From positions 3,100-48,092 of the forward strand of contig JBBTSY010000005.1 in assembly GCA_038064515.1 (NCBI GenBank): a DNA stretch of 44,993 nucleotides. The letters run 5' to 3'. Source of the DNA: Patescibacteria group bacterium. Lineage in GTDB: Bacteria > Patescibacteriota > Minisyncoccia > 2-02-FULL-40-12 > GWA2-44-9. Every line of letters starts with the position of its first letter. Positions within the stretch are counted from its first letter, which is position 1. The notes beneath the pieces are model-generated. The model had not been told where the DNA came from, did not search any database, and was given only the letters and a program-made list of their open reading frames with translations. Shown piece after piece: positions 1 to 44,993 of the stretch. The position numbers and the translations under genes are program-made.

Positions 1-160
1 GGGTTCCCTTGCCTGATCCCGGCGGCCCGATCAGAATTATGATTTGGTGTTGCATGCCCTTATTGTACCGAATTTTTATAAAAATGTAACTCAAAATGGT
101 ATCAGTTCTTCGGACTACCATATCTGCCTGAATTGAGTTTGTCTAAACAAACTTAATTTT

Positions 161-203
161 AAAAAAAAGGGGGGGGGCGGGTCGGCTGTTGCTTTCCCGC
201 CCC
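161..203 (-). terminator. Rho-independent terminator after ORF 217..456
   Basis: On the minus strand GGGGCGGG (203-196) pairs with CCCGCCCC (181-174). A C5 and U8 run follows, seen as the A8G9 tract at 161-177 on the plus strand. Confidence 0.6.
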
Positions 204-216
204 ACGGAACTTTTCC

Positions 217-456
217 CTAGTAGAACTTCCAGGCGCTTGTCCCATGCCCGCTTTTCTCCTCATCCACCAAGAGCTCGTGGATCAGGGCAAGGGCGTGCAC
301 CAGCTTGTAGAACGACTGCTTGCTCTTGAGCCACGGGATCAGCCGCTTGTCATCCCCTGTCTTGCCCAAAACCTTCTTTCCTTCGTTCTCAATCGAGATG
401 GTACGATCCTTCGGTCCATACCACCTGATGACGGTTCCCGGTCGGATCAACTGCAT
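217..456 (-). CDS. Hypothetical protein, 79 aa, in a GC-rich island
   Basis: ORF track only. No motif recognised. It is followed by a terminator. Confidence 0.35.
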   Translation of the reverse strand: MQLIRPGTVIRWYGPKDRTISIENEGKKVLGKTGDDKRLIPWLKSKQSFYKLVHALALIHELLVDEEKSGHGTSAWKFY

Positions 457-525
457 CTCCCACCCCCTCCAAACTTGCCAATCCTATCAACATTTCCGTA
501 AAAAGAAAAGCGCGAGGACAAAGCG

Positions 526-543
526 CCTGCCTGTGTAGGCAGG
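526..543. repeat. Variant copy of the CCTGCCTG..CAGGCAGG palindrome, nested in a longer hairpin (511-555)
   Basis: The sequence cctgcctgtgtaggcagg is flanked by cgcgagga and tcctcgcg. It lies between two minus-strand ORFs. Confidence 0.6.
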
Positions 544-580
544 TCATCCTCGCGCCTCGTGGTGGCCCATGGCAAGAGCC

Positions 581-1138
581 TCAGAAATGTTCCTTGAGAC
601 ATTCACCGCAGAGGTGACTGGTGGCCTTCGTGGGCGTTGAGCGGGTCGGCGGCTTGCCCTGCTTGTCCTCCGAAGCGTTCGCGGAGGAGGAAGCGGTGTC
701 GAAGGGCAGGCCCAGCTTGTAGACCTCCACTAGCTCATGGACCTTGCCGATTGCACTCTCGATGTTGAGCGGCGAGTGTAGTGCTACTTGCTCTCCGATG
801 TGGATGATCTCCCACATTGTCTCCAGCGCCATTTGCTTTTCCGTCTTCCCCTCCGGCCGCAGCCGGTGGAGTAACTCGACGACATCGCCTGGATGGAGCG
901 TCCACTGCTTCCCGGTGGTGTCATGGAGATAGGCAACCAGCCTATCTCCTTCCATCGGTAGCTCGCCAAGGATCACACCACGAACTTCGACCTCCACGTT
1001 CTCACGTAGAAGAACTTTGTCACCAGCCCGAAGCTTCCTGACAAACATGACTCTCACCTCTCCAAAGAACTCGGGCACCATTGCCCTTTCTGAAACTTCA
1101 ACACTTAATGTCATACCTTTTCTATCGCAGAAAGTCAA
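581..1138 (-). CDS. Hypothetical protein, up to 185 aa, start uncertain, in a GC-rich island
   Basis: Long ORF in a region visibly more GC-rich than the rest of the window. No recognisable motif. Confidence 0.4.
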   Translation of the reverse strand: MTFCDRKGMTLSVEVSERAMVPEFFGEVRVMFVRKLRAGDKVLLRENVEVEVRGVILGELPMEGDRLVAYLHDTTGKQWTLHPGDVVELLHRLRPEGKTEKQMALETMWEIIHIGEQVALHSPLNIESAIGKVHELVEVYKLGLPFDTASSSANASEDKQGKPPTRSTPTKATSHLCGECLKEHF

Positions 1139-1171
1139 GAATACAAATCTGTATCCCTTAGAGCTTTCCCA

Positions 1172-1210
1172 CTCAAAAAGCGAGCCCCACAGATTGCGGG
1201 GCTCGCTTTT
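1172..1210 (-). terminator. Rho-independent terminator directly after secY
   Basis: aaaagcgagcccc (1176-1188) pairs with ggggctcgctttt (1198-1210). On the minus strand the hairpin is followed by UUUUUGAG. Confidence 0.7.
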
Positions 1211-1233
1211 CAGCGCTAGAGTTCTAACCCAAC

Positions 1234-2493
1234 TTAGTATTCATACATGCTTAACTGCGCATCCACTTGTTTCATAACTTCCAGTGCTACCGACACAACG
1301 ATAAGAACAGAGGTGCCGCCAAGTGAAAAGGCTGAAATTCCGCTCAATCCCCGAACAATGTTTGGAAGAACGGCGATAAGGCCAAGGAAGAGCGCGCCGA
1401 CAAGCGTCACTTTGTTTAATAGATTATTAAGAAACGCAGCGGTCATCGGACCGGGACGAATACCCGGAATATAGCCGCCTTGTTTCTGAATATTTTCAGA
1501 GATTGATTTTGGATCAAATGAAATTGCGGTATAGAAATACGTAAACAGTACAACCAAGAAGAAGTACATAATCGAATACCAGACCTGGTTTTGAACAAAG
1601 TTATTTACGAGAGTGGCGACGCGAGCCAGGATAGGGATGCTAGATCCCGCAAGGAAGTTGGCGGCAATACCGGGAAATAAAAGCATTGAGAGCGCAAAAA
1701 TAATCGGAATAACACCGGCGTTGTTTACGCGCATGGGAAGATATGTAGAAACCCCGCCTATCATTTTCGATCCTCTAACGCGTCGCGCATAGGTAATGGG
1801 AATATTGCGTTGAGCTTCAGAAATATAGACGACACCGACAATAACCACCAGCGATACGAGAATAAATCCGATATAGGTTGTGATCTGATCGGGAGTATAG
1901 GTAAAGGCCGCCTGTTGAATTTGAGATGGAAATGCGGAAACGATACCGGCCAAAATAAGCAGTGAGACACCGTTGCCGAGATTCTTTTCGGTAATCAGTT
2001 CGCCGAGCCACATTAAGAAGACGCTACTGGCGATAATCACGGAAATCGAAACAATCCAGTCAATAGGACTTAGTGCGGTAATAAGGCCTTGCTGCATAAG
2101 GATCTTCAGGAAGCTAAAGCCTTGCAGGGCGGCAAGCGGCACCGTAAGCATACGGGAATATTGATTAAACTTTGCTCGGCCGGCTTCACCTTCGTACTTG
2201 TACAGCTGTTCCATTGAAGGAAAGATCATCGTTAACAACTGCATGATGATTGATGCCGTAATGTAAGGACCAAGGCCAAGCAACCCGATCGACAAACGAG
2301 ACAACGCGCCCCCAGTAAAGGCGCTTAAAAGTCCTAAGAGCTGATTATTGGCGAAGAATTCCTGCAAACGAGCCGCATCAAGAACCGACAAAGGAATATT
2401 TGAGACAACTCGCGACACCGCTAATAAAGCGAGAATAAAAAATACCTTACTGCGAAGCTCGGGTCTTTTGAAAAGTTGAAGAATTCTATTCAT
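1234..2493 (-). CDS. secY: Preprotein translocase subunit SecY
   Basis: 419-aa polytopic protein with typical SecY sequence, in the position after rplO. Confidence 0.95.
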   Translation of the reverse strand: MNRILQLFKRPELRSKVFFILALLAVSRVVSNIPLSVLDAARLQEFFANNQLLGLLSAFTGGALSRLSIGLLGLGPYITASIIMQLLTMIFPSMEQLYKYEGEAGRAKFNQYSRMLTVPLAALQGFSFLKILMQQGLITALSPIDWIVSISVIIASSVFLMWLGELITEKNLGNGVSLLILAGIVSAFPSQIQQAAFTYTPDQITTYIGFILVSLVVIVGVVYISEAQRNIPITYARRVRGSKMIGGVSTYLPMRVNNAGVIPIIFALSMLLFPGIAANFLAGSSIPILARVATLVNNFVQNQVWYSIMYFFLVVLFTYFYTAISFDPKSISENIQKQGGYIPGIRPGPMTAAFLNNLLNKVTLVGALFLGLIAVLPNIVRGLSGISAFSLGGTSVLIVVSVALEVMKQVDAQLSMYEY

Positions 2494-2498
2494 TAAAT

Positions 2499-2972
2499 CT
2501 ATTGAGCATCGCCCTTAATGCCGAGTTTTTCCCGTGCTGATTTCGAGAATATAATTTTGCCTTCGAATGTGAGTTTCTTTTTGAGATCGCCATTACCGAG
2601 AATTTTCACTCCCCGCTTCAATGATTGTACAATGCCGCGCTCTAAAAGCAATTCCGGAGTAATCGTATCGCCATTTGAAAAAGCATTGAGAGCGCCCAGG
2701 TTAATGATCGCGGGCTTTACGCGATGCATGGCATAAAAACGGTGTTTGCGGTGCGGACTGGAGTTGCCGGGTTTCTTGGAAGCACCGCGTTGCTTTGGAA
2801 ATAACTGCCAAAGTCGATTATCGCCGCCTCGAAATCCAGGCTTAACGCCTGCGCCGGAACGAGATTTTTGACCCTTGGTACCGCCACCAGAAGTCGTACC
2901 GCGCTTGCCGCCGCGGCCGACACGCTTTGTTCGTTGCTTTCGGGTCTTCGGTTTTAATTCATGAAGTTGCAT
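2499..2972 (-). CDS. rplO: 50S ribosomal protein L15
   Basis: N-terminal KRVGRGGKRGTTSGGGTKGQKSRSG motif and operon position. Confidence 0.95.
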   Translation of the reverse strand: MQLHELKPKTRKQRTKRVGRGGKRGTTSGGGTKGQKSRSGAGVKPGFRGGDNRLWQLFPKQRGASKKPGNSSPHRKHRFYAMHRVKPAIINLGALNAFSNGDTITPELLLERGIVQSLKRGVKILGNGDLKKKLTFEGKIIFSKSAREKLGIKGDAQ

Positions 2973-2973
2973 A

Positions 2974-3549
2974 TTATTTCTTTCGTAATTGTCTTAAAGC
3001 ATCCATGGTCGCCATAGCGATGTTGAGTTTATTATTTGTCCGCTCAACCAACTTTCCGGTTAAACTGGTGATGCCCGCCATGCGGGCTACGACACGAACA
3101 GGACCACCAGCCTTAATGCCGCCTTTCGACGGCTTCAAGATAACCGTGGCACTCGAATATTTAGCCGTGACTTGGTATGGAATGGTTCCATCTTTCGTAA
3201 GAATAGTAATCATATTTTTCTTCGCTTGATTGGTGGCCTTTTTAATGGACTGCTGAACATCTTTTCCTTTTGCGATGCCGACGCCAACTTTACCTTTATT
3301 GTCACCGATAACAATAGTTGTACGAAAACTAAATCGCTTACCGCCTTTTGTGACGCGAGTCACACGAGCAATGTCGATAGCCGCCGAATCGTATTCGGGC
3401 TTTTCAAACTTGCGAGGAGGACGATTACTGCGTCCACCGCGACCGCCGCCTCGACCGCCGCGAAATCCCCCTGGACGGTCTGTTCTCTGTTGGTCCGACA
3501 CTGGCGGCGGTGTCATTGGTACTATTGGTTGTTGAGCTGGAGTTTCCAT
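2974..3549 (-). CDS. rpsE: 30S ribosomal protein S5 with an N-terminal Pro/Gly/Arg-rich extension
   Basis: S5 core (VTRVTKGGKRFSFR, GIKAGGPVR) and operon position. No L30 gene lies between it and rplO. Confidence 0.95.
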   Translation of the reverse strand: METPAQQPIVPMTPPPVSDQQRTDRPGGFRGGRGGGRGGRSNRPPRKFEKPEYDSAAIDIARVTRVTKGGKRFSFRTTIVIGDNKGKVGVGIAKGKDVQQSIKKATNQAKKNMITILTKDGTIPYQVTAKYSSATVILKPSKGGIKAGGPVRVVARMAGITSLTGKLVERTNNKLNIAMATMDALRQLRKK

Positions 3550-3551
3550 AA

Positions 3552-3980
3552 TTATATTTTAATGCCGTTCTGGCGGAGCCCCTCGGCAACTGCTTTTACG
3601 CGACCGTGGTATTTAAATCCCCCGCGATCAAAAACCGCTTCCTTGATACCAAGACCTTTCATCTTGTCGGCCAATGTTTGCCCTAATGCATAGGCAGTTT
3701 TTTCTTTATGGCCCGCCTGCTCCGGCAAACCCTTAACTCCATCGACAATTCCGACGCTTTGGTCGGAGCCCCGGCCCTTCGGCGTCAGGACCGCTTTCAT
3801 CTTGGCATTGCCCATACCGACAAGAGTCTTATGGGTGACATCGTCAATGATCTGCACGTACATGCTTTTATTGCTTTTAAATACCGCAACGCGAGGCCGC
3901 TGAGCGGTTCCGGAGATTTCGGAGCGGACACGAGCGTGCCGCTTATTCCGAAGTAAAAGTTTTTGATTGAGGTTAGACAT
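3552..3980 (-). CDS. rplR: 50S ribosomal protein L18
   Basis: L18-like sequence (RPRVAVFKSNKSMYVQIIDD, FDRGGFKYHGRVKA) and synteny. Confidence 0.93.
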   Translation of the reverse strand: MSNLNQKLLLRNKRHARVRSEISGTAQRPRVAVFKSNKSMYVQIIDDVTHKTLVGMGNAKMKAVLTPKGRGSDQSVGIVDGVKGLPEQAGHKEKTAYALGQTLADKMKGLGIKEAVFDRGGFKYHGRVKAVAEGLRQNGIKI

Positions 3981-3984
3981 GGCG

Positions 3985-4542
3985 TTACGCAGTTGCGGCT
4001 TTCTTTCCAGCCTTTACTTTAATAACTTCGTCAGCATATTTTACGCCGTGGACCTTGTAAGGATCGGGAACTTTCATTTTTCGGATCTGGGCCGCGACAT
4101 AACCAACAAGCTCTTTATTGATACCGTTAATTTTGATGATGTTCTTCTCTACTTTAAAGGTAATCCCTTCGGGAGTCTTAAAGAGAATGGGGTGCGAGAA
4201 ACCAAGATTGAGCTCAAGATCCGTACCTTTTGGAACGGCTTTATAACCAACGCCGTTGAGTTCAAGAGTTTCTTCAAAGCCTTCGGCGACGCCAAGAATC
4301 ATGTTCCTTATCAGTGCGCGTTCAAGACCCCAGATTGATGTATGTGCCGGGTCTTTCTGGGTGGGCATGACCATGACCTTACCATCAGCAACAGAAACTG
4401 AAATCCCCTCGCTGATTGTGCGGTAAAGTTCTCCTTTTGGCCCCTTGACGGTAACCGTAAGTTTTTCCTGTCCGGTAGGCAGGTCGATTTTGAGGTCGAC
4501 GCCATTCGGAAGTATTATTGGTTTTTTGCCGATTTTGCTCAT
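3985..4542 (-). CDS. rplF: 50S ribosomal protein L6
   Basis: L6-like sequence (MSKIGKKPI, GVGYKA, PDPYK..G.KY) and synteny. Confidence 0.93.
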   Translation of the reverse strand: MSKIGKKPIILPNGVDLKIDLPTGQEKLTVTVKGPKGELYRTISEGISVSVADGKVMVMPTQKDPAHTSIWGLERALIRNMILGVAEGFEETLELNGVGYKAVPKGTDLELNLGFSHPILFKTPEGITFKVEKNIIKINGINKELVGYVAAQIRKMKVPDPYKVHGVKYADEVIKVKAGKKAATA

Positions 4543-4555
4543 ATCAAATATTCAC

Positions 4556-4954
4556 TTACCATATTTCAAATAATATTTCGCCGCCTAATCCCTGCTTACG
4601 TGCTTCCTTTGATGTCATGATACCTTTTGACGTGGAAATTACTGCTACGCCGAATCCAGACCGAACCGACTTAATCTCATCAGCTTTCACATACATATGA
4701 CGGGATGGTTTTGAAATCAATTTCAAACCGTTTATGGCGCCCTGACCATCAGTATACTTAAGTTCCACATCAAGGTAGTCATGTTCAGCTTTATGAGCTT
4801 TCTTTTTTTTCTTCTCAATATTTGCAAGATAGCCAGCTTCTTTTAAAATGGCAGCTATTTTTACTTTAATTTTCGAAGACGGTAAAACAATATGGTCGCG
4901 ATTGACCGCTTGGGCATTCTTTATTTGTGAAAGCATATCTGCTATTGGATCCAT
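4556..4954 (-). CDS. rpsH: 30S ribosomal protein S8
   Basis: DPIADMLSQIKNAQ N-terminus, GGEILFEIW C-terminus, and synteny. Confidence 0.95.
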   Translation of the reverse strand: MDPIADMLSQIKNAQAVNRDHIVLPSSKIKVKIAAILKEAGYLANIEKKKKKAHKAEHDYLDVELKYTDGQGAINGLKLISKPSRHMYVKADEIKSVRSGFGVAVISTSKGIMTSKEARKQGLGGEILFEIW

Positions 4955-5052
4955 GGTTTTAGTTTATAAAGTTGAAGGTTTTTAAAGTTTGTAAAGTTTT
5001 TTGAATTCCGACTTTATAACTTTATGAACTTGATGAACTTTTTACTCATTCA

Positions 5053-5238
5053 CTACCAGCTTGATTTCTTAATTCCCGGCAGTAAGCCATCAGTTGCTAA
5101 TTCTCTAAAGTGAATGCGACATAGGGCGAATTTACCAATGTATCCCCGCTTGCGGCCACACATAAAGCAACGACGAACAATACGACTGGAAAACTTTGGC
5201 TTCTTATTCGACCGGGCAATTGTTGATTTTTTTGGCAT
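5053..5238 (-). CDS. rpsN: 30S ribosomal protein S14, short type-Z form
   Basis: 61 aa with a CxxC..C motif, ending in PGIKKSSW. Synteny agrees. Confidence 0.92.
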   Translation of the reverse strand: MPKKSTIARSNKKPKFSSRIVRRCFMCGRKRGYIGKFALCRIHFRELATDGLLPGIKKSSW

Positions 5239-5241
5239 GTT

Positions 5242-5787
5242 TTAGCTTTTCTTCAGCGGAAACCCGAGTCTGCGCATAAGCGAAATGCCTTGTTCTCGGC
5301 TGTGGCTATTTTTGGTAACAACGGTAACCTGTAATCCGAAAATATCTTTCAGCGTCTCATAAGTAATTTCCGGAAAAATACTTTGTTCTCGGATTCCAAA
5401 ATTGAGATTACCCTTGGCATCAAAATTTTTAATATCAATGCCTCGAAAGTCTTTTGACATCGGTAAGGCAAGCGAGATCAATCGATCAAGGAAATCATAC
5501 ATGCGCTTACCGTGCAGGGTCACAGAATATCCAACCGTAACGCCCTCGCGAAGCTTGAAGCTAGACACTGATTTCTTTGCTTTTCGTCCAACCGCTTTCT
5601 GACCGGTTAAAAGCGCTAAATCGCGTTCGACTTTCTCAATAGCCTTATCGTCTTTCAAAATTCTGCCGATACCGGTGTTAATCACTACTTTATCGATTTT
5701 CGGTACGGCCATTACGTTTTTAATACCAAATTCTTTCTGCAAAGCAGGAACGGCGGTCTTTTTATATTGTTCGAATAAACGGGGCAT
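5242..5787 (-). CDS. rplE: 50S ribosomal protein L5
   Basis: L5-like sequence and synteny. Confidence 0.95.
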   Translation of the reverse strand: MPRLFEQYKKTAVPALQKEFGIKNVMAVPKIDKVVINTGIGRILKDDKAIEKVERDLALLTGQKAVGRKAKKSVSSFKLREGVTVGYSVTLHGKRMYDFLDRLISLALPMSKDFRGIDIKNFDAKGNLNFGIREQSIFPEITYETLKDIFGLQVTVVTKNSHSREQGISLMRRLGFPLKKS

Positions 5788-5830
5788 TGAACTTGTATAT
5801 TATACACGGAATCTGGTTTTTGGCTAGGAA

Positions 5831-6136
5831 CTATACTTCTGCTTTGCACTTTCGACAAATACGGACCTTGTTATCGCCATTTATTGAAAATCCGATTCTT
5901 GTCGGTTTGCCGCATGCTTTGCATACGATGGCTACGCGGGACATATTAATTAACCGTTCTCGGGAGATGACCTGGCCTTTCTGGCCTTGTTTGCGCCCGC
6001 GAATATGCCGCTTCACCATATTCAAGCCTTCCACCAAAACGGTGTTTTCAGCCGGGACGACTCTGGTAACCTTGCCAGTCTTACCTTTGTCGGGCCCGTT
6101 CAACATCATAATATTGTCGCCTTTATGAATTTTCAT
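5831..6136 (-). CDS. rplX: 50S ribosomal protein L24 with a C-terminal CxxC..CxxC ribbon
   Basis: KOW-type N-terminus (KGDNIMMLNGPDKGKTGKV) and synteny. Confidence 0.93.
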   Translation of the reverse strand: MKIHKGDNIMMLNGPDKGKTGKVTRVVPAENTVLVEGLNMVKRHIRGRKQGQKGQVISRERLINMSRVAIVCKACGKPTRIGFSINGDNKVRICRKCKAEV

Positions 6137-6140
6137 ATGG

Positions 6141-6506
6141 TTAGACTAATTCTTGGGCTAATGAGGCAATCGTCGCAAATCCTTTTTCCTTGATTTCCCG
6201 AGGAATCGGACCGAAGATACGACCGCCTTTTGGCTCTTTACCATCAAGAATTACAACTGCATTGTCATCAAAACGAATATAACTGCCGTCTTTGCGACGG
6301 AATGCTTGGCGCTGACGGACAACCACTGCTTTCAAGACATCTTTTTTCTTAACTGCCTTGCGTGGTTCTGCCACCTTCACCGAGATCACTACAATATCGC
6401 CGATTTGAGCGATTTTGCGTCGAGAACCGCCAAGCACCTTGAAAATACCGACCTTTTTTGCGCCAGAGTTATCTGCAACATTAACAATTGATCGTAGCTG
6501 TAGCAT
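6141..6506 (-). CDS. rplN: 50S ribosomal protein L14
   Basis: [19 protein letters not shown]-terminus and synteny. Confidence 0.96.
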
Positions 6507-6515
6507 GGTTAGATA

Positions 6516-6764
6516 TTAAACTTTAGATTCCACAACCCATTTCTTATCTTTCGAAATAGGCCGAGTTTCGCGAATCACTACTTTATCTCCAATGTGGTAT
6601 TGCTGTTCGGCATCATGGGCTTTGTACTTCGTGCTAACTTTAAATTGTTTTTTATACTTCGGGTGAAGCTTAAGCCGGGTAACCTCAACAACAACAGTTT
6701 TCATCATCTTGTCGGAAACGACGGTTCCCGTAAGCATCTTTCCTTTTAGTATTGGGTTATCCAT
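6516..6764 (-). CDS. rpsQ: 30S ribosomal protein S17
   Basis: S17-like sequence ([19 protein letters not shown]) and synteny. Confidence 0.93.
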
Positions 6765-6765
6765 A

Positions 6766-6957
6766 TTATTGATTGGTGCGTGATTTCAATGCGGTCAAAA
6801 TGCGCGCAACTTGAACTTTCGTTTTCTTTACTTGGCTAAAATCTTTCAATCTTTTTTCAGCTAAATCAAAGCGCAGTTGCAACATCTTCGTTTGCAACTC
6901 CTTCAGCATAGACTGAAGCTCATTCGTATTTTTATCTTTTAATTCTTGGAATTTCAT
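6766..6957 (-). CDS. rpmC: 50S ribosomal protein L29
   Basis: 63-aa helical protein ([17 protein letters not shown]) and synteny. Confidence 0.9.
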
Positions 6958-7365
6958 TTATGATCGTTTAATAATTCGGGTTTTGATTGGCAATTTATGG
7001 GCGCCCAATCGAAGCGCTTGGCGCGCGACTTCTTCGGGCAATCCATCAATCTCGAATAAAACACGGCCAGCCTCAACTGGTACCACGAAATGAGATAAGG
7101 GACCGCGGCCACCCCCAAGGCCAGTCTCACCGCTTTTGGCAGTTCTAGGCTTGTCGGGAAATACGCGAGTCCAGATCTTTCCGCCGCGCTGTACAAAACG
7201 TGTCATGGCGCGTTTGGCAGATTCAAGCTGATTGGCTTTCAGCCACAATGGTTCTTCAGCTTTTAAGCCAAAGCTGCCGAAGCTCAAAGTTGTACCGCGC
7301 GTGGCAACTCGGTGGATTCGGCCCTTATGCGTTTTCGTATGTTTTATTCGTGCTGGCTGAAACAT
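6958..7365 (-). CDS. rplP: 50S ribosomal protein L16
   Basis: L16-like sequence and synteny. Confidence 0.95.
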   Translation of the reverse strand: MFQPARIKHTKTHKGRIHRVATRGTTLSFGSFGLKAEEPLWLKANQLESAKRAMTRFVQRGGKIWTRVFPDKPRTAKSGETGLGGGRGPLSHFVVPVEAGRVLFEIDGLPEEVARQALRLGAHKLPIKTRIIKRS

Positions 7366-7374
7366 GGTGATAGA

Positions 7375-8022
7375 TTATTTAATATCTTTATCGAATACTT
7401 CGCCTTTATAAACCCAAACTTTGATGCCAATCGTGCCATACGTGGTAAGAGCGGTCTTTCGAGCGAAATCAATGTCAGCGCGTAATGTTTGTAATGGTAA
7501 GCTTCCATTTTCCAAATGTTCGGTACGAGCAATTTCCGCGCCATCAAGACGGCCGCTCAACTGGATTTTTGCGCCTTTTACGTCGCGACTCCCCACGATT
7601 TTAGCGAGAGTTTGCTTCATAATGCGTCGAAATGGGATGCGCTTCTCAATCTGATCCACAATTGATTCACCCATTATTGCGGCAGATGCTTCGGGACTCT
7701 TCACTTCTTGGATTTCAATACGGACCGCGATTTTATTCTTCAAAAGCTTCGTGACAGCATTTTTGAGATCTTCAATGCCGCTACCACCGCGACCGATAAT
7801 CAAGCCTGGTCGAGCCGTATATACGATGATGTTTAATGAATCAGTGCCCCGCTCGATATCGATACGATCAACCGCCATGTTTTTGAGCTTTTTCGTAAGA
7901 AAGGCGCGAACAGCAACATCGTCTTTGAGATATGCGGGATATTTTCGGCCGCCAAACCAACGGGATGCCCAATCCTTATGAATGCCGATACGTAATGAAA
8001 TTGGTGAAATTTTTTGTCCCAT
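7375..8022 (-). CDS. rpsC: 30S ribosomal protein S3
   Basis: MGQKISPISLRIG N-terminus, KH domain, and synteny. Confidence 0.96.
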   Translation of the reverse strand: MGQKISPISLRIGIHKDWASRWFGGRKYPAYLKDDVAVRAFLTKKLKNMAVDRIDIERGTDSLNIIVYTARPGLIIGRGGSGIEDLKNAVTKLLKNKIAVRIEIQEVKSPEASAAIMGESIVDQIEKRIPFRRIMKQTLAKIVGSRDVKGAKIQLSGRLDGAEIARTEHLENGSLPLQTLRADIDFARKTALTTYGTIGIKVWVYKGEVFDKDIK

Positions 8023-8024
8023 TA

Positions 8025-8522
8025 TTATATTGCTTTACGGCTGAATAGACGCTTGCGCTCTCCTTTTTCTTCTTTTCCTAATTCACGCTCAACCCCCGGT
8101 TTCTTGGCCTCTAGGGCTCTCTGCTCTTTATCTTTCTTTTCTTTTTCTTCCTTGGCTTTCTGTTCGGCTTTATCCCGCTTTAAACCGACTACGCGCTCGT
8201 CTAATACCAGGGTGATACGACTCGTCTTTTTTTGAATTTCAGTCGCGCGACCCTGCGCTCGGGGTAGATATCGCTTAAGCTTAACACCTTCATTAATAAT
8301 GAAATCTTTAATATATAAATTTTCAGCAACCATGCTGTAGGTATTTTCCGCGCTTGCAATGGCTGAACGGATTAATTTTGAGAGCGCTTCGGTGGGACGG
8401 AGGACAATGTGGTCAAGTTGATTAAGTGCAGCAAGTGCGTCTTTCTTTTTTAGCAAATTCACAACCGACCTCACTTTTCGTGGAGCAAGTCGGACGTTAT
8501 TAAGTTGTGCTCGGACTTCCAT
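8025..8522 (-). CDS. rplV: 50S ribosomal protein L22 with a Lys/Glu-rich C-terminal extension
   Basis: L22-like core and synteny. Confidence 0.93.
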   Translation of the reverse strand: MEVRAQLNNVRLAPRKVRSVVNLLKKKDALAALNQLDHIVLRPTEALSKLIRSAIASAENTYSMVAENLYIKDFIINEGVKLKRYLPRAQGRATEIQKKTSRITLVLDERVVGLKRDKAEQKAKEEKEKKDKEQRALEAKKPGVERELGKEEKGERKRLFSRKAI

Positions 8523-8584
8523 GATAATATTTTGTAATCCTACGTCGCCCTTGCGGACTCTTCAGGATAAGTATTTACTAATAC

Positions 8585-8962
8585 TCATTTTTTAGCTTCA
8601 GTTGCCACGGGAGCTGTCTCGGCCTTGGCGGCTTTCGCGGCATCCAATTCTTTCTGCCGCTGAGCAGCTTCTAGTTCCTTCTGCATGCGACCACCGTGAC
8701 GGGCAAACTTTCTCGTGTGCGAAAATTCGCCCAGTTTATGGCCAACCATATCTTCAGTCACAAAAACCTGGATATGGATCTTGCCATTATGAACGCCGAA
8801 AGTGTACCCTATCATCTCCGGCACAATCGTGCAATTACGCGCCCATGTCTTAATAACGGTTTTGCCTGCCTCGCTAGCAGGCAGGTTGCCCGCTTTTAGC
8901 TTGCCAACTTTTTGAAGCAGTTTTTCGTTGACGTATGGACCTTTTTTAAGACTTCGTGACAT
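8585..8962 (-). CDS. rpsS: 30S ribosomal protein S19 with an internal 7-aa palindrome-encoded insert and a C-terminal extension
   Basis: [11 protein letters not shown]-terminus and GHKLGEF motif. About 6 more residues before IKTW than in E. coli or B. subtilis S19, as I recall them. Confidence 0.95.
8864..8885. repeat. CCTGCCT..AGGCAGG palindrome copy inside rpsS, in frame
   Basis: The sequence gcctgcctcgctagcaggcagg is read on the minus strand as CTG CCT GCT AGC GAG GCA GGC, giving LPASEAG. Confidence 0.75.
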
Positions 8963-8980
8963 ATGATATATTTTTGATAC

Positions 8981-9805
8981 TTATTTAACTCGGCGCCGGA
9001 TAATAAACTTCGATGACTTTTTCTTCTTATTGCGCGTTTTGTGGCCGCCGGTAATCTTACCATGGCGAGTCTTTGGACGACGAGTACCGCGACCTTGACG
9101 GCCTTCACCTCCACCATAAGGATGGTCAACCGGATTCATGGCAGTACCGCGAACTTTCGGGCGGCGGCCGAGCCATCGAGATCGTCCTGCCTTGCCCAGC
9201 GAAATCAAAGCATGTTCAGCATTAGAGACCTGCCCAATCGATGCAAGGCATTCGCCGGAAAGCATTCGAGTTTCAGATGATGGCATTACAAGCTGTACCT
9301 GGCCGGCTTCACTTGCCAATACGGTAGCGCCACTGCCTGCTGAACGAACGATCTTGCCGCCCTGGCCCGGAAACAATTCTACATTATGAATGAGAGTACC
9401 TTGAGGAATATTCTTCAAACGCATGCGGTTGCCAGGCCGAATCGGTCCTTTCTCGAAGGTCATAACCGTATCACCCACTTTAAGTTCCTGCGGAGCAAGA
9501 ATGTAGCGACGATCGCCATCAACGAAATTAATGCGCGCAATGCGGGCCGTACGGTTTGGATCGTATTCGAGAGTAGCTACCTTACCCGGGATATCCATCT
9601 TAAGCTGTTTGAAATCCACAATACGATAGAGACGTTTTACGCCATTGCCTCGGTGCGAGCTGGTAATGCGCCCCTGGTTGTTGCGGCCGACTGATTTATG
9701 AAAACCCTTAATGAGCGGCTTTAAGGAACCACTTTTAGCAAGTTGAGAGAAATCGTATCCTTTAGTATGTCGCCGTGACGGCGTTGTGGGTCGATACTGT
9801 TTCAT
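8981..9805 (-). CDS. rplB: 50S ribosomal protein L2
   Basis: L2-like sequence (GRNNQGRITSSHRGNG, MNPVDHPYGGGEG) and synteny. Confidence 0.97.
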   Translation of the reverse strand: MKQYRPTTPSRRHTKGYDFSQLAKSGSLKPLIKGFHKSVGRNNQGRITSSHRGNGVKRLYRIVDFKQLKMDIPGKVATLEYDPNRTARIARINFVDGDRRYILAPQELKVGDTVMTFEKGPIRPGNRMRLKNIPQGTLIHNVELFPGQGGKIVRSAGSGATVLASEAGQVQLVMPSSETRMLSGECLASIGQVSNAEHALISLGKAGRSRWLGRRPKVRGTAMNPVDHPYGGGEGRQGRGTRRPKTRHGKITGGHKTRNKKKKSSKFIIRRRVK

Positions 9806-9814
9806 GCGTTATAA

Positions 9815-10237
9815 TTATGGTTTTGCCTGTTCAATAATACTGCCTTTTTCAAGCGTTACGATTGCTTTACGAAATCCAGATTTGGTGCCGGCAAACTTAC
9901 CGACGTTTCGTGATTTTTCGGGCATGTTCAATACTTGAACATTTTTGATTTTGACTTTATAGAGCGCGCTAATATGCTTTTTGATCGATTGCTTGTCGGC
10001 ATCGCTTGCTACCCTGAACACGTACTGATTCATCCCCATGAGCCGGGAGGCTTTTTCGCTTGCATAGAAACTCTTGATCACCTCGTGAGCGCCTTGGGAA
10101 ACGGCAATCGGGACACCCGCCGACTTCTGTGCGACAACTTCCTCTTGACCCTCACTTTTAATGGGTTTCCCCTCGCCTTCGGCTTGGGATTTGGACTTTA
10201 CTTCCGTATCTTTTTTTCTAAAAATATTAAATGCCAT
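9815..10237 (-). CDS. rplW: 50S ribosomal protein L23 with an N-terminal extension
   Basis: L23 core in the C-terminal half, and synteny. Confidence 0.9.
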   Translation of the reverse strand: MAFNIFRKKDTEVKSKSQAEGEGKPIKSEGQEEVVAQKSAGVPIAVSQGAHEVIKSFYASEKASRLMGMNQYVFRVASDADKQSIKKHISALYKVKIKNVQVLNMPEKSRNVGKFAGTKSGFRKAIVTLEKGSIIEQAKP

Positions 10238-10239
10238 GA

Positions 10240-10899
10240 TTATGAGGTAAATGCTTTTTCAATAACTCCGACGGCATCTTTCAATGCAACCACATTCGGA
10301 TAGGAAAGTACGTTTAATGAATTAAGGTTACGCGCTTCGATAATAGCGACATTTGGCAAATTGTTGACTGACCTCGATAAGCCGTCCTCTTTCGTTGAAG
10401 ACACTACCACCAGCATGCGCGGATGAGCCTTCTTCGTTGATTTTTTCAAAAACAAACCAGAAATGTTGCGCATGATCTTTGCGGCTATGCGCGTCTTGGG
10501 TGCTTCCATCGTGATAATATCAATGACCACAAATTGACCATCACGAACCTTTGAAGACAATGCAACACCCAAAGCTTTACGGGCCATTTTACGATTAATT
10601 TTCTTAGAATAATTCTTATCTTTGGTCGGACCATGAGCGACACCTCCGCCTTTCCAGATCGGCGATCGGATGGAACCGTGACGAGCGCGGCCGGTACCCT
10701 TCTGCTTCCATGGCTTCTTACCGCCTCCACGCACTTCCGAACGGCCTTTGGCGTGAGCGATAACCTGTCGCTGATTCGACAGTTGCGACGTCGCAACCTG
10801 ATGAAGCAAGTCTTGATTCATCGGCAAGGCAAACACCGCATTGGAAACTTCGAGAGTCCCTGCTTGTTCGGCGTTTTGATTGTAGATTGGAATCTGCAT
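10240..10899 (-). CDS. rplD: 50S ribosomal protein L4
   Basis: L4-like sequence. I chose the start at MQIPIYNQ (ATG at 10899) so it does not overlap the rplC stop at 10904. Confidence 0.92.
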   Translation of the reverse strand: MQIPIYNQNAEQAGTLEVSNAVFALPMNQDLLHQVATSQLSNQRQVIAHAKGRSEVRGGGKKPWKQKGTGRARHGSIRSPIWKGGGVAHGPTKDKNYSKKINRKMARKALGVALSSKVRDGQFVVIDIITMEAPKTRIAAKIMRNISGLFLKKSTKKAHPRMLVVVSSTKEDGLSRSVNNLPNVAIIEARNLNSLNVLSYPNVVALKDAVGVIEKAFTS

Positions 10900-10903
10900 G
10901 ATA

Positions 10904-11515
10904 TTAATTGGTCGTAATTGCAAGCAATCCTCCCTTATTACCGGGAACCGGACCACTTAAGGCGATAAGGCCATTTTCCTTATCAACATGGACAACCTTC
11001 AAACCACGGACGGTGACCCGAATATTACCCATACGGCCGGCCATTTTTTTCCCTTTCAGGGTGTGTTGAGGAAATCGCTGGCCGATAGAACCAATATGTC
11101 GAGCTACGTGTTTGTGGCCGTGACCCATGGGCATACCGGAAAATCCATGGCGCTTCATGGCGCCGGCAAAGCCCTTACCCTTTGAGTAACCAGATACTTT
11201 TACTTCATCGCCTGGAGCAAATGCCGCCAAATCGAGAATATCGCCCACCTTGAGATCATGCTCATTCATCTGCAATGCTTTAAATTCTCGGACGTAGCGA
11301 AATTTACCTAAGTCTTTGAACTGACCCTGTTGCGGTTTGGCAATTTTTTTCTTGGTGCCAGTACCTACCTGGACTGCCTCGTAGCCATCTTTATCTTTAG
11401 TTCTAATTTGAATAACTATATTTGGCTCAACTTCAACAACCGTGGCAGTAATTACGGCTCCGTTTTCCCCATATACTTGGGTCATGTCTAATTTTTTTCC
11501 AAGAATAAATTTCAT
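10904..11515 (-). CDS. rplC: 50S ribosomal protein L3
   Basis: L3-like sequence (GKGFAGAMKRHGF, QRFPQHT) and synteny. Confidence 0.95.
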   Translation of the reverse strand: MKFILGKKLDMTQVYGENGAVITATVVEVEPNIVIQIRTKDKDGYEAVQVGTGTKKKIAKPQQGQFKDLGKFRYVREFKALQMNEHDLKVGDILDLAAFAPGDEVKVSGYSKGKGFAGAMKRHGFSGMPMGHGHKHVARHIGSIGQRFPQHTLKGKKMAGRMGNIRVTVRGLKVVHVDKENGLIALSGPVPGNKGGLLAITTN

Positions 11516-11936
11516 GTTCTTATTCTAATGAAACTCAGATTCACCCAAGCCTCTCGGCAGTGAATCTGCCTGTTTTTATTCAGCCTTCGCTGAATGTAAC
11601 TCATATTTGTTTAAGGCCATCGCCTACAAATCTGCCTGATTTAATTTTGTTTACACAAAATTAAATCAAAAAGCCGGACTAGCCGGCAATTGCCAAAGCT
11701 CGTCTGTAACAACCGATTATGTTTCGATACGTGATGAAACCAATTAGATGTTATAAGGCACTGACCCAAGTGTGTATTTTTAGAAACCGGGTGGCGAACT
11801 AGGCCAACCACTTGTGGTGAGCCTGCCTGCGCAGGCAGGCTTGTCGAACCATTGCCGGATAAATACTACAGCCGGATTACTGCCTTAGTCCCCCGCTCCA
11901 AACAATGCCTGGGGCAGAGAGTAAGGTTACAATCCT
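11516..11936 (-). other. Unusually long (421-nt) hairpin-rich spacer between rpsJ and rplC
   Basis: No ORF of 60 aa or more. Hairpins are cagattcac/gtgaatctg, attcagc/gctgaat, gatttaattttgt/acaaaattaaatc and gccgg/ccggc followed by a U-run on the minus strand. The region also holds a 20-bp palindrome at 11821-11840. Confidence 0.6.
11821..11840. repeat. Perfect 20-bp palindrome GCCTGCCTGCGCAGGCAGGC
   Basis: Read directly. Identical to the copy at 34836-34855. Confidence 0.9.
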
Positions 11937-12263
11937 CTACATTTTAATCTCTATATCAACGCCGGCTGGCAAACTAAGATTTGTTAAAGCATCGATAATT
12001 TTCGGTGTCGGCACGGTAATGTCGATTAACCGCTTATGGATTCTCATTTCAAACTGCTCGCGCGAATTCTTATCAATGAAGGGAGAACGATTTACGGTAA
12101 ACTTTTTTATTTCGGTAGGCAACGGCACGGGGCCGATTGGTTTACCGCCGTATCGCTCGATCGTTTCGATAATCTGCTGTGCCGACTTATCGATAATTTT
12201 ATTATCGTAGGCCTTCAGCTTGATTCGAATCCGTTGGTTGATTTCAGTAGTTTTTTTCGCCAT
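11937..12263 (-). CDS. rpsJ: 30S ribosomal protein S10
   Basis: I chose the start at [20 protein letters not shown] (ATG at 12263). The upstream part of the tracked ORF is the palindrome spacer. Confidence 0.93.
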
Positions 12264-12279
12264 GACTCTTTTAAAAGGA

Positions 12280-12299
12280 CCTGCCTGCCGGCAGGCAGG
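12280..12299. repeat. Perfect 20-bp palindrome CCTGCCTGCCGGCAGGCAGG in the tuf-rpsJ spacer
   Basis: Read directly. On the minus strand it is followed by UCCUUUU. It is preceded by a second 12-bp-stem hairpin (12305-12333). Confidence 0.9.
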
Positions 12300-12341
12300 A
12301 CAATAAGACCCATGAGGATTACTCATGGGTCTTAATATCAG

Positions 12342-13550
12342 CTATGCATGAATCTTAGTTACAACACCAGCACCTACAGTCTTGCCGCCCTCTCGAATCG
12401 CAAAGCGCTGTTTTTCTTCCATGGCAATCGGCACAATGAGCTTAACTTTGAGATTGGCAGTATCGCCAGGCATAATCATCTCGGTACCTTCGGGCAATAT
12501 TACTTCACCCGTTACATCCGTGGTTCGGAAGTAGAATTGAGGTTTATAGCCTTTGAAAAATGGGGTATGTCGGCCACCTTCTTCTTTTGTGAGGACGTAA
12601 ATTTCGGCATCGAATTCGGTGTGCGGTGAAGCAGAGCCGGGCTTTGCGAGCACTTGGCCGCGTTCAATGTCTTCTTTCTTTAGGCCGCGAACCAAGATAC
12701 CGGCGTTGTCGCCTGCCATACCCGAGTCGAGTTGCTTGTTAAACATTTCGATGCCCGTAATAACGGTTTTTACCGTTGGACGAATACCGACAAGCTCAAC
12801 TTCATCATTAATTTTAACCTGACCGCGTTCAATACGGCCCGTAACAACGGTACCGCGACCTTCAATTGAGAAGATATCTTCGATCGGCATCAAGAATGGC
12901 AGATCAATTTGGCGATCCGGATTGGGAATGTACGAATCGAGCGTATCTACTAGTTCTTTAACTTTGAGCGCCCATTTATCATCCTTAGAGGTAGCTTCCA
13001 GAGCTTTGAGGCCTGAACCACGGATAATAGGCGTAGTGTCGCCGGGAAATTTGTATTTTGTGAGAATTTCGCGAATTTCAGCTTCGACGAGATCTAACAT
13101 TTCTGGATCGTCAACTTGGTCAACCTTATTAAGAAAGACTACAAGGTAAGGCACGCCAACCTGACGGGCAAGCAAGATGTGTTCGCGAGTTTGAGGCATC
13201 GGACCATCGGAAGCGGCAACAACAATAATAGCGGCATCCATTTGAGCGGCACCGGTGATCATGTTCTTGATGTAGTCAGAGTGACCAGGAGCATCCACGT
13301 GCGCATAATGACGCAGTGGCGTCTCGTACTCGGAGTGATGCAATGAGATCGTGATACCTCGGGCTTTTTCTTCTGGAGCATTGTCGATACCATCGACGCC
13401 TTCTACGCGAGCGCTGTATCCAGCGTCCTTATTCATATCAAGGACGTGTAAAATAGCCGCGGTAAGAGTTGTCTTCCCGTGGTCTACGTGACCGATCGTT
13501 CCCACGTTGAGATGGGGTTTGGATCGATTAAATTTTGTTGCTTCTGCCAT
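12342..13550 (-). CDS. tuf: Elongation factor Tu
   Basis: [14 protein letters not shown] and NKVD GTPase motifs. 402 aa. Confidence 0.98.
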
Positions 13551-13649
13551 GTCTTTTTCGACGAAACGATACGGTCGTTATGAATAATGCGCGAATTCAT
13601 TCGTGTATTATCCATGACGCAGTATCGCCTTTATTTAAACGTAGTGTTC

Positions 13650-13678
13650 ATTTTAACAGACCTCTTGAGGAAAGTCAA
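13650..13678 (-). promoter_or_regulatory. Sigma70-type promoter for tuf
   Basis: On the minus strand TTGACT (13678-13673), a 17-nt spacer, then TAAAAT (13655-13650). Confidence 0.6.
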
Positions 13679-13775
13679 CCATTCCCCCCTGCTACTGATT
13701 CTCCTGGAAACCGCCCTGCCCTGTAGTGAAACTTTTGCTGGCTCTGCCAAGACCATTGGTCATGCAAAAGTTCTA

Positions 13776-14087
13776 CTACGGGGCCTGCTTCTCGTCCTGC
13801 TCAATCTGGTCTTTCAGTGCCTGTATTTCCCGATTTAAGCGTTCCAGCGCTTCTACTTCCTGGGCGCTTAAAGCTGCTCGCACCGGCGCCTCTTCTGAAG
13901 CCTGCGGAACGGGGAAGTTCAGAGCTTCGGCATCGTTAGCCTTCTTTACTTTGACTTCCTGTTCCTTGGCTTGCGTCAGATTGCGGTATACCTGGTAATC
14001 CAGGATCACATACGATGGCTCCCCTTCATCCAAGATCAGAACTGATGTCGAGTTCTTAAGCAGGTCTTTTAATTCTCGAATATCCAC
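13776..14087 (-). CDS. Phd/YefM-like antitoxin-fold N-terminal domain fused to an acidic coiled-coil tail. GTG start.
   Basis: The N-terminus (STSVLILDEGEPSYVILDYQVYRNL) resembles the Phd/YefM pattern. No adjacent toxin gene was recognised. Confidence 0.5.
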   Translation of the reverse strand: MDIRELKDLLKNSTSVLILDEGEPSYVILDYQVYRNLTQAKEQEVKVKKANDAEALNFPVPQASEEAPVRAALSAQEVEALERLNREIQALKDQIEQDEKQAP

Positions 14088-14236
14088 TTCTTACACTCAC
14101 TGACGAGATATGGCTCGCGTTCCGCTTCACAATGTGCTGCGGAGAAGCTAAGTGCAACAGGTCAGGTTTAATCGGTATACAAATCAATTCCTCGCCATTC
14201 ACTCGGAACAACTCGTCTGTGAGTGTGAGGATCCAT
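14088..14236 (-). ncRNA. Copy A of a roughly 130-150-nt structured repeat element (family 2)
   Basis: A 14-bp closing stem joins 14094-14107 and 14212-14225. An inner stem gttccg/cggaac joins 14119-14124 and 14204-14209. It is homologous to 26612-26763, with compensatory changes between the copies. Confidence 0.55.
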
Positions 14237-14260
14237 CCATCAGTTCTACCGTACCGATAT

Positions 14261-14308
14261 AAAAAAGCAAGCCCGCCCAACTTTTGCTTTCGCAAAACTT
14301 AGGCGGGC
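14261..14308 (-). terminator. Rho-independent terminator after ORF 14367..15188
   Basis: On the minus strand GCCCGCC pairs with GGCGGGC around an inner AAGUUUUGC/GCAAAAGUU stem. UUGCUUUUUU follows. Confidence 0.65.
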
Positions 14309-14366
14309 AAGGCTTCGGCAACAGCTGGGAAGCTACTATCGGGGTCACGGCCTAACTGTTCAAAAA

Positions 14367-15188
14367 TCAGCGCAAGAATATTTGACCGGCTTCGTTCCAG
14401 TCAGCCGCCTCTTTGACGGAGCTGGCATTTAAGGACCATTTGCCGGCCCCAGCGACCCACATCGCGATAACAACCCGGAGGTTATTGTCAACATCACGGG
14501 TATAGAACATGTTGGAAAGTCCCGACCCCCTCTCTATCAAGAGGATTCCGGCATTGCCGTGGAGTTGCCTGGAGAGCAACTCCCACAAGTGAACCAGCGA
14601 AATCTCAGCGCGGTTGCCCCGCATATCGAAAGTGTGAGCCTGCAAAGGGCCCCTGGAGAGCTTGTAGGCCTTCAGTGTTTGAGCTGGGACATTCTCCTCG
14701 GCCTTAGTTAGAAACCACTCCTTGAATCTATCAGACATGATTAAGTGATCCTTATTGGCACCGAATGTCTCCTCTGCTGAGAACTTCTCGACTGCCTGGA
14801 CAGATACACTGCCCATTAGCTCAAGATCTACGGGTTCGATATATGCTCTTTCCCTATGAAAGCTCTGATGTTTTTCATCTCCTGTCATCATTTTCTCGGC
14901 TTTCTGTAACTCTTCTGGCGTAGATTGGTCTTTTCCCTTAGTCTCTTGAGAAACATCGTCAATACTGGTCCAATATCCATCGATGTCATCTTGGGGTTCA
15001 TCCACGGCTCCAGGATCATGTTTTTGAGCTTCTTCTCTGGTAGCATACTCACCGATAACTACAGGGGTTTCTGGTCCATTTTTCCAGCGAACGTGCTTTA
15101 TGACTCTAAATCTTGGTTGTTCGACTTCTCCCGCCGATTTTACTTTTTCCTCTTTTTCTATTGGTCTTTTATATTTTTCTTCGGACAT
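14367..15188 (-). CDS. Hypothetical protein, 273 aa. N-terminal module shared with ORF 15278..16438. Unique C-terminal domain.
   Basis: 55 consecutive residues (KHVRWKNGPETPVV...SQETKGK) are identical to the neighbouring ORF. The C-terminal domain was not recognised. Confidence 0.6.
   Translation of the reverse strand: MSEEKYKRPIEKEEKVKSAGEVEQPRFRVIKHVRWKNGPETPVVIGEYATREEAQKHDPGAVDEPQDDIDGYWTSIDDVSQETKGKDQSTPEELQKAEKMMTGDEKHQSFHRERAYIEPVDLELMGSVSVQAVEKFSAEETFGANKDHLIMSDRFKEWFLTKAEENVPAQTLKAYKLSRGPLQAHTFDMRGNRAEISLVHLWELLSRQLHGNAGILLIERGSGLSNMFYTRDVDNNLRVVIAMWVAGAGKWSLNASSVKEAADWNEAGQIFLR
14931..15100. repeat. 170-bp perfect direct repeat, copy 1 (partner at 16184-16353)
   Basis: Compared base by base. 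It encodes the shared N-terminal module of the two paralogs. Confidence 0.9.
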
Positions 15189-15277
15189 GTTTTTGTAAAA
15201 TTAAATTATTAATATCTTAACTCTATGACCACCCGATAGATAAAGTCGATTGCATTTATGTTTAACCCATACTAAAT

Positions 15278-16438
15278 TCACCGAATTATACCTTTTTTTA
15301 CAATTAACTCCACGACATCAAAAACTTGATCTGGCGATAAGCGAGAGCGAGAACCGTCAGCATTTCTAGGAGCACCACCAATAGTAGAGCCTCCTCCCCA
15401 TCCAGGTTCTAATTTATTTAACTCGTGCAAAATCGTGCCTTCTTTCGATACGGGGCCAACCGGAAAATTACTGACTAGCTCTGATTTCTTTGCGATAGTA
15501 TATGCGTAACTACCGTCTGCTTGCTGTTGCATAGCTACAGCCCTCGTATGACCTGCCTTATATATGAGATCGAAGACAAAATCATTTGATTGGGCCATAA
15601 TCCAATTAGTACCTTCTCTTACTACCTCGAAATTGCGAGCAATTTCTTGTTTCGTGTATTTAAAATTGCCGGCCACAAGATCGTCAAGATTCTTTAAGCA
15701 TTGCTCAAGGAGTGTGTTCAGATCGTCTTGACTGTATGTCCGATTTCTCCTTGCATCGCTTTCCGGTTTCATAACTCCTTTATAAAATGCGTCCGCTAGT
15801 TCTGCGTCGAGAGGCTCATAGGCTGGTCCATGAGCGTCGATTCCGCCAACCGACTCAACAAGCATTCTTATCTTCAGACTATGAGCTTCACTTGGGTGAC
15901 GTAGTAACCAGACTGATAAAACGGTATCCCCATCAATATCATTTACATAGACTTTGCTTTTTTCCGGTTCGAACCCTAGAAGCAAAGCATCGAGTACTTG
16001 TTGACATGTAGCACGAGTTATTTGACGATTAACTTTATCATGATGATCAAAGGAGAATCTGTTACGCCCCACATCAAACTCAGGCCCCTGAACATATCCG
16101 TCAAGAGCAACACTGTTCTCGGGCATGTTATCAAACTGTTCTGTTTTACCACGTGCAATGACTAGATCCACCAGACTCTCTCCTTTTCCCTTAGTCTCTT
16201 GAGAAACATCGTCAATACTGGTCCAATATCCATCGATGTCATCTTGGGGTTCATCCACGGCTCCAGGATCATGTTTTTGAGCTTCTTCTCTGGTAGCATA
16301 CTCACCGATAACTACAGGGGTTTCTGGTCCATTTTTCCAGCGAACGTGCTTTACTACCCTGAATTTAGGATGCTCAGCTTCTCTCGTACTAGTTTCCTCT
16401 TTTTTTTCAACGATTGATTCGGGTTTCTCGCTATTCAT
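15278..16438 (-). CDS. Hypothetical protein, 386 aa. Shared N-terminal module plus a C-terminal domain with DHH/DHHA1-like motifs.
   Basis: The motifs FSFDHHD, DIDGDT and GWGGGSTIGGAP recall DHH-family phosphoesterases. Motifs I and II are not evident. Confidence 0.6.
   Translation of the reverse strand: MNSEKPESIVEKKEETSTREAEHPKFRVVKHVRWKNGPETPVVIGEYATREEAQKHDPGAVDEPQDDIDGYWTSIDDVSQETKGKGESLVDLVIARGKTEQFDNMPENSVALDGYVQGPEFDVGRNRFSFDHHDKVNRQITRATCQQVLDALLLGFEPEKSKVYVNDIDGDTVLSVWLLRHPSEAHSLKIRMLVESVGGIDAHGPAYEPLDAELADAFYKGVMKPESDARRNRTYSQDDLNTLLEQCLKNLDDLVAGNFKYTKQEIARNFEVVREGTNWIMAQSNDFVFDLIYKAGHTRAVAMQQQADGSYAYTIAKKSELVSNFPVGPVSKEGTILHELNKLEPGWGGGSTIGGAPRNADGSRSRLSPDQVFDVVELIVKKGIIR
16184..16353. 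repeat. 170-bp perfect direct repeat, copy 2
   Basis: Identical to 14931-15100. Confidence 0.9.
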
Positions 16439-16477
16439 AATTAAAAATTGTTATTAAGGCTGTAGCTTATCTTCGCA

Positions 16478-16509
16478 CTTATATTGTAATCCCCCCCCTG
16501 ATAAGTCAA
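16478..16509 (-). promoter_or_regulatory. Candidate promoter with a G8 homopolymer in the spacer
   Basis: On the minus strand TTGACT (16509-16504), then tatcaGGGGGGGGattacaa, then TATAAG (16483-16478). The spacer to TATAAG is 20 nt. The tract is C8 at 16491-16498 on the plus strand. Confidence 0.4.
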
Positions 16510-16565
16510 CCTAAAAACATAGCCGTTTTGGAGCTCTTTTCTTACAACAAGCGAGCCAATAGTTT

Positions 16566-16738
16566 TGAATCACTCCGGAGTATTTGATGAAATGAGCGAA
16601 AGTGAATAGCCGTAGTGGTGTTTCGAAGAAGGCCGCCCTAGTGGGCGGCCTTCTAGATGGAACGGAGGCGTGAGTGAGCTGAACGAATTTCTAAAATACG
16701 GAGATCGTGATGAAAAAACTATCGGCGAGCGGCTATTT
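16566..16738 (-). ncRNA. Copy E1 of a roughly 175-185-nt structured repeat element (family 3) abutting the fusA stop codon
   Basis: Homologous to 31469-31653. Conserved blocks are interleaved with a fully compensated variable hairpin (16627-16654). A long-range pairing joins 16605-16612 and 16730-16737. Confidence 0.55.
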
Positions 16739-18838
16739 CTTTCCTTCCATAATCTGCGTCGCGATATTGCCTGGAACAGGTTCATAGCGTTCAAACTCCA
16801 TCGTAAACGTACCCCGGCCCTCCGAGAAGGAGCGGATAGTGGTGGCGTATCCGAACATTTCTGAAAGCGGAACGCGCGAGTTAATAATCTTCAAGCCAAG
16901 TATACCTCGATCATCGACGCTCATAATCTGGCCACGGCGCGAGGAAAGATCGCCAGTAGTGGAACCAAGGAAATTGTCTGGAACGATAACTTCGACTTTC
17001 ATGATCGGTTCAAGGATAACCGGCTTGGCGCGCTTGACCGCTTCTTGAAATGCTATTGACCCAGCCACCTTGAAGGCGATTTCGGAAGAATCGACATCGT
17101 GATAAGAGCCATCGTAGACGGTGACTTTAATATCAACAACCGGGAATCCGGCGATAACGCCTTTATCAATGGCTTCACGGACACCTTTTTCAATGGCGGG
17201 GATGAATTCTTGAGGAATTGCGCCACCTTTGACGGCGTTCACAAACTCGAATCCTTCGCCGCGTTCTTTAGGCTCTACTCGCAACCAGCAATGGCCATAC
17301 TGACCGCGACCACCAGACTGCTTGATATATTTGCCCTCTGCCTGGGCTTTTGCGGAAATAGCTTCTTTATAGGCAACCTGCGGGCGACCAACATTTGCCT
17401 CGACGCCGAATTCACGTTTCATGCGCTCAACGAGAATTTCTAAGTGCAATTCACCCATGCCGGCGATGATCATTTCACTGGTCTCCTCATCACTCCGAAT
17501 ACGGAATGTAGGATCTTCATCGGAGAGTTTTTTCAAAGCCATACCCATCTTTTCCTGGTCAGCTTTAGTCTTTGGTTCAATGCGTAAGGAAATAACCGGT
17601 TCTGGAAAGTCGATACCTTCAAGAAGGATCGGATTATCGGGATCGCACAATGTATCCCCCGTTCGGGTATCTTTCAATCCGACTGTGGCGGCGATATTAC
17701 CCGCATAAATTTCTTTTACTTCTTCCCGATCATTGGCATGCATCCGGACAATGCGACTAATACGTTCCTGCTGGCCGCTACGCGTATTGAGGACATAGGA
17801 ACCGGCGGTAATCTTCCCGGAGTACACGCGGAAAAACGTCAAAGCGCCGACATACGGATCAGTCGCGGTTTTAAACGCCAGGGCGGTAAATGGAGCCGAA
17901 TCTTCGGAGGCAATCATTTTCTCTTCACCCGTTTTTTGAACCGTAGCTTTCGCGGGAGGAATATCCAATGGAGACGGGAGGTAGTAGGCCACCGCATCAA
18001 GCACGAGTTGAACGCCTTTATTTTTTAATGCCGAACCGCAAAGCACAGGGAAAATTTTATTTTCAAGCGTTGCCGCGCGAACAATACTTCGCAGACGAGA
18101 AACATCAATTTCTTTTCCCTCAAGGTATTCGGCCATAGCTTGATCGTCTTGCTCGACAATCTTCTCAATCATAGCCGCACGCTCTTTTTTCGCGGCTTCA
18201 ATGAGATGATCAGGAATTTCACCTTTGATGACCTTTTCGCCCTTATCTCCTAAAAACGTAACATATTCCATCGTCATTAGGTCAACGATGCCTTTGAATT
18301 GATCTTCATGACCATCCGGAATTTGAAGTTTCACGGCAAACGGAGAAAGACGTTCAAGGATCGACTGGTAGGAACGCTCAAACGAGGCACCCAAGCGGTC
18401 GAGTTTATTAATAAAGCAGATGCGCGGAACTTTGTAATCGTCCGCATAGCGCCAATTAGTTTCCGATTGAGGTTCCACGCCGGCAACGCCGTCAAACACT
18501 ACCACAGCACCGTCGAGTACGCGCAAAGATCGTTTTACTTCAATAGTAAAGTCGATGTGTCCCGGAGTATCAATGATGTTAAGCTTGACTTTGTCCGCAT
18601 CCTTATCTTTAGCATCGGTCGGGATCCAGTAGGCAGTCGTGGCGGCGGCAGTAATGGTGATACCGCGCTCTCGCTCCTGTTCCATCCAGTCCATAATCGT
18701 ATCGCCTTCGTGAACTTCACCGATTTTGTGAGAAATACCGGTATAAAAAAGAATACGCTCCGATGTCGTCGTTTTGCCTGCATCGATGTGCGCGATAACA
18801 CCGATATTGCGAATTTTTTCAATTGGATAGTCTGCCAT
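16733..18838 (-). CDS. fusA: Elongation factor G
   Basis: 701 aa with AHIDAGKTT and DTPGH motifs and a typical EF-G sequence. Confidence 0.98.
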
Positions 18839-18863
18839 CTCTTTGTTGTCTTATTTATTTATT

Positions 18864-18977
18864 AAAATTGCCGCAGGATGCTAGAGAGAGGCTCTCGGAG
18901 TGCGACGGCGCGAGAGCGAGATGCCTCAATAGCCTGTTGAGGATATCGTACTCTCGAAGGCATCTTGCGGCAATTTT
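18864..18977 (-). other. Structured 114-nt insert in the rpsG-fusA spacer
   Basis: An 18-bp closing stem pairs aaaattgccgcaggatgc (18864-18881) with gcatcttgcggcaatttt (18960-18977), with one non-Watson-Crick position. Inner stems are cgagag/ctctcg and cctcaa/ttgagg. A U4 run follows on the minus strand. Confidence 0.55.
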
Positions 18978-19443
18978 ACCAAGCGAGGTGAGCAAATGCT
19001 TTGTTGGCTTCAGCCATACGATGAGTATCGTTTCTCTTTTTCACCGCATTACCGGTGTTATTGTATGCGTTGACAAGTTCTTCGGCTAGCTTCTTGCTCA
19101 TTGCTTTGCCCTTCTGACCGCGAGCTGAATCTACAATCCAGCGGATCGCGAGCGCCATTTTTCGTTCAGGACGGACCTCGATAGGCACCTGATAGTTGGC
19201 GCCGCCAACACGGCGAGATTTGAGCTCAACCGTCGGGGTCACATTTTCCATAGCCTTATCGAGAACTTCTAACGCCGGCTTATTGAGCTGTTTTTCAGCG
19301 ATTGCCAAAGCGTCATAGACGATCGAGCGGGCGATTGATTTCTTGCCCTCATGCATAATTTTATTAATAATCTTGGCAATTAAAAAGCTCGAATACTTGA
19401 GATCCGGTTCTATGATTTTACGATTTTTTACTGGTCTGCGCAT
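18976..19443 (-). CDS. rpsG: 30S ribosomal protein S7
   Basis: S7-like sequence and synteny. Confidence 0.96.
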
Positions 19444-19446
19444 GGT

Positions 19447-19857
19447 TTATTTAGATTTCTTAACCCCATATTTTGATCTTTCTTGTTTGCGGCCATCAAC
19501 ACCACTTGCATCTAAGCGGCCGCGGACAATATGATAACGGACGCCAGGCAAATCTTTCACTCGGCCGCCGCGGATGATGACAACAGAGTGCTCCTGAAGA
19601 TTGTGGCCAACGCCAGGAATATAGGCGGTAACTTCCATACCATTCGTAAGACGAACACGGGCGATTTTGCGAAGAGCAGAGTTAGGTTTCTTCGGAGTCA
19701 TGGTTTTTACGCTGACGCATACGCCGCGTTTGAACGGTGCGTTATAAAACACGGGGCGATTCTTAAGCGTGTTAAAGCCAAACGTCATCGCAGGCGATTT
19801 GGTTTTCGCTTGAGTAATACGTCTCGGCCTCTTCATCATTTGATTAAACGTCGGCAT
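19447..19857 (-). CDS. rpsL: 30S ribosomal protein S12
   Basis: I chose the start at [13 protein letters not shown] (ATG at 19857). [10 protein letters not shown] motif. Confidence 0.96.
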
Positions 19858-19956
19858 AATAAAAACAGATGCTAACAACAAAAGTGAGCAAGGGAAATGG
19901 TATCAGAAAAAAAGAGGAGCGTCAAACCATCTCAATTCTTGAGTACTGGCAAAACC

Positions 19957-20589
19957 TTAGTATATCGACAGTCCCGGCACGCCAGAAACGAGCCGAAAAA
20001 GATACATAATAATGAAGAAAATTCGGGGAAAGATGAAGATAATAAAGATAAAAAGGAGCGGCAAACTGTACCGATAGAGGAAGGTCCGAAATGCAAGGAA
20101 TCGAGCGGGCAATACCGAAAAGAGCAGCCAATGGCCATCGAGGGGCGGGATGGGAACCAGATTAAAAATGGCGAGTGAAATGTTAATTAGAATAATCACT
20201 TGGATTAACTCTAGCATCACCGGTGAGATCATCGTACCCACCAGGATTCGGTACACAACACCGAAAAGCAGAGCTAGGATGATGTTTGAGGCAGGTCCCG
20301 CCAGCGCGACCTTTGCCGGACCATGCCGATGATCGCTCAAATTACGCGGATCATAAGGCACTGGCTTTGCGTAGCCGACGGTAAAGCCAGTAGAGATAAA
20401 GAGAATAAGCGGCAAAAAGAATGAACCGAAAGGATCAAGATGTTTGAATGGATTAAGCGTAAGTCGCCCGGCATTTTTTGCCGTATTATCTCCGAGCGCG
20501 TGCGCCACGATACCATGAGAAACTTCGTGAATTACCACGGAGTACACCAGGACTACAATTTGGAAAATAATGATGATTCCCTCCGGCAT
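19957..20589 (-). CDS. Site-2-protease-type (M50-like) membrane zinc metalloprotease
   Basis: HEVSHG (HExxH) lies in the first TM segment. The protein is multi-pass hydrophobic. Confidence 0.75.
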   Translation of the reverse strand: MPEGIIIIFQIVVLVYSVVIHEVSHGIVAHALGDNTAKNAGRLTLNPFKHLDPFGSFFLPLILFISTGFTVGYAKPVPYDPRNLSDHRHGPAKVALAGPASNIILALLFGVVYRILVGTMISPVMLELIQVIILINISLAIFNLVPIPPLDGHWLLFSVLPARFLAFRTFLYRYSLPLLFIFIIFIFPRIFFIIMYLFRLVSGVPGLSIY

Positions 20590-20710
20590 ATTGAAAAAAT
20601 ATCATTATTGATGTAGTATGTAAAACACATTTGAAATATGTGACAAGAGACACGAGACAAGAATTACACAGACTTGTCCCTTATTGCCTGTCACTTGTCT
20701 CACTAAAAAC

Positions 20711-20944
20711 ATGGCAACACGCTGTCCACAATGTGGCAAAAAACCAATCATGGTTACCACCCGAGTCCTTTTGCGTGGCCATTATAACCCTACGGCAAAA
20801 CACCGAAGCTATCCTAACCTTCAATGGGCTAAAGTAGATGGCAAGCGAAGAAAAATCTGCACCGATTGCATTAAGACGCTTAATAAGCCCGCCCGAGTGC
20901 GCACTTCTCGAGCAAAGATAGCGACCACAGCCGCGACCACATAA
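20711..20944 (+). CDS. rpmB: 50S ribosomal protein L28
   Basis: I chose the start at MATRCPQCGKKP. It has the L28-like pattern with PNLQ and a small basic protein character. Confidence 0.75.
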   Translation: MATRCPQCGKKPIMVTTRVLLRGHYNPTAKHRSYPNLQWAKVDGKRRKICTDCIKTLNKPARVRTSRAKIATTAATT

Positions 20945-20952
20945 CAAACTTA

Positions 20953-20986
20953 GAAGAACCCCCCGCCGTATGGCGGGGGGTTCTTC
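20953..20986 (+). terminator. 15-bp-stem hairpin after rpmB
   Basis: gaagaaccccccgcc pairs with ggcggggggttcttc. There is no clean U-run. Confidence 0.45.
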
Positions 20987-21030
20987 ATTAGACATTGCGC
21001 AATGAAGCAGTATATAATTTCGATACGCAA

Positions 21031-21101
21031 CGGGCTGTGGTATAACGGTATTACGCATGGCTGGGGGTCATGTAACCCGGGTCCAACTCCCGGCAGCCCG
21101 A
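21031..21101 (+). tRNA. tRNA-Pro (anticodon GGG)
   Basis: Cloverleaf folded by hand. The acceptor stem is CGGGCUG/CAGCCCG with the C1-G72 pair and A73 typical of bacterial tRNA-Pro. The anticodon loop is CUGGGGG with G37. The T-loop UCCAACU has C at position 55, which is atypical. No CCA is encoded. Confidence 0.65.
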
Positions 21102-21104
21102 CAT

Positions 21105-21315
21105 CAGAAATAAAAATAGAGCCGTTCTGCGGCTCTATTTTTATTTCTGATGTCGCAATTACTGAACGCCGCTCGAACCTTTTTTGAACAAAACTCTTGA
21201 TTGCCGCGCTTCGCGCGGCAGGAACGAAATCTAACGCTCGGGCGGGCAAAAAGAAAGGGGGTTGGGGGGAATGAATTTTTGCCCGCCCTCGCTTTCCGCC
21301 GCCGCCGAATTTCGT
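21105..21315. repeat. Left copy of a perfect 211-bp inverted repeat
   Basis: It is the reverse complement of 23334-23544, checked base by base. It contains three hairpins: a 20-25-bp AU-rich stem, tgccgcgc-TTCG-gcgcggca, and gggcgggcaaaaa..tttttgcccgccc with a C/G-rich loop. Confidence 0.9.
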
Positions 21316-21473
21316 ATTTCGCTTTGCGAAATGCGCCGCAGAAAAGAGAGGAGTTGTGTTTGCCCCGCCCTCCCGTGCGCACACAACAAAGTTTTTACTC
21401 CCATTTATCATATATTGGATTATAATACACTCTTGTTAAAGAGTGCAATAGACGCTATATTACAACCAAGTTT

Positions 21474-22568
21474 ATGAACGGAAAAATTACATTTAGCAAT
21501 TCCAGTCTTGAGTCTATTAACGGGATAGATTATTTACGCTTGAGAGAGGAAAGTCATTACAAAACCGGCCTTGCCGCCGGAAATCTTTTTGTTAAATCAA
21601 ACTATAAAATAATCAGGCTTTTAAAAAATCCTTTCGTAAATATAATTTTGTGGTTTCTTCGCCTTAAATACGAAAAGAAAATTCCAGAAGTCCGCATTCC
21701 AAAAGAATATCAAGATGAACTTAGAGGTTGTGCGGAGGCGACAAAAATTCCATATAAATATCTACTCTTAATAAATTTAATCTACGAAATTAGGGGGTGT
21801 TCCGGTTTTGTTTTTTTTAATCCTGATGGATCCTTACTTCTTGGACACAATACTGATGTCTCAAAAATGTTGGCAAAGCTTGCTCTTCGTTACATGAAGC
21901 CGCTCGTAACGGATGTATCAATCCCTGGAAAGAATAATTTTGTTCATGTTGCTATGCCTCTCATTTTGGGGGCGATAAATGGTTTTAATGATAAAGGCAT
22001 AGCAGTATCTTCACATGATGCTGGAGGCATCTACGCTAAAGTTGTGAAAAATAACACCAGCACTTCGTGTCTTGTAAAAATGGTTCTAGAAAATGCCGAG
22101 AGTTTAGCTGAAGTTCAAAAGACAGCACAGGAAAATCTTGCTTATTATCCTGGAATTATGATTGTTGCGAGTGCGCGTGAGCGTAAAGCTTCTATACTTG
22201 AAGCTTATCCGTCAGATTTTGATTTTGTGTCTTTCACAAACACTTCTTATATTTTTTCTGCAAATCACTATCAGAGCGACAAAATGAGAAAATATCATAG
22301 AGAAGTTAAAAAGGGTAGTTTGGATAGATTAACTTGCCTACAAGGAAGTTTATCTGGAAAAAATATTTTGTCGGTTCAAGAAGCTATCCAAATTTTGAAA
22401 GACCACAGAAATGGCATACACCGCGACACAACCGGATATTCAATAGCGAATATAGGGACATTTCAAAGTTTTATTTTTGATGTAACGAGGAGTAAAGTTT
22501 ATATTTCAAATGGTAAAAAATTACCTGTTCCTTTGCACGGTAATTTTGTCAAAATCAGTGCTTTATGA
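21474..22568 (+). CDS. Ntn-hydrolase, peptidase C45 / acyltransferase-like protein
   Basis: GCSGFVFFNPDGSLLLGHNTD resembles the catalytic-Cys block of the C45 / choloylglycine-hydrolase-type family. Confidence 0.6.
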   Translation: MNGKITFSNSSLESINGIDYLRLREESHYKTGLAAGNLFVKSNYKIIRLLKNPFVNIILWFLRLKYEKKIPEVRIPKEYQDELRGCAEATKIPYKYLLLINLIYEIRGCSGFVFFNPDGSLLLGHNTDVSKMLAKLALRYMKPLVTDVSIPGKNNFVHVAMPLILGAINGFNDKGIAVSSHDAGGIYAKVVKNNTSTSCLVKMVLENAESLAEVQKTAQENLAYYPGIMIVASARERKASILEAYPSDFDFVSFTNTSYIFSANHYQSDKMRKYHREVKKGSLDRLTCLQGSLSGKNILSVQEAIQILKDHRNGIHRDTTGYSIANIGTFQSFIFDVTRSKVYISNGKKLPVPLHGNFVKISAL

Positions 22569-22771
22569 AAAATATTTCTACAAAAATCGGCAAAAATTTA
22601 AAACGAATCAGAACTGAAAAGAAAATGTCGCAGGGCGACATTTCTAGGAAGTTAGGCATGGACAGAGGGTATATAAGTGGTGTTGAAAATGGAAAAAGAA
22701 ACCCGACAGTTGCCACAGTTGAAAAACTGGCAAACGCCTTAGGTATTTCCGTTGACGAATTATTGAAATGA
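22565..22771 (+). CDS. XRE-family helix-turn-helix transcriptional regulator
   Basis: 68 aa with the classical HTH_3 pattern (LKRIRTEKKMSQGDISRKLGMDRGYISGVENGKRNPTVATVEKLANALG). Confidence 0.85.
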   Translation: MKNISTKIGKNLKRIRTEKKMSQGDISRKLGMDRGYISGVENGKRNPTVATVEKLANALGISVDELLK

Positions 22772-23280
22772 AAAACTACAGAAAAATTCTCGGATTACTG
22801 TCTGGAATTATGGCAATTGCGATGCTCATAATTCCGATTTTCTTTTACAGAAATTTGAGTGAAGTAGCCAAAAGCACCGGGTACGTTGGGTATTTTTTCG
22901 CAAATTATTTCGGCTTTGGAATCTATACACTTCCTTTCCTCGTAAAAATATTAAATCCATTTTTACTAATTATAATCGGTGCTTTTGGCTTAACTATTGA
23001 TGAATTTTTTGCATGGTATGCGGGCAATGTTTCAGAAGAACTCGACCGTTCTAAAAAATTTCACAACAAGATACAATCTTATGTTGAACGATATGGACTT
23101 CTTGCCATATTCATATTTGGTTTATTACCTCTGCCCGGAATAGTTTATGCCATATCAGGCTTTGCCGCAGGGCATTTCAAAATTCCTTTTTACAAATTTT
23201 TTCTTACAAACTTTTCCGCAAAGCTAATCCGAACAACAATAATTGTAATTGGACTTTTGGTATTTTTTGAAAAAATTTGA
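22768..23280 (+). CDS. DedA/YqaA-like (VTT-domain-like) membrane protein
   Basis: 170 aa with 4-5 TM segments. The GLLPLPG...SGFAAG pattern resembles YqaA/DedA. Confidence 0.55.
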   Translation: MKNYRKILGLLSGIMAIAMLIIPIFFYRNLSEVAKSTGYVGYFFANYFGFGIYTLPFLVKILNPFLLIIIGAFGLTIDEFFAWYAGNVSEELDRSKKFHNKIQSYVERYGLLAIFIFGLLPLPGIVYAISGFAAGHFKIPFYKFFLTNFSAKLIRTTIIVIGLLVFFEKI

Positions 23281-23333
23281 GAATAAGGCATAAATTGGGT
23301 AGAATAACATTGCGGTGTGCTAACTTCGTTGGC

Positions 23334-23544
23334 ACGAAATTCGGCGGCGGCGGAAAGCGAGGGCGGGCAAAAATTCATTCCCCCCAACCCCCTTTCTTTT
23401 TGCCCGCCCGAGCGTTAGATTTCGTTCCTGCCGCGCGAAGCGCGGCAATCAAGAGTTTTGTTCAAAAAAGGTTCGAGCGGCGTTCAGTAATTGCGACATC
23501 AGAAATAAAAATAGAGCCGCAGAACGGCTCTATTTTTATTTCTG
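23334..23544. repeat. Right copy of the perfect 211-bp inverted repeat
   Basis: Reverse complement of 21105-21315. Confidence 0.9.
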
Positions 23545-24158
23545 TTTATGCAGGCAAGGAGCAGTTGAGGAGCAAAGGCGACGAAATGCCAAAGTCAGTA
23601 GACGTGGTGCCCGACAGTAGCAAACCAAAAATCCGTCCTGCGACGGGTTTTTGGTTATCCTCACAAGCTCCTCCGTACATATTGAGGTGGCCTAGCTTTT
23701 TACTCCACGTGTGTGAGTCCGCAAGGCGATTTTTCGGAAGTCCTTTTTAGGGAACCTCACCAAAATGACCTAATATAGGGCTACAAGAGTATATTGTCAT
23801 AAATGATCCAGGTCCTACTAAATACGGGAGGGCTCATTCATAGTATACACCCTGTTCTTAAGCATCCTGCGGACAAGCTGTGTTTCTTTTGTGAATAAAC
23901 TGTGCATGAGTGCGCCTTCGCTCGCGAAGATAGCCGCAAAAAACGGCCATGACTGACTGAAGCACCACAAAACGGCATGGGAGCTATTGACAAATTTCAA
24001 ACAAACGAAAAGGCCCCCTCATCAGCAAAAGACTTAAGCTATTTAAATGTGTGGGTCTCCGCAGAAGTGCCCCACGGGGCAAAACGATATAGGAATCCCG
24101 AGTTAAATAATTTGTTCTAAAGCTTAGGCCAACGAGGAGGCCCACTGCCAGTATACTC
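23545..24158. other. ORF-poor 614-nt region of unknown function
   Basis: Only short ORFs that look spurious. It holds a 15-bp-stem hairpin at 23623-23656 and a small CUUCG-CUCG-CGAAG hairpin. Possible long-range pairings are CTCCTC (23669-23674) with GAGGAG (24134-24139), and GGCCTAGC (23689-23696) with GCTTAGGCC (24122-24130). Confidence 0.3.
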
Positions 24159-24686
24159 CTATTTCTTCCATTCCGAAACAGAACCCCTGTTAAGCATATT
24201 ATCTGCCATTTCTAACTCTTCATAGATACCATCGATAAGGTCTACGGCTTTTGCTTCTTCCAAATTTACCCACCGAAATTCAGTCATGCTTTCATCAAGT
24301 ACAACTTCTCCGCTAGCATAATCGGCAAGACATGAAATAACGAGTGATGGATACTCATCGTGCGCCTGCCTGCCGGCCCGCTTCGCCGGAGCTTTAGCGA
24401 GGCGAGCAGGCAGGTCCGCAAGCGAAGTTACATACCGGATATTCTTAATTTCAATCCCCGCTTCTTCTTCTACTTCGCGTCGAAGTGTACGTTCCAGCAC
24501 ATTATACCAATAATCAGGAGTGTCTTTGGGAAGATGTACATAATCTTCCGTGTCTAGCTTTCCACCCGGCACGGTCCAGCGTGACGGAAATTTTTTCTCC
24601 CGTGCCGCGCGTTGCAACACTAAATATTTCCCGTCTTTCACGACAATGGCCGTAATGACAACTTTAAATAGTTTCTTAGGATCCAT
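24159..24686 (-). CDS. Nudix hydrolase with a palindrome-derived in-frame insert
   Basis: Nudix box GGKLDTEDY..x..REVEEEAGIEI. A low-complexity LPARLAKAPAKRAGRQA segment is encoded by repeat 24365-24414. Confidence 0.85.
   Translation of the reverse strand: MDPKKLFKVVITAIVVKDGKYLVLQRAAREKKFPSRWTVPGGKLDTEDYVHLPKDTPDYWYNVLERTLRREVEEEAGIEIKNIRYVTSLADLPARLAKAPAKRAGRQAHDEYPSLVISCLADYASGEVVLDESMTEFRWVNLEEAKAVDLIDGIYEELEMADNMLNRGSVSEWKK
24365..24414. repeat. Expanded palindrome copy (arms CCTGCCTGCC and GCAGGCAGG separated by about 31 nt) inside the Nudix gene
   Basis: Read directly. It is in frame, since the ORF continues through it. Confidence 0.7.
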
Positions 24687-25747
24687 TAGAGATTTAGAAC
24701 TTTAACCAACTGTTTAATTAGGGCAACTACGACCGGTGGCGCCAGGAGGCTATAAGACAGTTCGCCCTCGTCATCTTTAATAATCCATGGAGATTCTTTA
24801 ATGATGACCTCTTTTTTCTTTGCATCCCAGGCGTACGAAGAAACTGGAGTTAATTCATAGTCATCTACAAATTTCTTTGCATCTTTTACTGAAATTGAAT
24901 TTCGCAAGTAAATTTTTGGTACTCCTTGAAGTTGAAGCAACTGTGACATAACTTTTTTATCTACTTCGAGCCGATCCCGGATTGCTTCAATACCAAATTC
25001 ATCCCCTTCCTTCCCCCTCATCCTTGCTCCATCGTTATCACAAATCAAATAAAATTCTTTTATCTTTTCATCATAACCGACACGCTGTGTGCGCAATAAC
25101 TTTAAACTGCGGGATGTTTGGCATTTTGGACAGATAACTCGGGTTTTAAATCGTTCTGCTAAAATCGTTTCGGGGACGTGCAGAAAAATAAAAAAGTCAG
25201 GATCATCTCGATAGCCCATCAAGGCTCGAAAATACAAAGATGTTTGAACCTGATCAAGGTTGCGAGGAAAACCATCAATAAATACCGGCTTTCGATTTAA
25301 GCGGTCAACTTCGCGTTCAACAAGAGCAAGAATTACTTCGTTTGGTAATAAGGTTTTGGTATCTCGACCGAGGATAATATCGATTGCTTGTTCTGCTGAT
25401 ATATATCCGCGATAACGCTCTTTTAAAAATGTTATTAGTTCTTTTTTGTCTTTTGCATGAGCAAGAGATTTGTGAACACTGCGAACGATATCACCAACCG
25501 ATAAATGGGCCACGAGATCAGCATCAAGAGCTTCGAGAAAAAGTTTTGCATAGGTGCCTTTCCCTGAGTTTTTTGGACCCAAGAAAAACCCCATGAAAGT
25601 ATTTTTTTTAAGATACTTTCTTAATTTCTTTATTTCTGAACCGGCTTTAAAATCAAAATATCTCCTTCGTTGAGCACGGTTTTCAAGATTAAACTTCTGC
25701 TCACCCATCTTAGTTTTAAACGGCGAAAAATTTGCAACACTTTTCAT
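24686..25747 (-). CDS. Adenylate-kinase-like nucleotide kinase, long form
   Basis: P-loop GPKNSGKGTYA and a LID-like CPKCQ...CDNDG motif. 353 aa with a C-terminal extension. It is not located after secY. Confidence 0.65.
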   Translation of the reverse strand: MKSVANFSPFKTKMGEQKFNLENRAQRRRYFDFKAGSEIKKLRKYLKKNTFMGFFLGPKNSGKGTYAKLFLEALDADLVAHLSVGDIVRSVHKSLAHAKDKKELITFLKERYRGYISAEQAIDIILGRDTKTLLPNEVILALVEREVDRLNRKPVFIDGFPRNLDQVQTSLYFRALMGYRDDPDFFIFLHVPETILAERFKTRVICPKCQTSRSLKLLRTQRVGYDEKIKEFYLICDNDGARMRGKEGDEFGIEAIRDRLEVDKKVMSQLLQLQGVPKIYLRNSISVKDAKKFVDDYELTPVSSYAWDAKKKEVIIKESPWIIKDDEGELSYSLLAPPVVVALIKQLVKVLNL

Positions 25748-25749
25748 GA

Positions 25750-26616
25750 TTATTGCTTATTAAGATAATACGAAGTCCCATCACTGATAAGACGAATCAT
25801 TCCATCAGTATCAGTACGATACAGTGTTGCACCGAAATTTTCAAGGCGGGAAAGAATCAGTTCCGCAGGATGCTTGTACCGATTTTTTACTCCTACCTGA
25901 ATTATTGCCGCTTGCGGGGTAACAGCATCGAGGAACGGCAACGCCGTCGAAGTTTTTGATCCATGGTGGCCCACTTTCAATACATCCGCATCGATATCGA
26001 TATTATTATTGACCAAGATGCGTTCCACGGCCGCCTCCATATCACCCGCCAACAGAACTTTTACGTGCTTATATTGAAGCATCGCTACCACGTTGTCATC
26101 GTGAGGCTTATCAGTCGCAGTGCCGAGCACTGATTTCAGAGGATGGATAATCGTAAAAGTCATTTCGGGTCCTAAGTTGATCTGTTTTCCCGCCACAGTA
26201 TCAATTTCGATTGTATGCTCTTGAGCAACCGCTTCCTGCCACGATCGGAATTCTAATGAATCATATTGCTCTCCTGCCTGAATGACATAGCCAACGTCAT
26301 AATGCTTTAATACATCAATTAATCCGGCGATATGATCGCTATGAGGATGGCTAACCACGACCGCATCGATAGACCGATCGTAAAATGGCATCACCCGCGC
26401 CAGCTCCGCAATCACGGCACTGTCCGGTCCGCCATCGACAAGCACCTGGTTGCCATTCGGAGCTTCTATAAAGATGGCGTCTCCCTGGCCGACATTCAAA
26501 AAATATATTTTTAAAAGTCCATCCTTCTGCCCTGCGGCTTGTGAACTTGAAAACGCCAGCACGATGAGTACCAGGGCGATGATTCCCGCAATTATTTTAT
26601 CTCTATTCGTATCCAT
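25750..26616 (-). CDS. Membrane-anchored metallo-beta-lactamase-fold protein (ComEC C-terminal domain homolog)
   Basis: HPHSDHIAG motif. I chose the start at MDTNRDKII (ATG at 26616), followed by a TM helix. The upstream part of the tracked ORF is the family-2 repeat element. Confidence 0.8.
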   Translation of the reverse strand: MDTNRDKIIAGIIALVLIVLAFSSSQAAGQKDGLLKIYFLNVGQGDAIFIEAPNGNQVLVDGGPDSAVIAELARVMPFYDRSIDAVVVSHPHSDHIAGLIDVLKHYDVGYVIQAGEQYDSLEFRSWQEAVAQEHTIEIDTVAGKQINLGPEMTFTIIHPLKSVLGTATDKPHDDNVVAMLQYKHVKVLLAGDMEAAVERILVNNNIDIDADVLKVGHHGSKTSTALPFLDAVTPQAAIIQVGVKNRYKHPAELILSRLENFGATLYRTDTDGMIRLISDGTSYYLNKQ

Positions 26617-26763
26617 CCTTACACTCATTGACGAGATATGGCTCGCGTTCCGTCTCACATAGTGGTGCGGAAAAGCTTTGCCATACAGATCAGCATTATG
26701 ATGATTCAAACAAATCCTCGCCATTCACTCGGAACAACTCATCAATGAGTGTCAGGATCCATG
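26612..26763 (-). ncRNA. Copy B of the family-2 structured repeat element, wedged between the two comEC-derived ORFs
   Basis: A closing stem joins 26622-26635 and 26738-26751. An inner stem joins 26647-26652 and 26730-26735. The comEC stop codon (26752-26754) abuts the stem. Confidence 0.55.
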
Positions 26764-28314
26764 ATGCCGATAGAACCACCAAATTCCTCCGATCAGCAGT
26801 ACATAAGCGAGAACGATTATAATCCACGGCAATGAGATCGAAACAGAGGCAAATGAGAATGATGCCGCATGTTCAACGATCCAGAGCTGATATCGCGCTA
26901 ATGCCCACGCCACTACGCCGATAATCTTTCCCAGCGGAATCCAGATCATGCCGCTTATGCCCGCTATGAAACCAAACAGCATTACTGCGGGGACAATCGG
27001 TAGGATTAAAATATTTACCACCAAAGAAACCAGCGAGAAAGAATGAAAATACCCCACTAAAAGCAGGATAACCATCACCTGTGCCGAAAGCGTCATAAGA
27101 GCAATTTCTTTTAATCCCGTCAATGAAGGAGCTCGCTGTGCCCAACGCTGAAATATCGGATACAAATATAAAAGACCGATAACCGCCAAAAAAGAAAGCT
27201 GAAAACCAATATCAAACACGAGGATGAATGGATTAAAGAAAACCATCAGCGCACCGGCCAGAATAATGCCATTTTTCGCATCATAGAGACGGCCGTATCC
27301 GGAGGCGAAAAGGACTAATAGTCCCATTACCGCCGCTCGCACCACTGACGCCGAAGCTCCCGTCAGCAACGTAAAAAGAATAATGGCCGCCGTGGCGATC
27401 CAAATTGCTCTGCGTCGCCGGAACCAAAACAATAATACCCCCAGCACCGCCTCGGCGACGATGGTGATGTTGTATCCGGATATCGCCAAAATATGACTAG
27501 TCCCCGTCGTAGCAAAGGCATCTTGGAGACGCTCTGGGATCGCGCTACGCGAACCCAGAAGCACTCCTTGGATATAGGCGGCCTCCGGCTCTGCTATCGT
27601 GCCTATGAGCGCTGACTCGAAACGCGATTTTAATCCCTGCAGAGCGCGATACACGACAACACTGCTCCGCTCCCAAAGACCCAAGGATATTGATCCCTCC
27701 GCCAGAATATCGGGAGAAGAAAAAATGCTTCGAATACCTTGTTTTTTCAGATACGTCGCATAATCAAATGATTCGGAATTTTTAGGAGCTTGCGGCGCGC
27801 CTTCGATGGTAAGGATATCGCCATAACGATACCCCGCTCTATTATCAGCGGTCACAAGAACCCGTTCTCCTGCCGAGAAAGTTCTTTTGAGCGCGATGAT
27901 TTCTTTTACTTCAAAAGGAAACTGCGATTGTAATCCCCGTTCCCGAACATCTCCTGCCACATATCCCACCACACGCACAGAAATGCCCTTGCCTCCCGCC
28001 TCTCGATCGTTAAACTGCGTGACACGGCTGTGATCAGCGTCGAATTGCTGAAACCGGTAGATACCCCCCGTTGCAAGGATGATGCAAAATCCGATAACAA
28101 AGCCTACCTTCCGGCGCTTAATACCTGCGACTGTTTGTCCGAATGTGCGATGATAGGCTGATACTCCAAAAAATAAAGTCCCCAGCCCGATAAAAATCCA
28201 AAAATATTGTTCACCAAAATGCCAGAATGATCCGATAAGCGTTCCAACCAGAAAAGCGATCAGAAAATACGAGAGAACTTGAGACTTGTGCATACCTGTA
28301 TCGTACCTGATCAA
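26752..28314 (-). CDS. comEC: ComEC/Rec2-type competence channel protein (DUF4131 plus competence domains, lacking the MBL domain)
   Basis: 520-aa polytopic membrane protein with the typical ComEC sequence (GTSHILAISGYNITIV). Confidence 0.85.
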   Translation of the reverse strand: MIRYDTGMHKSQVLSYFLIAFLVGTLIGSFWHFGEQYFWIFIGLGTLFFGVSAYHRTFGQTVAGIKRRKVGFVIGFCIILATGGIYRFQQFDADHSRVTQFNDREAGGKGISVRVVGYVAGDVRERGLQSQFPFEVKEIIALKRTFSAGERVLVTADNRAGYRYGDILTIEGAPQAPKNSESFDYATYLKKQGIRSIFSSPDILAEGSISLGLWERSSVVVYRALQGLKSRFESALIGTIAEPEAAYIQGVLLGSRSAIPERLQDAFATTGTSHILAISGYNITIVAEAVLGVLLFWFRRRRAIWIATAAIILFTLLTGASASVVRAAVMGLLVLFASGYGRLYDAKNGIILAGALMVFFNPFILVFDIGFQLSFLAVIGLLYLYPIFQRWAQRAPSLTGLKEIALMTLSAQVMVILLLVGYFHSFSLVSLVVNILILPIVPAVMLFGFIAGISGMIWIPLGKIIGVVAWALARYQLWIVEHAASFSFASVSISLPWIIIVLAYVLLIGGIWWFYRHHGS

Positions 28315-28356
28315 AAACCCCGTGGCAACGGGGTTTTTGATATAAATTTGAGCTCG

Positions 28357-31203
28357 TCAATTGCAGGCACCGGTTGTAGCGCCACAACTTGGGCAGGCAT
28401 AGCAGGATCCGGCTCGAAACATGAGTGTCCCACATTGACATACAGGAGCATCAGATACAAAGGTAGCGCGAGACTTCGCGCTTGTGGAAGCATTCCTAGA
28501 TGGAGCAACGAGACCGGAAAGAACATTATCAGTTTTTGAGGTCGGCTCTGGCTGAGATATCGCCACCGTAGTAACGGGCATAATCTCTATGTCATGCGTT
28601 AGTCCGAATATTTCTTCTCGATCTTCCAGATTTAAGAACTTCATGCCCAGATATCGAAAAACGTAGTCGATAATTGATTTAGCCGTTGGAATATTCGTAT
28701 TGCCGGTGAATCCCGCGGGACTAAAGCTCGTATCTTTAAACTTCCGAACAAGAACCTTCAACGGCACACCGGATTGCAAACACATTGAGATAAGGATGGC
28801 GATCGTATCAAGTAAACCAGAAAGTGTGCTACCTTCTTTAGCAATGGAGAGAAATGTCTCGCCGGGCTGTTGAGTGTCAGGATAAAGGCCAACAGTCAAA
28901 TAGCCATCATGGCCGCCGACACTGAACTTATGAGTTATGGCCGGACGTTCTTCGGGCAATTTCACTCGGGTATAGCCGTTAATGTGCTCAACTAGCCTAT
29001 TTTCATCCTTTGCCGTGTTAAGCGGCTGTATACCCTTTGATCCGTCGCGATAAACCGCGATAGCCTTAAGGCCAAGCTTCCAACCTTGAATAAATGCATC
29101 TCGGATGTCATCAACGGTAGCATTGTTCGGCAGATTAATCGTTTTTGAAATAGCGCCGGAGATGAATGGTTGAGCGGCACTCATCATGCGCAGGTGGCCC
29201 ATATAACTGATACTGCGCTCGCCATTGACCGCCTTGAATGAGCAGTCAAAAACCGGAAGATGCTCCTCTTTAAGCCATGGTGCTCCTTCAATCGTATCTT
29301 TTTCAAGGAGATACGCACTGATATCCTTAATCTGCTCGGCGGGATAACCGAGATTTTTAAGCGCCGCCGGCACCTGATTATTCGCCAACTTGAGCACGCC
29401 GCCACCGACAAGTTTTTTATACGCTACCAGCGCGAGACCTGGTTCCACGCCCGTCGTATCGCAATCCATCATAAAAGCGATCGTTCCCGTCGGAGCCAAT
29501 ACGGTAACCTGCGAGTTTCTGACGCCTACTGATCTACCCAGCTCAAGCGCTTCGTGCCATACCACGCGGGAGGCTACCGCGAGATCGGGATACTTTGCGC
29601 CGACAGCAGACTTTATAGTCTGCGAATAAAGAATTTCAGCTTCATTAAGATGCATGGCCAGTACGTTAAGCATTGGTTCGCGATTCTTTTCAAAGCCGGC
29701 GAATGGGCCCTTTCGATCAGCGAGTAATCCTGAAAAGCGATAGGCTTCGCCGCACATCAATGACGTAATCTGACTGGCGAGCAATCGTCCGTCTTCGGAA
29801 TCATACGGTAAACCCCAGGTCATCAAGAGCGCCCCCAGATTGGCATAACCCAATCCAAGTTCGCGAAAATCATTGGCGTTGCGGTCAATCTTTTCCGTCG
29901 GATAGGAAGAGCGGCTCACAATAATATCTTGGGCCGTAATGATAGTATCCACTGCACGCTTGAATTGCTCCACGGCGAATGTGCCGTCTTCATTGGCAAA
30001 TTTTAATAGGTTTAATGACGCAAGGTTGCAGGCGCTGTTGTCTAAGTGCATATATTCACTGCACGGGTTCGATGCAGTGATAGCACCGGTATTCGAGCAG
30101 GTGTGCCAGCGATTAATCGTATCATGATACTGCATGCCGGGATCGGCGCTCGCCCACGCCGCTTCGGCGATCCAATTCATTACTTCGCGAGCCTTAATAC
30201 GCTCCATGGATTCTCCGGTAGTGACCGCTTTTAGGTCCCACATGTCATCATTTTCGACGGCCCGCATAAAATCATCCGTCACGCGTACCGAGTTATTTGC
30301 ATTTACATACGGCAAGAGGGTGTAAGGGCTGAAAAGATCGCCGTCCAGGGAATTCTTAAACCCGGAAGCCACCAACACCTGCGTCATCTGCTCGATGTAA
30401 TGCTTGGCATAGATGAAATCTTTAATATCCGGATGATCGACATTCATGACCACCATCTTTGCCGCGCGACGAGTTGTGCCGCCGGAACGAATCGTATTAG
30501 CAACACCATCGGCGCCCTTCATGAATGAAACGGGACCTGATGAGTGCCCCCCTTTCGAAAGAGACTCTTTCGAAGATCGAAGATTGGAAACGTTTAAACC
30601 TGCACCGGAGCCGTGTTTGAAAATCATTCCCTCATCCTTGTACCACTGCATGATTGATTCCATAGTGTCCTCGACGGCAAGAATGAAACAGGCGGAACAC
30701 TGCGGCTTTTCATAGATGCCGACGTTAAACCACACCGGACTATTAAATGCAAAAAATTGATTCACAAGCAGCCACGTGAGATCAAGCGTAAAATTCGTGG
30801 CATCTTCAGGAGATGCAAAGTAACCGTCCTGCAAACCCCAGTACCCGATCGTTTGAGCAACACGATCGATCATCTGCTTCACGCTGTATTCGCGTTCGGG
30901 CGCCGTAATTTTCCCGCGAAAGTATTTGGAAGCAACAATATCGGTAGCGGTTTGAGACCAGAATGCCGGCACCTCCACGTCATGCTGTTCAAAAACAATA
31001 GTACCGTCTGCTTTCGCAATCTTCGCGGTGCGCAGTTCCCATGTGATGTCATCATAAGGATGACCGGTACCCTGGCCGGACAGGCCAAAAATTCGCTCCC
31101 AGGTCATGCCCGAAGACATCTGATGCATAGAGTCATCGCTTTTCTTATGATTGTTTACATCGAGACGCTGCTGACTTGGAAACACTGAAGTTCCGTTATT
31201 CAT
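28357..31203 (-). CDS. nrdJ: Class II (adenosylcobalamin-dependent) ribonucleotide reductase
   Basis: 948 aa with typical NrdJ blocks (NPCSEY, TNLC-type region) and a C-terminal CxxC..CxxC ribbon. The start codon is uncertain because there is no nearby SD. Confidence 0.88.
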   Translation of the reverse strand: MNNGTSVFPSQQRLDVNNHKKSDDSMHQMSSGMTWERIFGLSGQGTGHPYDDITWELRTAKIAKADGTIVFEQHDVEVPAFWSQTATDIVASKYFRGKITAPEREYSVKQMIDRVAQTIGYWGLQDGYFASPEDATNFTLDLTWLLVNQFFAFNSPVWFNVGIYEKPQCSACFILAVEDTMESIMQWYKDEGMIFKHGSGAGLNVSNLRSSKESLSKGGHSSGPVSFMKGADGVANTIRSGGTTRRAAKMVVMNVDHPDIKDFIYAKHYIEQMTQVLVASGFKNSLDGDLFSPYTLLPYVNANNSVRVTDDFMRAVENDDMWDLKAVTTGESMERIKAREVMNWIAEAAWASADPGMQYHDTINRWHTCSNTGAITASNPCSEYMHLDNSACNLASLNLLKFANEDGTFAVEQFKRAVDTIITAQDIIVSRSSYPTEKIDRNANDFRELGLGYANLGALLMTWGLPYDSEDGRLLASQITSLMCGEAYRFSGLLADRKGPFAGFEKNREPMLNVLAMHLNEAEILYSQTIKSAVGAKYPDLAVASRVVWHEALELGRSVGVRNSQVTVLAPTGTIAFMMDCDTTGVEPGLALVAYKKLVGGGVLKLANNQVPAALKNLGYPAEQIKDISAYLLEKDTIEGAPWLKEEHLPVFDCSFKAVNGERSISYMGHLRMMSAAQPFISGAISKTINLPNNATVDDIRDAFIQGWKLGLKAIAVYRDGSKGIQPLNTAKDENRLVEHINGYTRVKLPEERPAITHKFSVGGHDGYLTVGLYPDTQQPGETFLSIAKEGSTLSGLLDTIAILISMCLQSGVPLKVLVRKFKDTSFSPAGFTGNTNIPTAKSIIDYVFRYLGMKFLNLEDREEIFGLTHDIEIMPVTTVAISQPEPTSKTDNVLSGLVAPSRNASTSAKSRATFVSDAPVCQCGTLMFRAGSCYACPSCGATTGACN

Positions 31204-31468
31204 GTGGGGCGCGAAGGAGAAGAGGAAAGAGATGCGCCGCTCGTGCGAATCTCTTTACCCTCCTGCTTATTTAAACAATCCGTTGGTAGATGAATTTAAC
31301 CATCTTTTGACCGTGCCCACAATGTTGATAACCCTCCGTTCGGCATTTCCTCCGAATTTATGCGCCCCCGCTGACCATTTCAGCTCGCTTCACTCCTCCT
31401 AAGCGAGCGTGCGCTTTGAGAAATCCTCGCCGAAAAGGAGCGAAGCAAGCCAGCGAGCTCCCGTCTTC

Positions 31469-31653
31469 TGAATCACTTCGCGAGGTATTTGATGAAATAA
31501 GCGAAGTCGAATAGCCGAAGTGGTGCTTCGACGTAAAGAAGCTTCCTTATGGAAGCTTCTTTACTAGGTGGAACGGAGGTGTAGATGAGACGAGCGAACC
31601 TTTCCAAATACCGAGGCAGTTGTGATGAAAAAGATGGTAGCGAGCGGCTATTT
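31469..31653 (-). ncRNA. Copy E2 of the family-3 structured repeat element abutting the ftsZ stop codon
   Basis: See copy E1. The variable hairpin is 31533-31564. The long-range pairing joins 31510-31517 and 31645-31652. Confidence 0.55.
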
Positions 31654-32799
31654 GTTCATTTTGCGCCGTATAAACGCCGGAATATCAAAATCTTTTTCAT
31701 CTTCGATCGAGGGATCGATGATTTCTTTCACCTCTTTTACGGGTTCACGCTCCATAATATCTTGTTTCTTGATAGCGTTATCAAAGAGGCTTAGGCCGCC
31801 ACCATTATATTTTGCAGACGGATTTGAAGGTGATACGGGATAGGTATTCGTAAAACCAGTCGCTACGACAGTGATCTTGATCTCCCCTTTCTTGAGCTTG
31901 TCATCAACGACAGCGCCGAAGATGACTTTTGCATCGGGATCAATGTGTTCAGTGATAATCCGTGCCGCTTCGCTGATTTCTGCCATTGCCATGTCGGTAC
32001 CGCCGGACACGTTAAAAAGAACGCCGCGAGCGCCGTCGATGGAGAGTTCCAGGAGCGGAGAGTTGATCGCCATACGAGCCGCCTCTACGGCTCGATCTTC
32101 GCCGGAAGCTCTCCCGATGCCCATGAGCGCCGATCCAGAGTTAGACATAACCGCCTTCACGTCGGCAAAGTCGGTATTAACAATACCAGGGATAGTGATG
32201 AGATCAGAAATACCTTGGACGCCCTGTCGAAGGACGTCATCAACTACTGCGAATGATTCGAGTAACGGAGTCTTGCGATCAATGATGGAAAGGAGTCGGT
32301 CATTAGGGATCGTGATAAGCGCGTCAACCTTATCGCGCAGAAGCTGAAGACCTTCTTCGGCCACGCGAGAGCGTTGAGCTCCCTCAAAGCTAAAGGGCCT
32401 GGTTACGACTGCCACGGTCAGTGCGCCGGATTCTCGAGCCATGTCAGCGATAACCGGTGCGGCGCCTGTTCCGGTACCTCCACCCAACCCTGTCGCAATA
32501 AAAACCATATCGGCTCCCTTAAGAGCGGTAAGAATGTCTTCTCGGGTCTGTTCGGCGGCTTCGCGACCGATGCTCGGATTCATGCCAGCGCCAAGGCCTC
32601 GCGTGAGACTTTTGCCAATGTGAATCTTTACCGGAGCGTTTGAATTGTGGAGTGACTGGGCATCGGTATTTACGGCAATAAATTCAACGCCGTGAATCCG
32701 TGCTTCGATCATTCGCTCTAGGGCATTACCGCCCGAGCCGCCAAGACCTAACACTTTAATGCGGGCAAACGTTTCAAATTGAGGTTTAACTTGGGGCAT
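31648..32799 (-). CDS. ftsZ: Cell division protein FtsZ
   Basis: [11 protein letters not shown] signature. 383 aa. Confidence 0.98.
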
Positions 32800-32909
32800 T
32801 TTTTAATAATTCTGGCGCGTATTACCTGGTTTCTAACATAAATAGAAAAAGGGCGCAAGCAGTACGCATTTTGATGTGGATAACCCTGTAGATAACTCTG
32901 GATATCTTC

Positions 32910-34151
32910 CTAAGGCAAGAAGTTCTTTAGCCAGCGAACAGTTTTCCGGAGGAGATCGCCCTGACCGCCTAGGAGAGGACGAGATTTGATGCCTGCGAGC
33001 TCCTGTTCTATGCCCCACATCGCAAGCCCGATAGCCACGGTAAAGGATGGGTCATTGAGAATATCAGCCGTACCTACTACATTCACTGGATTTGCCACCC
33101 GTACCGGCAATCTCAAATATTCTTTGACAAGCCTGGCGAAACCAGGCAAATTGGAGCCGCCACCGCTTAGCACAACTCCCGCGGGGAGCATTCCGTTCTT
33201 TGAAACTTTTTTCAATTCAGTGCTCACCATGTCCAATAATTCCTGGGCGCGGGCATCAACCACGCGGGTAAGCTGTTTCTTGGAAACAAAATATCCTTCT
33301 TCATTCATGATCTGTGAAAGGTCAATCTGATCCTTGCGACGACCGTCTTCTCCCTCTGAAGTTGCGCCATGCTCAAGTTTAATCCGTTCAGCGATGTCTA
33401 AAGACGTCCGTAACGCGATGGCAAGATCATTAGTAATATGGCGTGATCCAATCGGGAAAATCGCACTATGCAGAAGGTCGTTTTCCTCGAAGATAGTCAA
33501 ACTCGAAGTACCCCCTCCGAAATCAAGATTCATGACGCCATACTCCTTTTGGTTTCTATCAAGCGCTGAAAGCGATGCCGCTAATGGCGCATATACGAGC
33601 CCGGCCACTTCGATATTATTTTCATTCACGCAACGAGCAATATTTCGCAGATATGGTGAAAGTCCATCAATAATAAAAACATCCGCTTCAAGGCGAACAC
33701 CCTTCATGCCAAGAGGATTCTTTACATATTCCGTACCATCGATAATAAAGGTGCGTGGCAGAACATGCACGATTTCGCGATTTGCGGGCAAACTTACCAC
33801 TGAAGCAGCCTGCATAACCCGCTCTATATCATTTTGCGATATTTCATTGTCTGCTCGAGAAACTGCAATCACTCCTCGGGAAACCTGCGTCTGAATATGG
33901 AGACCGTTTACAGAAAGGTAGGCTCGCTTAATCGGTACGCCCGCCATCGCCTGAGCCTGTTGGACGGCGGAGCGAATATTTTCAACTGTTTCTTCCATAT
34001 CGACAACCATGCCGCGACGAAGACCGTTGGAAGATGTGCTACCAGCGCCAATAATTTCAGGTCTCAAATTCTCGCGATCAACTCTCGCAATAACAACTTT
34101 GATTTGAGAATTACCAACGTCAATTCCGGAAATGATGTGCCCGCTTGTCAT
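32910..34151 (-). CDS. ftsA: Cell division protein FtsA
   Basis: Actin-like ATPase located upstream of ftsZ (DVGNSQIKV, DFGGGT). Confidence 0.93.
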   Translation of the reverse strand: MTSGHIISGIDVGNSQIKVVIARVDRENLRPEIIGAGSTSSNGLRRGMVVDMEETVENIRSAVQQAQAMAGVPIKRAYLSVNGLHIQTQVSRGVIAVSRADNEISQNDIERVMQAASVVSLPANREIVHVLPRTFIIDGTEYVKNPLGMKGVRLEADVFIIDGLSPYLRNIARCVNENNIEVAGLVYAPLAASLSALDRNQKEYGVMNLDFGGGTSSLTIFEENDLLHSAIFPIGSRHITNDLAIALRTSLDIAERIKLEHGATSEGEDGRRKDQIDLSQIMNEEGYFVSKKQLTRVVDARAQELLDMVSTELKKVSKNGMLPAGVVLSGGGSNLPGFARLVKEYLRLPVRVANPVNVVGTADILNDPSFTVAIGLAMWGIEQELAGIKSRPLLGGQGDLLRKTVRWLKNFLP

Positions 34152-34160
34152 ATACGTGAG

Positions 34161-34628
34161 TTACTGATTTAAAATTTCCTGTTCAAGACGATCCATTTCT
34201 TCGGCCTCTTTCTCCGATCGCTCATGGTCGTAGTCCAACAGGTGTAATGTTCCATGCACTATGAGCCGTGCCAGCTTTGCCTCTATGGTCATATTTTCCT
34301 CTTTTGCGCGCGCCACGGCATACGAGGGACAGATGAAAATGTCCCCAAGAGTTCTTACAGTATATCCTGGAACAAAGGTTTCGCCTAGGGGAAATGAAAG
34401 AATATCCGTGACTTTATCGCGGTTTCGGTGCTCTTTATTGAGTTCGCGCATCCGTTCAGGACTAATGAGCGATACGCTGACCTCTGTATCTTCATTTACA
34501 CCAACGACATTGAGAGTTTTAAGGACAAAGGATTCGAAAAAATCCTTTGTTGAGATTACTCCGGTTGCCTGAGTCGTATTGCGAAAAACAAGATCCAGCA
34601 TGCAATATTTACCTGCGAGGAAATGCAT
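34161..34628 (-). CDS. ybeY: Endoribonuclease YbeY
   Basis: HGTLHLLDYDH zinc motif. The start may instead be the internal Met at 34601. Confidence 0.9.
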   Translation of the reverse strand: MHFLAGKYCMLDLVFRNTTQATGVISTKDFFESFVLKTLNVVGVNEDTEVSVSLISPERMRELNKEHRNRDKVTDILSFPLGETFVPGYTVRTLGDIFICPSYAVARAKEENMTIEAKLARLIVHGTLHLLDYDHERSEKEAEEMDRLEQEILNQ

Positions 34629-34657
34629 TAGCAGACGAGCAGTTTTTAAATATTCGC

Positions 34658-34684
34658 ACCGAGCACATAGATTATGTGCTCGGT
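34658..34684 (-). repeat. Hairpin ACCGAGCACATA..TATGTGCTCGGT plus a conserved flank, upstream of ybeY
   Basis: 12-bp stem. The same stem sequence and flank (GGTGC(C)GAATATT) occur at 35662-35704. Confidence 0.7.
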
Positions 34685-34739
34685 TAAATACTGACTAAAA
34701 CTGTACTCGACTCGCCATTGCTCGCCTGCGTACAGGTCA

Positions 34740-35228
34740 CTATATTAACTTTTCGAGTTCCTCTTTTACGATACGGCTGACAGCTTGGCCATCCGCTCGC
34801 CCCTTCACTTTTGGCATGACAGCGCCGATGACTTTGCCTGCCTGCGCAGGCAGGCCCATCTCAGCAATAACTTTCTTCACTTCGGCACGAATGGCGTCAT
34901 CGGAAATCTGTTCCGGCATGTATTGTATCAGAACGGCGAGTTCTTCCTGTTCCTGCGCCGCCAATTCCGGCCTTCCAGCTTGCGCATAGGTCTCAATCGC
35001 TTCTCTGCGCTTTTTGATTTCCGAGGAAATGACTTCAATGGCCTCTTCATCGTTAATAAGGCTCGCGTTTTCTAGATCGTTTGTCGCGCCCGCCTTGCTA
35101 AGCTTGCTTCGCTTTTCAAGTTCTCGATTTTTAATTGCGGAAAGAAGCGAATTTAACACGGTCCGCTTTTTGCTATCCCCAGCTTTGAGAGCTTCTTTTA
35201 CGTCCGACAAAAGTCTTTCCTTAAGCAT
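34740..35228 (-). CDS. GatB/YqeY-domain protein with a palindrome-encoded LPAQAG insert
   Basis: YqeY-like sequence. The palindrome 34836-34855 reads CTG CCT GCG CAG GCA GGC in frame. Confidence 0.8.
   Translation of the reverse strand: MLKERLLSDVKEALKAGDSKKRTVLNSLLSAIKNRELEKRSKLSKAGATNDLENASLINDEEAIEVISSEIKKRREAIETYAQAGRPELAAQEQEELAVLIQYMPEQISDDAIRAEVKKVIAEMGLPAQAGKVIGAVMPKVKGRADGQAVSRIVKEELEKLI
34836..34855. repeat. Perfect 20-bp palindrome GCCTGCCTGCGCAGGCAGGC inside a coding sequence
   Basis: Identical to 11821-11840. Confidence 0.9.
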
Positions 35229-35322
35229 ATGAGAAAGTAGAGAGTAGAAAATAGAAAGTAGAATTTTTCGAATGCAGCTGAATGCAACTTCTAAATTCTA
35301 TTTTCCATTTTCTATTTTCTGA

Positions 35323-35589
35323 TTACAGGTCTAATTCTTGTTTCAATTTGCGTTTTTCTTCTTCGAAGGTTTCTTCGTCGTATTTTCCAAGTTTTTCCAA
35401 GCGCTTGCGTAATTCGTTCAAGTGCAAGCCCATAATAGCCGCATTTTTCTCCTTGCGTTCATTCAGTTTCTTTGCTCGAAATTGGGATTTTTTCGCTTTT
35501 ACCAAAACTCCGCTTTGCTGTACAAAGCGGCTAAATCGCCTCAAGAGGCTTCCGGTACTTTCGTTTGGTTTTCTTTTTACTTCTACCAT
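35323..35589 (-). CDS. rpsU: 30S ribosomal protein S21
   Basis: I chose the start at MVEVKRKPNES (ATG at 35589), preceded by AGGAGGT. Small basic protein. Confidence 0.85.
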   Translation of the reverse strand: MVEVKRKPNESTGSLLRRFSRFVQQSGVLVKAKKSQFRAKKLNERKEKNAAIMGLHLNELRKRLEKLGKYDEETFEEEKRKLKQELDL

Positions 35590-35661
35590 ATTACTACCTC
35601 CTTTCTGTGAATATTCTCGATAAGGAAGCGCGCTAGCAGGCGAACTGCTAGAATATTCGGC

Positions 35662-35704
35662 ACCGAGCACATAATCATAAGATTCCTTCTGATTATGTGC
35701 TCGG
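35662..35704 (-). repeat. Hairpin ACCGAGCACATAATCA..TGATTATGTGCTCGGT upstream of rpsU
   Basis: 16-bp stem that shares its 12 outer bp with 34658-34684. Confidence 0.7.
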
Positions 35705-35748
35705 TCACGTGTTGTACTCGTGCTCGCAATTTTTCTGCACGCGAACAA

Positions 35749-36093
35749 TTACATGACTAGTTTTGGGCCTAGGCGTTTTCCGCCCAAAATATGAATATGC
35801 AAGTGCGGCACTAATTTACCGCCATACTCTCCTTCATTAAGCACCAATCGATAGCCACGATCCAATCCTTGTTCCTTCGCTACCTTTTCAGCGGTAAGAA
35901 ACGCTCGGCCCAATAATGCGGCATCCGTAGCTTGAAACTTTGCCAGGCTGTCGAAATGCTGTTTTGGGATGACTAATAAATGTACCGGTGCGGCAGGCTT
36001 GATATCCTTTATTACCATGAATTCGTCGTCTTGATAGACTGGGTCGGATTTCAATGCACCTCCAATAATTTTGCAAAAAACATCATCAATCAT
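35749..36093 (-). CDS. HIT-family (HinT-like) nucleotide hydrolase
   Basis: HLHIHILGG histidine-triad motif. Confidence 0.9.
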   Translation of the reverse strand: MIDDVFCKIIGGALKSDPVYQDDEFMVIKDIKPAAPVHLLVIPKQHFDSLAKFQATDAALLGRAFLTAEKVAKEQGLDRGYRLVLNEGEYGGKLVPHLHIHILGGKRLGPKLVM

Positions 36094-36102
36094 GCTAAGT
36101 TT

Positions 36103-37413
36103 TTACTTCTTTAAGCGTTTTTTTAATTCGTCAACAATCTTTTCTAGCGGGATGTTCTCCTGAATGCCGCTATCCATTTCCCTAAGTATGACGGTATCGT
36201 CAAGCGCTTCTTTTTGCCCGAAAATCAACGCATACTTTACGCCCAAGCGGTTTGCAATGCGTAATTGGGCCTTAATGCTATCACGGCCAAGCGATGACTT
36301 GATCTCAATACCCGCTTTTCTAACTTCCTCAAAAAGAATAAGGCTCTTGCGTTTAGCCATTTCTCCAAGTTGCGCCAGAAATACCTTTGGCTTGATACCG
36401 ATCTCTGGTACATTTACCTGTCCTTCTTTCAGCGCAGAGATAACACGCTCTATGCCCATAGCCCATCCCGCGGCAGGAGTTTTTGGGCCACCGAGCTGAT
36501 CTACCATGCGATCATATCGGCCACCGGCAATGACCGTAGATTGAGAACCGACATTTTCTTCGGGTAGAAACTCAAAAACGGTTCGGGTGTAATAATCTAA
36601 TCCTCGAACGAGGTACGGGTTGAGAATGTATGGGATCTTGGCTTCGTCGAGAAATTCAAGAACATTTTTAAAATGATTTTTGCATTCCTCATCTAGGTAG
36701 TCCATCATTTGGGGCGCTCCTTGAATTACTTCTTGGCATCCTTCTTCCTTGCAATCAAGTACTCGCAGGACATTTTTTTTAAGACGGATTTTGCAATTAC
36801 TACAGCTCTTTTTCATACGTGTTTTATAATAGTCCTTGAGAGCGCGGATGTACGCCGGACGACAGTTTTGGTCACCGATGCTATTAATATGGATATTGTA
36901 ATTTCCCAATCCTAGAGAATTAAGAATCTTGTATCCCAAAAAGAGCAACTCCGCATCAATGGCTTCGGAGCTATCCCCAAGTGTTTCAACACCCAGTTGG
37001 AAAAACTGGCGATATCTCCCCTGTTGAGGCTGATCGTGCCGGAACATCGGCTCCACATAATAGAGCTTCACGGGGTGAGGACGAACTTGCATTCCATTTT
37101 CGATATAGGCGCGCACGACCGCTGGAGTGCCTTCCGGTCGAAGTGCTAGGTCATCACCACCTTTTGTTTTGAAATTATAAATCTCTTTCTCAATAATATC
37201 GGTTGATTCCCCGGTCCCGCGCAAGAATAAATCGGTGAACTCTAAAACCGGCGTTGAAATTTTTTCAAAAGCGTAATCTTCGAGCAAGGATTCTGCTTTG
37301 CGCAACACATAGCGCCAATATTTCTGCTCTTCGGGAAGAATGTCGCGCATTCCCCGCGGAGCTTGCAATCCTTTTGGTTTCTTTATTTTCGTAGGTGTAT
37401 TAGTTTCCTGCAT
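36103..37413 (-). CDS. hisS: Histidyl-tRNA synthetase
   Basis: Class II aaRS with HisRS blocks (LRPEGT, GGGRYD-type AGGRYD). Confidence 0.93.
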   Translation of the reverse strand: MQETNTPTKIKKPKGLQAPRGMRDILPEEQKYWRYVLRKAESLLEDYAFEKISTPVLEFTDLFLRGTGESTDIIEKEIYNFKTKGGDDLALRPEGTPAVVRAYIENGMQVRPHPVKLYYVEPMFRHDQPQQGRYRQFFQLGVETLGDSSEAIDAELLFLGYKILNSLGLGNYNIHINSIGDQNCRPAYIRALKDYYKTRMKKSCSNCKIRLKKNVLRVLDCKEEGCQEVIQGAPQMMDYLDEECKNHFKNVLEFLDEAKIPYILNPYLVRGLDYYTRTVFEFLPEENVGSQSTVIAGGRYDRMVDQLGGPKTPAAGWAMGIERVISALKEGQVNVPEIGIKPKVFLAQLGEMAKRKSLILFEEVRKAGIEIKSSLGRDSIKAQLRIANRLGVKYALIFGQKEALDDTVILREMDSGIQENIPLEKIVDELKKRLKK

Positions 37414-37990
37414 CAGGATATGTTACTCGCGGAATTTTTGTAATTACGTCAAACGGCCATAGACGAATCCAAGCTCGCCCAGCGATAAACGAGCGATTCA
37501 ACGCATCCCAGCTTCGAGAATCTGAACTTTGAAGCCGGTTATCGCCCAAAACGAAGAATTCATTGTCGTCAAGCTTCCAGACTTTATTACCGTCGGTTCG
37601 TTGATAGTCAGCCAAATACGCTTCCTCCAAGATTTCTCCGGCCGGATTATCGGTATTGTAGATCGTTACCTTATTACCCTTTACTTGAATGGTTTCTCCA
37701 GGCAGACCGATCACTCGCTTAATAAAGTAGTCTTTGGGATCCTTCGGATAGCGAAATACGATCACATCGCCCCGTTTAAAATCGTCAAATCGATAGCTCA
37801 ATTTATCCACAAGAATATAGTCTTTATCGTGGAAATTAGGCACCATTGAGCTCCCTTTAACAAAAAACGGCTGGACCAGATAGTATCGTATTGGCACGAT
37901 AATAGCAAGCGAAAGAACTACTATTTTTACCGTTTCCCAGATGAAAGAAAAAAACTCGTCACTGAAGCGGATGGGTGTTTCTTCGTGCAT
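37400..37990 (-). CDS. lepB: Signal peptidase I
   Basis: GSSMVPN and GDNRLQSSDSR motifs. Confidence 0.92.
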   Translation of the reverse strand: MHEETPIRFSDEFFSFIWETVKIVVLSLAIIVPIRYYLVQPFFVKGSSMVPNFHDKDYILVDKLSYRFDDFKRGDVIVFRYPKDPKDYFIKRVIGLPGETIQVKGNKVTIYNTDNPAGEILEEAYLADYQRTDGNKVWKLDDNEFFVLGDNRLQSSDSRSWDALNRSFIAGRAWIRLWPFDVITKIPRVTYPDAGN

Positions 37991-38109
37991 AAATATTATT
38001 GCATTATATAAATAACTTCCATACTATATCACTAAATCAACTCCTTTTCAAACTCGCCGAAATCGAGCACCTAAACATAATTTATGTGCCACAACTTGGG
38101 CGGGCGAAT

Positions 38110-38139
38110 TTGCTTCGGTGCCGAAAAAAGCGCTATACT
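38110..38139 (+). promoter_or_regulatory. Candidate promoter of pth, about 11 nt before the start codon
   Basis: TTGCTT (38110-38115), an 18-nt spacer, then TATACT (38134-38139). The pth ATG is at 38150. Confidence 0.45.
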
Positions 38140-38149
38140 ATGGACACCA

Positions 38150-38740
38150 ATGGTTATAAAACTCATCATCGGATTAGGCAATCCAGACGCGGAATACGAA
38201 AATACCAGACATAATTTGGGATTTCTGTTTATTGAGTCCCTGGCCAGTGATCATGGGTCTGATCTCATTCTCGACAAGAAGATCGGCGCACGGGTCGCCA
38301 AGAGCAAGATGATCCTCGGCGGTAAGAATTATTCCGTGATTTTTGCCCGACCCGAATCGTACGTAAATACAAGCGGTCCTATTATTGTAAAACTCAAAAC
38401 CGTTTATAAGGCAAGGCCGGAGGACATAATTATAGTGCACGATGATCTCGACATTCCCTTTGGGAGTGTAAAACTTTCCTTTGATAAAAACTCTGGGGGA
38501 CATCGCGGCGTGGAGTCGATTATGAAAGCAATTAAAACCAAAAAATTCTTCCGCATTCGGCTTGGCACTGCCAACTCAACCCTCAAGAAAGCCTATAACC
38601 AAAGCGAGAACGCTAAAGATGCGTTAATTAAGAACTTTGTACTCGCAAAACTTACTCCCAAGGAAAAGGGAGAGCTTAAAAAACTTTTTAAAGACGCGAA
38701 AGATCTTCTCTCTTCTTCTGGCACTCAACTCGCCCGGTAA
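38150..38740 (+). CDS. pth: Peptidyl-tRNA hydrolase
   Basis: I chose the start at MVIKLIIGLGNPDAEYENTRHNLGF. Confidence 0.92.
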   Translation: MVIKLIIGLGNPDAEYENTRHNLGFLFIESLASDHGSDLILDKKIGARVAKSKMILGGKNYSVIFARPESYVNTSGPIIVKLKTVYKARPEDIIIVHDDLDIPFGSVKLSFDKNSGGHRGVESIMKAIKTKKFFRIRLGTANSTLKKAYNQSENAKDALIKNFVLAKLTPKEKGELKKLFKDAKDLLSSSGTQLAR

Positions 38741-38824
38741 ATCAAAAACCCCACCTTCTGGGCATATGACCTTTGGTACTTCCAAGGATCACGAGATCAG
38801 AAAGCGGGGTTTTGATTTGAGAAG

Positions 38825-39508
38825 CTAGTCTTCCATTTTGTGCTTAAGGCGCCCCACGAACTCTTCGGCGTGCTTGACGCCTCCGAGACCGAATGACAAA
38901 CCAAGAGCAAGTGAAAGAGCGGCAATTAATCCCATAATGACGATTCTGATGACATCGTCAGCAACACGCAACTGAACAAGAGCAATCAACATCGAGAAGA
39001 TGAAAACTGCCCACTTCGTCAACGAACCCAAGAAGTTCGACGAAGCCAATCCCGCCGTTCGGACTGAAGCACGAACCGTGCTTTCTAAGAATTTTGCAAC
39101 TAAAATACCAATGAGAAGGATAATGGCGGCAACTATCACATTAGGAATGTACAGAACAACCGTTCGCAAAAATTCACTAACTTGGTCCAAACCGAGAATG
39201 TTCGCCGCTGCCATCAAGAAGACGATAACGAAGAACCACTTCACGATTTCATAGAAAAACATGGCACTCGAAAGATGAAAACCGCTTCGTTCCCATGCTT
39301 CCTTGAGCCCTATCTTACTGAGCGCATTATCGATATGCAATACGCGTACCAAATGGTAGGCCAATTTTGCCAGAAGAACCGCGATTAGCCAGCCAACGAG
39401 AAAAACGATGAGAGCTGCGACAATTCGAGGTGCATATCCGGCAACGCCTGACCATAACGTGAGCAATGACGTACGTACAACATCTGGCGCTGATACTACT
39501 TCAAACAT
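38825..39508 (-). CDS. Membrane protein with repeated conserved TM helices (small MscS-like family)
   Basis: 227 aa with a repeated hydrophobic helix pattern. The family assignment is tentative. Confidence 0.5.
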   Translation of the reverse strand: MFEVVSAPDVVRTSLLTLWSGVAGYAPRIVAALIVFLVGWLIAVLLAKLAYHLVRVLHIDNALSKIGLKEAWERSGFHLSSAMFFYEIVKWFFVIVFLMAAANILGLDQVSEFLRTVVLYIPNVIVAAIILLIGILVAKFLESTVRASVRTAGLASSNFLGSLTKWAVFIFSMLIALVQLRVADDVIRIVIMGLIAALSLALGLSFGLGGVKHAEEFVGRLKHKMED

Positions 39509-39589
39509 AGTGCACCCCCTTTCGCCATATAGTAATCACTTCTGTATTTTAGCATGTTTTGGGGCTGACAAACATCAAAATGTGGATAA

Positions 39590-40327
39590 TCAATGAAACT
39601 GAACAACTAAAGAACCACGTGATCCAAGAGCTTCTTTTTGAACAATCCGAATAATAAGCGCTGTCGCCACCACGAGACCAGCGACGAACATGCCGACAGC
39701 GATATATTTCCAGATACGGGGACGTTTTTTAGTTACGAGAAGAAATTCCTTAGAAAGACTGTTGACGGTAGAATCAATCTCCCGTTCTGACTTTGTTTGG
39801 GCGATATCCTTAAAAGGGTCAGTGATAGCTGTGGCATCTTTTACAACTTGCTGGAAATAAGTGGCGTTAAAGAATCGGATAATATCATAGCGGCTCAATA
39901 CGCCAACAAGGATTCCGTTATCATCCACGACGCAGAGCGGGTTCACCCGATGGTGCTCGGCAAAAAGCTTAGCGGCTTCATCAATACTGACATTCTGCCC
40001 TATCGTCAGTGCTTTAGGATTCATGATCTGCTTCGCTTTGATTTCTTTAAGCTTATTGAAGTGTTCGTCCAGATCTTTGCGATCAGCCTGGTTTACCGCA
40101 ATCTGTCCCATAATACCAATGATCGTCGGCAAGTGCATACCTGAACTCTGCACGATCATATCGTACGCGGTGACGATGCCAAGGAGCTTTCTCTCCACAC
40201 CGATTACCGGCATGCCGTCATAGTCATATTTCTCAAAAAGCTGCGCTACGAATTCTAAGCTATCCTCGGCATTCAGCGCGAGGACGTCTTTTGTCATAAC
40301 GTCTTTTACCTTTGCAAATTCAACCAT
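39590..40327 (-). CDS. CBS-domain pair protein with a C-terminal TM anchor
   Basis: Two CBS-like repeats (VMTKDV..., GIVTAYDMI, GVLSRYDIIRF). Confidence 0.75.
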   Translation of the reverse strand: MVEFAKVKDVMTKDVLALNAEDSLEFVAQLFEKYDYDGMPVIGVERKLLGIVTAYDMIVQSSGMHLPTIIGIMGQIAVNQADRKDLDEHFNKLKEIKAKQIMNPKALTIGQNVSIDEAAKLFAEHHRVNPLCVVDDNGILVGVLSRYDIIRFFNATYFQQVVKDATAITDPFKDIAQTKSEREIDSTVNSLSKEFLLVTKKRPRIWKYIAVGMFVAGLVVATALIIRIVQKEALGSRGSLVVQFH

Positions 40328-40363
40328 AGGATAAGTGTACCAAAAATAGCCCCATAAGACGAG

Positions 40364-41386
40364 CTAAACTTTCGGCACATCGAGCTTCTCTACCTCTTCC
40401 TGCCTCCCTATTTCCACCACTGTTTTTACCCGTTCTACCATGAGGTCAAGGCGTTTTTCGGTTCCTTCGTAAGCACTGCTGGCATTTGAGATATGTTTCC
40501 CCAGTAAACGAAACTCATCAGCCAGTTTGGCTCCGTCCGTAGCAATGCGATCTAACCGCTTCATAATTTCGCGGGTTTGTTTATTTACTTCGACATCCTT
40601 AAACCAATGGTAGAGGGCAGACGTGGAAAGGAAAAACGTATTGGGAGAAACAATAAGTATTTTCTTATTGCGCGCATAGGCGGGAATGTCGATGTCTTTA
40701 ATATTATTAATGAGTTCGTAATACACGGTTTCCGCCGGTACATACATAATGGCAAGATCGGTTGTTCCCTCGGAAGGAAGAATGTATTTTGATGCAATCT
40801 CATCAACTTTTTTCTTCACATCGGAAAAGAATTGCTTTCGATAGATGTCGCGATTCATATCCGTTTCAGCGTTGACCATCTTCTCGAAGTTTTCCCAATT
40901 AAACTTTGAATCAATCGGTAGGATCAGCTGATTTGGTAAACGAATAACGGCGTCCACCACCTCACCAGATTTGAAATAATACTGCATCTGATATATATCT
41001 CTGGAAAAATATTGGCCCAGGGCGGCTTCCAATGACGCTTCACCCCAAATACCGCGCAACTTCGGCGACTTAAAAATATCCTGAAAAGAAGAAACATTTT
41101 TCACTGAATCCTGTACCTGCTTCACAGTCTCTTGGAGCTGGGTCATGCCCTGCGTGAAACTATGCACCTGCTGATGCACTGAAAGCGTTGCCCGTTCCGC
41201 AGACTGACGACCTGATTCAAGCTGATCGGTGATAAGCTTTGCAAATGAGTCCAGCCGCTGATGGAGCACGAGCGTATTATTGCTTGGCTCTTTTTTGCGC
41301 GATTGCAGTACCAGGTAGATATTGATACCCAGCATAATTAACGCCGCAACCGCAACGATGCCGATAAGAAGATATATTGGATTCAT
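40364..41386 (-). CDS. rmuC: DNA recombination protein RmuC
   Basis: N-terminal TM segment plus coiled coil plus an RmuC-type C-terminal domain (MYVPAETVYYE). Confidence 0.8.
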   Translation of the reverse strand: MNPIYLLIGIVAVAALIMLGINIYLVLQSRKKEPSNNTLVLHQRLDSFAKLITDQLESGRQSAERATLSVHQQVHSFTQGMTQLQETVKQVQDSVKNVSSFQDIFKSPKLRGIWGEASLEAALGQYFSRDIYQMQYYFKSGEVVDAVIRLPNQLILPIDSKFNWENFEKMVNAETDMNRDIYRKQFFSDVKKKVDEIASKYILPSEGTTDLAIMYVPAETVYYELINNIKDIDIPAYARNKKILIVSPNTFFLSTSALYHWFKDVEVNKQTREIMKRLDRIATDGAKLADEFRLLGKHISNASSAYEGTEKRLDLMVERVKTVVEIGRQEEVEKLDVPKV

Positions 41387-41388
41387 GA

Positions 41389-41479
41389 TGGTGGACTATT
41401 CTTAAAGTAGTTCGGACGCATTTCGCCGCCTGCGGCGGCGGGGGTTTGGCCAAAAATTCCGAACCGAAATCCTGAATTT
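41389..41479. repeat. attL-like site: 8-bp core TGGTGGAC plus 83-bp arm X
   Basis: Identical in inverted orientation to 42480-42570. The core equals the tRNA-Ala 3' end. Confidence 0.8.
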
Positions 41480-41512
41480 TGACAATTTCAAGTTTTTCTT
41501 TGGCGGCAAATT

Positions 41513-42379
41513 CTAGTTACAGAAATTTTCATTAAATGAAAATTTCTCGCCAAGTGAACGAAGGAGTTCGGGATAATCCATTTTACCAGAAGAGAAAGGC
41601 CCCTTACTTAGAACAAAGACCCTGTCTCCCTGAGTACAGCCGAGCAATAGGAATAATTCTGTATCCGGCGCGGGAGGTGTTGTCCTGTTCGATAGCAGTA
41701 ATGCCTGAACTTTTTGAGAAGATATGGTGACTACCTCTTTATTCTTAAAATTCCCAAAGAAACCACTTTGTGCCCACTGCAAATATTCTCTCGAGGCATT
41801 CCCGGCATCAAATTGATTTTTTGCAATTGTGAGCAATTTATCATCCATGGATTTCATAAATTGCTCTAATGATTGACCGTGTTGTTTGGGCAACACAACA
41901 GCATCAATTTCGCGAAGTAACTCAAGAACTGTGGGTGGCTCACCGAGGTAACCGAATTGATTTAATTTGTCGCTCGATGTCTTCGTAATTTCATTCCAGC
42001 GTTCAGGAGAAACAAGAGCATAATGAGCTTGTACACCAAATTGATCGTCAAGAAACCACGCTAGACCACCTTGGCCATAGAACAATTTGGAGGATTCCTT
42101 CTTAGTAACATCAGTGGGCAAATCAGCAATCGAAAATACTCGCCATGCTGGCCCTAGGTCAAGAGCTAGTTCCCCTAAAGAAAAATCTACGCGAACAGAC
42201 GAATTACCCACTTGATAGGAAAGTTGGTTGGGAAAAATTTTATTGGATTCTTTTTGTTTTACCCACCAATAAATTCCACCGCCAACAATTATGGCGGTCA
42301 AAATAACAGTAACAACTGTAACAAAAGGCAAAGAATTATTTTTAGGAGTAGGGCCAATCTGATTTATTTCTTGTTCCAT
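41513..42379 (-). CDS. Hypothetical membrane-anchored protein, 288 aa (element cargo)
   Basis: N-terminal TM helix. No motif recognised. Confidence 0.6.
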   Translation of the reverse strand: MEQEINQIGPTPKNNSLPFVTVVTVILTAIIVGGGIYWWVKQKESNKIFPNQLSYQVGNSSVRVDFSLGELALDLGPAWRVFSIADLPTDVTKKESSKLFYGQGGLAWFLDDQFGVQAHYALVSPERWNEITKTSSDKLNQFGYLGEPPTVLELLREIDAVVLPKQHGQSLEQFMKSMDDKLLTIAKNQFDAGNASREYLQWAQSGFFGNFKNKEVVTISSQKVQALLLSNRTTPPAPDTELFLLLGCTQGDRVFVLSKGPFSSGKMDYPELLRSLGEKFSFNENFCN

Positions 42380-42479
42380 AGTATTATGATTAAAAATGTT
42401 AATTTATGAAAAATTTTCTTTTCCCAAAATTAAAATGCAGTCCGAGCCGATATTTTTATCAGGTTCTTTGGCAGTTTTT

Positions 42480-42663
42480 AAATTCAGGATTTCGGTTCGG
42501 AATTTTTGGCCAAACCCCCGCCGCCGCAGGCGGCGAAATGCGTCCGAACTACTTTAAGAATAGTCCACCAGACAGGAAATTGCAAGCAAGGGGCATTCGC
42601 CTCGTTTTGCTCGGCGACCAAATCGTAAGGTTTTCTGGGCGAAAAAATCAGTTGGCGATTCTG
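42480..42663. repeat. Inverted attP-like junction: arm X', core GTCCACCA (42563-42570), arm Y'
   Basis: 42480-42570 is the reverse complement of 41389-41479. 42563-42663 is the reverse complement of 44073-44173. Confidence 0.85.
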
Positions 42664-42698
42664 CATTTTGGGAAAAGAAAATTTTTAGTCAAAGCCAT

Positions 42699-44195
42699 AT
42701 GAAATATATACTTTACGCTCGCAAGAGTACCGAGGACGAGGATGGGCAGATTTTGAGCATTGAGGCCCAAATCTTTGAATTAAAAGAATTTGCCGCCAAA
42801 GAAAAACTTGAAATTGTCGCTTCCTTTCAGGAAGCAAAAACTGCCAAAGAACCTGGGCGAATGAAATTCGCAGAAATGTTGTCATTGATTGAGAAAGGAA
42901 AGGCGGATGGCATACTTTCATGGAATCCTGATCGTCTTGCTCGCAATTCAGTAGACGGCGGGAAAATAATTCACATGATAGATCGCGGCTTGATTAAAGC
43001 GTTGAAGTTCCCAACGTTCTGGTTTGAACCGACACCACAGGGACTTTTCATGCTTCAAATTGCTTTTGGACAAAGTAAGTATTATGTAGATGCTCTGCGT
43101 GAAAATGTTACTCGTGGTATGAGGCAAAAAGTGAGAAACGGCGTTTGGCCAAGCAAAGCGCCACTCGGCTATCTCAATAATCCCAAAACGCGAGGAATTG
43201 ATGTTGATACCGAGAAAGCTTCTGAAGTTAAGAAAGTTTTTGATCTCTACGCCACTGGAAACTACAATCTCCGAGAATTAGCCGAGTGGTGTAAGCGAGT
43301 AAATCTCAAAAGCAATTTGGGCAATGACATTTCAATTGGAAAAGTCCATGAGCTTTTACAAAATGTCTTCTACCTTGGCCTTATGAAATACAAGGGCGAA
43401 CTCTACGAAGCCACTCACAAGCCAATCATTTCAAAGAAACTTTTTGATAAGGTGCAAGTAATTATGCGAGAAAAAGGTAAGCCGCAAAAAGTGAAGAAAC
43501 ATAATTTTACTTTTCTTGGACTTATGAAATGCCCTTGTTCGGCAGCAATAACCGCCGAAAAGAAGATCAAGCCAAGTGGCAGAGAATATGTTTATTACCG
43601 ATGCACAAAAAAGAAAGGCCCATGCCAGGAAAAGTATTTTTTGCGGCAGGAAGAATTGTATCAGCAAGTTAGATCATTTCTTCAAAAAGTTTCTTTGCCG
43701 AGCCAAGACACCGAAAAAGTTTTGCGCGAGCTGGAAAAAGAAGAATCGCAAGCGAAAGAACAAGCTAAAATCACTGTTCAAAATCTCAAAACCAAGTTAG
43801 CCGAAGTCGGGCTAAAATTGGAAAAACTTCTCGATGTGTATTTGGAAGAAACCATAACCGCCGAGGAATACGCCTCACGCAAAGAAAAACTGGTCAAGCA
43901 AAAAGTCGGTTTACAAGAACAAATCCGAGATTTTGAACAGAAAGGGTTGTCATGGCTCGAACCGGCTCGTGAGTTCGTTTTATCGTTAAATCAAGCCGCT
44001 AAAATGCTTGAGTCCGAAAACAAAACCGAGATGACAACATTTCTTAAAAATATCGGCTCGGACTGCATTTTACAGAATCGCCAACTGATTTTTTCGCCCA
44101 GAAAACCTTACGATTTGGTCGCCGAGCAAAACGAGGCGAATGCCCCTTGCTTGCAATTTCCTGTCTGGTGGACCCTAGCGGATTCGAACCGCTGA
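42699..44195 (+). CDS. Large serine recombinase
   Basis: Resolvase-type N-terminus (YARKSTEDEDGQILSIEAQ), a recombinase domain, a Cys-rich zinc ribbon (CPCS...YYRCTKKKGPC) and a coiled coil. The last 41 codons run through arm Y, the core, and the antisense strand of tRNA-Ala. Confidence 0.88.
   Translation: MKYILYARKSTEDEDGQILSIEAQIFELKEFAAKEKLEIVASFQEAKTAKEPGRMKFAEMLSLIEKGKADGILSWNPDRLARNSVDGGKIIHMIDRGLIKALKFPTFWFEPTPQGLFMLQIAFGQSKYYVDALRENVTRGMRQKVRNGVWPSKAPLGYLNNPKTRGIDVDTEKASEVKKVFDLYATGNYNLRELAEWCKRVNLKSNLGNDISIGKVHELLQNVFYLGLMKYKGELYEATHKPIISKKLFDKVQVIMREKGKPQKVKKHNFTFLGLMKCPCSAAITAEKKIKPSGREYVYYRCTKKKGPCQEKYFLRQEELYQQVRSFLQKVSLPSQDTEKVLRELEKEESQAKEQAKITVQNLKTKLAEVGLKLEKLLDVYLEETITAEEYASRKEKLVKQKVGLQEQIRDFEQKGLSWLEPAREFVLSLNQAAKMLESENKTEMTTFLKNIGSDCILQNRQLIFSPRKPYDLVAEQNEANAPCLQFPVWWTLADSNR
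44073..44173. repeat. attR-like site: 93-bp arm Y plus core TGGTGGAC
   Basis: Identical in inverted orientation to 42563-42663. The core is the 3' end of tRNA-Ala. Confidence 0.85.
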
Positions 44196-44241
44196 CCTCC
44201 TCATTGCAAATGAGGCGCTCTACCAACTGAGCTAAGGGCCC
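44166..44241 (-). tRNA. tRNA-Ala (anticodon UGC), CCA encoded
   Basis: Hand-folded cloverleaf with the G3:U70 identity pair, anticodon loop UUUGCAA and T-loop GGTTCGAATCC. Confidence 0.93.
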
Positions 44242-44252
44242 GTGGTTCCGTG

Positions 44253-44324
44253 TGGGCGACGAAGGAATCGAACCTTCGACCTCTGTCTTATCAGGACAGC
44301 GTTCTACCACTGAACTAGTCGCCC
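44253..44324 (-). tRNA. tRNA-Ile (anticodon GAU)
   Basis: Hand-folded cloverleaf with acceptor GGGCGAC/GTCGCCC, anticodon loop CUGAUAA and T-loop UUCGAUU. Confidence 0.92.
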
Positions 44325-44348
44325 AACTTGCCGTTAAAAACAAATGAA

Positions 44349-44377
44349 ACTATACCAAAAATGGCACGAATGATCAA
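44349..44377 (-). promoter_or_regulatory. Promoter of the tRNA-Ile / tRNA-Ala unit
   Basis: On the minus strand TTGATC (44377-44372), a 17-nt spacer, then TATAGT (44354-44349), about 25 nt before the tRNA-Ile 5' end. Confidence 0.6.
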
Positions 44378-44408
44378 ATTTCTAAGTTGATGAAAAAGCA
44401 GTTACCTC

Positions 44409-44437
44409 TTGTCAAAATTGAATGAATATTGTATACT
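44409..44437 (+). promoter_or_regulatory. Promoter of the uracil-DNA glycosylase gene
   Basis: TTGTCA (44409-44414), a 17-nt spacer, then TATACT (44432-44437). Confidence 0.6.
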
Positions 44438-44449
44438 GAAGTCACTTCA

Positions 44450-44993
44450 ATGACCGAACAAAAGAAACTCCAACTGGTTAATATTGCGCTTAAGAAAAAA
44501 TTTAAAGATAAAAATCTCGTGTTTGGCTATGGCGCCATTGATGCCCGGATCGTTTTTGTCGGCGAAGCTCCCGGCGCGGCCGAGGAACGCGAAGGCAAGC
44601 CTATTACCGGCCAATCGGAAAAACTTCTAAACCAACTCCTCCGCTCCATTGGCGTGGACAGAAAAAAGGTATATCTGACAAACGTCCTCAAATATCAGAT
44701 GTCAGCGACTAAAGCTCCTACTTCCAAAGAGGTTAAATCGCACGTACCTTTTCTGAAAGAAGAAATCAAAACGGTTAGTCCTCAAATCGTGGTCACACTC
44801 GGCAATATGGCGCTGAATGGCGTCGGCTTGCGTCAGCCCCTTGATAATATTCATGGCCATGTTATCAATTTCGGCCATTACGAACTCCTGCCAACCTTCC
44901 ATCCCGATAAGGCGCTTAGTGATCCATTGGTAAAAATACTTCTTCAGACTGACTTTCTCAAGCTCAAAGAACTCTTGAAAATAAAACCGGTAG
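44450..44993 (+). CDS. Family-4-type uracil-DNA glycosylase. The 3' end is cut by the window edge.
   Basis: Translated by hand. It has the GEAPGAAEEREGKPITG motif and a C-terminal HP motif. The frame is open to the last base, which is why it is absent from the ORF track. Confidence 0.8.
   Translation, partial: MTEQKKLQLVNIALKKKFKDKNLVFGYGAIDARIVFVGEAPGAAEEREGKPITGQSEKLLNQLLRSIGVDRKKVYLTNVLKYQMSATKAPTSKEVKSHVPFLKEEIKTVSPQIVVTLGNMALNGVGLRQPLDNIHGHVINFGHYELLPTFHPDKALSDPLVKILLQTDFLKLKELLKIKPV

Follow-up and report, generated by a model that had tools for sequence, protein, structure and literature searches.

The part of the genome studied here is a single stretch of DNA of 45 kb, which is called the window in the following. 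The lineage belongs to the CPR (Patescibacteria), and the best named relatives of its S19 and YqeY proteins come from Candidatus Yanofskybacteria. Minus-strand genes predominate, and the str/S10/spc ribosomal operons are followed in turn by ComEC, class II ribonucleotide reductase, FtsZ, FtsA, YbeY and YqeY, with ComEC and metallo-beta-lactamase domains located at 25750-28314. As the comparison genome we used a contig of another sample (L001), which is 93.5% identical to the window over positions 1-20916, where the similarity stops. An Rfam search of the whole window at gathering thresholds returned three tRNAs and nothing else, and a search of the spacer region at E <= 1 gave no relevant match.

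Two other regions of the window were observed. In the fusA-tuf interval, a 3-kb segment (13679-16726) is missing from L001, which has a 122-codon Open Reading Frame (ORF) instead; the segment contains ORFs of 273 and 386 residues without Pfam match and a weak Phd/YefM-like ORF (13776-14087). After tRNA-Pro (21031-21102) there are long inverted repeats, at 21099-21295 and 23354-23544, in which two hairpins are perfect and have arms of 20 to 26 nt. They bracket three plus-strand ORFs of lower GC content, among them AAT/C45-like and VTT/DedA-like proteins, and the region 21031-23750 may be an inserted cassette.

The subject of this work is a short GC-rich palindrome that is repeated in the window. 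Its 9-mer CCTGCCTGC occurs nine times, while 0.17 occurrences are expected from dinucleotide-preserving shuffles, and none of 100 shuffles reaches nine. At the scope of the window, the motif is thus more frequent than composition predicts, as the preliminary description of this DNA had supposed. The nine occurrences make up six palindromes, and a decayed copy in the uL18 gene is the seventh (Table 1). On re-reading of the sequence, the coordinates reported before for all six palindromes were correct, and so was the assignment of the intergenic copies to the tuf-rpsJ and rpsJ-rplC spacers. Coding sequence holds four of the seven copies, each located at a loop, and it was confirmed that the copies in S19, Nudix and YqeY, all on the same strand, share the phase CTG CCT GC.

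Table 1. Palindrome copies in the window, and tRNA-linked GIY-YIG cassettes and double hairpins in other genomes
Feature	Position	Strand	Context
Perfect 20-bp palindrome CCTGCCTGCCGGCAGGCAGG (canonical unit)	12280-12299		Intergenic, tuf-rpsJ spacer
Perfect 20-bp palindrome GCCTGCCTGCGCAGGCAGGC (18-mer core)	11821-11840		Intergenic, long rpsJ-rplC spacer
Perfect 20-bp palindrome GCCTGCCTGCGCAGGCAGGC	34836-34855	minus	In YqeY-like gene 34740-35228, read L-P-A-Q-A-G
Variant copy CCTGCCTGTGTAGGCAGG	526-543		Intergenic, tip of host terminator hairpin
21-nt variant copy, 7-bp arms around CGCTAGC	8864-8885	minus	In S19 gene 8585-8962, read L-P-A-S-E-A-G
Expanded 50-nt copy, arms 32 nt apart (30 further nt enclosed)	24365-24414	minus	In Nudix gene 24159-24686
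Decayed copy TTGCCGGAGCAGGCGGGC	3711-3728	minus	In uL18 gene 3552-3980, read L-P-E-Q-A-G
tRNA/GIY-YIG cassette	L061 2100-2480		
tRNA/GIY-YIG cassette	L310 1440-1850		
tRNA/GIY-YIG cassette	L314 940-1320		
tRNA/GIY-YIG cassette	L318 900-1310		
tRNA/GIY-YIG cassette	L120 3150-3640		
tRNA/GIY-YIG cassette	L288 1440-1860		
tRNA/GIY-YIG cassette	L298 1440-2520		
tRNA/GIY-YIG cassette	L315 940-1350		
Double hairpin	L087	minus	About 60 nt upstream of GIY-YIG start 6903
Double hairpin	L298/L302 1440-1480		
Double hairpin	L315 950-985		

For S19, the window protein was compared with its best 120 relatives. The seven residues are absent from 113 of these 121 proteins, while the other 8 are longer by exactly seven residues at one common site, which lies between the first helix and the first strand. 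S19 had been described as about 6 residues longer before its IKTW block; the orthologs support an insertion there, and its size is seven residues. By alignment, the S19 chains in the PDB are 6 residues shorter at the insert point. The AlphaFold model puts the insert in the coil between helix and strand, with low confidence (mean pLDDT 59).

At the DNA level, the S19 copies form a decay series. The window has CCTGCCTGCTAGCGAGGCAGG, L001 has CCTGCCTGCCGGCGAGGCAGG, the canonical 20-mer with a single base added, and L003 and L313 have CCTGCCTACCGGACAGGCAGG and TTTGTCTTCCGGGCAAGCAAG, respectively; in L004 the seven residues are kept and the palindrome is gone, and the empty site is present in L312. 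One distant S19 (P0019) carries seven residues encoded by non-palindromic DNA, a finding which, according to the preliminary description, would speak against insertion. However, it fits the decay of an old copy because intermediate stages also occur. Over time, point mutations erode the palindrome, and the extra residues stay. In a neighbour-joining tree, for which S19 is too short to decide between gain and loss, the carriers of the insert are scattered among non-carriers. Besides the insert, S19 of this lineage (8585-8962) is extended at its C-terminus by about 30 residues, among which Ala, Lys and Glu are abundant and for which a helix is predicted; the extension is common to all 120 close relatives and missing from S19 of solved ribosome structures.

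YqeY was compared with 120 orthologs and also with B. subtilis YqeY (1NG6). Most orthologs (112 of 120), including the closest one (86% identical), read ..PKDMGKVIG.. and lack the palindrome peptide. The closest ortholog has VHPQGPKDMG at the place of MGLPAQAG in the window, a net change of -2 residues, so that LPAQAG is no net addition to this protein, contrary to what was first proposed. A clean insertion of seven residues is found in P0245 (KDMG-LPAGQAG-KVIG), and the proteins of the window, P0253 and P0300 have the palindrome peptide plus a loss of 5 upstream residues. The carriers are again scattered among non-carriers, and this scatter in S19 and YqeY calls for one of three histories: several gains at a single site, several precise losses, or recombinational spread. 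In both genes, lineages dispersed over the tree have the copy at one and the same codon boundary. Such a shared boundary needs strong target preference, repeated precise loss or recombination spread, and it counts against the reading that we favour below. A further YqeY ortholog (L129 6519-7046) has a long insert, GSASSLQAGSAPSTSPGQASSLQANSGQAGP, at the same loop, which looks like several decayed palindrome copies in tandem.

The Nudix protein is about 15 residues longer than its orthologs in L137 and L134, a net gain that replaces the 17 residues given before. Its expanded copy is predicted to form one long hairpin (-41.5 kcal/mol, z = -3.5), and the 30 extra nt begin after CCTGCCTGCCG, the same position at which one copy is nested inside another in L036 and L068. 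In uL18, the decayed copy lies within an extra segment of 17-24 residues, and L001 has the better-preserved CCTGCCGGCGCAGGCGGG, read LPAQAG. As for the earlier idea that the palindromes colonise protein genes in frame, like the Rickettsia palindromic elements (RPEs), the orthologs and the 93.5%-identical genome support it, S19 included, but the YqeY copy replaces residues. Coding copies persist in variable loops, at sites where the gene has changed in net length by a multiple of three.

Outside the genes, the tuf-rpsJ site reads CTTATTGT, CCTGCCTGCCGGCAGGCAGG and TCCTT in the window and CTTATTGTTCCTT in L001, which is a clean 20-nt indel without target duplication. Copies have therefore been gained or lost between genomes that are 93.5% identical, and insertion takes place without target-site duplication. 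This copy is 16 nt ahead of the rpsJ start, directly after the terminator-like hairpin of tuf (12299-12339), and itself scores as terminator-like, being a hairpin followed by TCCTTTT. At rpsJ-rplC, L001 has a 26-nt, largely non-palindromic stretch instead of the 20-mer, in which only the right arm is similar. At this site and in YqeY, the palindrome takes the place of host sequence of similar length; simple copy-in transposition does not predict such a replacement, which counts against the reading favoured below.

The copy at 526-543 is enclosed by an outer stem (510-518 with 547-555), has a U-run on the minus strand (500-509) and lies downstream of a minus-strand ORF (581-1138); the composite hairpin has a predicted energy of -37.6 kcal/mol (z = -5.3). 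As judged from sequence only, this composite hairpin and the tuf-rpsJ copy fit the pattern of an intrinsic terminator, a GC stem-loop plus U-tract behind a gene, a pattern not applicable to the coding copies. It had been suggested that the copies in the two ribosomal spacers act as attenuators. Of these, only the tuf-rpsJ copy has a hairpin with a U-tract, and since it is missing from the close relative L001, it is not a conserved regulator. The rpsJ-rplC spacer itself is unusually long in this lineage, 310-420 nt without Rfam match (window 11516-11936; L001 7088-7447; L004 7061-7373), and in the window it has 68 nt more than in L001, with a 14-bp AT-rich hairpin (11637-11668) and repeated CAGGCAGATT.

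A scan of one genome per species with the pattern CCTGCCTGC(N0-3)GCAGGCAGG gave at least 120 loci, and the proportions drawn from it are rough. Among the matches listed, by record titles, about 34 loci are from CPR (many classes), 30 from Bacteroidota, including cultured isolates, and 6 from Omnitrophota, and the rest are from Gamma- and Deltaproteobacteria, Planctomycetota, Acidobacteriota and others; no Bacillota, Actinomycetota, Cyanobacteria or Archaea are among these matches. In viral contigs, the palindrome pattern was found in 78 stretches, compared with 3 for an inside-out control (arms swapped) and 1 for a reversed-arm control, both matched in composition, so the palindrome is specifically over-represented there. 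With the identical 20-mer in many phyla and phages, the motif is not particular to this lineage. In the relatives of the lineage it is sparse: 27 copies were counted in about 860 kb of DNA from 80 relatives together with L001-L005 and the window (6 of them in the window), versus 1-9 per shuffle. The exact 18-22-mer strings have no occurrence in the searchable literature, and the topics of in-frame palindromes in CPR, GC-rich palindromes and GIY-YIG genes with tRNA lead there only to general work on REPs, RPEs and mitochondria. The palindrome and its spread have apparently no earlier description in that literature.

Several arrangements in the phage and tRNA sequences were observed beside the scan. 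Two contigs of SU10-like phages (L267 1-11883 and L250 2600-10720) are dense in the palindrome or in CCTG[CT]CTG variants and contain up to about 20 palindromes of the type CCTG[CT]CTG..CAG[GA]CAGG in 12 kb; in L250, which is GC-rich, some of them are preceded by GTAG and arranged as inverted pairs. The ORFs of these two contigs encode portal, terminase and adaptor proteins, and no recombinase was found among them. In another viral contig (L255 2240-2340), a tRNA-Met-like gene has the 20-mer exactly in the variable loop, which would give the tRNA a long extra arm like that of a class II tRNA. In L030 (4010-4225), a palindrome-bearing 5' fragment of a tRNA comes first, a complete tRNA-Met next and a 3' fragment last. 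The acceptor strand of this 3' fragment matches the 5' fragment, and the whole looks like a split or nested tRNA arrangement.

The anatomy of the element was derived from 124 copies in 120 other genomes, among the matches listed. Conservation covers precisely the 20-mer. In 78 of the 124 copies CG forms the centre, and the remaining centres are shorter or odd (none, or a single C, T, G or A), with constant arms. No conserved flank or target motif was found in these copies, no GTAG or CGTC tag is present beside them or beside the window copies, and flanking direct repeats are no more frequent than at control positions. A host stem of at least 7 bp encloses 12% of the copies versus 1.8% of control positions; copies thus lie in host hairpin loops more often than by chance, and they nest in each other. 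Arms bounding a longer element would show a recurrent spacing, and none was found in the 2.6 Mb of DNA examined.

In other CPR genomes, the palindrome is in frame in FtsK, where it sits in a variable loop, and in topoisomerase I (TopA), FtsW/RodA and a PMT_2 glycosyltransferase. The L-P-A phase is used by 11 of 15 copies in long ORFs, and coding copies in general are translated mostly in the Cys-free phase L-P-A-(G-R)-Q-A-G. Since the other two phases encode cysteine, the shared phase is probably due to selection on the peptide; the reading phase would then be set by selection and not by the insertion mechanism.

No mobilising enzyme was found in the window, nor a transposase among the window ORFs scanned, and all-against-all ORF clustering gave no gene common to the 120 palindrome loci. 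A recurrent neighbour of 145 residues was considered as a RAYT and rejected, as it is an Rrf2 regulator.

In other genomes, small GIY-YIG genes (77-100 codons) were observed directly beside tRNA genes (Lys, Asn, Arg, Ser, Leu), together with a duplicated piece of the tRNA, from its 5' or 3' part, with an end close to the anticodon loop. These cassettes look like tRNA-gene-targeting mobile elements in CPR, Omnitrophota and Bacteroidota, and would be a seemingly uncharted kind of tRNA-gene parasite. GIY-YIG genes without the 20-mer have a conserved double hairpin in the 5' leader, CAGCCnnnGGCTG beside TCCGCCnnnGGCGGA in either order, which may constitute a separate RNA or DNA motif.

The palindrome is found at such cassettes. 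For example, in L061 (WWE3) it lies in a duplicated 5' tRNA-Lys fragment, immediately upstream of a GIY-YIG gene of 79 codons, for which the anticodon loop is the insertion point. The same layout occurs with tRNA-Asn in Omnitrophica and a viral contig (L310, L311, L274) and with tRNA-Arg in Dokdonia (L314) and in L318-L321, a 3' version occurs with tRNA-Leu in Algoriphagus (L120, L308, L309), and in a non-tRNA case (L096) palindrome and GIY-YIG are located in an hsdS gene. The palindrome is at most 50 nt from the small GIY-YIG gene in 6 of 10 independent cassettes, and when five cassettes were picked blind, that is, with the presence of the palindrome not known beforehand, two had it. The remaining cassettes have different hairpins at the same place, and a hairpin, be it the palindrome or a different double hairpin, always lies between the tRNA fragment and the nuclease ORF.

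Those members of this GIY-YIG family that carry a name belong to CPR, Omnitrophota and Bacteroidota, which are the phyla richest in the palindrome among the matches listed. Neither the window nor about 860 kb of DNA from related Paceibacteria contains a GIY-YIG gene; the copies of the window stand alone, and none of the three tRNA genes of the window is near any of them. Adjacency and co-distribution make the connection between nuclease and palindrome a lead, and the small tRNA-associated GIY-YIG family is the only candidate mobilising enzyme to which the data point.

From the above, we consider it probable (about 0.6) that the palindrome is a non-autonomous, REP/RPE-like insertional hairpin of 18-21 bp, sometimes nested to about 50 bp, which is tolerated in protein loops and host hairpins. 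Among known elements, its nearest counterparts are REPs, RPEs and mitochondrial GC clusters. New copies would be generated via a hairpin of single-stranded DNA, which a trans-acting enzyme would make or move. The intergenic copies would be largely neutral riders that are able to add a terminator-like hairpin. A wider proposal is that the palindrome is the product or passenger of an undescribed cross-phylum system, in which small tRNA-targeting GIY-YIG nucleases create or mobilise one fixed hairpin that spreads through genomes and phages and writes LPAGRQ or LPAQAG into the loops of essential proteins, ribosomal proteins included. We put this forward as a tentative idea of rather low probability.

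It is unlikely that the palindrome is instead a repair scar, a filler made afresh at double-strand breaks, such as GIY-YIG cuts, and not copied from existing copies. In such a process the same tail of about 10 nt (..CCTGCCTGCC) would be added to both 3' ends and the ends joined, so that the palindrome is fixed, its centre varies and a few flanking host bases are at times lost. The varying length of the centre between constant arms, the absence of target duplication, the loss of host bases at the rpsJ-rplC and YqeY sites, and the six independent cassettes with the palindrome in a tRNA fragment right beside a GIY-YIG gene all agree with this process. However, we know of no bacterial activity that adds a fixed tail to DNA ends, and no such enzyme was seen in this analysis. 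Moreover, nested and expanded copies are explained equally by the insertion of existing copies, and in YqeY the clean insertion (P0245) comes first and the deletion is a separate step.

The palindrome could also be a selected cis-acting signal, namely a terminator or attenuator, an RNA-stabilising stem-loop or a site for a dimeric protein, kept for its function and not by selfish spread. The coding location of four of the seven window copies, at loops, makes this quite unlikely, and one identical 20-mer in many phyla is not expected of a host-specific signal. The tuf-rpsJ copy, with its GC stem followed by TCCTTTT, would suit such a role, but it is missing from the 93.5%-identical genome, and the positions of copies are not conserved among relatives. 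What remains in favour of a signal is the 526 copy capping a terminator hairpin, the constant hairpin between tRNA fragment and nuclease ORF in the GIY-YIG cassettes, and the two phages dense in related intergenic palindromes.

It is improbable that the palindrome belongs to an ordinary REP/REPIN family and is mobilised by a RAYT (IS200-like tyrosine transposase) from another part of the genome, although the size, the palindromic form and the repetition match REPs. REPs have a conserved GTAG or CGTC tetranucleotide at one end; they are often located close to the ends of genes, and some lie within ORFs or within other small palindromes (PMC3733652). These locations are shared here, and in phage L250 the copies preceded by GTAG in inverted pairs point the same way; but neither the tag nor another conserved flank accompanies the window copies or the 124 copies of 120 genomes, the copies are single and not in doublets, the sequence is identical across phyla, and no Y1-transposase-like gene was seen among the recurring neighbours of the 120 loci.

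That the palindrome serves as a DNA uptake signal for the competence machinery is very improbable. The window encodes ComEC, and the uptake sequences of Neisseria are often inverted pairs that form terminators, but the copies found here arise by insertion and not by substitution, the same motif is present in unrelated phyla and phages, and its density in relatives is low. A sequencing or assembly artefact, e.g. a palindromic adapter or linker, might explain the same short palindrome in many unrelated assemblies, but it is extremely unlikely in view of copies in frame inside essential genes, point-mutation differences between samples (window versus L001), graded evolutionary decay and presence in the genomes of cultured isolates.

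If the palindrome is an insertional hairpin as we propose, a mobile unit of only 20 bp would be able to colonise the most conserved genes of genome-reduced bacteria and to lengthen ribosomal proteins. Its spread across phyla and phages implies that many lineages have in common an enzyme of fixed sequence specificity or else a repair pathway. Palindrome and candidate nuclease are both present in cultured Bacteroidota (Dokdonia, Algoriphagus), which makes the proposal testable in the laboratory. The stereotyped inserts can be used as strain-typing markers, and in CPR genomes they also give rise to artefacts in annotations and alignments.

Compared with known systems, the palindrome is set apart from MITEs, which are 50-500 bp long and have terminal inverted repeats matching an IS, by its size and by the lack of target duplication at tuf-rpsJ, the sole site with an empty allele in a close relative, and from DNA uptake sequences, which are species-specific, accumulate by substitution and reach high density, by its origin through insertion, its cross-phylum motif and its sparseness in relatives. 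The GC clusters of yeast mitochondria are organellar sequences of 30-50 bp in an AT-rich background, and an optional cluster is in frame in var1, a ribosomal protein gene. Like them, the palindrome is short, GC-rich and polymorphic between strains, encodes no enzyme and can sit in frame in a ribosomal protein gene; unlike it, the organellar clusters are longer (30-50 bp), have other sequences and prefer targets with flanking motifs. SegB of phage T4 is encoded by a free-standing GIY-YIG homing endonuclease gene in a tRNA cluster (PMC2330249). The palindrome in other genomes adjoins small GIY-YIG genes inserted at tRNA genes in a similar way, whereas the cassettes seen in this analysis are bacterial, have 77-100 codons and duplicate part of the tRNA, and nothing similar is in the window.

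With REPs and REPINs, whose units measure about 20-40 bp, the palindrome has in common short GC-rich repeated palindromes (seven copies in 45 kb of short repeated units), no target duplication and possible RNA hairpins. It differs in lacking the GTAG/CGTC tag and the doublet arrangement, in that no RAYT, the gene of which is typically flanked by the repeat in REP systems, was seen among the window ORFs scanned or the neighbours of the 120 loci, and in that over half of the window copies are in coding sequence. Known REP families are species-specific, whereas this 20-mer is identical in CPR, Omnitrophota, Bacteroidota, Planctomycetota, Proteobacteria, Acidobacteriota and phage contigs. The RPEs, which are about 100-150 bp long and confined to Rickettsia, are likewise palindromic repeats in frame in functional protein genes that add a peptide at tolerated sites, and no mobilising enzyme is assigned in either case. 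The in-frame copies of this kind are those in S19, Nudix, YqeY and uL18 in the window and in FtsK, TopA and FtsW in other CPR genomes. The palindrome is separated from RPEs by size, with units of 18-21 bp (50 bp in the largest copy) that add 6-7 residues, and it is present in many phyla. In-frame REPs and RPEs are already known (PMC3733652), and the palindrome is set apart from them by the unusual spread across phyla.

Follow-up and report, generated by a model that had tools for sequence, protein, structure and literature searches.

Stand-alone DHH/DHHA1 phosphodiesterases, among them NrnA, TM1595, Rv2837c/CnpB-CdnP, the GdpP catalytic domain, Borrelia DhhP and NrN, share a two-lobe fold of about 300 amino acids (aa) with a DHH triad, several invariant aspartates and a GGG motif in the second lobe. 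In canonical DHH enzymes, the motifs run in the order DxD...D...DHH...D. The enzymes occur in both cells and phages; viral and cellular members degrade immune nucleotide messengers, including cGAMP, and have undergone recurrent gene transfer (bioRxiv 10.64898/2026.07.21.739742), and NrnA-type enzymes are housekeeping nanoRNases (review, PMC9779919). Four other kinds of described system bear on the locus reported here: Phd/YefM type II antitoxins, polymorphic toxin/effector cassettes, miniature inverted-repeat elements (MITEs) and integration hot spots flanked by core genes.

The fusA-tuf interval and its ancestral layout

The window (the whole stretch of DNA analyzed, 44,993 nt) comes from a small-genome, Patescibacteria/CPR-type bacterium, and the site lies within its str gene cluster. 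As initially annotated, fusA and tuf stand about 3.2 kb apart: ORFs and coordinates agree on a gap of 3,182 nt holding three ORFs of 386, 273 and 103 aa (p386, p273 and p103), all on the minus strand (Table 1). The gap had been taken as an exceptional break in a near-invariant gene order, but the junction is often interrupted in related genomes. In the 45 related loci where fusA and tuf could both be located, they lie 66 to 5,070 nt apart (at least 560 nt in 20 loci; >1 kb in 12), and the genes in between were diverse. In 8 further related loci, tuf was absent within 4 to 7 kb downstream of fusA.

Table 1. Features of the fusA-tuf region (positions in the window)
Feature	Coordinates	Strand	Basis or remark
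tuf (EF-Tu, 402 aa)	12342..13550	-	ORF; right flank of site
tuf promoter, TTGACT-17-TAAAAT with TG extension	13650..13678	-	consensus scan, 10/12
Palindromic insertion, 69 nt, GCAGG duplication	13716..13784	-	inverted repeat I1 and L155 comparison
p103, 103 aa	13776..14087	-	resident small gene of fusA-tuf spacer
"Family-2" MITE-like element	14082..14236	-	~143-nt body, 15-nt terminal inverted repeats
Terminator, nested hairpin (GCCCGCC...GGCGGGC), then CTTGCTTTTTT	14261..14313	-	fold energy -39 kcal/mol
Strain-specific insertion, ~2.45 kb	14275..16725	-	homology to L155 ends at 16726, resumes at GGGCTTGCTTTTTT tract
p273, 273 aa	14367..15188	-	shared module (residues 1-86), private linker, second domain
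171-nt tract identical to 16183-16353	14930..15100	-	core of shared module
p386, 386 aa	15278..16438	-	orphan module and predicted DHH/DHHA1-fold domain
Promoter-like site (putative), TTGACT-15 nt-TACAAT	16483..16509	-	read from sequence
"Family-3" repeated element, ~175 nt	16563..16735	-	begins on fusA TAG stop codon
fusA (EF-G, 701 aa)	16733..18838	-	ORF; left flank of site

Three relatives were compared with the window. The close relative L155 (nucleotide identity of 94% in fusA and 93% in tuf) has the order fusA, p103 homologue, tuf, without p386 and p273; its flanks are 93 to 97% identical to those in the window, and ∼36 nt stand where the insertion stands here. L157 and L158 are more distant (fusA identity of 76 to 79%), and in L158 the same pair of conserved boundary sequences encloses a different, unrelated cargo of 1.8 kb. 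EF-G Pfam domains are present in the fusA homologues of all three. The insertion separates the fusA stop codon from the T-tract of the fusA terminator. Besides p386 and p273, it contains a leader element, the promoter-like site and the 5' half of the terminator hairpin. The strong terminator annotated after p273 is borne out by its hairpin, T-tract and fold energy; the T-tract and the sequence beyond it are the ancestral fusA terminator region, and the stretch CTTGCTTTTTTATA.CGGT.CGGTA is kept in L155 and L158. These data show that the ancestral layout was fusA, a short spacer with the terminator, p103, the tuf promoter and tuf, and that this genome has gained a 2.45-kb two-gene segment after the fusA stop codon, ahead of the terminator T-tract. 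No integrase, transposase/recombinase or att-like repeat that would explain the arrival of the cargo was found. The locus is not an assembly one-off, since p273 is on record with its exact sequence from 3 contigs, and 5 contigs carry the p103 cluster (two sequences, ≥90% identity); the exact p386 sequence is missing from the protein collection in which p273 and p103 are present.

p103 and the tuf promoter are ancestral because both are present in L155. There, the promoter (7478-7506) has identical hexamers and spacing; the near-consensus promoter of the initial annotation is therefore real but ancestral and outside the insertion, and it restores nothing. In L155 and L157, a p103 homologue has fusA and tuf as its immediate neighbors; it follows fusA together with the different cargo in L158 (where the contig ends before tuf), and comes directly after fusA in L076, L082, L087, L088, L093, L100 and L135; by HMM matches, homologues take this position in at least 10 related loci. 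p103 is thus an ancestral, syntenic resident of the clade's fusA-tuf spacer. The proposal of an island holds for an accessory insertion between fusA and tuf, but not for its three-gene extent: p103 keeps its place in L155, which lacks the other two genes. It sits at this position through the clade, and no other case of the three genes together was found in what was searched. Because one of the three "island" genes and the tuf promoter are long established here, the site amounts to an ordinary variable hot spot, albeit one that carries some curious proteins.

Three small hairpin/inverted-repeat elements lie around the cargo and p103. The two "families" of structured element in the initial annotation each proved to have a second copy in the window. 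The second family-3 copy begins on the ftsZ TAG stop (∼31465-31650; 74% identity over 186 aligned columns); the copy on the fusA stop codon has a perfect 11-bp hairpin (16628-16653), and the central hairpin stems, wholly different in sequence, are yet perfect in both copies. No Rfam family matched this element. The family-2 element, flanked by an ATGGAT/GTGGAT duplication (5 to 6 nt), is inserted precisely on the start codon of p103, now GTG; L155 shows the empty site, AACAGGATGGATATTCGAG. Its second copy (26611-26762) is 81% identical, and the two fold as long hairpins (-49 and -52 kcal/mol). The palindromic insertion replaces the last 7 p103 codons and supplies the present stop codon (...EKQAP* in the window, ...EKQGGFQENQ* in L155), with the former 3' end still readable at 13696-13719. 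Upstream of p386, the hexamers (TTGACT at 16509-16504, TACAAT at 16488-16483; 45 nt from the start codon) and the G8 tract (16491-16498) in their spacer can be read as annotated, but the consensus scan, which requires a spacer of 16 to 18 nt, did not report the site because its spacer is 15 nt. Promoter-like and terminator-like sites are no more frequent in the region than in shuffled sequence.

The cargo proteins and p103

As the initial annotation held, p273 is a paralog of p386 in its N-terminal module (79% aa identity over 89 aa), joined to a different C-terminal domain. At the DNA level, the module is a 204-nt direct repeat with 95% identity, whose 171-nt core is 100% identical. This core ends exactly at the joint between the module and the C-terminal domain, and on both sides the flanks are diverged or unalignable. 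The module was recently homogenized or copied by recombination. Its 86 residues comprise a beta-hairpin and a helix followed by an acidic disordered linker, and they are specific to this genome: searches of 1.84 billion representative proteins and of every fetched locus gave no homologue. Neither a signal peptide nor a known trafficking domain was found in the module, and both proteins look cytoplasmic.

Beyond the module (residues 1-86; 16181-16438), residues ∼90-386 of p386 form a domain to which 581 homologues align, these residues only; none of the 581 has a Pfam domain. The DHH/DHHA1-like motifs noted initially are invariant across this family, which conserves D113, D131-H132-H133, N166-D167-x-D169-x-D171, D201 and G346-W-G-G349, among others, and p386 keeps all family-invariant Asp and His residues of the domain. 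The AlphaFold2 model is confident across it (pLDDT > 90), and the top 28 PDB matches in Foldseek are all DHH/DHHA1 enzymes, including GdpP, CnpB/Rv2837c and the SAM-AMP-degrading NrN, although at low TM-scores (0.25 to 0.36). The domain is thus predicted to have a DHH/DHHA1, phosphodiesterase-like fold. By analogy with NrnA, GdpP and CnpB, p386 is most likely a Mn2+-dependent phosphoesterase whose substrates would be short oligonucleotides or second-messenger nucleotides. The 70 genome loci with homologues come from CPR groups, Sericytochromatia, Frankia, Myxococcales and others, and the gene has no neighbor or partner conserved across phyla; in close CPR relatives, the gene lies elsewhere, after uvrC or near rbfA. 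The family is also present on 5 IMG/VR viral contigs of 131 to 308 kb, among arrays of small phage-like ORFs, and it appears to be exchanged horizontally among distantly related bacteria and large phages.

The C-terminal domain of p273 (residues ∼120-273; 14367-14831) belongs to a second uncharacterized family. Of the 1.84 billion proteins searched, 746 match p273, over residues ∼90-273 only, and the family has variable N-termini. No Pfam or PDB sequence match was found for p273, nor, with a confident model (pLDDT > 90 in the C-terminal domain), a significant structural neighbor of the domain; the best, nonsignificant ones, HigB2 and RelE, are toxins of the RelE type (probability ≤ 0.25; E ≥ 0.37). 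p103 combines a Phd/YefM-like N-terminal region with a conserved amphipathic helix in its C-terminal part, and has 26 homologues at 46 to 82% identity. Its own PhdYeFM match is weak (E = 0.008), but matches recur in 24 of 27 family members (best E = 2.4 × 10−5), upholding the likeness suggested initially.

Weighing the readings of the cargo

The cargo is probably an accessory phosphodiesterase-like gene plus a second gene, lodged at a variable site inside the str cluster, with p103 no part of it. It would be transcribed by fusA read-through or from its own weak promoter-like site, and the transcript would end at the ancestral terminator; through the shared module, p386 and p273 would be directed to a common partner or place, and the pair would constitute an accessory, strain-variable trait. 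Searches of Pfam, NCBIfam, PADLOC and PHROGs revealed no toxin, immunity, secretion or defense family. Alternatively, the two genes could be conflict cargo, serving anti-phage defense or signal quenching from a hot spot that resembles a defense island, in which the DHH-fold enzyme degrades cyclic or linear nucleotide immune messengers and slippage at the G8 tract switches expression. The different cargo at this site in relatives, the patchy distribution of the DHH-like family across phyla and on the 5 large viral contigs, the structural neighbors named above and the activity of viral and bacterial DHH phosphodiesterases on cGAMP and other messengers are consistent with this idea, and one or two extra G residues would bring the 15-nt spacer to 16 to 17 nt. 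However, no PADLOC model matched, no cyclase, sensor or effector is nearby in the window or conserved beside the family elsewhere, the one Cas_csx3 match (2.3 kb from the homologue in L001) is weak and distant, and variation in G-tract length was not observed. We therefore regard conflict cargo as unlikely.

A role tied to translation, in which p386 and p273 act through the module on the translation apparatus or linked nucleotides while p103 regulates the tuf promoter, is less probable still. Turnover of nanoRNA or pAp coupled to EF-G/EF-Tu expression would be examples. The cargo is co-oriented with fusA and sits before its terminator, an arrangement in which fusA transcripts could extend into it; NrnA-type enzymes are housekeeping nanoRNases, and p103 keeps its place beside the tuf promoter across the clade. 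Nevertheless, L155 does without the cargo, DHH-like homologues sit at unrelated sites in other CPR genomes, and diverse unrelated genes fill the same gap elsewhere. The initial annotation had favored a polymorphic effector/immunity or toxin-antitoxin locus, with an N-terminal delivery module, swapped toxin domains and p103 as antidote. Adjacent genes with an identical module and unrelated C-terminal domains, the weak Phd/YefM resemblance of p103 and the nonsignificant HigB2 and RelE neighbors of p273 would fit such a locus. No signature of one was found, however: the module has no signal peptide, known trafficking domain or homologue, no small immunity-like ORF follows p386 or p273, and within what was searched the trio is confined to this locus. 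The DHH-like gene is stand-alone in the 70 genome loci, and both domains normally stand alone, with variable N-termini in the p273 family, the reverse of the polymorphic-toxin pattern. As a resident between fusA and tuf in relatives without either cargo gene, p103 is not an antitoxin or immunity partner of the cargo. We rejected the toxin-antitoxin or effector-immunity module as very improbable, given that no such families were detected and that p103 is resident without the cargo.

Comparison with described systems

DHH/DHHA1 phosphodiesterases are the only significant neighbors of p386, which shares their triad, invariant aspartates, GGG motif, length and occurrence in cells and phages. The p386 family differs in matching no Pfam DHH or DHHA1 profile (none among 38 members), in the motif order D...DHH...DxDxD...D (compared by sequence) and in lacking the His of the GGGH motif (GWGGGS), and p386 alone in its family is fused to the orphan 86-aa module. 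As Phd/YefM antitoxins are, p103 is small and acidic and has a C-terminal tail that is helical, and its N-terminal 45 residues and those of its relatives weakly match PF02604. It differs from them in that none of the scores reaches the Pfam threshold, no relative has a toxin gene next to it, and the position is fixed across the clade rather than patchy or mobile. Polymorphic toxin cassettes share with p386-p273 the adjacent genes, common N-terminal part, different C-terminal domains and sharp recombination joint; here, trafficking domain, immunity genes, orphan C-terminal cassettes and recognized toxin domain are absent. Like a MITE, the family-2 element (146 nt) has terminal inverted repeats and a flanking duplication, occurs twice, and is missing from the corresponding site of a relative; it differs in that both copies coincide exactly with an ATGGAT start codon context and share the orientation of the gene, and in that no partner transposase was seen in the window. 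Finally, whereas the fusA-tuf site departs from core-gene-flanked integration hot spots in lying inside the str cluster between a stop codon and its terminator, with only two cargo genes and no integrase/recombinase, it shares with them identical conserved boundaries that enclose different or no cargo in relatives, and its cargo families have the patchy, horizontally transferred distribution of hot-spot islets.

Extent and variability of the fusA-tuf insertion

Between fusA and tuf we found a gap of 3,182 nt and three intervening ORFs (p386, p273, and p103, named for their lengths in amino acids; see the table below), as the initial annotation had described. The order of genes around the gap (M50 peptidase, rpsL, rpsG, fusA ... 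tuf, rpsJ, rplC onward) is shared with relatives. The window was compared with L155, a contig from a close relative that is 93 to 97% identical across rpsL, rpsG, fusA, tuf, rpsJ, and rplC, and in which fusA is followed by 81 nt, a p103 homologue, and tuf. The same layout was observed in a more distant relative (L157; fusA 77% identical to that of the window at the nucleotide level). Homology between the window and L155 ends at 16726, seven bases past the fusA stop codon, and restarts at GGGCTTGCTTTTTTATA (~14274), which comprises the 3' half and T-tract of the fusA terminator. Given where homology stops and restarts, the true insertion extends over ~14275-16725 (~2.45 kb) and contains p386 and p273, hereafter called the cargo. 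The three-gene island originally proposed therefore holds for p386 and p273 but not for p103, a resident gene kept in L155 without the cargo, and the three genes did not co-occur as a unit elsewhere among the fetched loci. A further relative, L158, carries a different cargo of 1.8 kb inside the same pair of boundary sequences, and the two ORFs of that cargo neither match Pfam nor resemble genes of the window. Of the p103 homologues, the one in L158 scores highest (73% amino acid identity). Because different cargo lies between the same boundaries, we regard the site as a hot spot. The account of the cargo with the best support is a strain-variable pair of genes, adjoining a resident small gene, in a hot spot that lies past the stop codon of fusA and ahead of the fusA terminator.

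Coordinates of features in the fusA-tuf region and of second copies of repeated elements
Feature	Coordinates	Strand or orientation	Position
fusA	16733-18838	minus	
tuf	12342-13550	minus	
p386 ORF (386 aa)	15278-16438	minus	between fusA and tuf
p273 ORF (273 aa)	14367-15188	minus	between fusA and tuf
p103 ORF (103 aa)	13776-14087	minus	between fusA and tuf
family-3 element (~175 nt)	16563-16735		starts on fusA TAG
family-3 element, second copy	~31465-31650		starts on ftsZ TAG
family-2 MITE-like element (146 nt)	14082-14236	that of the gene	exactly at p103 start
family-2 element, second copy	26611-26762		start codon of MBL-domain gene overlapping the end of the ComEC 'Competence' ORF

The insertion itself is an ordinary strain-variable event. 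No recombinase is present; most simply, the cargo would have passed from one related strain to another and then recombined homologously via the conserved flanks. In principle, a 171-nt exact repeat shared by p386 and p273 might misguide a short-read assembler in pairing 5' and 3' parts; bearing on this, both copies of the N-terminal module that the two proteins share have distinct 5' ends, each encoding the module.

How often the junction is interrupted was gauged by scanning metagenome contigs with the window's EF-G, from which 80 loci (62 to 81% identity) were kept. Both fusA and tuf were found in 45 loci, separated by 66 to 5,070 nt (≤450 nt in 25 loci, 560 to 1,000 nt in 8, and >1 kb in 12), and another eight loci ran 4 to 7 kb past fusA without tuf. 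The intervening genes were varied, including rplM-rpsI, a response regulator, a DUF5667 protein, and many hypothetical proteins. Given this spread of separations, the premise of a near-invariant fusA-tuf junction does not apply to this group. Apparent inserts inside fusA in the metagenome loci were rejected, the long "matches" being fusA and tuf merged into one. In L096, L101, and L109, rplM-rpsI rather than tuf follows fusA, indicating that part of this group has a rearranged str cluster. Even the str cluster varies in cargo in small CPR genomes; it is a variable cargo site, and conserved gene order is therefore not assured there. A literature search found nothing specific on CPR fusA-tuf insertions or on such hot spots.

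The resident gene, the tuf promoter, and repeated elements

The contigs of p103 homologues were retrieved (27 proteins including p103 itself, 46 to 82% identical to it), and an HMM of the family matched directly after fusA in seven loci (L076, L082, L087, L088, L093, L100, and L135). Since it occupies the same place in L155, L157, and these seven loci, p103 is specific to the clade and resident in the fusA-tuf spacer. Its proposed likeness to Phd/YefM is supported by weak matches to PF02604 in 24 of the 27 relatives (best E value 2.4e-5), but p103 itself scores 16.3 bits, below the gathering cut-off of 29.8, and a profile search of PDB sequences returned no Phd/YefM structure. We describe p103 as an unannotated Phd/YefM-like gene fixed between fusA and tuf. 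The tuf promoter (TTGACT-17-TAAAAT, 13678-13650) is near-consensus (10/12, with TG) and is unchanged in L155; it is therefore ancestral and, contrary to the view that it restores tuf transcription after the island, restores nothing. L155 has an insertion of its own, of ~89 nt, in the p103-tuf spacer (L155 7387-7475), so small insertions turn over quickly here.

One such element in the window is a 69-nt palindromic insertion (13716-13784) flanked by a GCAGG duplication, which replaces the last seven codons of p103 and brings in the present stop codon. Downstream, at 13696-13719, one can still read the 3' end and stop that p103 had before. The family-2 element has a 15-nt terminal inverted repeat (TIR), ACACTCAC[A/T]GA[C/T]GAG, which varies at matching positions between the two copies of the element, and is flanked by an ATGGAT/[A/G]TGGAT duplication (ATGGAT/GTGGAT at p103). 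Both copies lie exactly on an ATG GAT start codon, in the orientation of p103 and of the MBL-domain gene, respectively, and the empty site is seen in L155. With TIRs, a target duplication, multiple (only two) copies, and an empty site, family-2 has the hallmarks of a MITE; no transposase for it was seen. Around the second copy, ComEC is split into two ORFs, one with DUF4131 and Competence domains (26752-28314) and one with a metallo-beta-lactamase domain (25750-26616), within 25750-28314 of the window. We considered whether this copy is an in-frame intervening sequence (an intron or a bypassed element) and rejected the idea, as its removal gives no frame fusion. Without the MITE, the two ORFs would remain separate genes with a 14-nt overlap, which is better explained by the element having simply inserted at the start codon. 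The two family-3 copies both begin TAGCCGCTCGC and are 74% identical; the stems of their central hairpin are wholly different between copies and perfect in both. Rfam has no family for the repeated elements at gathering or permissive thresholds, and none of the 175-nt, 146-nt, and 69-nt elements was detected in the fetched relatives.

Two regulatory sites described in the cargo fared differently. The strong terminator after p273 was borne out as a nested hairpin (-39 kcal/mol) followed by T6. Upstream of p386, the hexamers of the promoter-like site (TTGACT-15-TACAAT) can be read from the sequence and a G8 homopolymer (16491-16498) does lie within their spacer, but the consensus scan gave no call, the spacer being 15 nt. 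The tract is a candidate slipped-strand switch, in that one or two more G residues would produce an optimal spacer. The number of promoter-like and terminator-like sites in the region showed no excess over shuffled sequences.

The two inserted proteins

Protein and DNA comparisons confirmed that p386 and p273 have a common N-terminal module and different C-terminal domains. Their first 86 to 89 residues are 79% identical, and the underlying DNA is a 204-nt repeat at 95% identity that contains 171 identical nucleotides (16183-16353 and 14930-15100). The flanks of the identical tract have diverged, and its end is the exact point at which the likeness between p386 and p273 stops. Because the 171-nt core is identical and the flanks are diverged, the sequences are indicative of gene conversion in the recent past or, alternatively, of a recombination event setting one module before two unrelated domains. 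No homologue of module residues 1 to 86 was found in collections of 5.8 billion proteins or 1.84 billion representatives, nor in any fetched locus; a match in L021 from p386 residue 30 was rejected because the alignment ran through stop codons. In both models the module folds as a beta-hairpin and a short helix (pLDDT 62 to 80) followed by an acidic disordered linker, and inspection of the sequence indicated that it is charged, with no hydrophobic segment. We infer that the module provides p386 and p273 with a common partner or location.

Beyond the module, p386 belongs to a large family. A search of 5.8 billion proteins returned 581 homologues, all covering only residues ~90 to 386; most of these span 290 to 320 aa, none has a Pfam domain, and they are annotated as "hypothetical." The closest are labelled Paceibacterota, Campbellbacteria, and Yanofskybacteria, and the taxonomic placement of the window relies on these labels. 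Exact p386 had no self-match in this collection (exact p273 had matches on 3 contigs, and 5 were recorded for the p103 cluster), and the gene may be called differently or not be the same in the source assemblies. The alignment has the invariant motifs A-L-D113-G, S-x-D131-H-H133, N166-D-x-D-x-D171, D201-x-x-G-P, G346-W-G-G349, and R358, all of them present in p386; the DHH triad and Asp residues (D113, D131-H132-H133, D167, D169, D171, and D201) are invariant in 38 sequences. Residues 90 to 386 were modeled by AlphaFold2 with pLDDT >90, and the best 28 Foldseek matches in the PDB were DHH/DHHA1 proteins without exception (E values 6e-4 to 5e-2; probability up to 0.99). These include TM1595 phosphodiesterase, Borrelia DhhP, archaeal pAp phosphatase, GdpP, Rv2837c, NrnA, NrN, an uncharacterised Helicobacter pylori protein (6mtz), and archaeal RecJ. 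TM-scores were just 0.16 to 0.36, as would be expected if the modeled lobes differ from these structures in orientation or topology.

The suggestion that p386 is DHH/DHHA1-like thus stands on its two-lobe fold and DHH/Asp motifs but finds no counterpart in Pfam: p386 matched 0 families at E ≤ 1, and the DHH (PF01368) and DHHA1 (PF02272) profiles matched none of 38 family members at E ≤ 10. The family profile likewise had no match among PDB sequences. In the alignment, the motifs run D113, DHH131-133, DxDxD167-171, and D201, and the glycine motif, GWGGGS, lacks His. Given the lack of a Pfam profile match and this order of motifs, we classify the p386 domain family as a divergent DHH/DHHA1-fold family that, judged by its motifs, is possibly permuted.

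For p273, a word-indexed search returned p273 itself as the sole match, and an exhaustive HMMER search of 1.84 billion representatives returned 746 proteins (128 at E ≤ 1e-10) that cover only residues ~90 to 273. Family members are typically 200 to 230 aa, with a variable N terminus and a conserved 150-aa domain at the C terminus; the domain also occurs in tandem in single proteins (P0122 and P0123; five copies in one and two in another). There was no Pfam or PDB sequence match to the family, and the confidently modeled domain had no significant neighbour in the PDB or in a viral structure library. Its best structural neighbours are the RelE-type toxins HigB2 and RelE (non-significant, probability ≤0.25), and we take them as no more than a lead. 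Contigs with members are L001, from Paceibacterota; L109, where tandem genes follow fusA-rplM-rpsI (8602-9695); L159, from a Yanofskybacteria MAG, in which the member falls inside a type IV pilus cluster (6001-6759); and L160, which looks non-CPR and has its member near a Fic gene. These four show no consistent genomic context. The C-terminal domain of p273 therefore represents an unannotated 150-aa family of ~750 clusters.

Possible roles and comparison with known systems

We asked what the cargo might do. Searches of Pfam, NCBIfam, PADLOC, and PHROGs with p386, p273, and p103 gave nothing significant (0 PADLOC families at E ≤ 1) and identified no toxin family, and PDB sequence searches with single sequences and family profiles gave nothing useful. 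The module matched no N-terminal trafficking or secretion domain in Pfam or NCBIfam, and no immunity-like small ORF follows p386 or p273 in the window. In L155 and L157, fusA and tuf are the immediate neighbours of the p103 homologue, with no adjacent toxin gene; in the window its upstream neighbour, p273, is set apart by the terminator and the MITE. The effector-immunity or toxin-antitoxin reading of the locus consequently fails: relatives have no toxin beside p103, the cargo has neither a trafficking domain nor an immunity gene, and p386, p273, and p103 were not seen together at any other fetched locus.

A role of the cargo in phage-host conflict is possible. The distribution of the p386 family is patchy, its 70 genome loci belonging to several CPR groups, Sericytochromatia, Frankia, Myxococcales/Polyangiales, and some Gammaproteobacteria. 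The closest CPR relatives have the homologue at other sites: it follows uvrA-uvrC in a Paceibacterota MAG, and a Campbellbacteria MAG has it downstream of infB-rbfA. The family is also present on five IMG/VR viral contigs (L162-L166; 131 to 308 kb; GC 27 to 63%); on at least three, the DHH-like gene is surrounded by small ORFs in compact arrays. According to a 2026 preprint (bioRxiv 10.64898/2026.07.21.739742), DHH phosphodiesterases are found widely among viruses of every domain, pass between viruses and cells, and are able to break down cGAMP along with other messengers. A conflict role is favored by the family's patchy occurrence and presence in viruses, by the siting of the cargo in a hot spot, and by the known activities of the DHH/DHHA1 fold; however, no defence or signalling partner is present. 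Across the 70 genome loci, the DHH-like gene has no conserved neighbour beyond single clades, and a TrmB-like regulator considered as a partner (2 to 6 kb away in 7 CPR loci) was dismissed as too loosely placed. What emerges is an unannotated DHH/DHHA1-fold family spread over distant bacteria and large phages; if it degrades nucleotide messengers, it would be a widespread addition to the enzymes of phage-host conflict. A more specific proposal, which we consider improbable, is that the module is a new adaptor recombinable onto different catalytic domains, sending a possibly permuted DHH-fold nuclease or phosphodiesterase and a second enzyme of unknown kind to one target, with G8 switching expression. 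Were this adaptor reading true, the cargo would be a new kind of accessory cassette with two effectors, sitting in the translation-factor operon of an episymbiotic CPR bacterium.

The locus differs from the systems it most resembles. Type II toxin-antitoxin operons place a cognate toxin adjacent to the antitoxin, whereas the p103 homologues in L155 and L157 stand without one. Polymorphic toxin loci combine a trafficking domain with a C-terminal toxin, followed by an immunity gene; none of the three was detected in the cargo. Canonical DHH proteins present motifs I (DxD), II (D), III (DHH), and IV (D) in that order, with GGGH in DHHA1, whereas the order read from the alignment of the p386 family is D, DHH, DxDxD, D.

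Follow-up and report, generated by a model that had tools for sequence, protein, structure and literature searches.

What is the 140-nt repeat that stands twice on the minus strand of this 44,993-nt stretch of Patescibacteria DNA (hereafter the window), each time at the very start of a gene? A preliminary description had reported two copies with conserved ends and a variable middle, at 14088-14236 and 26612-26763, and had offered a mobile structured RNA, a cis-regulatory leader, and a processing signal as candidates. The repeat pair is confirmed as real and as more than chance. The copies align at 80% identity over 141 nt in blastn, MAFFT and a repeat finder align ~140 nt, and a covariance model built from both scores copy A at 174.5 bits. 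The edges first given required correction. Copy A, delimited by the two-copy alignment and by the empty sites of related contigs L012 and L013 (see below), occupies 14087..14230 (-) and is 144 nt long (CCTCACACTCACAGACGAG ... CTCGTCAGTGAGTGTAAGAAG); copy B occupies 26616..26756 (-) and is 141 nt long, or 140 nt from 26617 if its target-site duplication is 6 bp. The claim that the repeats end 3-8 nt before a start codon does not hold, as the last base of the element is the first base of the start codon at both loci (GTG at 14087, ATG at 26616).

The pattern of conservation is as first described. Read on the minus strand, the copies are identical at 38 of the first 42 alignment columns (90%) and at 53 of the last 62 (85%), and the middle 40 columns contain indels and only 20 identities (50%). 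Two sub-terminal blocks are invariant: GAGTTGTTCCGAGTGAATGGCGAGGA, at 14189..14214 (-) in copy A and 26715-26740 (-) in copy B, and CGGAACGCGAGCCATATCTCGTCA, at 14101..14124 (-) and 26629-26652 (-), respectively. With up to three mismatches allowed, the blocks are found nowhere else in the window, and shuffled sequence yielded 0 matches. Examination of all six frames revealed no ORF common to the two copies, and no frame is open or conserved in both, in agreement with the earlier proposal that the conservation is not protein-coding.

Comparison with related genomes, where the orthologous sites are empty, shows each copy to be an insertion. Three contigs that are 92-94% identical in nucleotide sequence to the window over the flanking genes (L013, L014, and L015), and a more distant, syntenic contig that is ~70% identical (L012), lack the element at both loci; the comEC junction of L011 is also empty, reading ATGGAAT. 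At this junction, L012-L015 read ...CATGGATACGAAT..., and the window reads ...CATGGAT-[141 nt]-TGGATACGAAT.... The ATGGAT of L013 (10001-10006) and that of L012 (2432-2437) align by blastn to both sides of the copy B insertion. At the copy A site, the empty sequence is caggATGGATattcgagaa / caggATGGATattcgagaattaaaagac in L013 and cctATGGATattcgtgaa / cctATGGATattcgtgaattaaaagac in L012; the window has ATGGAT-[144 nt]-TGGATATTCGAGAATTAAAAGAC. Thus, L012-L015 carry an unbroken ...ATGGATA... at both loci, where the window has ATGGAT-[element]-(A/G)TGGAT.

TGGAT therefore flanks both copies, as a duplication of 5-6 bp. At copy A, the 5′ TGGAT (14231..14235, minus strand) forms, with A 14236, the original ATGGAT start of the downstream gene; the 3′ TGGAT lies at 14082..14086 (-), and its TG combines with the element's own G (14087) to give the present GTG start. 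At copy B, the 5′ duplicate is TGGAT at 26757..26761 (-), or ATGGAT if 26762 is included, and the 3′ duplicate is at 26611..26615 (-), where A 26616 plus TG makes the present ATG of a metallo-β-lactamase-fold (MBL) gene. The duplication at copy B is probably the 6-bp ATGGAT. Copy A has one extra base at its right tip, the 3′ junction, and fits a duplication of either 5 or 6 bp.

This finding recasts the "closing stem" of the preliminary description, which is the pair of terminal inverted repeats of the inserted DNA. In copy B, the left repeat (26738..26756, minus strand; CCTGACACTCATTGATGAG) and the right repeat (26616..26635, minus strand; reverse complement CCTTACACTCATTGACGAG) match at 17 of 19 positions and are co-terminal, taking the duplication as 6 bp; both ends start with CCT, and the left repeat holds the TGA (26752-26754) that now ends the upstream gene, comEC-N. 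In copy A, the left repeat (14212..14230, minus strand; CCTCACACTCACAGACGAG) and the right repeat (14087..14107, minus strand; CTCGTCAGTGAGTGTAAGAAG), whose tip is one nucleotide longer than that of copy B, match at 13 of 14 core positions with a 1-nt offset at the tip. The inverted-repeat sequence of the element is CCTNACACTCA. The 14-bp stem reported earlier is thus present, and it extends to ~19 bp. The C-G to T-A double change between copies was confirmed in the alignment and fold of both, as were the position that is mismatched in A and paired in B and the G-U pair of copy B on the minus strand. The interior helices fared less well. The proposed inner stem gttccg/cggaac is indeed conserved, but its invariance is uninformative on pairing, and a local hairpin (UCCGC...GCGGA) competes with it; the proposed third stem (GCGAGGA/UCUCCGC) contains an A-C mismatch and was not recovered by RNAalifold.

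Folds of the single copies beat their shuffles on either strand (z = -3.1 to -4.8), with no strand preference in the MFEs, and the RNAalifold consensus energies, which derive from two sequences only, are -34.55 and -34.35 kcal/mol on the two strands. As RNA, the stem of the element amounts to -45 to -49 kcal/mol. A stem made of inverted repeats explains why neither strand folds better than the other and why the only covariation is located in the stem: the two-copy consensus contains one compensatory pair on each strand, within the inverted repeats. The right arm differs between copies at one position and the left arm at three, and the chance of the single right-arm change being opposite and complementary is p ~0.1 by a hand estimate, which is not significant. 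As a covariation signal, this lone pair is suggestive at best; co-evolution of the two ends towards a fit with one transposase would be expected to yield it just as well. A compensatory change is not what simple neutral decay of the repeats predicts, and this counts against the transposon reading that we adopt below. In the two copies, the interiors, 50% identical, share no common structure and no covariation.

What kind of element has inserted? Its small size, inverted repeats, duplication against empty sites, and conserved ends around a degenerate, gene-free core lead to a MITE-like non-autonomous transposon. The traits of such elements are found here: 140-144 bp without coding capacity, inverted repeats, and a target duplication visible against empty sites. 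As for dispersion, two diverged copies lie within 45 kb, and only these two independent copies are known. We consider it very probable that the two repeats belong to a non-autonomous transposon with terminal inverted repeats, a MITE from a family not described before. The proposed transposase, encoded elsewhere, would bind both ends of the element and make staggered cuts at an (A)TGGAT target, leaving the 5-6 bp duplication; the conserved inner blocks would most simply be its sub-terminal binding sequence. Since the flanks are 92-94% identical to genomes with empty sites, both insertions are recent and postdate the split of this strain from those relatives. The copies are themselves only ~80% alike, so each stems from a different, already diverged source copy of an older family. 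This implies further family members, and the transposase, somewhere in this lineage.

The mobile candidate of the preliminary description thus stands through the empty sites in relatives, and its structured RNA, cis-regulatory leader, and processing signal are unsupported. An RNA class is opposed by loci that are empty in relatives 92-94% identical to the window, by unrelated downstream genes, by a fold that is equal on both strands, and by covariation confined to the inverted repeats. A DNA-level MITE with target-site duplications had been named as the outcome that would speak against a structured RNA, and on the DNA side this is what the two loci contain.

Rfam 15 at gathering thresholds, applied to the whole window, returned only tRNAs. 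At E <= 10 over both loci, a single match, sR28, touches the element (15.4 bits versus a threshold of 39); a stronger DUF3800-VIII match (20.6 bits versus a threshold of 40.2) falls outside copy A, on a terminator-like hairpin at 14271-14308. The covariance-model search that had been suggested for finding relatives covered the window, with filters off, and six related loci (69 kb); it recovered the two known copies and generic hairpins, and no third copy. A 20-mer from block 3 of the element had 0 matches in 185,579 GTDB species representatives, and an 18-mer from block 4 had 12 there, all of them 18-21-nt chance matches in unrelated phyla. In JGI metagenomes, an 18-mer from block 3 retrieved the same Hainich locus only, plus chance matches in a phage gene. 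Pattern scans of viral contigs gave chance matches or none, and none was obtained in plasmids or phages. A query concatenating every open frame of the two copies, compared with 5.8 billion proteins, matched only the window's own 324-aa ORF (see below). No promoter-like site directed outward is common to both copies, and a full-text literature search yielded no relevant paper describing MITEs in Patescibacteria/CPR.

The window contains no autonomous partner and no DDE transposase; the sole recombinase encoded there is of the large serine type (42699-44195; Resolvase, Recombinase, and zinc-ribbon domains, 498 aa) and adjoins tRNAs at 44169-44241 and 44253-44324. The stretch 42699-44324, at the right end of the window, may mark the border of an integrated element. 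Within 21031-23544, two 51-nt direct repeats at 21099-21149 and 23494-23544, 90% identical and each palindromic and terminator-like, bracket 2.4 kb of plus-strand sequence. This bracketed segment starts at the 3′ end of a tRNA (21031-21101) and encodes an AAT-family acyltransferase, a VTT-domain protein, and a 157-aa ORF; L013 differs in the region. The segment looks like a small island integrated at the tRNA.

We then considered what each insertion did to its neighbors. Downstream of copy B lies the MBL gene (25750..26616, minus strand), which encodes a 288-aa protein resembling the C-terminal part of ComEC (Pfam Lactamase_B, E = 6e-20) and whose orthologs in L012-L015 begin at the same ATGGATACG. 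Gene callers place the start of this gene at an ATG in copy B (25750-26724), giving a 324-aa product of which the first 36 residues are element-derived, and public databases contain both the 288-aa and the 324-aa versions. Upstream lies comEC-N (26752..28314, minus strand), with DUF4131 and Competence domains in Pfam. In relatives, the two genes overlap by 14 nt, ATGGATACGAATA(A/G). In the window, the last codons and stop of comEC-N (..GGA TCC TGA) fall within the 5′ duplication and the element: the CCTGAC of copy B supplies the TGA, and the protein ends ...HHGS instead of ...HHGYE, two residues short. Homologs of comEC-N across the lineage are ~470-530 aa long and have no MBL domain, so the genes are natively separate and the element split no gene. 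More generally, ComEC of this Patescibacteria lineage (the window and L011-L015) is natively divided into a ~510-aa DUF4131 plus Competence gene and a ~288-aa MBL gene.

Several other explanations of the copy B locus were rejected. An insertion that split comEC is contradicted by the occurrence of comEC-N as a separate ~510-aa gene across the lineage. Ribosomal bypass, read-through, or an alternative code across copy B fails because the distance of 146 nt between the ATGGAT repeats is not divisible by 3 and two in-frame TGAs stand between the ORFs; long standard-code ORFs elsewhere speak against recoding of TGA. The nearest named relatives of the ComEC protein are from Candidatus Yanofskybacteria, Paceibacterota, and "Patescibacteria group", and the host genome is Yanofskybacteria/Paceibacterota-like, from groundwater.

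The gene downstream of copy A (13776..14087, minus strand) encodes a conserved 103-aa protein without a Pfam match and precedes EF-Tu. The protein is 73% identical to its L012 ortholog, which begins MDIRELK; the L013 ortholog is encoded directly between EF-G and EF-Tu. Upstream of copy A, the sequence reads as a terminator-like hairpin followed by a T-run (14262..14312, minus strand), which a simple scan missed, probably owing to the long stem-loop. The T-rich tail and the bases after it are kept in relatives, so that between copy A and a strain-specific segment of 2.5 kb there remain ~45 nt of ancestral DNA.

That segment (14236-16725), located between EF-G and copy A, is absent from L013. 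It contains two paralogous genes without a Pfam match (14367-15188 and 15278-16438) that have a 204-nt stretch in common at 95% identity (14930-15133 and 16183-16386). A second repeat family of ~190 nt, probably the "Family 1" of the earlier reader, is found on the minus strand at 16560-16760 and 31465-31680, beginning directly at the EF-G and FtsZ stop codons. It carries a terminator-like hairpin whose stems are wholly different in the two copies yet paired in each (AAGGCCGCCC..GGGCGGCCTT versus AGAAGCTTCC..GGAAGCTTCT), and at both positions the sequence of the close relative L013 is different. A GC-rich palindrome of 20 nt, GCCTGCCTGCGCAGGCAGGC, occurs in identical form at 11821-11840 and 34836-34855 and in weaker versions at 525 and 3711; these sites are probably terminator hairpins of a shared type.

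Why should both insertions coincide with start codons? In the reconstructed pre-insertion window, TGGAT occurs 98 times on the two strands (a count that does not treat gene starts separately); ATGGAT stands at gene starts in 5/33 cases and ATGGATA in 3/11. A target word containing ATG, combined with survival of only those insertions that spare the flanking genes, would leave both copies on start codons. Because the genome of the window is ~90% coding and insertions within genes are lost, two survivors at gene starts are unremarkable, a coincidence of roughly 10%. The shared orientation is expected from an asymmetric target and would in any case have a 50% chance. The new start codons, ATG 26616 in B and GTG 14087 in A, fall exactly at the original position, and the insertions are nearly harmless at the coding level. 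Thus, an insertion exactly on a start codon, or in a 14-nt gene overlap, can spare both neighboring genes. The start-codon position and the same orientation to the downstream gene would also fit a selected role at the RNA level.

Such a role was weighed in its own right. Both copies are in sense orientation to the flanking genes and are probably co-transcribed with them. A transcribed element would fold into a hairpin with ~19 bp at its base, which would bring the old upstream signals and start (copy A) or the comEC-N stop (copy B) close beside the new start. From the old ATG, a uORF now runs into the left arm, of 22 codons in A and 6 codons in B; ribosomes moving into this arm would release the right arm and, with it, the new start codon. 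Coupling by unmasking is a familiar arrangement, and here it may explain why translation survives and the insertions are tolerated. A stronger proposal holds that the element is mobile and that its hairpin serves in the mRNA as a translational-coupling or regulatory leader, masking the region just 5′ of the new start until a ribosome on the old-ATG uORF or at the end of comEC-N opens the left arm, or else as an RNase III-type processing site. The sense orientation of both copies exactly at start codons speaks for this proposal, as do the uORFs, the stability and z-scores of the stem as RNA, the compensatory pair and the G-U pair on the transcribed strand, and, in copy B, a stem whose base has the comEC-N stop on its 5′ side and the MBL start on its 3′ side. 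However, the antisense strand folds equally well, the uORFs of the two copies differ in length and in sequence, the interior is unconserved, and close relatives show that the genes do not need the element; the single compensatory pair has the ~0.1 hand-estimated chance given above, and the target word plus selection explains the start-codon placement. On balance, we regard an RNA-level role as unlikely, its positive support being confined to position and one G-U pair. A bolder version, in which the element homes to first codons (ATG-GAT-A), rebuilds the start, and carries a hairpin that acts as a portable translational-coupling or regulatory module altering expression of the invaded gene, seems to us decidedly improbable; if true, it would amount to a start-codon-homing mobile leader in ultra-small CPR bacteria. 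A cis-regulatory RNA or riboswitch leader is not supported, given loci that are empty in the 92-94% relatives and unrelated downstream genes (MBL-fold and 103-aa protein). Rejected were a hammerhead-like CUGANGA motif, which is unconserved in copy B and has no Rfam match, and an integron attC site, as the inserted DNA has neither a cassette ORF nor core-site motifs.

The duplication itself admits a different reading. A miniature IS200/IS605 derivative (PATE) would insert as single-stranded DNA 3′ of TGGAT without duplicating it, the second TGGAT belonging to the element as its right-end cleavage site. Both copies are flanked by this pentanucleotide and have one orientation relative to it, as a target-guided single-strand transposase would give, and sequence alone cannot tell a duplication from a target plus an identical right end. 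The ends of IS200/IS605 elements are not known to be mutual inverted repeats and have a separate sub-terminal hairpin each, whereas the present ends are inverted repeats of each other (17/19), and local hairpins are not significant in the left 60 nt (z = +0.7 and -0.4) and only weak in the right 60 nt (z = -1.5 and -0.5). The copy B duplication appears to be 6 nt with the A included, and no omega-RNA-type Rfam match was obtained. These observations make a single-strand element very unlikely. A chance or assembly artefact, in which mis-assembly created a spurious duplication, is excluded by independent assemblies. Although coverage of some small contigs is low, the copies differ at ~20% of positions, small contigs from two independent Hainich groundwater assemblies (L001 and L002) contain the copy A locus, either unchanged or differing by one SNP, and copy B recurs in a contig of an independent Logan assembly (L016). 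L002, from the same population, begins at the second base of the element, just inside its 5′ end; assemblies tend to break at repeats, and this start is typical of such a break.

The MITE reading, which we retain, has two consequences. Two recent insertions of diverged copies show that a transposon family has been active in a small, streamlined Patescibacteria/CPR genome. For genome scanning, the locus is a caution: the inverted repeats of a mobile element can pass for an RNA stem with covariation, a question that the empty sites of relatives settle.

Set beside known systems, the element resembles cis-regulatory leaders and riboswitches, as represented in Rfam, in being a structured segment of ~140 nt directly upstream of a coding sequence on the sense strand; it departs from them in having no Rfam match, in not being kept at orthologous loci, in preceding unrelated genes, and in lacking interior covariation. 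The Correia elements, or NEMIS, are Neisseria MITEs of ~100-155 bp with inverted repeats; they are non-coding, lie next to or between genes, are co-transcribed, and form a long hairpin. Their repeats are 26 bp, they duplicate TA, and they are not known outside Neisseria. The present element is like them in size, inverted repeats, absence of coding capacity, gene-adjacent position, probable co-transcription, and a predicted long hairpin formed by the inverted repeats. Unlike them, it has ~19-bp repeats starting with CCT and a 5-6 bp (A)TGGAT duplication, and the sequences are not similar. ERIC/IRU, RUP, MITEAba12 (PMC6382973), and others (PMC3184786) are likewise imperfect palindromes of 100-150 bp at intergenic or gene-boundary sites, with the same consequences, and differ in their ends, duplication lengths, and hosts, none being known from Patescibacteria; the MITEAba12 duplication, for example, is 9 bp (PMC6382973). 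ISEcp1, of the IS1380 family, has the left inverted repeat CCTAGATTCTACGT and generates 5-bp direct repeats (PMC6061673). It shares with the present element the CCT start, found at both ends of copy B, and a duplication of 5-6 bp, but the agreement is limited to three terminal bases and duplication length, and ISEcp1 duplications are AT-rich and vary, where the present element repeats a single word. Members of the IS1380 family have ends beginning CC(T), a duplication of 4-5 bp, and a DDE transposase; the window yielded no transposase of this type, and the IS1380 family as the source of the transposase, resting on three bases, is a lead and not an assignment. On the MITE reading, this is an ordinary kind of element in an unusual host, a groundwater Patescibacterium.

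Follow-up and report, generated by a model that had tools for sequence, protein, structure and literature searches.

Genomic setting

The window analysed here, i.e., the whole stretch of 44,993 nt, belongs to a patescibacterial (CPR) genome close to Candidatus Yanofskybacteria. Among GTDB species representatives, the best matches to its FtsZ are Yanofskybacteria and Paceibacterota MAGs at identities of 76% or less; an exact protein look-up of its EF-G found none on record, and the contigs nearly identical to the window come from the Hainich and other groundwater metagenomes. Related contigs and loci that were compared with the window carry labels of the form L###, with L005 and L008 being strain contigs. 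Two genes of the window, fusA (EF-G; stop codon at 16733-16735) and ftsZ (stop codon at 31648-31650), are each followed by one copy of a structured element, termed E1 and E2, respectively. The features concerned are as follows.

12342..13550, minus strand: tuf (gene call)
16551..16730, minus strand: element E1, 180 nt from box to box, 3' flank of fusA (alignment, models, rod fold)
16733..18838, minus strand: fusA, EF-G (gene call)
28357..31203, minus strand: nrdJ (gene call)
31375..31450, minus strand: separate long hairpin, distinct from the element, that follows E2 directly on the gene strand (folding)
31453..31645, minus strand: element E2, 193 nt from box to box, 3' flank of ftsZ (alignment, models, rod fold)
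31648..32799, minus strand: ftsZ (gene call)
42699..44195: large serine recombinase gene (gene call)

The fusA-tuf and ftsZ-nrdJ spacers contain different, unrelated small ORFs in every lineage. A conserved ORF of approximately 105-120 aa (MDIRELKDLLKNSTSVLILDDGEPSYVILDY...) always lies between the variable island and tuf (13776..14087 in the window; also in L097, L100, and L108), and its N-terminus may adopt a Phd/YefM-type antitoxin fold. In some EF-G orthologues of relatives (P0133, P0216, P0229, and P0237), a variable insertion of ~20 residues interrupts the G domain after ...AYW.PT.

Extent and copy number of the element

A sequence-only reading of the window had described a repeat at 16566-16738 and 31469-31653, with copies aligning over their whole length and sharing a series of conserved blocks. 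The alignment bears this out, all of the listed blocks being present in both copies, and the independent homologue in L108 (139 bits) rules out chance as the source of the similarity; the element is a genuine structured repeat with variable but paired helices. The repeat is real, but its left edge had been placed about 15 nt too far in and is found at a GCGAGC box. Boxes of this kind, read from the sequence, delimit both copies:

16551..16556: distal GCGAGC box of E1 (GCTCGC on the gene strand)
16725..16730: stop-proximal GCGAGC box of E1, followed by GG and then the fusA stop codon
31453..31458: distal GCGAGC box of E2
31640..31645: stop-proximal GCGAGC box of E2, followed by GG and then the ftsZ stop codon

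The same box flanks L095 and L005. On the gene strand, E1 and E2 start 2 nt past the stop codon (2-3 nt across the family). GCTCG was considered as a general post-stop motif and rejected, as it occurs at just 3 of the 48 window genes.

Sequence and model searches identified E1 and E2 as the only copies in the window, and their identity of only 66-78% shows that the pair did not arise by recent transposition. No conserved ORF runs through the element in E1, E2, or L108; a mini-ORF of the form SD-ATG-AAA-stop, an MKK... ORF leading out of the right end, and in-frame readthrough peptides were all considered as candidates, and all are lost in L108. The separate hairpin at 31375..31450 has a fold energy of -41.9 kcal/mol on the gene strand versus -30.0 kcal/mol on the other strand.

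A rod-like fold with conserved and variable parts

In each copy, the left 45 nt form an imperfect inverted repeat of the right 45 nt, so that either strand folds into a single rod. Consensus fold energies are -61 kcal/mol for the plus strand and -46 kcal/mol for the gene strand, and z-scores of single-sequence folding relative to shuffles range from -3.8 to -5.1. When E1, E2, and L108 were aligned together with the L005 variant, RNAalifold returned one long imperfect hairpin of 56 pairs as the main fold, not a set of local stems. Within the rod alignment, 96.8% of the cells are paired, and 16 double-sided pair changes were counted against 7.1 +/- 1.7 in column shuffles (0 of 500 reached 16), a count that draws on three independent lineages that align well and on a structure derived from the same sequences. 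Sliding the partners by 1-3 columns left just 1-3 double-sided changes. The double changes are concentrated in three places, namely the outer helix, the tip hairpin, and an interior helix formed by columns 55-61 with 134-140.

16559..16566: outer helix arm of E1, ATAGTTTT, pairing with 16715-16722 (folding, alignment)
16715..16722: partner arm of the E1 outer helix, AAAACTAT, pairing with 16559-16566
31460..31468: outer helix arm of E2, CCCGTCTTC, pairing with GAAGACGGG
31629..31638: partner arm of the E2 outer helix (31630-31638 in the pairing with 31460-31468) together with a hypervariable patch (strain comparison, folding)
16627..16654: tip hairpin of E1, 12 perfect pairs and a 4-nt loop (folding)
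31533..31564: tip hairpin of E2, 14 perfect pairs and a 4-nt loop (folding)

The outer helix, which the sequence-only reading missed, comprises 8-12 bp between each box and the conserved GAATCAC/GTGATGA blocks. Its sequence differs among E1, E2, L108, L095, and L100 with pairing retained; in the strain contig L005 the E2 helix is perfect, and in L108 Watson-Crick pairs take the place of the inner G.A loop, so that the outer stem is perfect over 17 bp. As the sequence-only reading had described, the tip hairpin is perfectly paired in both copies, with 12 bp (16627-16654) and 14 bp (31533-31564), although the two sequences are unrelated; 9 of the 14 pairs of this helix (helix 8) are changed on both sides. 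The interior of the rod contains sequence-conserved, largely unpaired blocks, such as CCUCCGUUCCA on the gene strand.

Other proposed structural details fared less well once L108 was included. The stem CGAAA/UUUCG (CGAAG/CUUCG in E2) is present, but it offers a single covarying pair, one of its pairs is broken in L108, and an equally good rival local hairpin uses the same 3' strand. A long-range pairing of AATAGCCG with CGGCTATT is indeed invariant between E1 and E2 but weakened in L108, where the counterparts AGCAGGCG and CGGTTATT show two mismatches, two wobbles, and no compensating change. Two UGAUGA motifs that had been called conserved are both lost in this best homologue, in which TTGATGAAAT has become TTGTAGAAAT and GTGATGAAAAA has become GGATTCAGAAAA.

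The distribution of identity along the element is uneven. Between the window and L108, the fusA genes are 76% identical at the DNA level and 45.8% identical at third-codon positions; the left and right arms of the element retain 83% and 73% identity, respectively, and the outer helix and tip hairpin are at 22-56%, i.e., at chance identity. Within the window, E1 and E2 show the same pattern (arms 81% and 72%, tip 25%). From this contrast, the copies are old; their interior blocks keep their sequence, and the outer helix and tip hairpin keep only their pairing. Such a pattern would be the signature of a functional folded nucleic acid or, alternatively, of a continually homogenised repeat.

Homologues and element-free relatives

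Relatives were searched with a covariance model built solely from the window copies and one strain variant, L108 being left out. In L108 (EF-G 87% identical), this model recovered a homologue right after the fusA stop codon, here TAA, in the same orientation (139 bits, E 2e-33). A diverged homologue follows fusA in L100 (EF-G 90%; E 3.5e-4; outer helix CCTCAGTCTTTGCA/TGCAAAGACTGAGG), and a 111-nt version follows ftsZ in L095/L096 (FtsZ 89%), where the gene end reads AAA TGA TC GCTCGC - TATCTCGA ... TCGAGATA - GCTCGC. Several closer relatives are devoid of the element. After fusA it is absent from L097-L099 (EF-G 98%; flank AAATAGTTGCTCGTC...) and L101 (EF-G 99%; flank AAATAGTTGCGGGG...); after ftsZ, an ordinary terminator takes its place in L092-L094 (FtsZ ~100%), L103 (88%), and L105 (82%), with unrelated small ORFs as well in L092 and L103. 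The position and orientation of the element are thus kept in other species, and the element is lost or replaced in some close relatives.

Beyond these loci, no copy was detected in 80 ftsZ loci of GTDB representatives (1.2 Mb; nhmmer, short-word blastn, and models R1 and R2), none in 1.37 Mb of DNA from relatives other than at fusA and ftsZ ends, and no match in plasmid and phage collections. Visual inspection had suggested resemblances in L009, L010, and L013, downstream of ftsZ, but homology was not confirmed there. The pattern TTGATGAAAT-N9-13-AATAGCCGNAGTGG gave no matches in viral contigs or in genome contigs and a single chance match in metagenome contigs, within a high-GC glycosyltransferase gene (L001).

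The stop codons belong to the genes

Both fusA and ftsZ of the window end AAA TAG CCG CTC GC, as the sequence-only reading had noted. From this it had concluded that the element supplies the last Lys codon and the TAG stop of both genes, a conclusion that fails on the very ground the reading had named against itself, namely orthologues whose ends are the same when the element is absent: the proteins end ...EGKK* and ...RRKMNK* with or without it. All 15 EF-G orthologues inspected end ...EGKK, and FtsZ orthologues end ...IRRKMNK* or a close variant. The stop codon adjoining homologous elements is TAG in the window and L100, TAA in L108 and L008, and TGA in L095. Although L008 has E2 and codes for an identical FtsZ protein, its sequence there is AAATAAGGCGCTCGC, and TAAGGCGC is common to L008 and the element-free L092. 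Constant protein ends, varying stop codons, and element-free relatives together assign the Lys codon and the stop to the genes. We infer that the shared AAATAGCCGCTCGC consists of the genes' own Lys-stop followed by the first box of the element; the 'CC' and TAG of the window ftsZ were probably homogenised towards the E1 version by gene conversion. The attractive idea of a repeat that donates stop codons to essential genes is therefore wrong and is corrected here.

Indications of DNA-level dynamics at both loci

Between the window and L005, positions 31204-32397 contain just four differences (31629, 31630, 31635, and 31638), all within E2 and embedded in an otherwise identical stretch of about 1.8 kb. 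The L005 states at the four sites produce the perfect outer helix of E2, and L008 carries a third combination. Template switching at the DNA level, within a quasi-palindrome, could account for this cluster of differences. In each of four independent k=31 assemblies, a break lies exactly 31 nt beyond the ftsZ stop codon. The first box marks where homology to element-free relatives stops, and homology picks up again at a conserved terminator tail; in L100, two inverted family members, L100a and L100b, lie on either side of the island. Hairpins of 55-150 nt framed by GCGAG ... CGAGC also occur at other intergenic sites in either orientation (35 versus 11-16 in shuffles), as at 21237-21291 and 23358-23412 of the window and in L092, L089, L010, and L067. 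Given these indications, part of the apparent covariation could be templated instead of selected.

Comparison with known families

The sequence-only reading had been unable to assign the element to an RNA family, and the Rfam scan likewise gave no family match. At the gathering threshold, Rfam reported only three tRNAs in the whole window, and E-value scans of E1, E2, and L108 returned only generic-hairpin matches of 14-22 bits. A full-text literature search retrieved nothing relevant to the element; to our knowledge, the non-coding elements of candidate-phyla-radiation bacteria are almost uncharted.

Described classes of mobile or folded repeats were also considered and set aside. The element is not a typical MITE: conserved terminal inverted repeats are absent, the outer-helix arms being at chance identity among E1, E2, and L108 and different again in L095 and L100, and the window and the loci contain no transposase or autonomous partner. 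It does not match REP/REPIN sequences, as its ends are direct CGAG boxes instead of inverted GTAG/CTAC and no Y1 transposase (RAYT) was seen in the window or the loci. Box C/D or k-turn RNAs are not indicated, the RUGAUGA-type boxes being altered in L108 and the G.A loops having no 3-nt bulge. IS200/IS605 end-derived elements and guide RNAs (PATE, omega/reRNA) are likewise not supported by a single foldback with no TnpA/TnpB genes in the window and no Rfam match.

Imperfect non-coding palindromes 100-200 nt long occur in intergenic regions after genes in enterobacteria (REP/BIME, ERIC/IRU, YPAL) and in Neisseria (Correia elements); they are co-transcribed with the upstream gene as long hairpins that affect mRNA stability or termination. 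Their ends are conserved in sequence, they are present in tens to hundreds of copies per genome, and, where known, they duplicate TA or another defined target or come with a RAYT transposase of their own. E1 and E2 resemble these enterobacterial and Neisseria palindromes in being non-coding long foldbacks just after genes, with presence/absence differences between relatives, but they differ in that the outermost helix is different in each copy and in being old, two in 45 kb, and at orthologous sites. RNase III processing stems such as phage T7 R1.1 and that of the E. coli rplL-rpoB spacer lie between highly expressed cistrons and leave a stable 3' hairpin on the upstream message; the element would share their long imperfect double-stranded stem with internal loops, whereas those stems measure ~20-30 bp and are not repeated between unrelated genes. 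Small RNAs derived from 3' UTRs, e.g., CpxQ and SroC, provide a third comparison. Like them, the element has a conserved single-stranded segment, the anti-Shine-Dalgarno-like CCUCCGUUCCA, directly 5' of a perfect hairpin in what would be the 3' UTR of a strongly expressed gene; unlike in them, the conserved sequence runs ~80 nt past the hairpin and pairs back with the 5' part, and the hairpin has no clear U-tract. By analogy, the transcribed enterobacterial and Neisseria palindromes, or an intercistronic processing stem, would come closest in mode of action. The element is genuine, conserved, and structured, belongs to no catalogued family, and is restricted to a small CPR clade.

Interpretation and alternative explanations

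We tentatively read the element as a lineage-restricted, structured 3'-UTR hairpin of Yanofskybacteria-like bacteria (Patescibacteria/CPR), with E1 and E2 as old paralogues, an interpretation that we hold with less than even confidence. In L108, a canonical bidirectional terminator (6371-6385) with a T-run lies ~70 nt beyond the element, and a promoter matching 10 of 12 positions (6394-6427) lies downstream of the whole element, so that the entire rod should belong to the fusA 3' UTR; the T-run and the -35 region are recognisably conserved in the window (GTTTTTAGGTTGACTT). An intrinsic-terminator test gave no terminator-like site at E1 and a weak sub-stem match at E2. The element would accordingly be transcribed as the 3' UTR of the upstream gene, and the rod would act as a 3'-end structure, i.e., as a barrier to 3' exonucleases and/or a site of double-strand processing. 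In this role it would fix where the fusA or ftsZ message ends, stabilise that end, and shield the message from the hypervariable small-ORF cassettes downstream. Several findings count against a 3'-end RNA: the element is dispensable, being absent from close relatives (EF-G 98-99%; FtsZ ~100%), L100b is a diverged copy that stands inverted on the far side of the island, and the clustered strain differences could reflect template switching with no selection on RNA.

The main rival, unlikely in our estimation yet serious, is a non-autonomous mobile or recombining DNA quasi-palindrome (MITE/REPIN-like) that uses a CTCG-type target next to gene ends and owes its arm complementarity to hairpin-templated repair, not to selection on RNA. 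Presence/absence polymorphism among close relatives speaks for it, as does the GCGAGC box (or its CGAG core), which flanks every copy in direct orientation: both boxes of L100a carry the matching variant CTCGT, and the element-free L097 has a single GCTCGT there, as expected for target duplication. The same box occurs at all loci, though, and no clean pair of empty and filled sites was recovered. The L100 island between two inverted copies, the four clustered strain differences, all of which improve arm complementarity, the four assemblies that break 31 nt past the ftsZ stop, and the status of both loci as hot spots with different small-ORF islands per lineage fit this explanation as well. Against it, neither a transposase nor a related full-length element is present in the window or at the loci, the would-be terminal inverted repeat differs in every copy, unlike transposase-recognised ends, and the copies are old, occupying orthologous sites in fixed orientation in species with saturated synonymous sites. 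Their number is also low, at two in 45 kb and, in the 1.37 Mb from relatives, at fusA and ftsZ ends only. Similar hot-spot evidence bears on a folded recombination site (attC/attachment-like) that marks the capture of small-ORF cassettes downstream of fusA and ftsZ, which we consider improbable. Integron attC sites have short conserved boxes, structure-conserved helices, and a variable centre, and they lie at the 3' end of ORFs, often with stop codons in or near the site. E1 and E2 are comparable in having conserved short boxes around structure-only helices, 3' of ORFs and beside variable ORF cassettes; unrelated ORF islands follow or replace the element in every lineage at both loci, and the window encodes a large serine recombinase (42699..44195). 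The boxes are, however, direct and not inverted (GCGAGC ... GCGAGC, lacking RYYYAAC/GTTRRRY core sites), the interior blocks retain their sequence, there is no integron integrase and no array of copies after successive island ORFs, and the sole recombinase is the serine enzyme 11 kb away; moreover, the far-side island boundaries in the window have no matching box, and the islands bring their own promoters.

Two further alternatives concern RNA. An RNA from the opposite strand (plus strand of the window), convergent with fusA and ftsZ and ending in a terminator formed by the rod and a U-rich run (the complement of the Lys codons and stop), appears about as improbable as the recombination site. 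The strand comparison speaks for it and correspondingly weakens the gene-strand reading: the opposite strand folds more stably in 9 of 10 family members, by 6-20 kcal/mol, and the facing GCGAGC boxes, which present U.C/C.U mismatches on the gene strand, can pair there as G-C, C-G, G.A, A.G, G-C, C-G, with a second tandem G.A between the outer helix and AUCAC/GUGAU. The rod is then followed by UAUUUCUUU in E1, UAUUUGUUCAUUUU in E2, and UAUUUUUU in L108. On the other side, no sigma-70-like promoter was found upstream on this strand at E1, E2, or L108, the z-scores are no better than those of the gene strand (-3.8 against -4.9 to -5.1), the inner G.A loop gives way to Watson-Crick pairs in L108, and the wobble-pair asymmetry between the strands is weak (33 versus 20). 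A trans-acting regulatory RNA, 6S-like or of another type, released from the upstream mRNA by processing is very improbable. The element's length of ~190 nt, its rod-like shape, closing and tip helices that vary around conserved blocks in a large non-complementary interior, and the presence of two paralogues in one genome recall such an RNA, but no 6S or other Rfam model scores (for 6S, no match at E up to 10 in a 361-nt search or at E up to 1 in the other scans), the tip helix has just 12-14 bp, and close relatives lack the element at both loci, with none detected in more distant relatives.

Whichever molecule is involved, a covariation-supported element of ~190 nt, constrained well above synonymous-site saturation, adjoins two of the most highly expressed core genes and two integration hot spots for lineage-specific ORFs. 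An RNA 3'-end module would show how tiny genomes protect core messages from neighbouring variable DNA, and a recombination signal would explain the origin of the ORF islands. More speculatively, and with rather low probability, the element would stand for an undescribed class of folded nucleic-acid signals in CPR bacteria, acting either as a cassette-capturing recombination hot spot or as a shared post-transcriptional control that couples translation-elongation and cell-division genes; such a class may take the form of a conserved-box, variable-helix rod placed exactly at the stop codons of core genes.

Other repeats in the window and its relatives

Several further repeats were observed. A 211-nt inverted repeat, 100% identical (21105-21315 and 23334-23544), brackets a 2-kb segment beside tRNA-Pro (21031-21102) that contains an AAT/peptidase-C45-like gene (21474..22568) and a 170-aa ORF; each arm includes a GCGAG...CGAGC-framed hairpin and a terminal 26-bp palindrome, and the whole may represent a composite mobile unit or a segment capable of inversion, or else be an artefact of assembly. 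At 41389-44173, 100% identical inverted repeats of 101, 91, 34, 28, and 22 nt are interlaced around the serine recombinase gene, the 3' end of which overlaps tRNA-Ala, an arrangement suggestive of inversion variants driven by the recombinase or of a chimeric assembly; in the related contig L002 the pieces of this region are joined differently.

Within the fusA-tuf island, a direct repeat of 204 nt with 95% identity (14930-15133 and 16183-16386) forms the 5' ends of two ORFs (14367..15188 and 15278..16438) whose first 89 residues are 79% identical and for which Pfam gave no match. Nearby, ~147 nt at 14090-14236, upstream of the small conserved ORF before tuf, duplicate 26618-26762 at 80-89% identity; the latter comprises the 3' end of comEC and the start of the next gene, which has a metallo-beta-lactamase fold, and the segment is also found in relatives. 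Small island ORFs in L089 (11690-11750 and 12130-12190) and L103 (4735-4795) are preceded by a repeated ~60-nt leader, GGCTCACCACACGAGCCTCCGTTCTCTAGCTCATCACATCCCGTGGTGAGCTGAAGGA, a candidate cis-regulatory leader in which either of two 5' segments can pair with a single 3' strand and a CCUCC block precedes the Shine-Dalgarno sequence; the first half of the leader is similar to GCTCACTCACGCCTCCGTTCCATCTAG, a block within E1. Finally, L100 has a rod-like element of ~180 nt after nrdJ (630-809), the tip of which is a canonical bidirectional terminator (A6-stem-T6), suggesting that these genomes commonly contain long foldbacks organised around a terminator.

Follow-up and report, generated by a model that had tools for sequence, protein, structure and literature searches.

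tRNA-seeded genomic islands include cargo elements and degenerate remnants that lack an integrase; examples are the tycheposon islands of Prochlorococcus and cis-mobilisable elements flanked by att sites. In the plastid inverted repeat and the yeast 2-micron plasmid, segments flip by homologous recombination between long inverted repeats. Other described systems that share features with the locus reported here are non-autonomous elements with terminal inverted repeats (TIRs), composite transposons, invertons, in which a promoter or coding switch acts across short repeats, and integron cassettes with their attC sites. The genomes of Patescibacteria (CPR) are tiny, and gene gain in this group is poorly understood. 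In yeast, short palindromes seed inverted duplications via fold-back priming or template switching (PMC10622511).

The locus lies in a window of 44,993 nucleotides, the whole stretch of DNA that was analysed, from a groundwater member of the Patescibacteria with a Parcubacteria/'Taylorbacteria'-like genome. The reading that we tentatively prefer, with a confidence somewhat short of even, is that it represents an integrase-less accessory-gene islet beside tRNA-Pro(GGG), whose boundary module has recently been duplicated in inverted orientation or homogenised, and whose cargo could be flipped by homologous recombination. A repeat search of the window places the two arms at 21105-21315 and 23334-23544, and confirms the description of these segments as exact reverse complements in an earlier note on this DNA; each arm is 211 nt long, the two are 100% complementary, and 2018 nt lie between them, giving an islet of 2,440 bp (21105-23544). 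Chance origin of the repeat is excluded because even a 30-nt perfect inverted repeat is unexpected in 45 kb (~1e9 position pairs against 4^30). tRNA-Pro(GGG) is found by ARAGORN at 21031..21102 on the plus strand (Rfam 21031-21101, 53.5 bits), and a promoter scan locates a promoter-like TAGACA-18-TATAAT at 20989-21018. The distance from the tRNA end (21102 by ARAGORN, 21101 by Rfam) to the left arm, previously given as 4 nt, is corrected to 2-3 nt. The left arm (21105..21315, minus strand) is an inverted copy of a 211-nt boundary module, with its C-rich hairpin loop on the minus strand, and the right arm (23334..23544, plus strand) has the orientation also found in relatives, as seen when it is aligned with the sister genome L018 and with contig L016. 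The 6 nt that precede the left arm at the tRNA end, CGACAT, recur before the palindrome of the right arm; as a result, 21099-21149 and 23494-23544 also form a 51-nt direct repeat, except for the flipped loop. Alignment of the islet-deleted window with L018 and the relative L020 identifies 23545..23622 (plus strand), with a CCCGACA motif at 23610-23616, as native sequence that followed tRNA-Pro before the insertion displaced it. Next to it is a native, strand-neutral, bidirectional terminator-like hairpin, T_N (23623..23656), which is present twice in L018, in inverted orientation, flanking the cargo of that genome.

The islet resembles the integrase-less remnants of tRNA-seeded islands in its position at a tRNA 3' end, its variable content, its foreign composition and its lack of an integrase. 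Its borders, however, are formed by a perfect inverted repeat of 211 bp and not by direct repeats of a partial tRNA, and there is no significant tRNA-derived sequence inside it; the stacked partial tRNA copies of such islands have their likeness in L018, not in the islet. No significant partial tRNA copy was found in or beside the islet, the only direct recurrence being CGACAT with the palindrome. As in non-autonomous TIR elements and composite transposons, the limits are inverted-repeat ends around passenger genes with no transposase of their own, although a target-site duplication is absent, the arms are neither IS copies nor equipped with terminal repeats of their own, and relatives have the arm singly, at one cargo end. 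Long identical inverted repeats around a unique segment are shared with the plastid and 2-micron segments described above, and copy correction would preserve the identity of the arms; neither an orientation-dependent function nor a dedicated adjacent recombinase is visible at the islet, and the short repeats and the promoter or coding switch of invertons are not seen. Near-perfect outer 45-nt palindromes and identical arms recall palindrome-seeded inverted duplication. A fold-back palindrome is centred on its seed, however, whereas here unique cargo separates two copies that point in opposite directions, outwards; fold-back would thus need at least one further step. Integron cassettes likewise have variable cargo followed by a structured, hairpin-forming non-coding unit, but the islet has no integron integrase and no paired R''/R' cores (by eye, the module contains one GTTAGAT and no matching RYYYAAC partner), and it differs in having its own promoter-like site, three genes and a module of ~211 nt that ends in a terminator-like hairpin.

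In silico removal of 21105-23544 restores colinearity with the empty site of L020 and with the native tRNA-proximal sequence of L018, which identifies the block bounded by the inverted repeats as the insertion. The suggestion that the cassette is DNA acquired at a tRNA landing site agrees with comparison among relatives: the site is empty in L020, a relative at 85% amino-acid identity, and holds other cargo in L018, a sister genome at 92% nucleotide identity. Moreover, the same cassette without repeats, the arrangement that the earlier note had held against its own reading, is present at this position in no relative. The intergenic region between tRNA-Pro and the kinase gene is empty in the distant relatives L014, L015 and L023-L025, and contains only a NUDIX gene in L020, a methyltransferase-like gene in L033 and pyrF-pyrE in L018. 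This region is a hot spot, the content of which changes between relatives. Two partial tRNA-Pro 3' halves are stacked at the hot spot in L018, and tRNA-Pro itself is only 71% identical between that genome and the window, compared to 90% for the adjacent L28 gene and 95% for the non-coding flank. The combination of partial copies with a divergent tRNA-Pro has the signature that serial insertion of the integrase type is described to leave in tRNA-seeded islands (10.1101/2020.12.28.424599). In the wider neighbourhood, a gene for the ComEC DNA-uptake channel is located 3 kb from the islet.

Rather than anonymous duplicated DNA, the arms are two copies of a discrete non-coding module of ~211 nt, single-copy beside other cargo in relatives. 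In this module a covarying GC hairpin with a C-rich loop is combined with another hairpin, with a box that is conserved, and with a palindrome that faces outward. The first of these structures, hairpin 3 (21233..21295 on the minus strand in the left arm, 23354-23416 on the plus strand in the right arm), has the stem GGGCGGGCAAAAA/TTTTTGCCCGCCC and a conserved loop containing CCCCCCAACCCCC; over two to three sequences, the stem covaries and the C-rich loop is constant. Hairpin 2 of the right arm lies at about 23429-23447 (plus strand), and the conserved box on the plus strand of this arm reads TTCAAAAAAGGTTCGAGC...GCGACAT. The outer 45 nt of each arm are themselves palindromic, with a 20-bp stem and a 5-nt loop. 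In the left arm this palindrome, H, is part of a strand-neutral 26-bp stem (21099..21155) of which the first 6 bp are the tRNA end CGACAT, closed by the loop TTCTG, and its counterpart in the right arm, H' (23500-23544), has the loop CAGAA. A GC core, GAGCCG/CGGCTC, between an A-tract and a T-tract gives H the geometry of a bidirectional intrinsic terminator, and the palindrome is completely paired in the RNA fold. An automated terminator scan made no call on the palindromes, in the case of H because its stem runs through the T-tract; read from their geometry only, they are candidate bidirectional terminators. The arm folds far better than shuffled sequence (z -6.6 and -7.8 on the two strands), and the minus strand of the left arm scores 101.6 bits with covariance model R1. 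Searches of Rfam 15 brought only the three tRNAs to the gathering threshold and no family for the arms. When the search was made permissive, the only arm matches were SpF41 (E 0.21) and ylbH (E 0.32), both sub-threshold and over the outer palindrome, and the structured core of the module had no match. Derivation of the module from tRNA-Pro, considered because GGTTCGA and CGACA resemble the T-loop and acceptor, was rejected, alignments against three tRNA-Pro alleles being no better than shuffles. The possibility that TTTGCCCCGCCCTC, immediately inward of the left arm, is the degenerate remnant of an older module copy was also discarded: it scored 11, and shuffled sequences averaged 9.5 (sd 1.6).

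The right arm aligns end to end with positions 8044-8255 of L018 (minus strand) at 64-67% identity. The flanks are 90-95% identical, and an arm identity so far below that of the flanks implies that the arm arrived with the cargo and not by descent. In L018 the module occurs in one copy, 3' of unrelated GC-rich cargo (module 51% GC, cargo 59% GC), and only a 34-nt hairpin is repeated at the other cargo end. These comparisons show that the module is a portable unit, which in the sister genome follows unrelated cargo on its 3' side. Part of the right arm also aligns with the end of contig L016, and in L006 a module-like element, with a promoter-like site upstream, adjoins and diverges from an operon led by an HTH gene. 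The module family as defined here consists of two complete sequences, a truncated one and a weak match of 21 bits, for which E is 0.0011 when three sources are searched and 0.0053 for all 31. Apart from the single-copy homologues, neither the window nor the 345 kb of related loci yielded a further copy of the arm, and no relative has a module copy at both cargo ends. The palindrome was not found in JGI metagenomes by exact-pattern scanning, the hairpin-3 stems were not found in IMG/VR, and phage genomes contained no match; six IMG/VR matches to the 17-mer loop proved to be unrelated on inspection.

The cargo opens with a unique 5' region (21316..21473, plus strand) that has no significant similarity to the module and contains a promoter-like TTGTTA-17-TATATT (21433-21461) 12 nt upstream of the first start codon. 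The first gene (21474..22568, plus strand) encodes a 364-aa C45-family autoproteolytic Ntn acyltransferase/hydrolase, which is matched by PF03417 (AAT) at 2.6e-15 and by NF040521 C45_proenzyme at 132 bits, above the cut-off of 85. Gly108-Cys109, the predicted self-cleavage site, and other motifs are invariant in 10 homologues; 25 homologues were found in all, and every source that names an organism is Patescibacteria. An XRE-type HTH regulator of 68 aa follows (22565..22771, plus strand; HTH_3 5.8e-19), and is 66% identical to the HTH that leads the operon beside the module-like element in L006. The third gene (22768..23280, plus strand) encodes a DedA/VTT-like membrane protein of 170 aa for which VTT_dom scores 32.4 bits, just below the gathering cut-off of 33.9; PF09335 is precomputed for homologues at 55-96% identity, and JGI gives two of the homologues the name DedA/YqaA. 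A unique 3' spacer (23281..23333, plus strand) completes the cargo, and the promoter scan finds a promoter-like TTGAGA-17-TAGAAT (23277-23305) directed into the right arm. ATGA start/stop overlaps at both gene junctions uphold the earlier description of the three genes as a tight operon. The idea that hydrolase, regulator and membrane protein form a system is not sustained: the combination is not conserved, and the C45 gene (83-86% identity) and the DedA-like gene (84-85%) are each found alone in unrelated contexts elsewhere. PADLOC defence models matched only the generic HTH, PDB sequence searches with the C45 and DedA-like proteins returned nothing useful, and no inverted repeats were found around C45 homologues in other genomes. 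GC content is 51% in the arms, 36% in the cargo and 43-46% in the host.

Perfect long inverted repeats at two places in one metagenomic contig, and the breakage of short-read assemblies from other samples at the arms, raise the question of whether one arm is an assembly artefact that stems from strain mixture or from mis-joining at the palindromic hairpin. Two other samples of this aquifer yielded contigs that render this extremely improbable. A single contig of another strain from Hainich well H51 (L017) corresponds to window positions 21291-23384, with 7 mismatches in 2094 nt, and includes both inner arm/cargo junctions, with unique sequence on one side of each. The contig from well H41 (L002) corresponds to 24880-23490, spans the right outer junction and extends exactly 55 nt into the right arm before it ends, which fits a k=55 assembly halting at a repeat edge, as expected of a true repeat. 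An artefact is therefore unlikely because independent contigs hold both inner junctions and break at the right outer one, and the concern that an arm might be unsupported elsewhere is answered by these assemblies. In addition, mis-joining at a hairpin would fold the same sequence back on itself and would not place unique cargo between the arms. The left outer junction was sought in other assemblies via the L28 gene, the exact protein of which is not on record. A phase-variation switch, in which a site-specific recombinase flips a programmed invertible element, would account for a 2-kb segment between inverted repeats, and a candidate enzyme is the large serine recombinase encoded at 42699-44195, 19 kb from the islet, in a gene that is itself bracketed by perfect 101-nt inverted repeats including the 3' end of tRNA-Ala. 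We nevertheless consider such a switch very improbable. The earlier note was correct that no recombinase lies within or beside the islet, and none is found within about 19 kb on either side; no invertase adjoins the segment, the window contains no tyrosine recombinase, and the arms are ~10 times longer than typical invertase sites. The 8-nt core TGGTGGAC, common to the sites of the serine-recombinase locus, is absent from the arms. With a predicted promoter and three complete ORFs inside the segment, inversion would not switch expression, and hence a flip is not an on/off switch. Crossover by a serine or tyrosine recombinase at the arm ends was also rejected, the junctions sharing no dinucleotide or overlap sequence.

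Movement as a unit by a transposase encoded elsewhere in the genome, which would make the islet a non-autonomous transposon with 211-bp terminal inverted repeats, is unlikely, although the insertion limits coincide with the outer repeat ends and the module accompanies different cargo, probably at different loci (L018, L016 and L006). The genome hosts TIR-bounded miniature elements, one of which is missing from the sister genome, indicating that transposition activity exists or existed. The arm termini, however, are unlike the TIRs of the resident miniature element, no transposase is encoded in the 45-kb window, and there is no target-site duplication, the flanks (...CCCGACAT / TTTATGCAGG..., meeting the islet as ...GACAT / TTTATG...) having no junction direct repeat of at least 2 nt. 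The lack of additional arm copies in the window and in the 345 kb of related loci, apart from single-copy homologues, also argues against transposition, as does L018, where the only other cargo element at the hot spot has the module at one end only. We judge it rather more doubtful that each arm is a functional copy of a small RNA gene or of an element that regulates at the RNA level, perhaps in connection with the XRE regulator, and that the inverted arrangement is incidental. The strong folding on both strands, the covariation of hairpin 3 around its constant C-rich loop, the promoter-like site directed into the right arm with a terminator-like hairpin at the arm end, and the divergent element with its upstream promoter-like site beside the related HTH operon in L006 all point in this direction. 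The left copy, however, has no promoter-like site upstream, the L018 module has no HTH nearby, the covariation comes from two to three sequences, and Rfam offers no matching family. A similarly slim chance is given to the idea that Patescibacteria have an undescribed mobile system for carrying cargo, and that the module, a hairpin-rich boundary element with its C-rich loop hairpin, CGACA box and terminal palindrome, serves as the recognition end. A novel recombinase or uptake of folded single-stranded DNA would then install cassettes of any origin at tRNA-Pro and elsewhere, and the two-armed form would be the complete element; were this true, the joined ends of that element would form a long perfect palindrome.

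On the preferred reading of an integrase-less islet with a duplicated or homogenised boundary module, the cargo and one module copy would have reached the hot spot either by homologous replacement once DNA had been taken up, or with the help of a recombinase that targets tRNA-Pro and acts in trans. The module might then have been copied in inverted orientation to the opposite side, or two older copies might have been homogenised by gene conversion; either process would account for the 100% arm identity. Neither arm is demonstrably native to the tRNA-Pro site. The only sequence correlate of the exact arm start at the tRNA end is the 6-nt CGACAT match, and no reconstructed mechanism fits it. Transcription into or out of the islet would be stopped at both borders, with the left palindrome as a putative terminator of tRNA-Pro. 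For Patescibacteria, the locus provides a tRNA-Pro hot spot resolved to the base pair, with different cargo in genomes only about 8% apart, and the same non-coding module adjoining cargo of opposite base composition. If the module is a recombination or insulation device, it would be a handle for finding acquired genes in CPR genomes and might offer a design for portable, self-insulated cassettes; if it is only a duplicated terminator region, the islet is still a clean case of perfect long inverted repeats arising and persisting in a reduced genome. Both arm homogenisation and inversion of the cargo by homologous recombination are plausible. Arms of 211 bp would let general homologous recombination flip the 2-kb cargo, which would then be oriented differently with respect to replication and adjacent genes but would be expressed either way, and with arms that are perfect over 211 nt, either orientation of the cargo yields identical junction sequences.

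A repeat search of the window bears out the claim of the earlier note that positions 21105-21315 and 23334-23544 are exact reverse complements: the two arms match perfectly over 211 nt, lie 2018 nt apart, and bound an islet of 2,440 bp. As that note stated, the left arm directly follows tRNA-Pro(GGG), but the gap is two bases rather than the 4 nt claimed, the tRNA ending at 21102. G+C content is 36% between the arms, 51% in the arms and 43-46% in the flanks, and nearly all genes of the window outside the plus-strand ORFs of the islet are on the minus strand. In agreement with the reported absence of a recombinase or transposase in or beside the cassette, no transposase or integrase is encoded within 19 kb of the islet; nor is there a significant partial tRNA at its far end.

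The outer 45 nt of each arm are palindromic: a stem of 20 bp closes a 5-nt loop, TTCTG in the left arm and CAGAA in the right, and a GC core, GAGCCG/CGGCTC, is flanked by an A-tract and a T-tract. This geometry is that of a bidirectional intrinsic terminator, and from it we read a putative terminator role; an automated terminator scan made no call at the outer palindromes. The left stem reaches 26 bp by pairing with CGACAT at the tRNA end, and CGACAT also directly precedes the right palindrome, so that 21099-21149 and 23494-23544 can equally be taken as a direct repeat of 51 nt, the loop being flipped. Inward of the palindrome lie a short GC hairpin and then a longer one, GGGCGGGCAAAAA/TTTTTGCCCGCCC, with CCCCCCAACCCCC in its loop. 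Shuffled controls fold much less well than the arm, whichever strand is taken (z -6.6 and -7.8 for the arm). Comparison with tRNA-Pro ruled out derivation from that gene.

The right arm aligns over its full length with positions 8044-8255 of the sister genome L018, directly 3' of pyrE and in unchanged orientation, at 64-67% identity, which is far under that of the flanks. The long hairpin stem carries compensatory changes in L018 (GGGCGGCGCGGGAA/TTCCCGCGCCGCCC) with the loop retained, and the second hairpin is swapped for a different one. The L018 module likewise terminates in a bidirectional terminator-like palindrome, which recurs once beyond the cargo, matching at 94% if taken as an inverted copy and at 82% if taken as a direct one; inverted hairpins, although not whole modules, thus stand on both sides of the sister cargo as well. 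In a third genome, L016, whose kinase-like protein is 53% identical in amino acids, the 3' part of the module occupies the same relative position and the contig ends inside it. Searching with a covariance model built on the long hairpin gave one further, weak candidate, in L006 (21 bits; E-value 0.0011 when three sources are counted, 0.0053 for all 31), and it adjoins, divergently, an operon headed by an HTH gene whose product is 66% identical to that of the window. The arms thus represent a pair of copies of one discrete unit of ~211 nt, which is found with cargos of widely differing origin.

The cargo comprises a C45-family Ntn hydrolase/acyltransferase (21474-22568, plus strand; PF03417; NCBIfam C45_proenzyme, 132 bits against a cut-off of 85), a 68-aa XRE-type HTH protein (22565-22771, plus strand), and a 170-aa DedA/VTT-like membrane protein scoring slightly below the Pfam cut-off (22768-23280, plus strand). 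Both junctions are ATGA overlaps, confirming the overlapping stop and start codons described earlier, and a promoter scan places a promoter-like site at 21433-21461, inside the segment. A search of 5.8 billion sequences for homologues of the C45 protein found only 25, from Patescibacteria in every source with a named organism. At 83-86% identity its gene is found in unrelated contexts (the nusG/rplK interval, near rpmA, and beside a DUF302 gene); at those loci only the ORF resembles the window at the DNA level, and HTH and DedA partners are missing. Among the homologue loci (L009-L011, L012, L008, L003), the C45 gene shares the nusG/rplK interval with a PDDEXK_3 gene or adjoins a GIY-YIG gene. 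The DedA-like gene also stands alone at 84-85% identity, as in the holB/frr interval (L035-L037), where similarity to the window DNA ends with the ORF. The C45 and DedA-like genes both behave as single-gene nomads, and the three-gene cargo is no conserved system. The C45 protein is probably functional, since its Gly-Cys site for self-cleavage is intact, as are other invariant motifs.

Syntenic loci were retrieved with the adenylate-kinase-like gene on the right side (24686-25747). Distant Parcubacteria have, in this order, EF-G, S7, S12, M50 protease, L28, tRNA-Pro, ~280 nt and a convergent kinase-like gene, with no genes between tRNA-Pro and the latter. At this site the relative L020 (85% aa) has a NUDIX gene and ~420 nt, the cassette being absent, and L033 has a methyltransferase-like gene. 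In L018/L019 the flanks are 90-95% identical to the window, and homology ends exactly at the tRNA end (21102) and restarts at 23622; between these breakpoints is a different cargo, pyrF and pyrE, at 59% G+C. The L018 genes (8386-9963, the second a pyrE-like phosphoribosyltransferase) lie in a genome of ~45% G+C and look like acquired pyrimidine-synthesis genes. The lineage is usually regarded as lacking nucleotide biosynthesis. When 21105-23544 is deleted in silico, the window aligns again with L020 and L018 next to the tRNA, so the repeat-bounded block is exactly the inserted DNA. The tRNA-Pro of the window (21031-21102) is only 71% identical to that of L018, compared with 90% for the L28 gene and 95% for the non-coding flank, and in this region of L018 (10120-10404) two partial tRNA-Pro 3' halves, one of window type and one of L020 type, lie downstream of the tRNA; incoming elements seem to have replaced the tRNA-Pro allele itself. 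As in tRNA-seeded islands, where integrase-type insertions recur at a tRNA, the divergence and partial copies in L018 fit repeated insertion of this kind (10.1101/2020.12.28.424599). The tRNA-Pro locus is a genuine hot spot. To the right of the islet, ~500 nt of non-coding sequence between a native hairpin and the NUDIX gene (23657-24158) are 95% identical in L018 and match no Rfam family at threshold. On the minus strand, a promoter-like site (23800-23772) precedes a terminator-like hairpin (23646-23633) by ~120 nt, and the pair may mark a small RNA.

Contigs from the Hainich aquifer are identical or near-identical to parts of the locus, and the organism is a groundwater Patescibacterium. A contig of another strain from well H51 (L017, 7 mismatches) corresponds to 21291-23384 and carries both inner arm/cargo junctions; one from well H41 (L002) corresponds to 24880-23490 and ends exactly 55 nt into the right arm, the expected behaviour of a k=55 assembly at a true repeat. 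With a Logan contig, which covers the unique middle only, three independent assemblies agree with the structure. That one arm is an assembly artefact is scarcely credible given this agreement, and a hairpin mis-join would yield a fold-back rather than unique cargo between the arms.

Our tentative interpretation is that the locus is a cargo islet lacking an integrase, placed at a tRNA-Pro hot spot and bounded on each side by the module, the two copies being inverted relative to each other. At each border an outward-facing palindrome would halt transcription, the left one acting for tRNA-Pro, and the 211-bp arms would permit RecA-type flipping of the cargo. Islets next to tRNA genes are already known, as is recombination across long inverted repeats; we know of no description of an inverted boundary that is perfect over 211 bp, consists of a conserved structured module and is common to cargos opposite in composition in sister genomes of Patescibacteria. 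The perfect identity of the arms indicates either that an inverted duplication took place recently or that gene conversion has acted between two copies. Their palindromic outer end is of the type that seeds template switching, as in fold-back priming in yeast (PMC10622511), but simple fold-back does not produce the outward-facing arrangement, which would take an additional step. A non-autonomous transposon bounded by terminal inverted repeats would share the inverted arms; the islet ends show no target-site duplication (flanks ...GACAT / TTTATG...), the module has no terminal repeats of its own, and we regard this reading as improbable. Less probable again is that the arms are a pair of small-RNA genes, for which the folding on both strands can be set beside the lack of Rfam families matching the arm. 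It is similarly doubtful that the module serves as the recognition end of a cassette-installing system not yet described. A programmed switch run by a distant serine recombinase would use the same inverted geometry; the promoter-like site lies within the segment, however, so inversion would leave expression unswitched, and we consider such a switch very unlikely.

Several other repeats occur in the window. Abutting tRNA-Ala is a large serine recombinase (42699-44195) with Resolvase, Recombinase and Zn-ribbon domains, which perfect inverted repeats of 101 nt bracket (42563-42663 / 44073-44173). Perfect repeats of 91 nt (41389-41479 / 42480-42570) likewise bracket a neighbouring 288-aa ORF that matches no family. 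The 8-nt 3' end of tRNA-Ala, TGGTGGAC, is present at all three sites of this locus (41389-44173), giving an attL / inverted attP-like / attR pattern, and a 34-nt piece of the recombinase 5' coding region (42785-42818) recurs inverted at 41481-41514. A miniature element of ~150 nt with terminal inverted repeats of 18-21 nt (ATCCTTACACTCAYTGACGAG) has two copies that are 87% identical (14083-14237 and 26610-26763), the second of which, between the ComEC and metallo-beta-lactamase genes, is missing from L018 and is thus a recent insertion. Two adjacent ORFs between tuf and fusA (273 and 386 aa; no Pfam family matched) contain a 204-nt direct repeat at 95% identity (14930-15133 / 16183-16386). In addition, 47- and 35-nt repeats at 80-87% identity (16580-16741 / 31485-31656) are placed at the start of the EF-G ORF and of ftsZ and just upstream of each.

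Follow-up and report, generated by a model that had tools for sequence, protein, structure and literature searches.

A two-gene serine-recombinase element with an internal inverted attP at a tRNA-Ala gene represents a large family of elements in Patescibacteria

Patescibacteria (CPR) account for much of bacterial diversity and have tiny genomes, and to our knowledge few mobile elements have been described in them. We analyzed a 44,993-nucleotide stretch of DNA from a bacterium of this group (referred to here as the window), in which a tRNA-Ala gene and the host gene rmuC flank a cargo cassette and the gene of a large serine recombinase (LSR). The two are transcribed divergently, with a complete inverted attP between them (Table 1). 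The open reading frames (ORFs) near the element were those given in the original prediction, which had been made from the letters of the window: rmuC, a 288-aa ORF, the recombinase gene, and an ORF for an alternative recombinase tail. By the ORF list, the element has no genes other than the cargo and recombinase genes, and no directionality-factor, replication, or rolling-circle gene.

Table 1. Features of the element and its surroundings, in window coordinates
Feature	Position	Strand	Description
rmuC	40364..41386	-	Pfam RmuC, E 2e-51; host gene flanking the attL side, outside the element
Core copy 1, TGGTGGAC	41389..41396	+	attL crossover region (flank/core/X)
Left X arm	41397..41479	+	P'-type attP half; 100% complementary to 42480-42562
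Block B	41481..41514	+	Reverse complement of 42785-42818 (B'), recombinase codons 29-40; at cargo gene 3' end
Cargo gene, 288 aa	41513..42379	-	ORF; weak sub-threshold DUF5891 match
Cargo leader	42409..42479	+	Blocks C, D, and E, inverted copies of recombinase-region sequence
Block C	42409..42430	+	Reverse complement of 42665-42686 (C'), recombinase 5' UTR
Block D	42431..42458	+	Reverse complement of 44045-44072 (D'), the 28 nt preceding the Y arm
Block E	42460..42479	+	Reverse complement of 42836-42855 (E'), recombinase codons 46-52
Internal complete inverted attP	42480..42663	-	X' 42480-42562, core' 42563-42570, Y' 42571-42663
Alternative-tail ORF	42484..42666	-	ORF list
Block C', ATTTTGGGAAAAGAAAATTTTT	42665..42686	+	Recombinase 5' UTR element
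Large serine recombinase, 498 aa	42699..44195	+	Pfam Resolvase, Recombinase, weak Zn_ribbon_recom match
B'-h17-E' run	42785..42855	+	B' 42785-42818, h17 42819-42835 (GCTTCCTTTCAGGAAGC), E' 42836-42855; inside recombinase ORF
Conserved 16-nt inverted pair (I8)	43432..43697	+	Arms 43432-43447 and 43682-43697, in recombinase ORF
Block D'	44045..44072	+	Contains T-arm-like motif GGCTCGGAC
Right Y arm (44073-44165) and core copy 3 (44166-44173)	44073..44173	+	attR (Y/core/tRNA)
tRNA-Ala(tgc)	44166..44241	-	Target gene; ARAGORN; Rfam 74 bits
tRNA-Ile(gat)	44252..44324	-	tRNA gene prediction

The core TGGTGGAC was found at 41389, 42563 (minus strand), and 44166, and a fourth copy lies within rmuC (40952-40959, minus strand). 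A count of four compares with 0.62 expected by chance and was never reached in shuffles. The first core and X arm (41389-41479) are the exact reverse complement of 42480-42570 (91 nt: 8-nt core and 83-nt X), and the Y arm and third core (44073-44173) are the exact reverse complement of 42563-42663 (101 nt: 93-nt Y and 8-nt core). This 100% complementarity confirmed the predicted geometry of three cores and two arm pairs without mismatch. Moreover, the three sites could be assigned as proposed, the first as attL (flank/core/X), the third as attR (Y/core/tRNA), and the second as an intact inverted attP (Y/core/X). The third core is antisense to the 3' end of tRNA-Ala (GUCCACCA), and the tRNA gene is intact after the insertion. 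In the left X arm, we observed a T-arm-like motif, GTTCGGAC, at 17 nt from the core, versus 12 nt in tRNAs, and folding revealed a GC hairpin (CGCCGCC-TGC-GGCGGCG). The arms contained no Rfam-type RNA families besides the tRNAs.

A 97%-identical relative (L098/L099; identity over the flanks) provided the empty site, where tRNA-Ala ends in ...GGGTCCACCATGAAT and its CCA end abuts or overlaps the rmuC ATG. Comparison with this site defined a 2,777-bp insertion at the end of the tRNA-Ala gene (window 41389-44173). The element is inserted between the tRNA-Ala CCA end and rmuC and is bounded by attL and attR. The empty attB anticipated by the original prediction exists in this relative, but not the 2-nt gap that it had placed between CCA end and ATG, since the CCA end overlaps the ATG and the window has 3 extra nt. 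The LSR domains, the sites, and the empty site all support the proposal of a large-serine-recombinase element at the tRNA-Ala CCA end.

The catalytic domain of the recombinase (PF00239, E 2.4e-21, residues 4-150) includes a YARKS motif with Ser10, and the protein also matched the Recombinase domain (PF07508, E 4.9e-15). The zinc ribbon (PF13408) scored 24.6 bits in the window protein, just below the 25.3 cut-off, and was recorded for many homologs. Both arms of the 16-nt inverted pair in the ORF are nucleotide-conserved islands. The ORF reads across attR, as had been proposed, and Y, the core, and antisense tRNA-Ala supply its last 41 codons. Among 6,837 homologs retrieved at E <= 1e-20, tails varied with the junction: most were antisense tRNA, with X-type tails in about 11 of 120 among the matches listed, and one 90% cluster contained both types. 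The predicted alternative tail was present in database proteins (P0004, P0126, and P0127). One protein of the homolog collection (P0122) was identical to the window recombinase; an exact look-up of the window protein gave no match. A search of IMG/VR returned two truncated matches only, and a phage origin was rejected on this basis.

The cargo protein has a hydrophobic N-terminal stretch resembling, by eye, a single membrane anchor, and three homologs were found among 5.8 billion proteins. At the cassette ends, we found four further exact inverted repeats that are absent from the original prediction and match pieces of the recombinase region (blocks B to E). In a survey of 44 loci, block B was in this position in 42, and the order and position of blocks C, D, and E were kept in most of these loci, with C, D, or E undetected in a few. 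Block C' was 100% identical in three relatives (L009, L010, and L012), and block D' contains a conserved island, ATCGGCTCGGAC. Within the recombinase gene, nucleotide conservation peaks at B', with a third-codon conservation of 0.95 versus about 0.6, and the adjacent h17 forms a 7-bp hairpin stem that co-varies across 62 genes. The X arms in the cassette occupy the slot that h17 holds in the recombinase gene, and a contiguous B'-h17-E'-D'-C' run constitutes the inter-cassette spacer in locus L062. Support for folding was limited to the h17 stem and came from covariation; single-strand folds of the B'-h17-E' region and the arms were unexceptional compared to shuffles (z -0.97, -1.67, and +0.42). 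An RNA or single-stranded DNA (ssDNA) fold combining B/B', C/C', D/D', and E/E' with the arms was rejected, because the pairings cross one another and no nested structure results. The idea that h17 is a collapsed remnant of the X'-X palindrome was unconvincing, with merely a 7-mer in common. A genuinely collapsed X'-X palindrome was observed in locus L037.

The original prediction had named a mis-join at the internal junction as grounds for its own refutation. Such an assembly artefact, be it a mis-join, a collapsed repeat, or a library-preparation chimera, would fit the exactness of all the repeats, the length of several pieces near common k-mer sizes (20-34 nt), and the breaking of Logan contigs at the repeats. 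We found the internal inverted attP junction in two further assemblies, independent and from the same groundwater well: ERZ1292619 reproduced the entire locus, colinear with the window, and ERZ1292624 reproduced it up to 42888, where the contig ends, a stop that would also suit an artefact. So would the sixteen clustered differences between assemblies at 42688-42780. These differences are more likely due to a related element, through either allele exchange or assembly cross-talk; a diversity-generating mechanism was rejected for them, since the changes were not adenine-specific and fell mostly at third codon positions. Against an artefact stand the identical order in the second full assembly and the recurrence of this architecture, in diverged sequence, in more than 40 unrelated genomes that were produced by other projects and with other assemblers. 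A mis-join is excluded by these observations. We give the artefact practically no probability; it is refuted for the architecture and could concern only local errors, such as the 98-nt allele. For the window population, the independent assemblies and Logan contigs showed neither an alternative orientation nor a circle junction nor an empty site.

The arrangement had been taken as peculiar to one locus; it proved instead to be the conserved layout of a very large family. At least 572 recombinase relatives were found in species-representative genomes, nearly all Patescibacteria, and thousands of proteins make this a very abundant family of minimal elements. The order cargo module, inverted attP, recombinase, and tRNA 3' end was observed in 37 of 45 loci, counting only loci readable on both sides and scoring the left X' and the right tRNA, and both inverted-repeat pairs were at the same relative positions in 44 loci. 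The targets comprised tRNA-Ala, Leu, Val, Lys, Arg, Phe, Tyr, Asn, Gly, Gln, Glu, Met, and Ile. The cargo genes at the cassette position were unrelated between loci, and the boundaries of blocks and arms were conserved to the nucleotide. Multi-cassette arrays were present in 3 of 87 loci (L062, L037, and L039). Dozens of species, with insertions at many different tRNAs and unrelated cargo, share this layout, its arm lengths, and the cassette-end blocks; the internal inverted attP is a design of the family and not a local accident. A full-text literature search found no published description of such a family or design.

Within a locus, the X arms were 96.5% identical, versus 67% between loci, and the Y arms 96%, versus 70%. 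Copies in one metagenome-assembled genome (MAG) showed a mutual identity of only 74-81%, with arms at 97-100% where the upstream flank was readable. Identity between site 1 and attP begins within or beside GGTG throughout the family; the shared core, 8 nt at the window, measures 1-8 nt in most relatives and up to about 17 nt with fuzzy arm ends. The distance of a YYCGRAY motif from the core was 12 nt on the tRNA side (15/18) and 17 nt on the X side (17/18), and this motif is probably the sequence bound by the recombinase.

Flipped states were observed in relatives. In L094, tRNA-Ile and tRNA-Ala lie directly upstream of the recombinase gene, co-oriented with it, and the downstream side reads Y-core-X-B. 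In addition, one cargo module (99.9% over 1,156 nt) is found in both L097 and L009, where the recombinase modules are 99% identical but have the cargo on opposite sides; these are short metagenomic contigs that, like L095, come from communities with many related elements and may be partly chimeric. These states, together with the alternative-tail proteins in databases, indicate that module inversion, or the use of either attP, occurs in nature. The recombinase itself is a candidate catalyst of the inversion. An inversion switch had been favored over an integrative element. Both module orientations do occur across relatives, one only being found in the window population; the switch is putative, and the integrative nature of the element is certain.

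We consider it most probable, at roughly 60%, that the locus is a compact two-module integrative element run by its LSR, with a circular form that carries two inverted attP sites, either of them usable. The recombinase would recognize the universal tRNA end, TGGTG (C72-A73-CCA) and the T arm, and the X arm would mimic the T-arm motif 5 bp farther from the crossover, the offset expected between the attP and attB half-sites of LSRs. In the free circle, two identical inverted attP sites would divide a cargo arc from a recombinase arc; either could recombine with the tRNA attB, the other remaining inside the integrated element. Each module could flip without any change of sites, because perfect inverted repeats of about 100 bp flank it; flipping would proceed by homologous recombination, or by the recombinase if this enzyme is less strict than model LSRs, and exchange between the arms would keep them identical. 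Flipping or re-integration would alter the C-terminal tail and 3' UTR of the recombinase (antisense tRNA versus X), as well as the orientation of its gene relative to tRNA read-through. For two attP copies, the inverted orientation would be the sole arrangement stable against deletion, and the second copy may be selected as an operator or insulator between divergent promoters, for continued integration competence, or for module switching.

Some observations fit this circle model less well. The predominance of the window-type orientation differs from a random use of equivalent attP sites, so that the model needs an additional selection or mechanistic bias. Model LSRs such as that of phiC31 recombine attP with attB only, unless a directionality factor is present, and we know of no attP x attL or attP x attR recombination by canonical LSRs. 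Since the element has no directionality-factor gene, excision and recombinase-driven inversion are not explained by the model. The model likewise leaves blocks B to E and the co-varying hairpin h17 unexplained.

A tentative alternative, clearly less probable than the circle, is that flipping is itself the selected function. The recombinase itself would reversibly recombine attL with the inverted attP, and the inverted attP with attR, and would thereby toggle its own tail and expression and the direction in which the cargo is transcribed relative to the tRNA operon and rmuC. Both modules do lie between inverted sites with identical cores, and by logic an F/X x Y/X or Y/X x Y/T exchange regenerates the same site types. 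The inverted recombinase module of L097 versus L009, the commonness of X-type tails in databases, and the missing directionality-factor gene, which would suit a recombinase without strict directionality like TnpX or TndX, also argue for such a double switch. However, attP x attL and attP x attR pairs are not known to synapse in model LSRs, RecA would also flip 100-bp perfect inverted repeats, a single orientation strongly predominates across species, and no heterogeneity was detected in the window population. We consider it unlikely, though less so than the two readings that follow, that the family is a gene-cassette platform run by its serine recombinase. The B'-hairpin-E'-D'-C' spacer, which the recombinase gene likewise contains near its 5' end, would delimit the cassettes, and capture or exchange would take place at the hairpin. 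The two inverted attP copies would then act as a 192-bp stem, or as an attP that never loses its activity, through which the integrated element could go on recombining with any tRNA gene; if so, cassettes would spread and chromosomes rearrange in Patescibacteria without an excision factor.

The attP might also fold from ssDNA, Y-core-X pairing with X'-core'-Y' in a single-stranded circle so that the 192-bp stem provides a double-stranded attP with the modules as loops; on integration, the complementary strand of the stem would become the internal inverted attP, a logic resembling that of CTXphi and integron attC. This would explain why every integrated copy has an inverted attP, why about 190 nt, far above the usual attP, are perfectly complementary within elements and diverge between them, and why one orientation predominates, and conserved co-varying hairpins do exist elsewhere in the element. 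We nevertheless hold it to be very improbable: serine recombinases cut all four strands, and by mechanistic reasoning a stem substrate would yield hairpin-capped chromosome breaks; no replication or rolling-circle gene is present; flipped states exist in relatives; and, by hand from the coordinates, blocks B to E extend the stem in no nested fold. Equally doubtful is an inert, family-wide relic of a tandem (attL-M-attP-R-attR) of a cargo-only satellite circle and a recombinase-only helper, the middle attP having been turned by a single ancestral inversion between C and C' (22 nt). Inverting the C-C' segment does convert the window coordinates exactly to a direct tandem of two complete elements, and blocks B to E resemble rearrangement scars. 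Yet an inert relic would decay, whereas the internal attP is about 96-100% identical to the outer arms of its own element, in lineages between which the arms have diverged to 67-70%; moreover, the same scaffold has received new cargo many times, the boundaries of blocks and arms are nucleotide-exact across loci, and no member with degraded internal and intact outer sites was seen among the surveyed loci.

With one hypervariable gene per element, the family may be among the main ways by which accessory genes flow in Patescibacteria. Current serine-integrase models explain neither the internal inverted attP nor the concerted arms, the recombinase-gene fragments as cassette boundaries, or the co-varying hairpin in an ORF. 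An attP active inside the chromosome could explain tRNA-gene rearrangements and contig breaks in CPR assemblies, and integrases for the universal T-arm/CCA end, with natural variants at a dozen or more tRNAs, would be of interest for genome engineering.

Compared to known systems, the window recombinase shares its domain set (Resolvase, Recombinase, and zinc ribbon) with the LSR integrases of phiC31, Bxb1, TP901-1, and A118. As in such phage and element integrases, the att sites have only a short common core, integration leaves hybrid attL and attR, and one half-site motif lies 5 bp farther out in attP than in attB. In contrast to them, the element is tiny, has two genes and no directionality-factor gene, and belongs to a family that targets the CCA/T-arm end of many tRNA genes; its recombinase ORF reads across the crossover, and a second complete attP is kept inverted inside. 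The clostridial serine transposons Tn4451 and Tn5397 likewise have an LSR (TnpX and TndX) as the only mobility protein; they pass through a circular intermediate, as proposed for the window element, and we know of no separate directionality factor for them; unlike the window element, they have no internal inverted joint, tRNA target, or single-gene cassette with conserved flanks. In Hin, Gin, Cin, and Pin, inverted sites also bracket a segment, which in Hin includes the recombinase gene, and flipping changes the fused or expressed sequence. These are small serine invertases (about 190 aa, with a C-terminal helix-turn-helix) that use 26-bp sites, an enhancer, and Fis and are not integrative, whereas the window enzyme is a 498-aa protein with LSR domains, and its inverted sites are attL/attP/attR hybrids. 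In CTXphi-type systems, Xer-type tyrosine recombinases integrate ssDNA by way of a hairpin attP. The likeness to this folded attP is limited to the inverted-arm geometry, the window enzyme being a serine recombinase and a rolling-circle gene being absent. Islands with tyrosine integrases also insert at the tRNA 3' end and regenerate the tRNA gene; they carry a direct repeat consisting of a long piece of the tRNA 3' end, whereas the window family shares 1-8 nt in most loci and uses a serine recombinase. Finally, single unrelated genes in a fixed slot beside a recombinase gene, conserved boundaries including a co-varying hairpin, and occasional arrays recall integron cassettes. The window enzyme is a serine and not a tyrosine recombinase like IntI, arrays are rare, each cassette has its own leader, and recombination at the hairpin is putative.

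The window locus comprises a cargo module, a cassette with a single gene, and a recombinase module, both lying between rmuC and two tRNA genes. The recombinase carries Resolvase and Recombinase domains together with a weak zinc-ribbon domain and is therefore a large serine recombinase (LSR). Two pairs of exact reverse complements, each consisting of an 8-nt core (TGGTGGAC, the antisense of the tRNA-Ala(tgc) 3' end) and an 83-nt X or 93-nt Y arm, were found at this locus. Both the mismatch-free inverted recurrence of the arms and the ORF layout had been predicted correctly. The original prediction also counted three cores; the three att copies stand, but the window holds four copies in total (0.62 expected), since a further one lies inside rmuC, outside every repeat.

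Coordinates of genes and exact inverted repeats at the element locus (rc, reverse complement)
Feature	Position	Strand	Remark
rmuC ORF	40364-41386	minus	
Core and X arm	41389-41479		= rc(42480-42570)
Block B	41481-41514		= rc(42785-42818)
Cargo ORF	41513-42379	minus	288 aa
Block C	42409-42430		= rc(42665-42686)
Block D	42431-42458		= rc(44045-44072)
Block E	42460-42479		= rc(42836-42855)
ORF with alternative recombinase tail	42484-42666	minus	60 aa
Core and Y arm	42563-42663		= rc(44073-44173)
Recombinase ORF	42699-44195	plus	498 aa
tRNA-Ala(tgc)	44166-44241	minus	
tRNA-Ile(gat)	44252-44324	minus	after tRNA-Ala

An empty site was found in two JGI contigs (L098 and L099), whose RmuC is 97% identical to that of the window and whose flank is 97% identical to window 44167-44400. 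Both contigs carry tRNA-Ile, tRNA-Ala and then rmuC directly, with the junction ...GGGTCCACCATGAAT, in which the final A of CCA is the A of ATG; the empty-site sequence can be written as GTCCACCA(TC)ATGAAT. The window has CCATCATG at the position of CCATG in these contigs. Since tRNA-Ala and rmuC abut there, the window insertion amounts to 2,777 bp (44166 minus 41389). The predicted attB, with tRNA-Ala directly upstream of rmuC, was thus essentially right, and the serine-recombinase element in tRNA-Ala is borne out by the LSR domains, attL and attR, and the empty site. An LSR element bounded by attL and attR occupies the CCA end of a tRNA gene here, and between its cargo cassette and its recombinase gene lies a conserved inverted attP.

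In more distant relatives, the spacer between tRNA-Ala and rmuC contains 10 to 2,050 nt of unrelated DNA and is therefore an insertion hot spot. In three database loci (L100, L114 and L119), tRNA-Ala is followed by a recurring sequence of the form TTGCTATCGGGACAATGAG with partial tRNA 3' halves, and sequence of this type also borders recombinase elements (left flank of L016, right flank of L017). It probably represents another element or scarring of this hot spot.

Four more exact inverted repeats, overlooked in the original prediction, were detected at the locus (blocks B to E, with counterparts B' to E' in the recombinase region). Inverted pieces taken from the recombinase region therefore tile both cargo-module ends with hardly a gap. 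This patchwork first suggested a chimeric assembly, which was rejected since independent assemblies are colinear with the window. A contig of another assembly from the same well (ERZ1292619; L007, 152 kb) matches window 34484-44993, and one of a third assembly (ERZ1292624; L001) is colinear as far as 42888, where it ends. The internal junction, recovered in further assemblies, is thus not a mis-join. Logan k=31 contigs end at the onset of repeats of at least 30 nt (41418 and 41485). Two Logan contigs with the cargo gene end at 42438 and 42434, in block D, where the window has no repeat of at least 30 nt; these ends may stem from a heterogeneous population or from reduced coverage.

Compared with two further assemblies of this population, the window differs inside the locus by only 16 substitutions, all at 42688-42780 within the 98-nt stretch separating C' and B'. 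They fall mostly at third codon positions and change the protein motif DEDG to EDDR, and the remaining ~10 kb are identical but for 2 sites. Such clustering suggests either that alleles were exchanged with a related element or that cross-talk arose during assembly.

We then surveyed the family by scanning one genome per species, which yielded at least 572 relatives; Patescibacteria MAGs account for nearly all of the best 80 loci. Every locus with enough flank showed the same two inverted-repeat pairs at fixed distances from the start of the recombinase: the Y pair spanning roughly -134..-34 and +1372..+1472, and the X pair enclosing 0.6 to 2.1 kb upstream of the recombinase. The pairs usually overlap by 1 to 8 nt, which is the core, and a minus-strand tRNA begins at ~+1455..+1470. 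Of the 45 loci whose two sides could both be read, 37 had X' to the left and a tRNA to the right, so that one orientation dominates. An inverted attP inside the element is thus a family design. X arms were 96.5% identical within a locus versus 67% between loci, and Y arms 96% versus 70%; the arms evolve in concert. Even element copies at different tRNAs of a single genome (L030, L044 and L066 in one MAG; L047 and L051 in another) were mutually only 74 to 81% identical at the nucleotide level, with each copy's own arms at 97 to 100% where the upstream flank was readable. Two of these copies, L030 and L066, form a mosaic, sharing 95% identity over the 3' third and 82% over the 5' part.

The cargo ORFs (127 to 369 aa) are unrelated between loci; judged by eye from the first residues, many N-termini are membrane-anchor-like and others enzyme-like. 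The window cargo has only 3 homologs among 5.8 billion proteins; of these, the one with 42% identity is encoded by an ordinary gene of the chromosome. The cargo-module interior has B at its start and C-D-E at its end in nearly all of 44 loci, with at least one block undetected in a few.

Block B' (recombinase +92..+118) has the highest nucleotide conservation in the gene (0.95 at third codon positions versus ~0.6 elsewhere). Between B' and E' lies a 17-nt hairpin (42819-42835), whose 7-bp stem shows compensatory changes among 62 genes (GCTTCCT/AGGAAGC, GCCTCGC/GCGAGGC, GCCTCTT/AAGAGGC, GCCTCCT/AGGAGGC and GCTTTGC/GCGAAGC). The cassette X arms occupy the place that this hairpin has in the recombinase gene (B-t-X at one end, X'-E at the other), and D' adjoins the Y arm in the recombinase gene, its neighbour in the leader of the cassette being C'. 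A single backbone, C'-gene-B'-[hairpin or X arms]-E'-[recombinase body or 1 nt]-D'-[Y arms or nothing], therefore underlies the two modules, each of which is a circular permutation of it. Multi-cassette arrays are rare (3/87 loci); in L062, a contiguous B'-hairpin-E'-D'-C' spacer links cassettes, and in L037 a collapsed X'-X palindrome links two cargo modules.

Two further features were noted in the recombinase ORF. A perfect 16-nt inverted pair (43432-43447 and 43682-43697) has both arms in nucleotide-conserved islands among 62 homologs, suggestive of a long-range element at the DNA or RNA level. Another conserved island, TGGCTCGAACCGGC (+1254..+1267), resembles the T-arm motif.

From the aligned junctions of 44 loci, we derived an attP consensus, ..TTGCAATTTCC-N4-TGGTG-SNN-TATTCTTRAANTAGTTCGAACGCATTTCGCC, and an attB consensus of TGGTG, the acceptor stem and then GGATTCGAACC, TGGTG being the antisense of C72-A73-C-C-A. 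The distance between the core and a TTCGRAC-type motif is 12 nt on the tRNA side (15/18 loci) and 17 nt on the X side (17/18). From structural work on serine integrases, the attP half-site is expected 5 bp further out than the attB half-site. This motif may be what the recombinase reads, which would explain why the relatives target so many tRNA genes (Ala, Leu, Val, Lys, Arg, Phe, Tyr, Asn, Gly, Gln, Glu, Met and Ile). The window X arm (41410-41464) has its own inverted pair, GTTCGGA ... TCCGAAC, flanking a GC hairpin; a T-arm-like motif thus occurs twice in X, in opposite orientations.

At least 6,837 homologs of the recombinase (E<=1e-20, among 8,000 scored) were found, many of them 85 to 90% identical; the few with a source name are mostly from Patescibacteria. 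Matches in the viral collection IMG/VR were confined to 2 contigs (L127 and L128), each covering the first 117 recombinase residues at a contig end. The nearest homologs share ...CLQFPVWW, a motif that varies in more distant ones, followed by a tail differing from protein to protein. Most tails (TYRESNP, TRGELNP, TRADSNR and others) are antisense translations of a tRNA acceptor and T arm, and ~11/120 among the homologs listed are homologous to the window X arm (AILKVVRTHF..., CLLDEIRTFF...), their ORFs running across Y-core-X. Both types occur in one 90%-identity protein cluster that includes the window protein. The recombinase tail changes with the junction, as predicted.

Both Y copies contain a hairpin (GGGGCATTCGCCTC) followed by a T run (GTTTTGCT), terminator-like by consensus match only, at 42590-42603 (+) in Y' and mirrored at 44133-44146 (-) in Y, the latter ~20 nt downstream of the tRNA-Ala 3' end. 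These signals could possibly insulate the recombinase module by blocking transcription into it from either side.

Alternative module states were observed among relatives. In L094, tRNA-Ile and tRNA-Ala(tgc) lie directly upstream of the recombinase and co-oriented with it, and Y-core-X-B lies downstream; both modules are therefore flipped relative to the tRNA, as expected from use of the other attP. A LAGLIDADG homing-endonuclease gene upstream of this tRNA pair (5937-6689) probably represents an intron within the neighbouring rRNA operon. Two loci from different projects, L097 and L009, share recombinase modules (99% identity) and cargo modules (99.9%); in L009 the cargo module lies upstream in divergent orientation, and in L097 it lies downstream and is inverted, an arrangement that reads as inversion of the recombinase module alone against cargo plus attP. 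The recombinase module of L017 and of L024 is bordered by tRNA-Ala on one side and by a diverged, convergent tRNA fragment on the other, the pattern expected if the internal attP recombined with a second tRNA gene. In the window's own population, a single module state was seen.

We propose that the free form would be circular, 2,777 bp long and equipped with two attP sites in inverted orientation, either of which could recombine with a tRNA attB. The perfect 91-nt and 101-nt inverted repeats would let each module flip with its sites unaltered, and exchange between the arms would maintain their identity. Module state would then set the recombinase tail, the 3' UTR and the orientation relative to tRNA read-through. 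Model LSRs are not known to recombine attP with attL or attR, and flipping could be carried out by RecA instead of the recombinase. The element lacks a directionality-factor gene, and its excision would have to proceed without one.

A full-text literature search of incomplete coverage retrieved no description of this family or architecture; the window locus is one ordinary member, and the family behind it is of high interest. The element bears some resemblance to CTXphi-type elements but does not belong among them. Integrons, also similar in part, differ by their tyrosine integrase, the window recombinase being a serine enzyme, and serine invertase switches, again with some resemblance, use a small recombinase in contrast to the 498-aa LSR. 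With serine-integrase elements, the window element shares its mode of working and all of the defining features that were tested.
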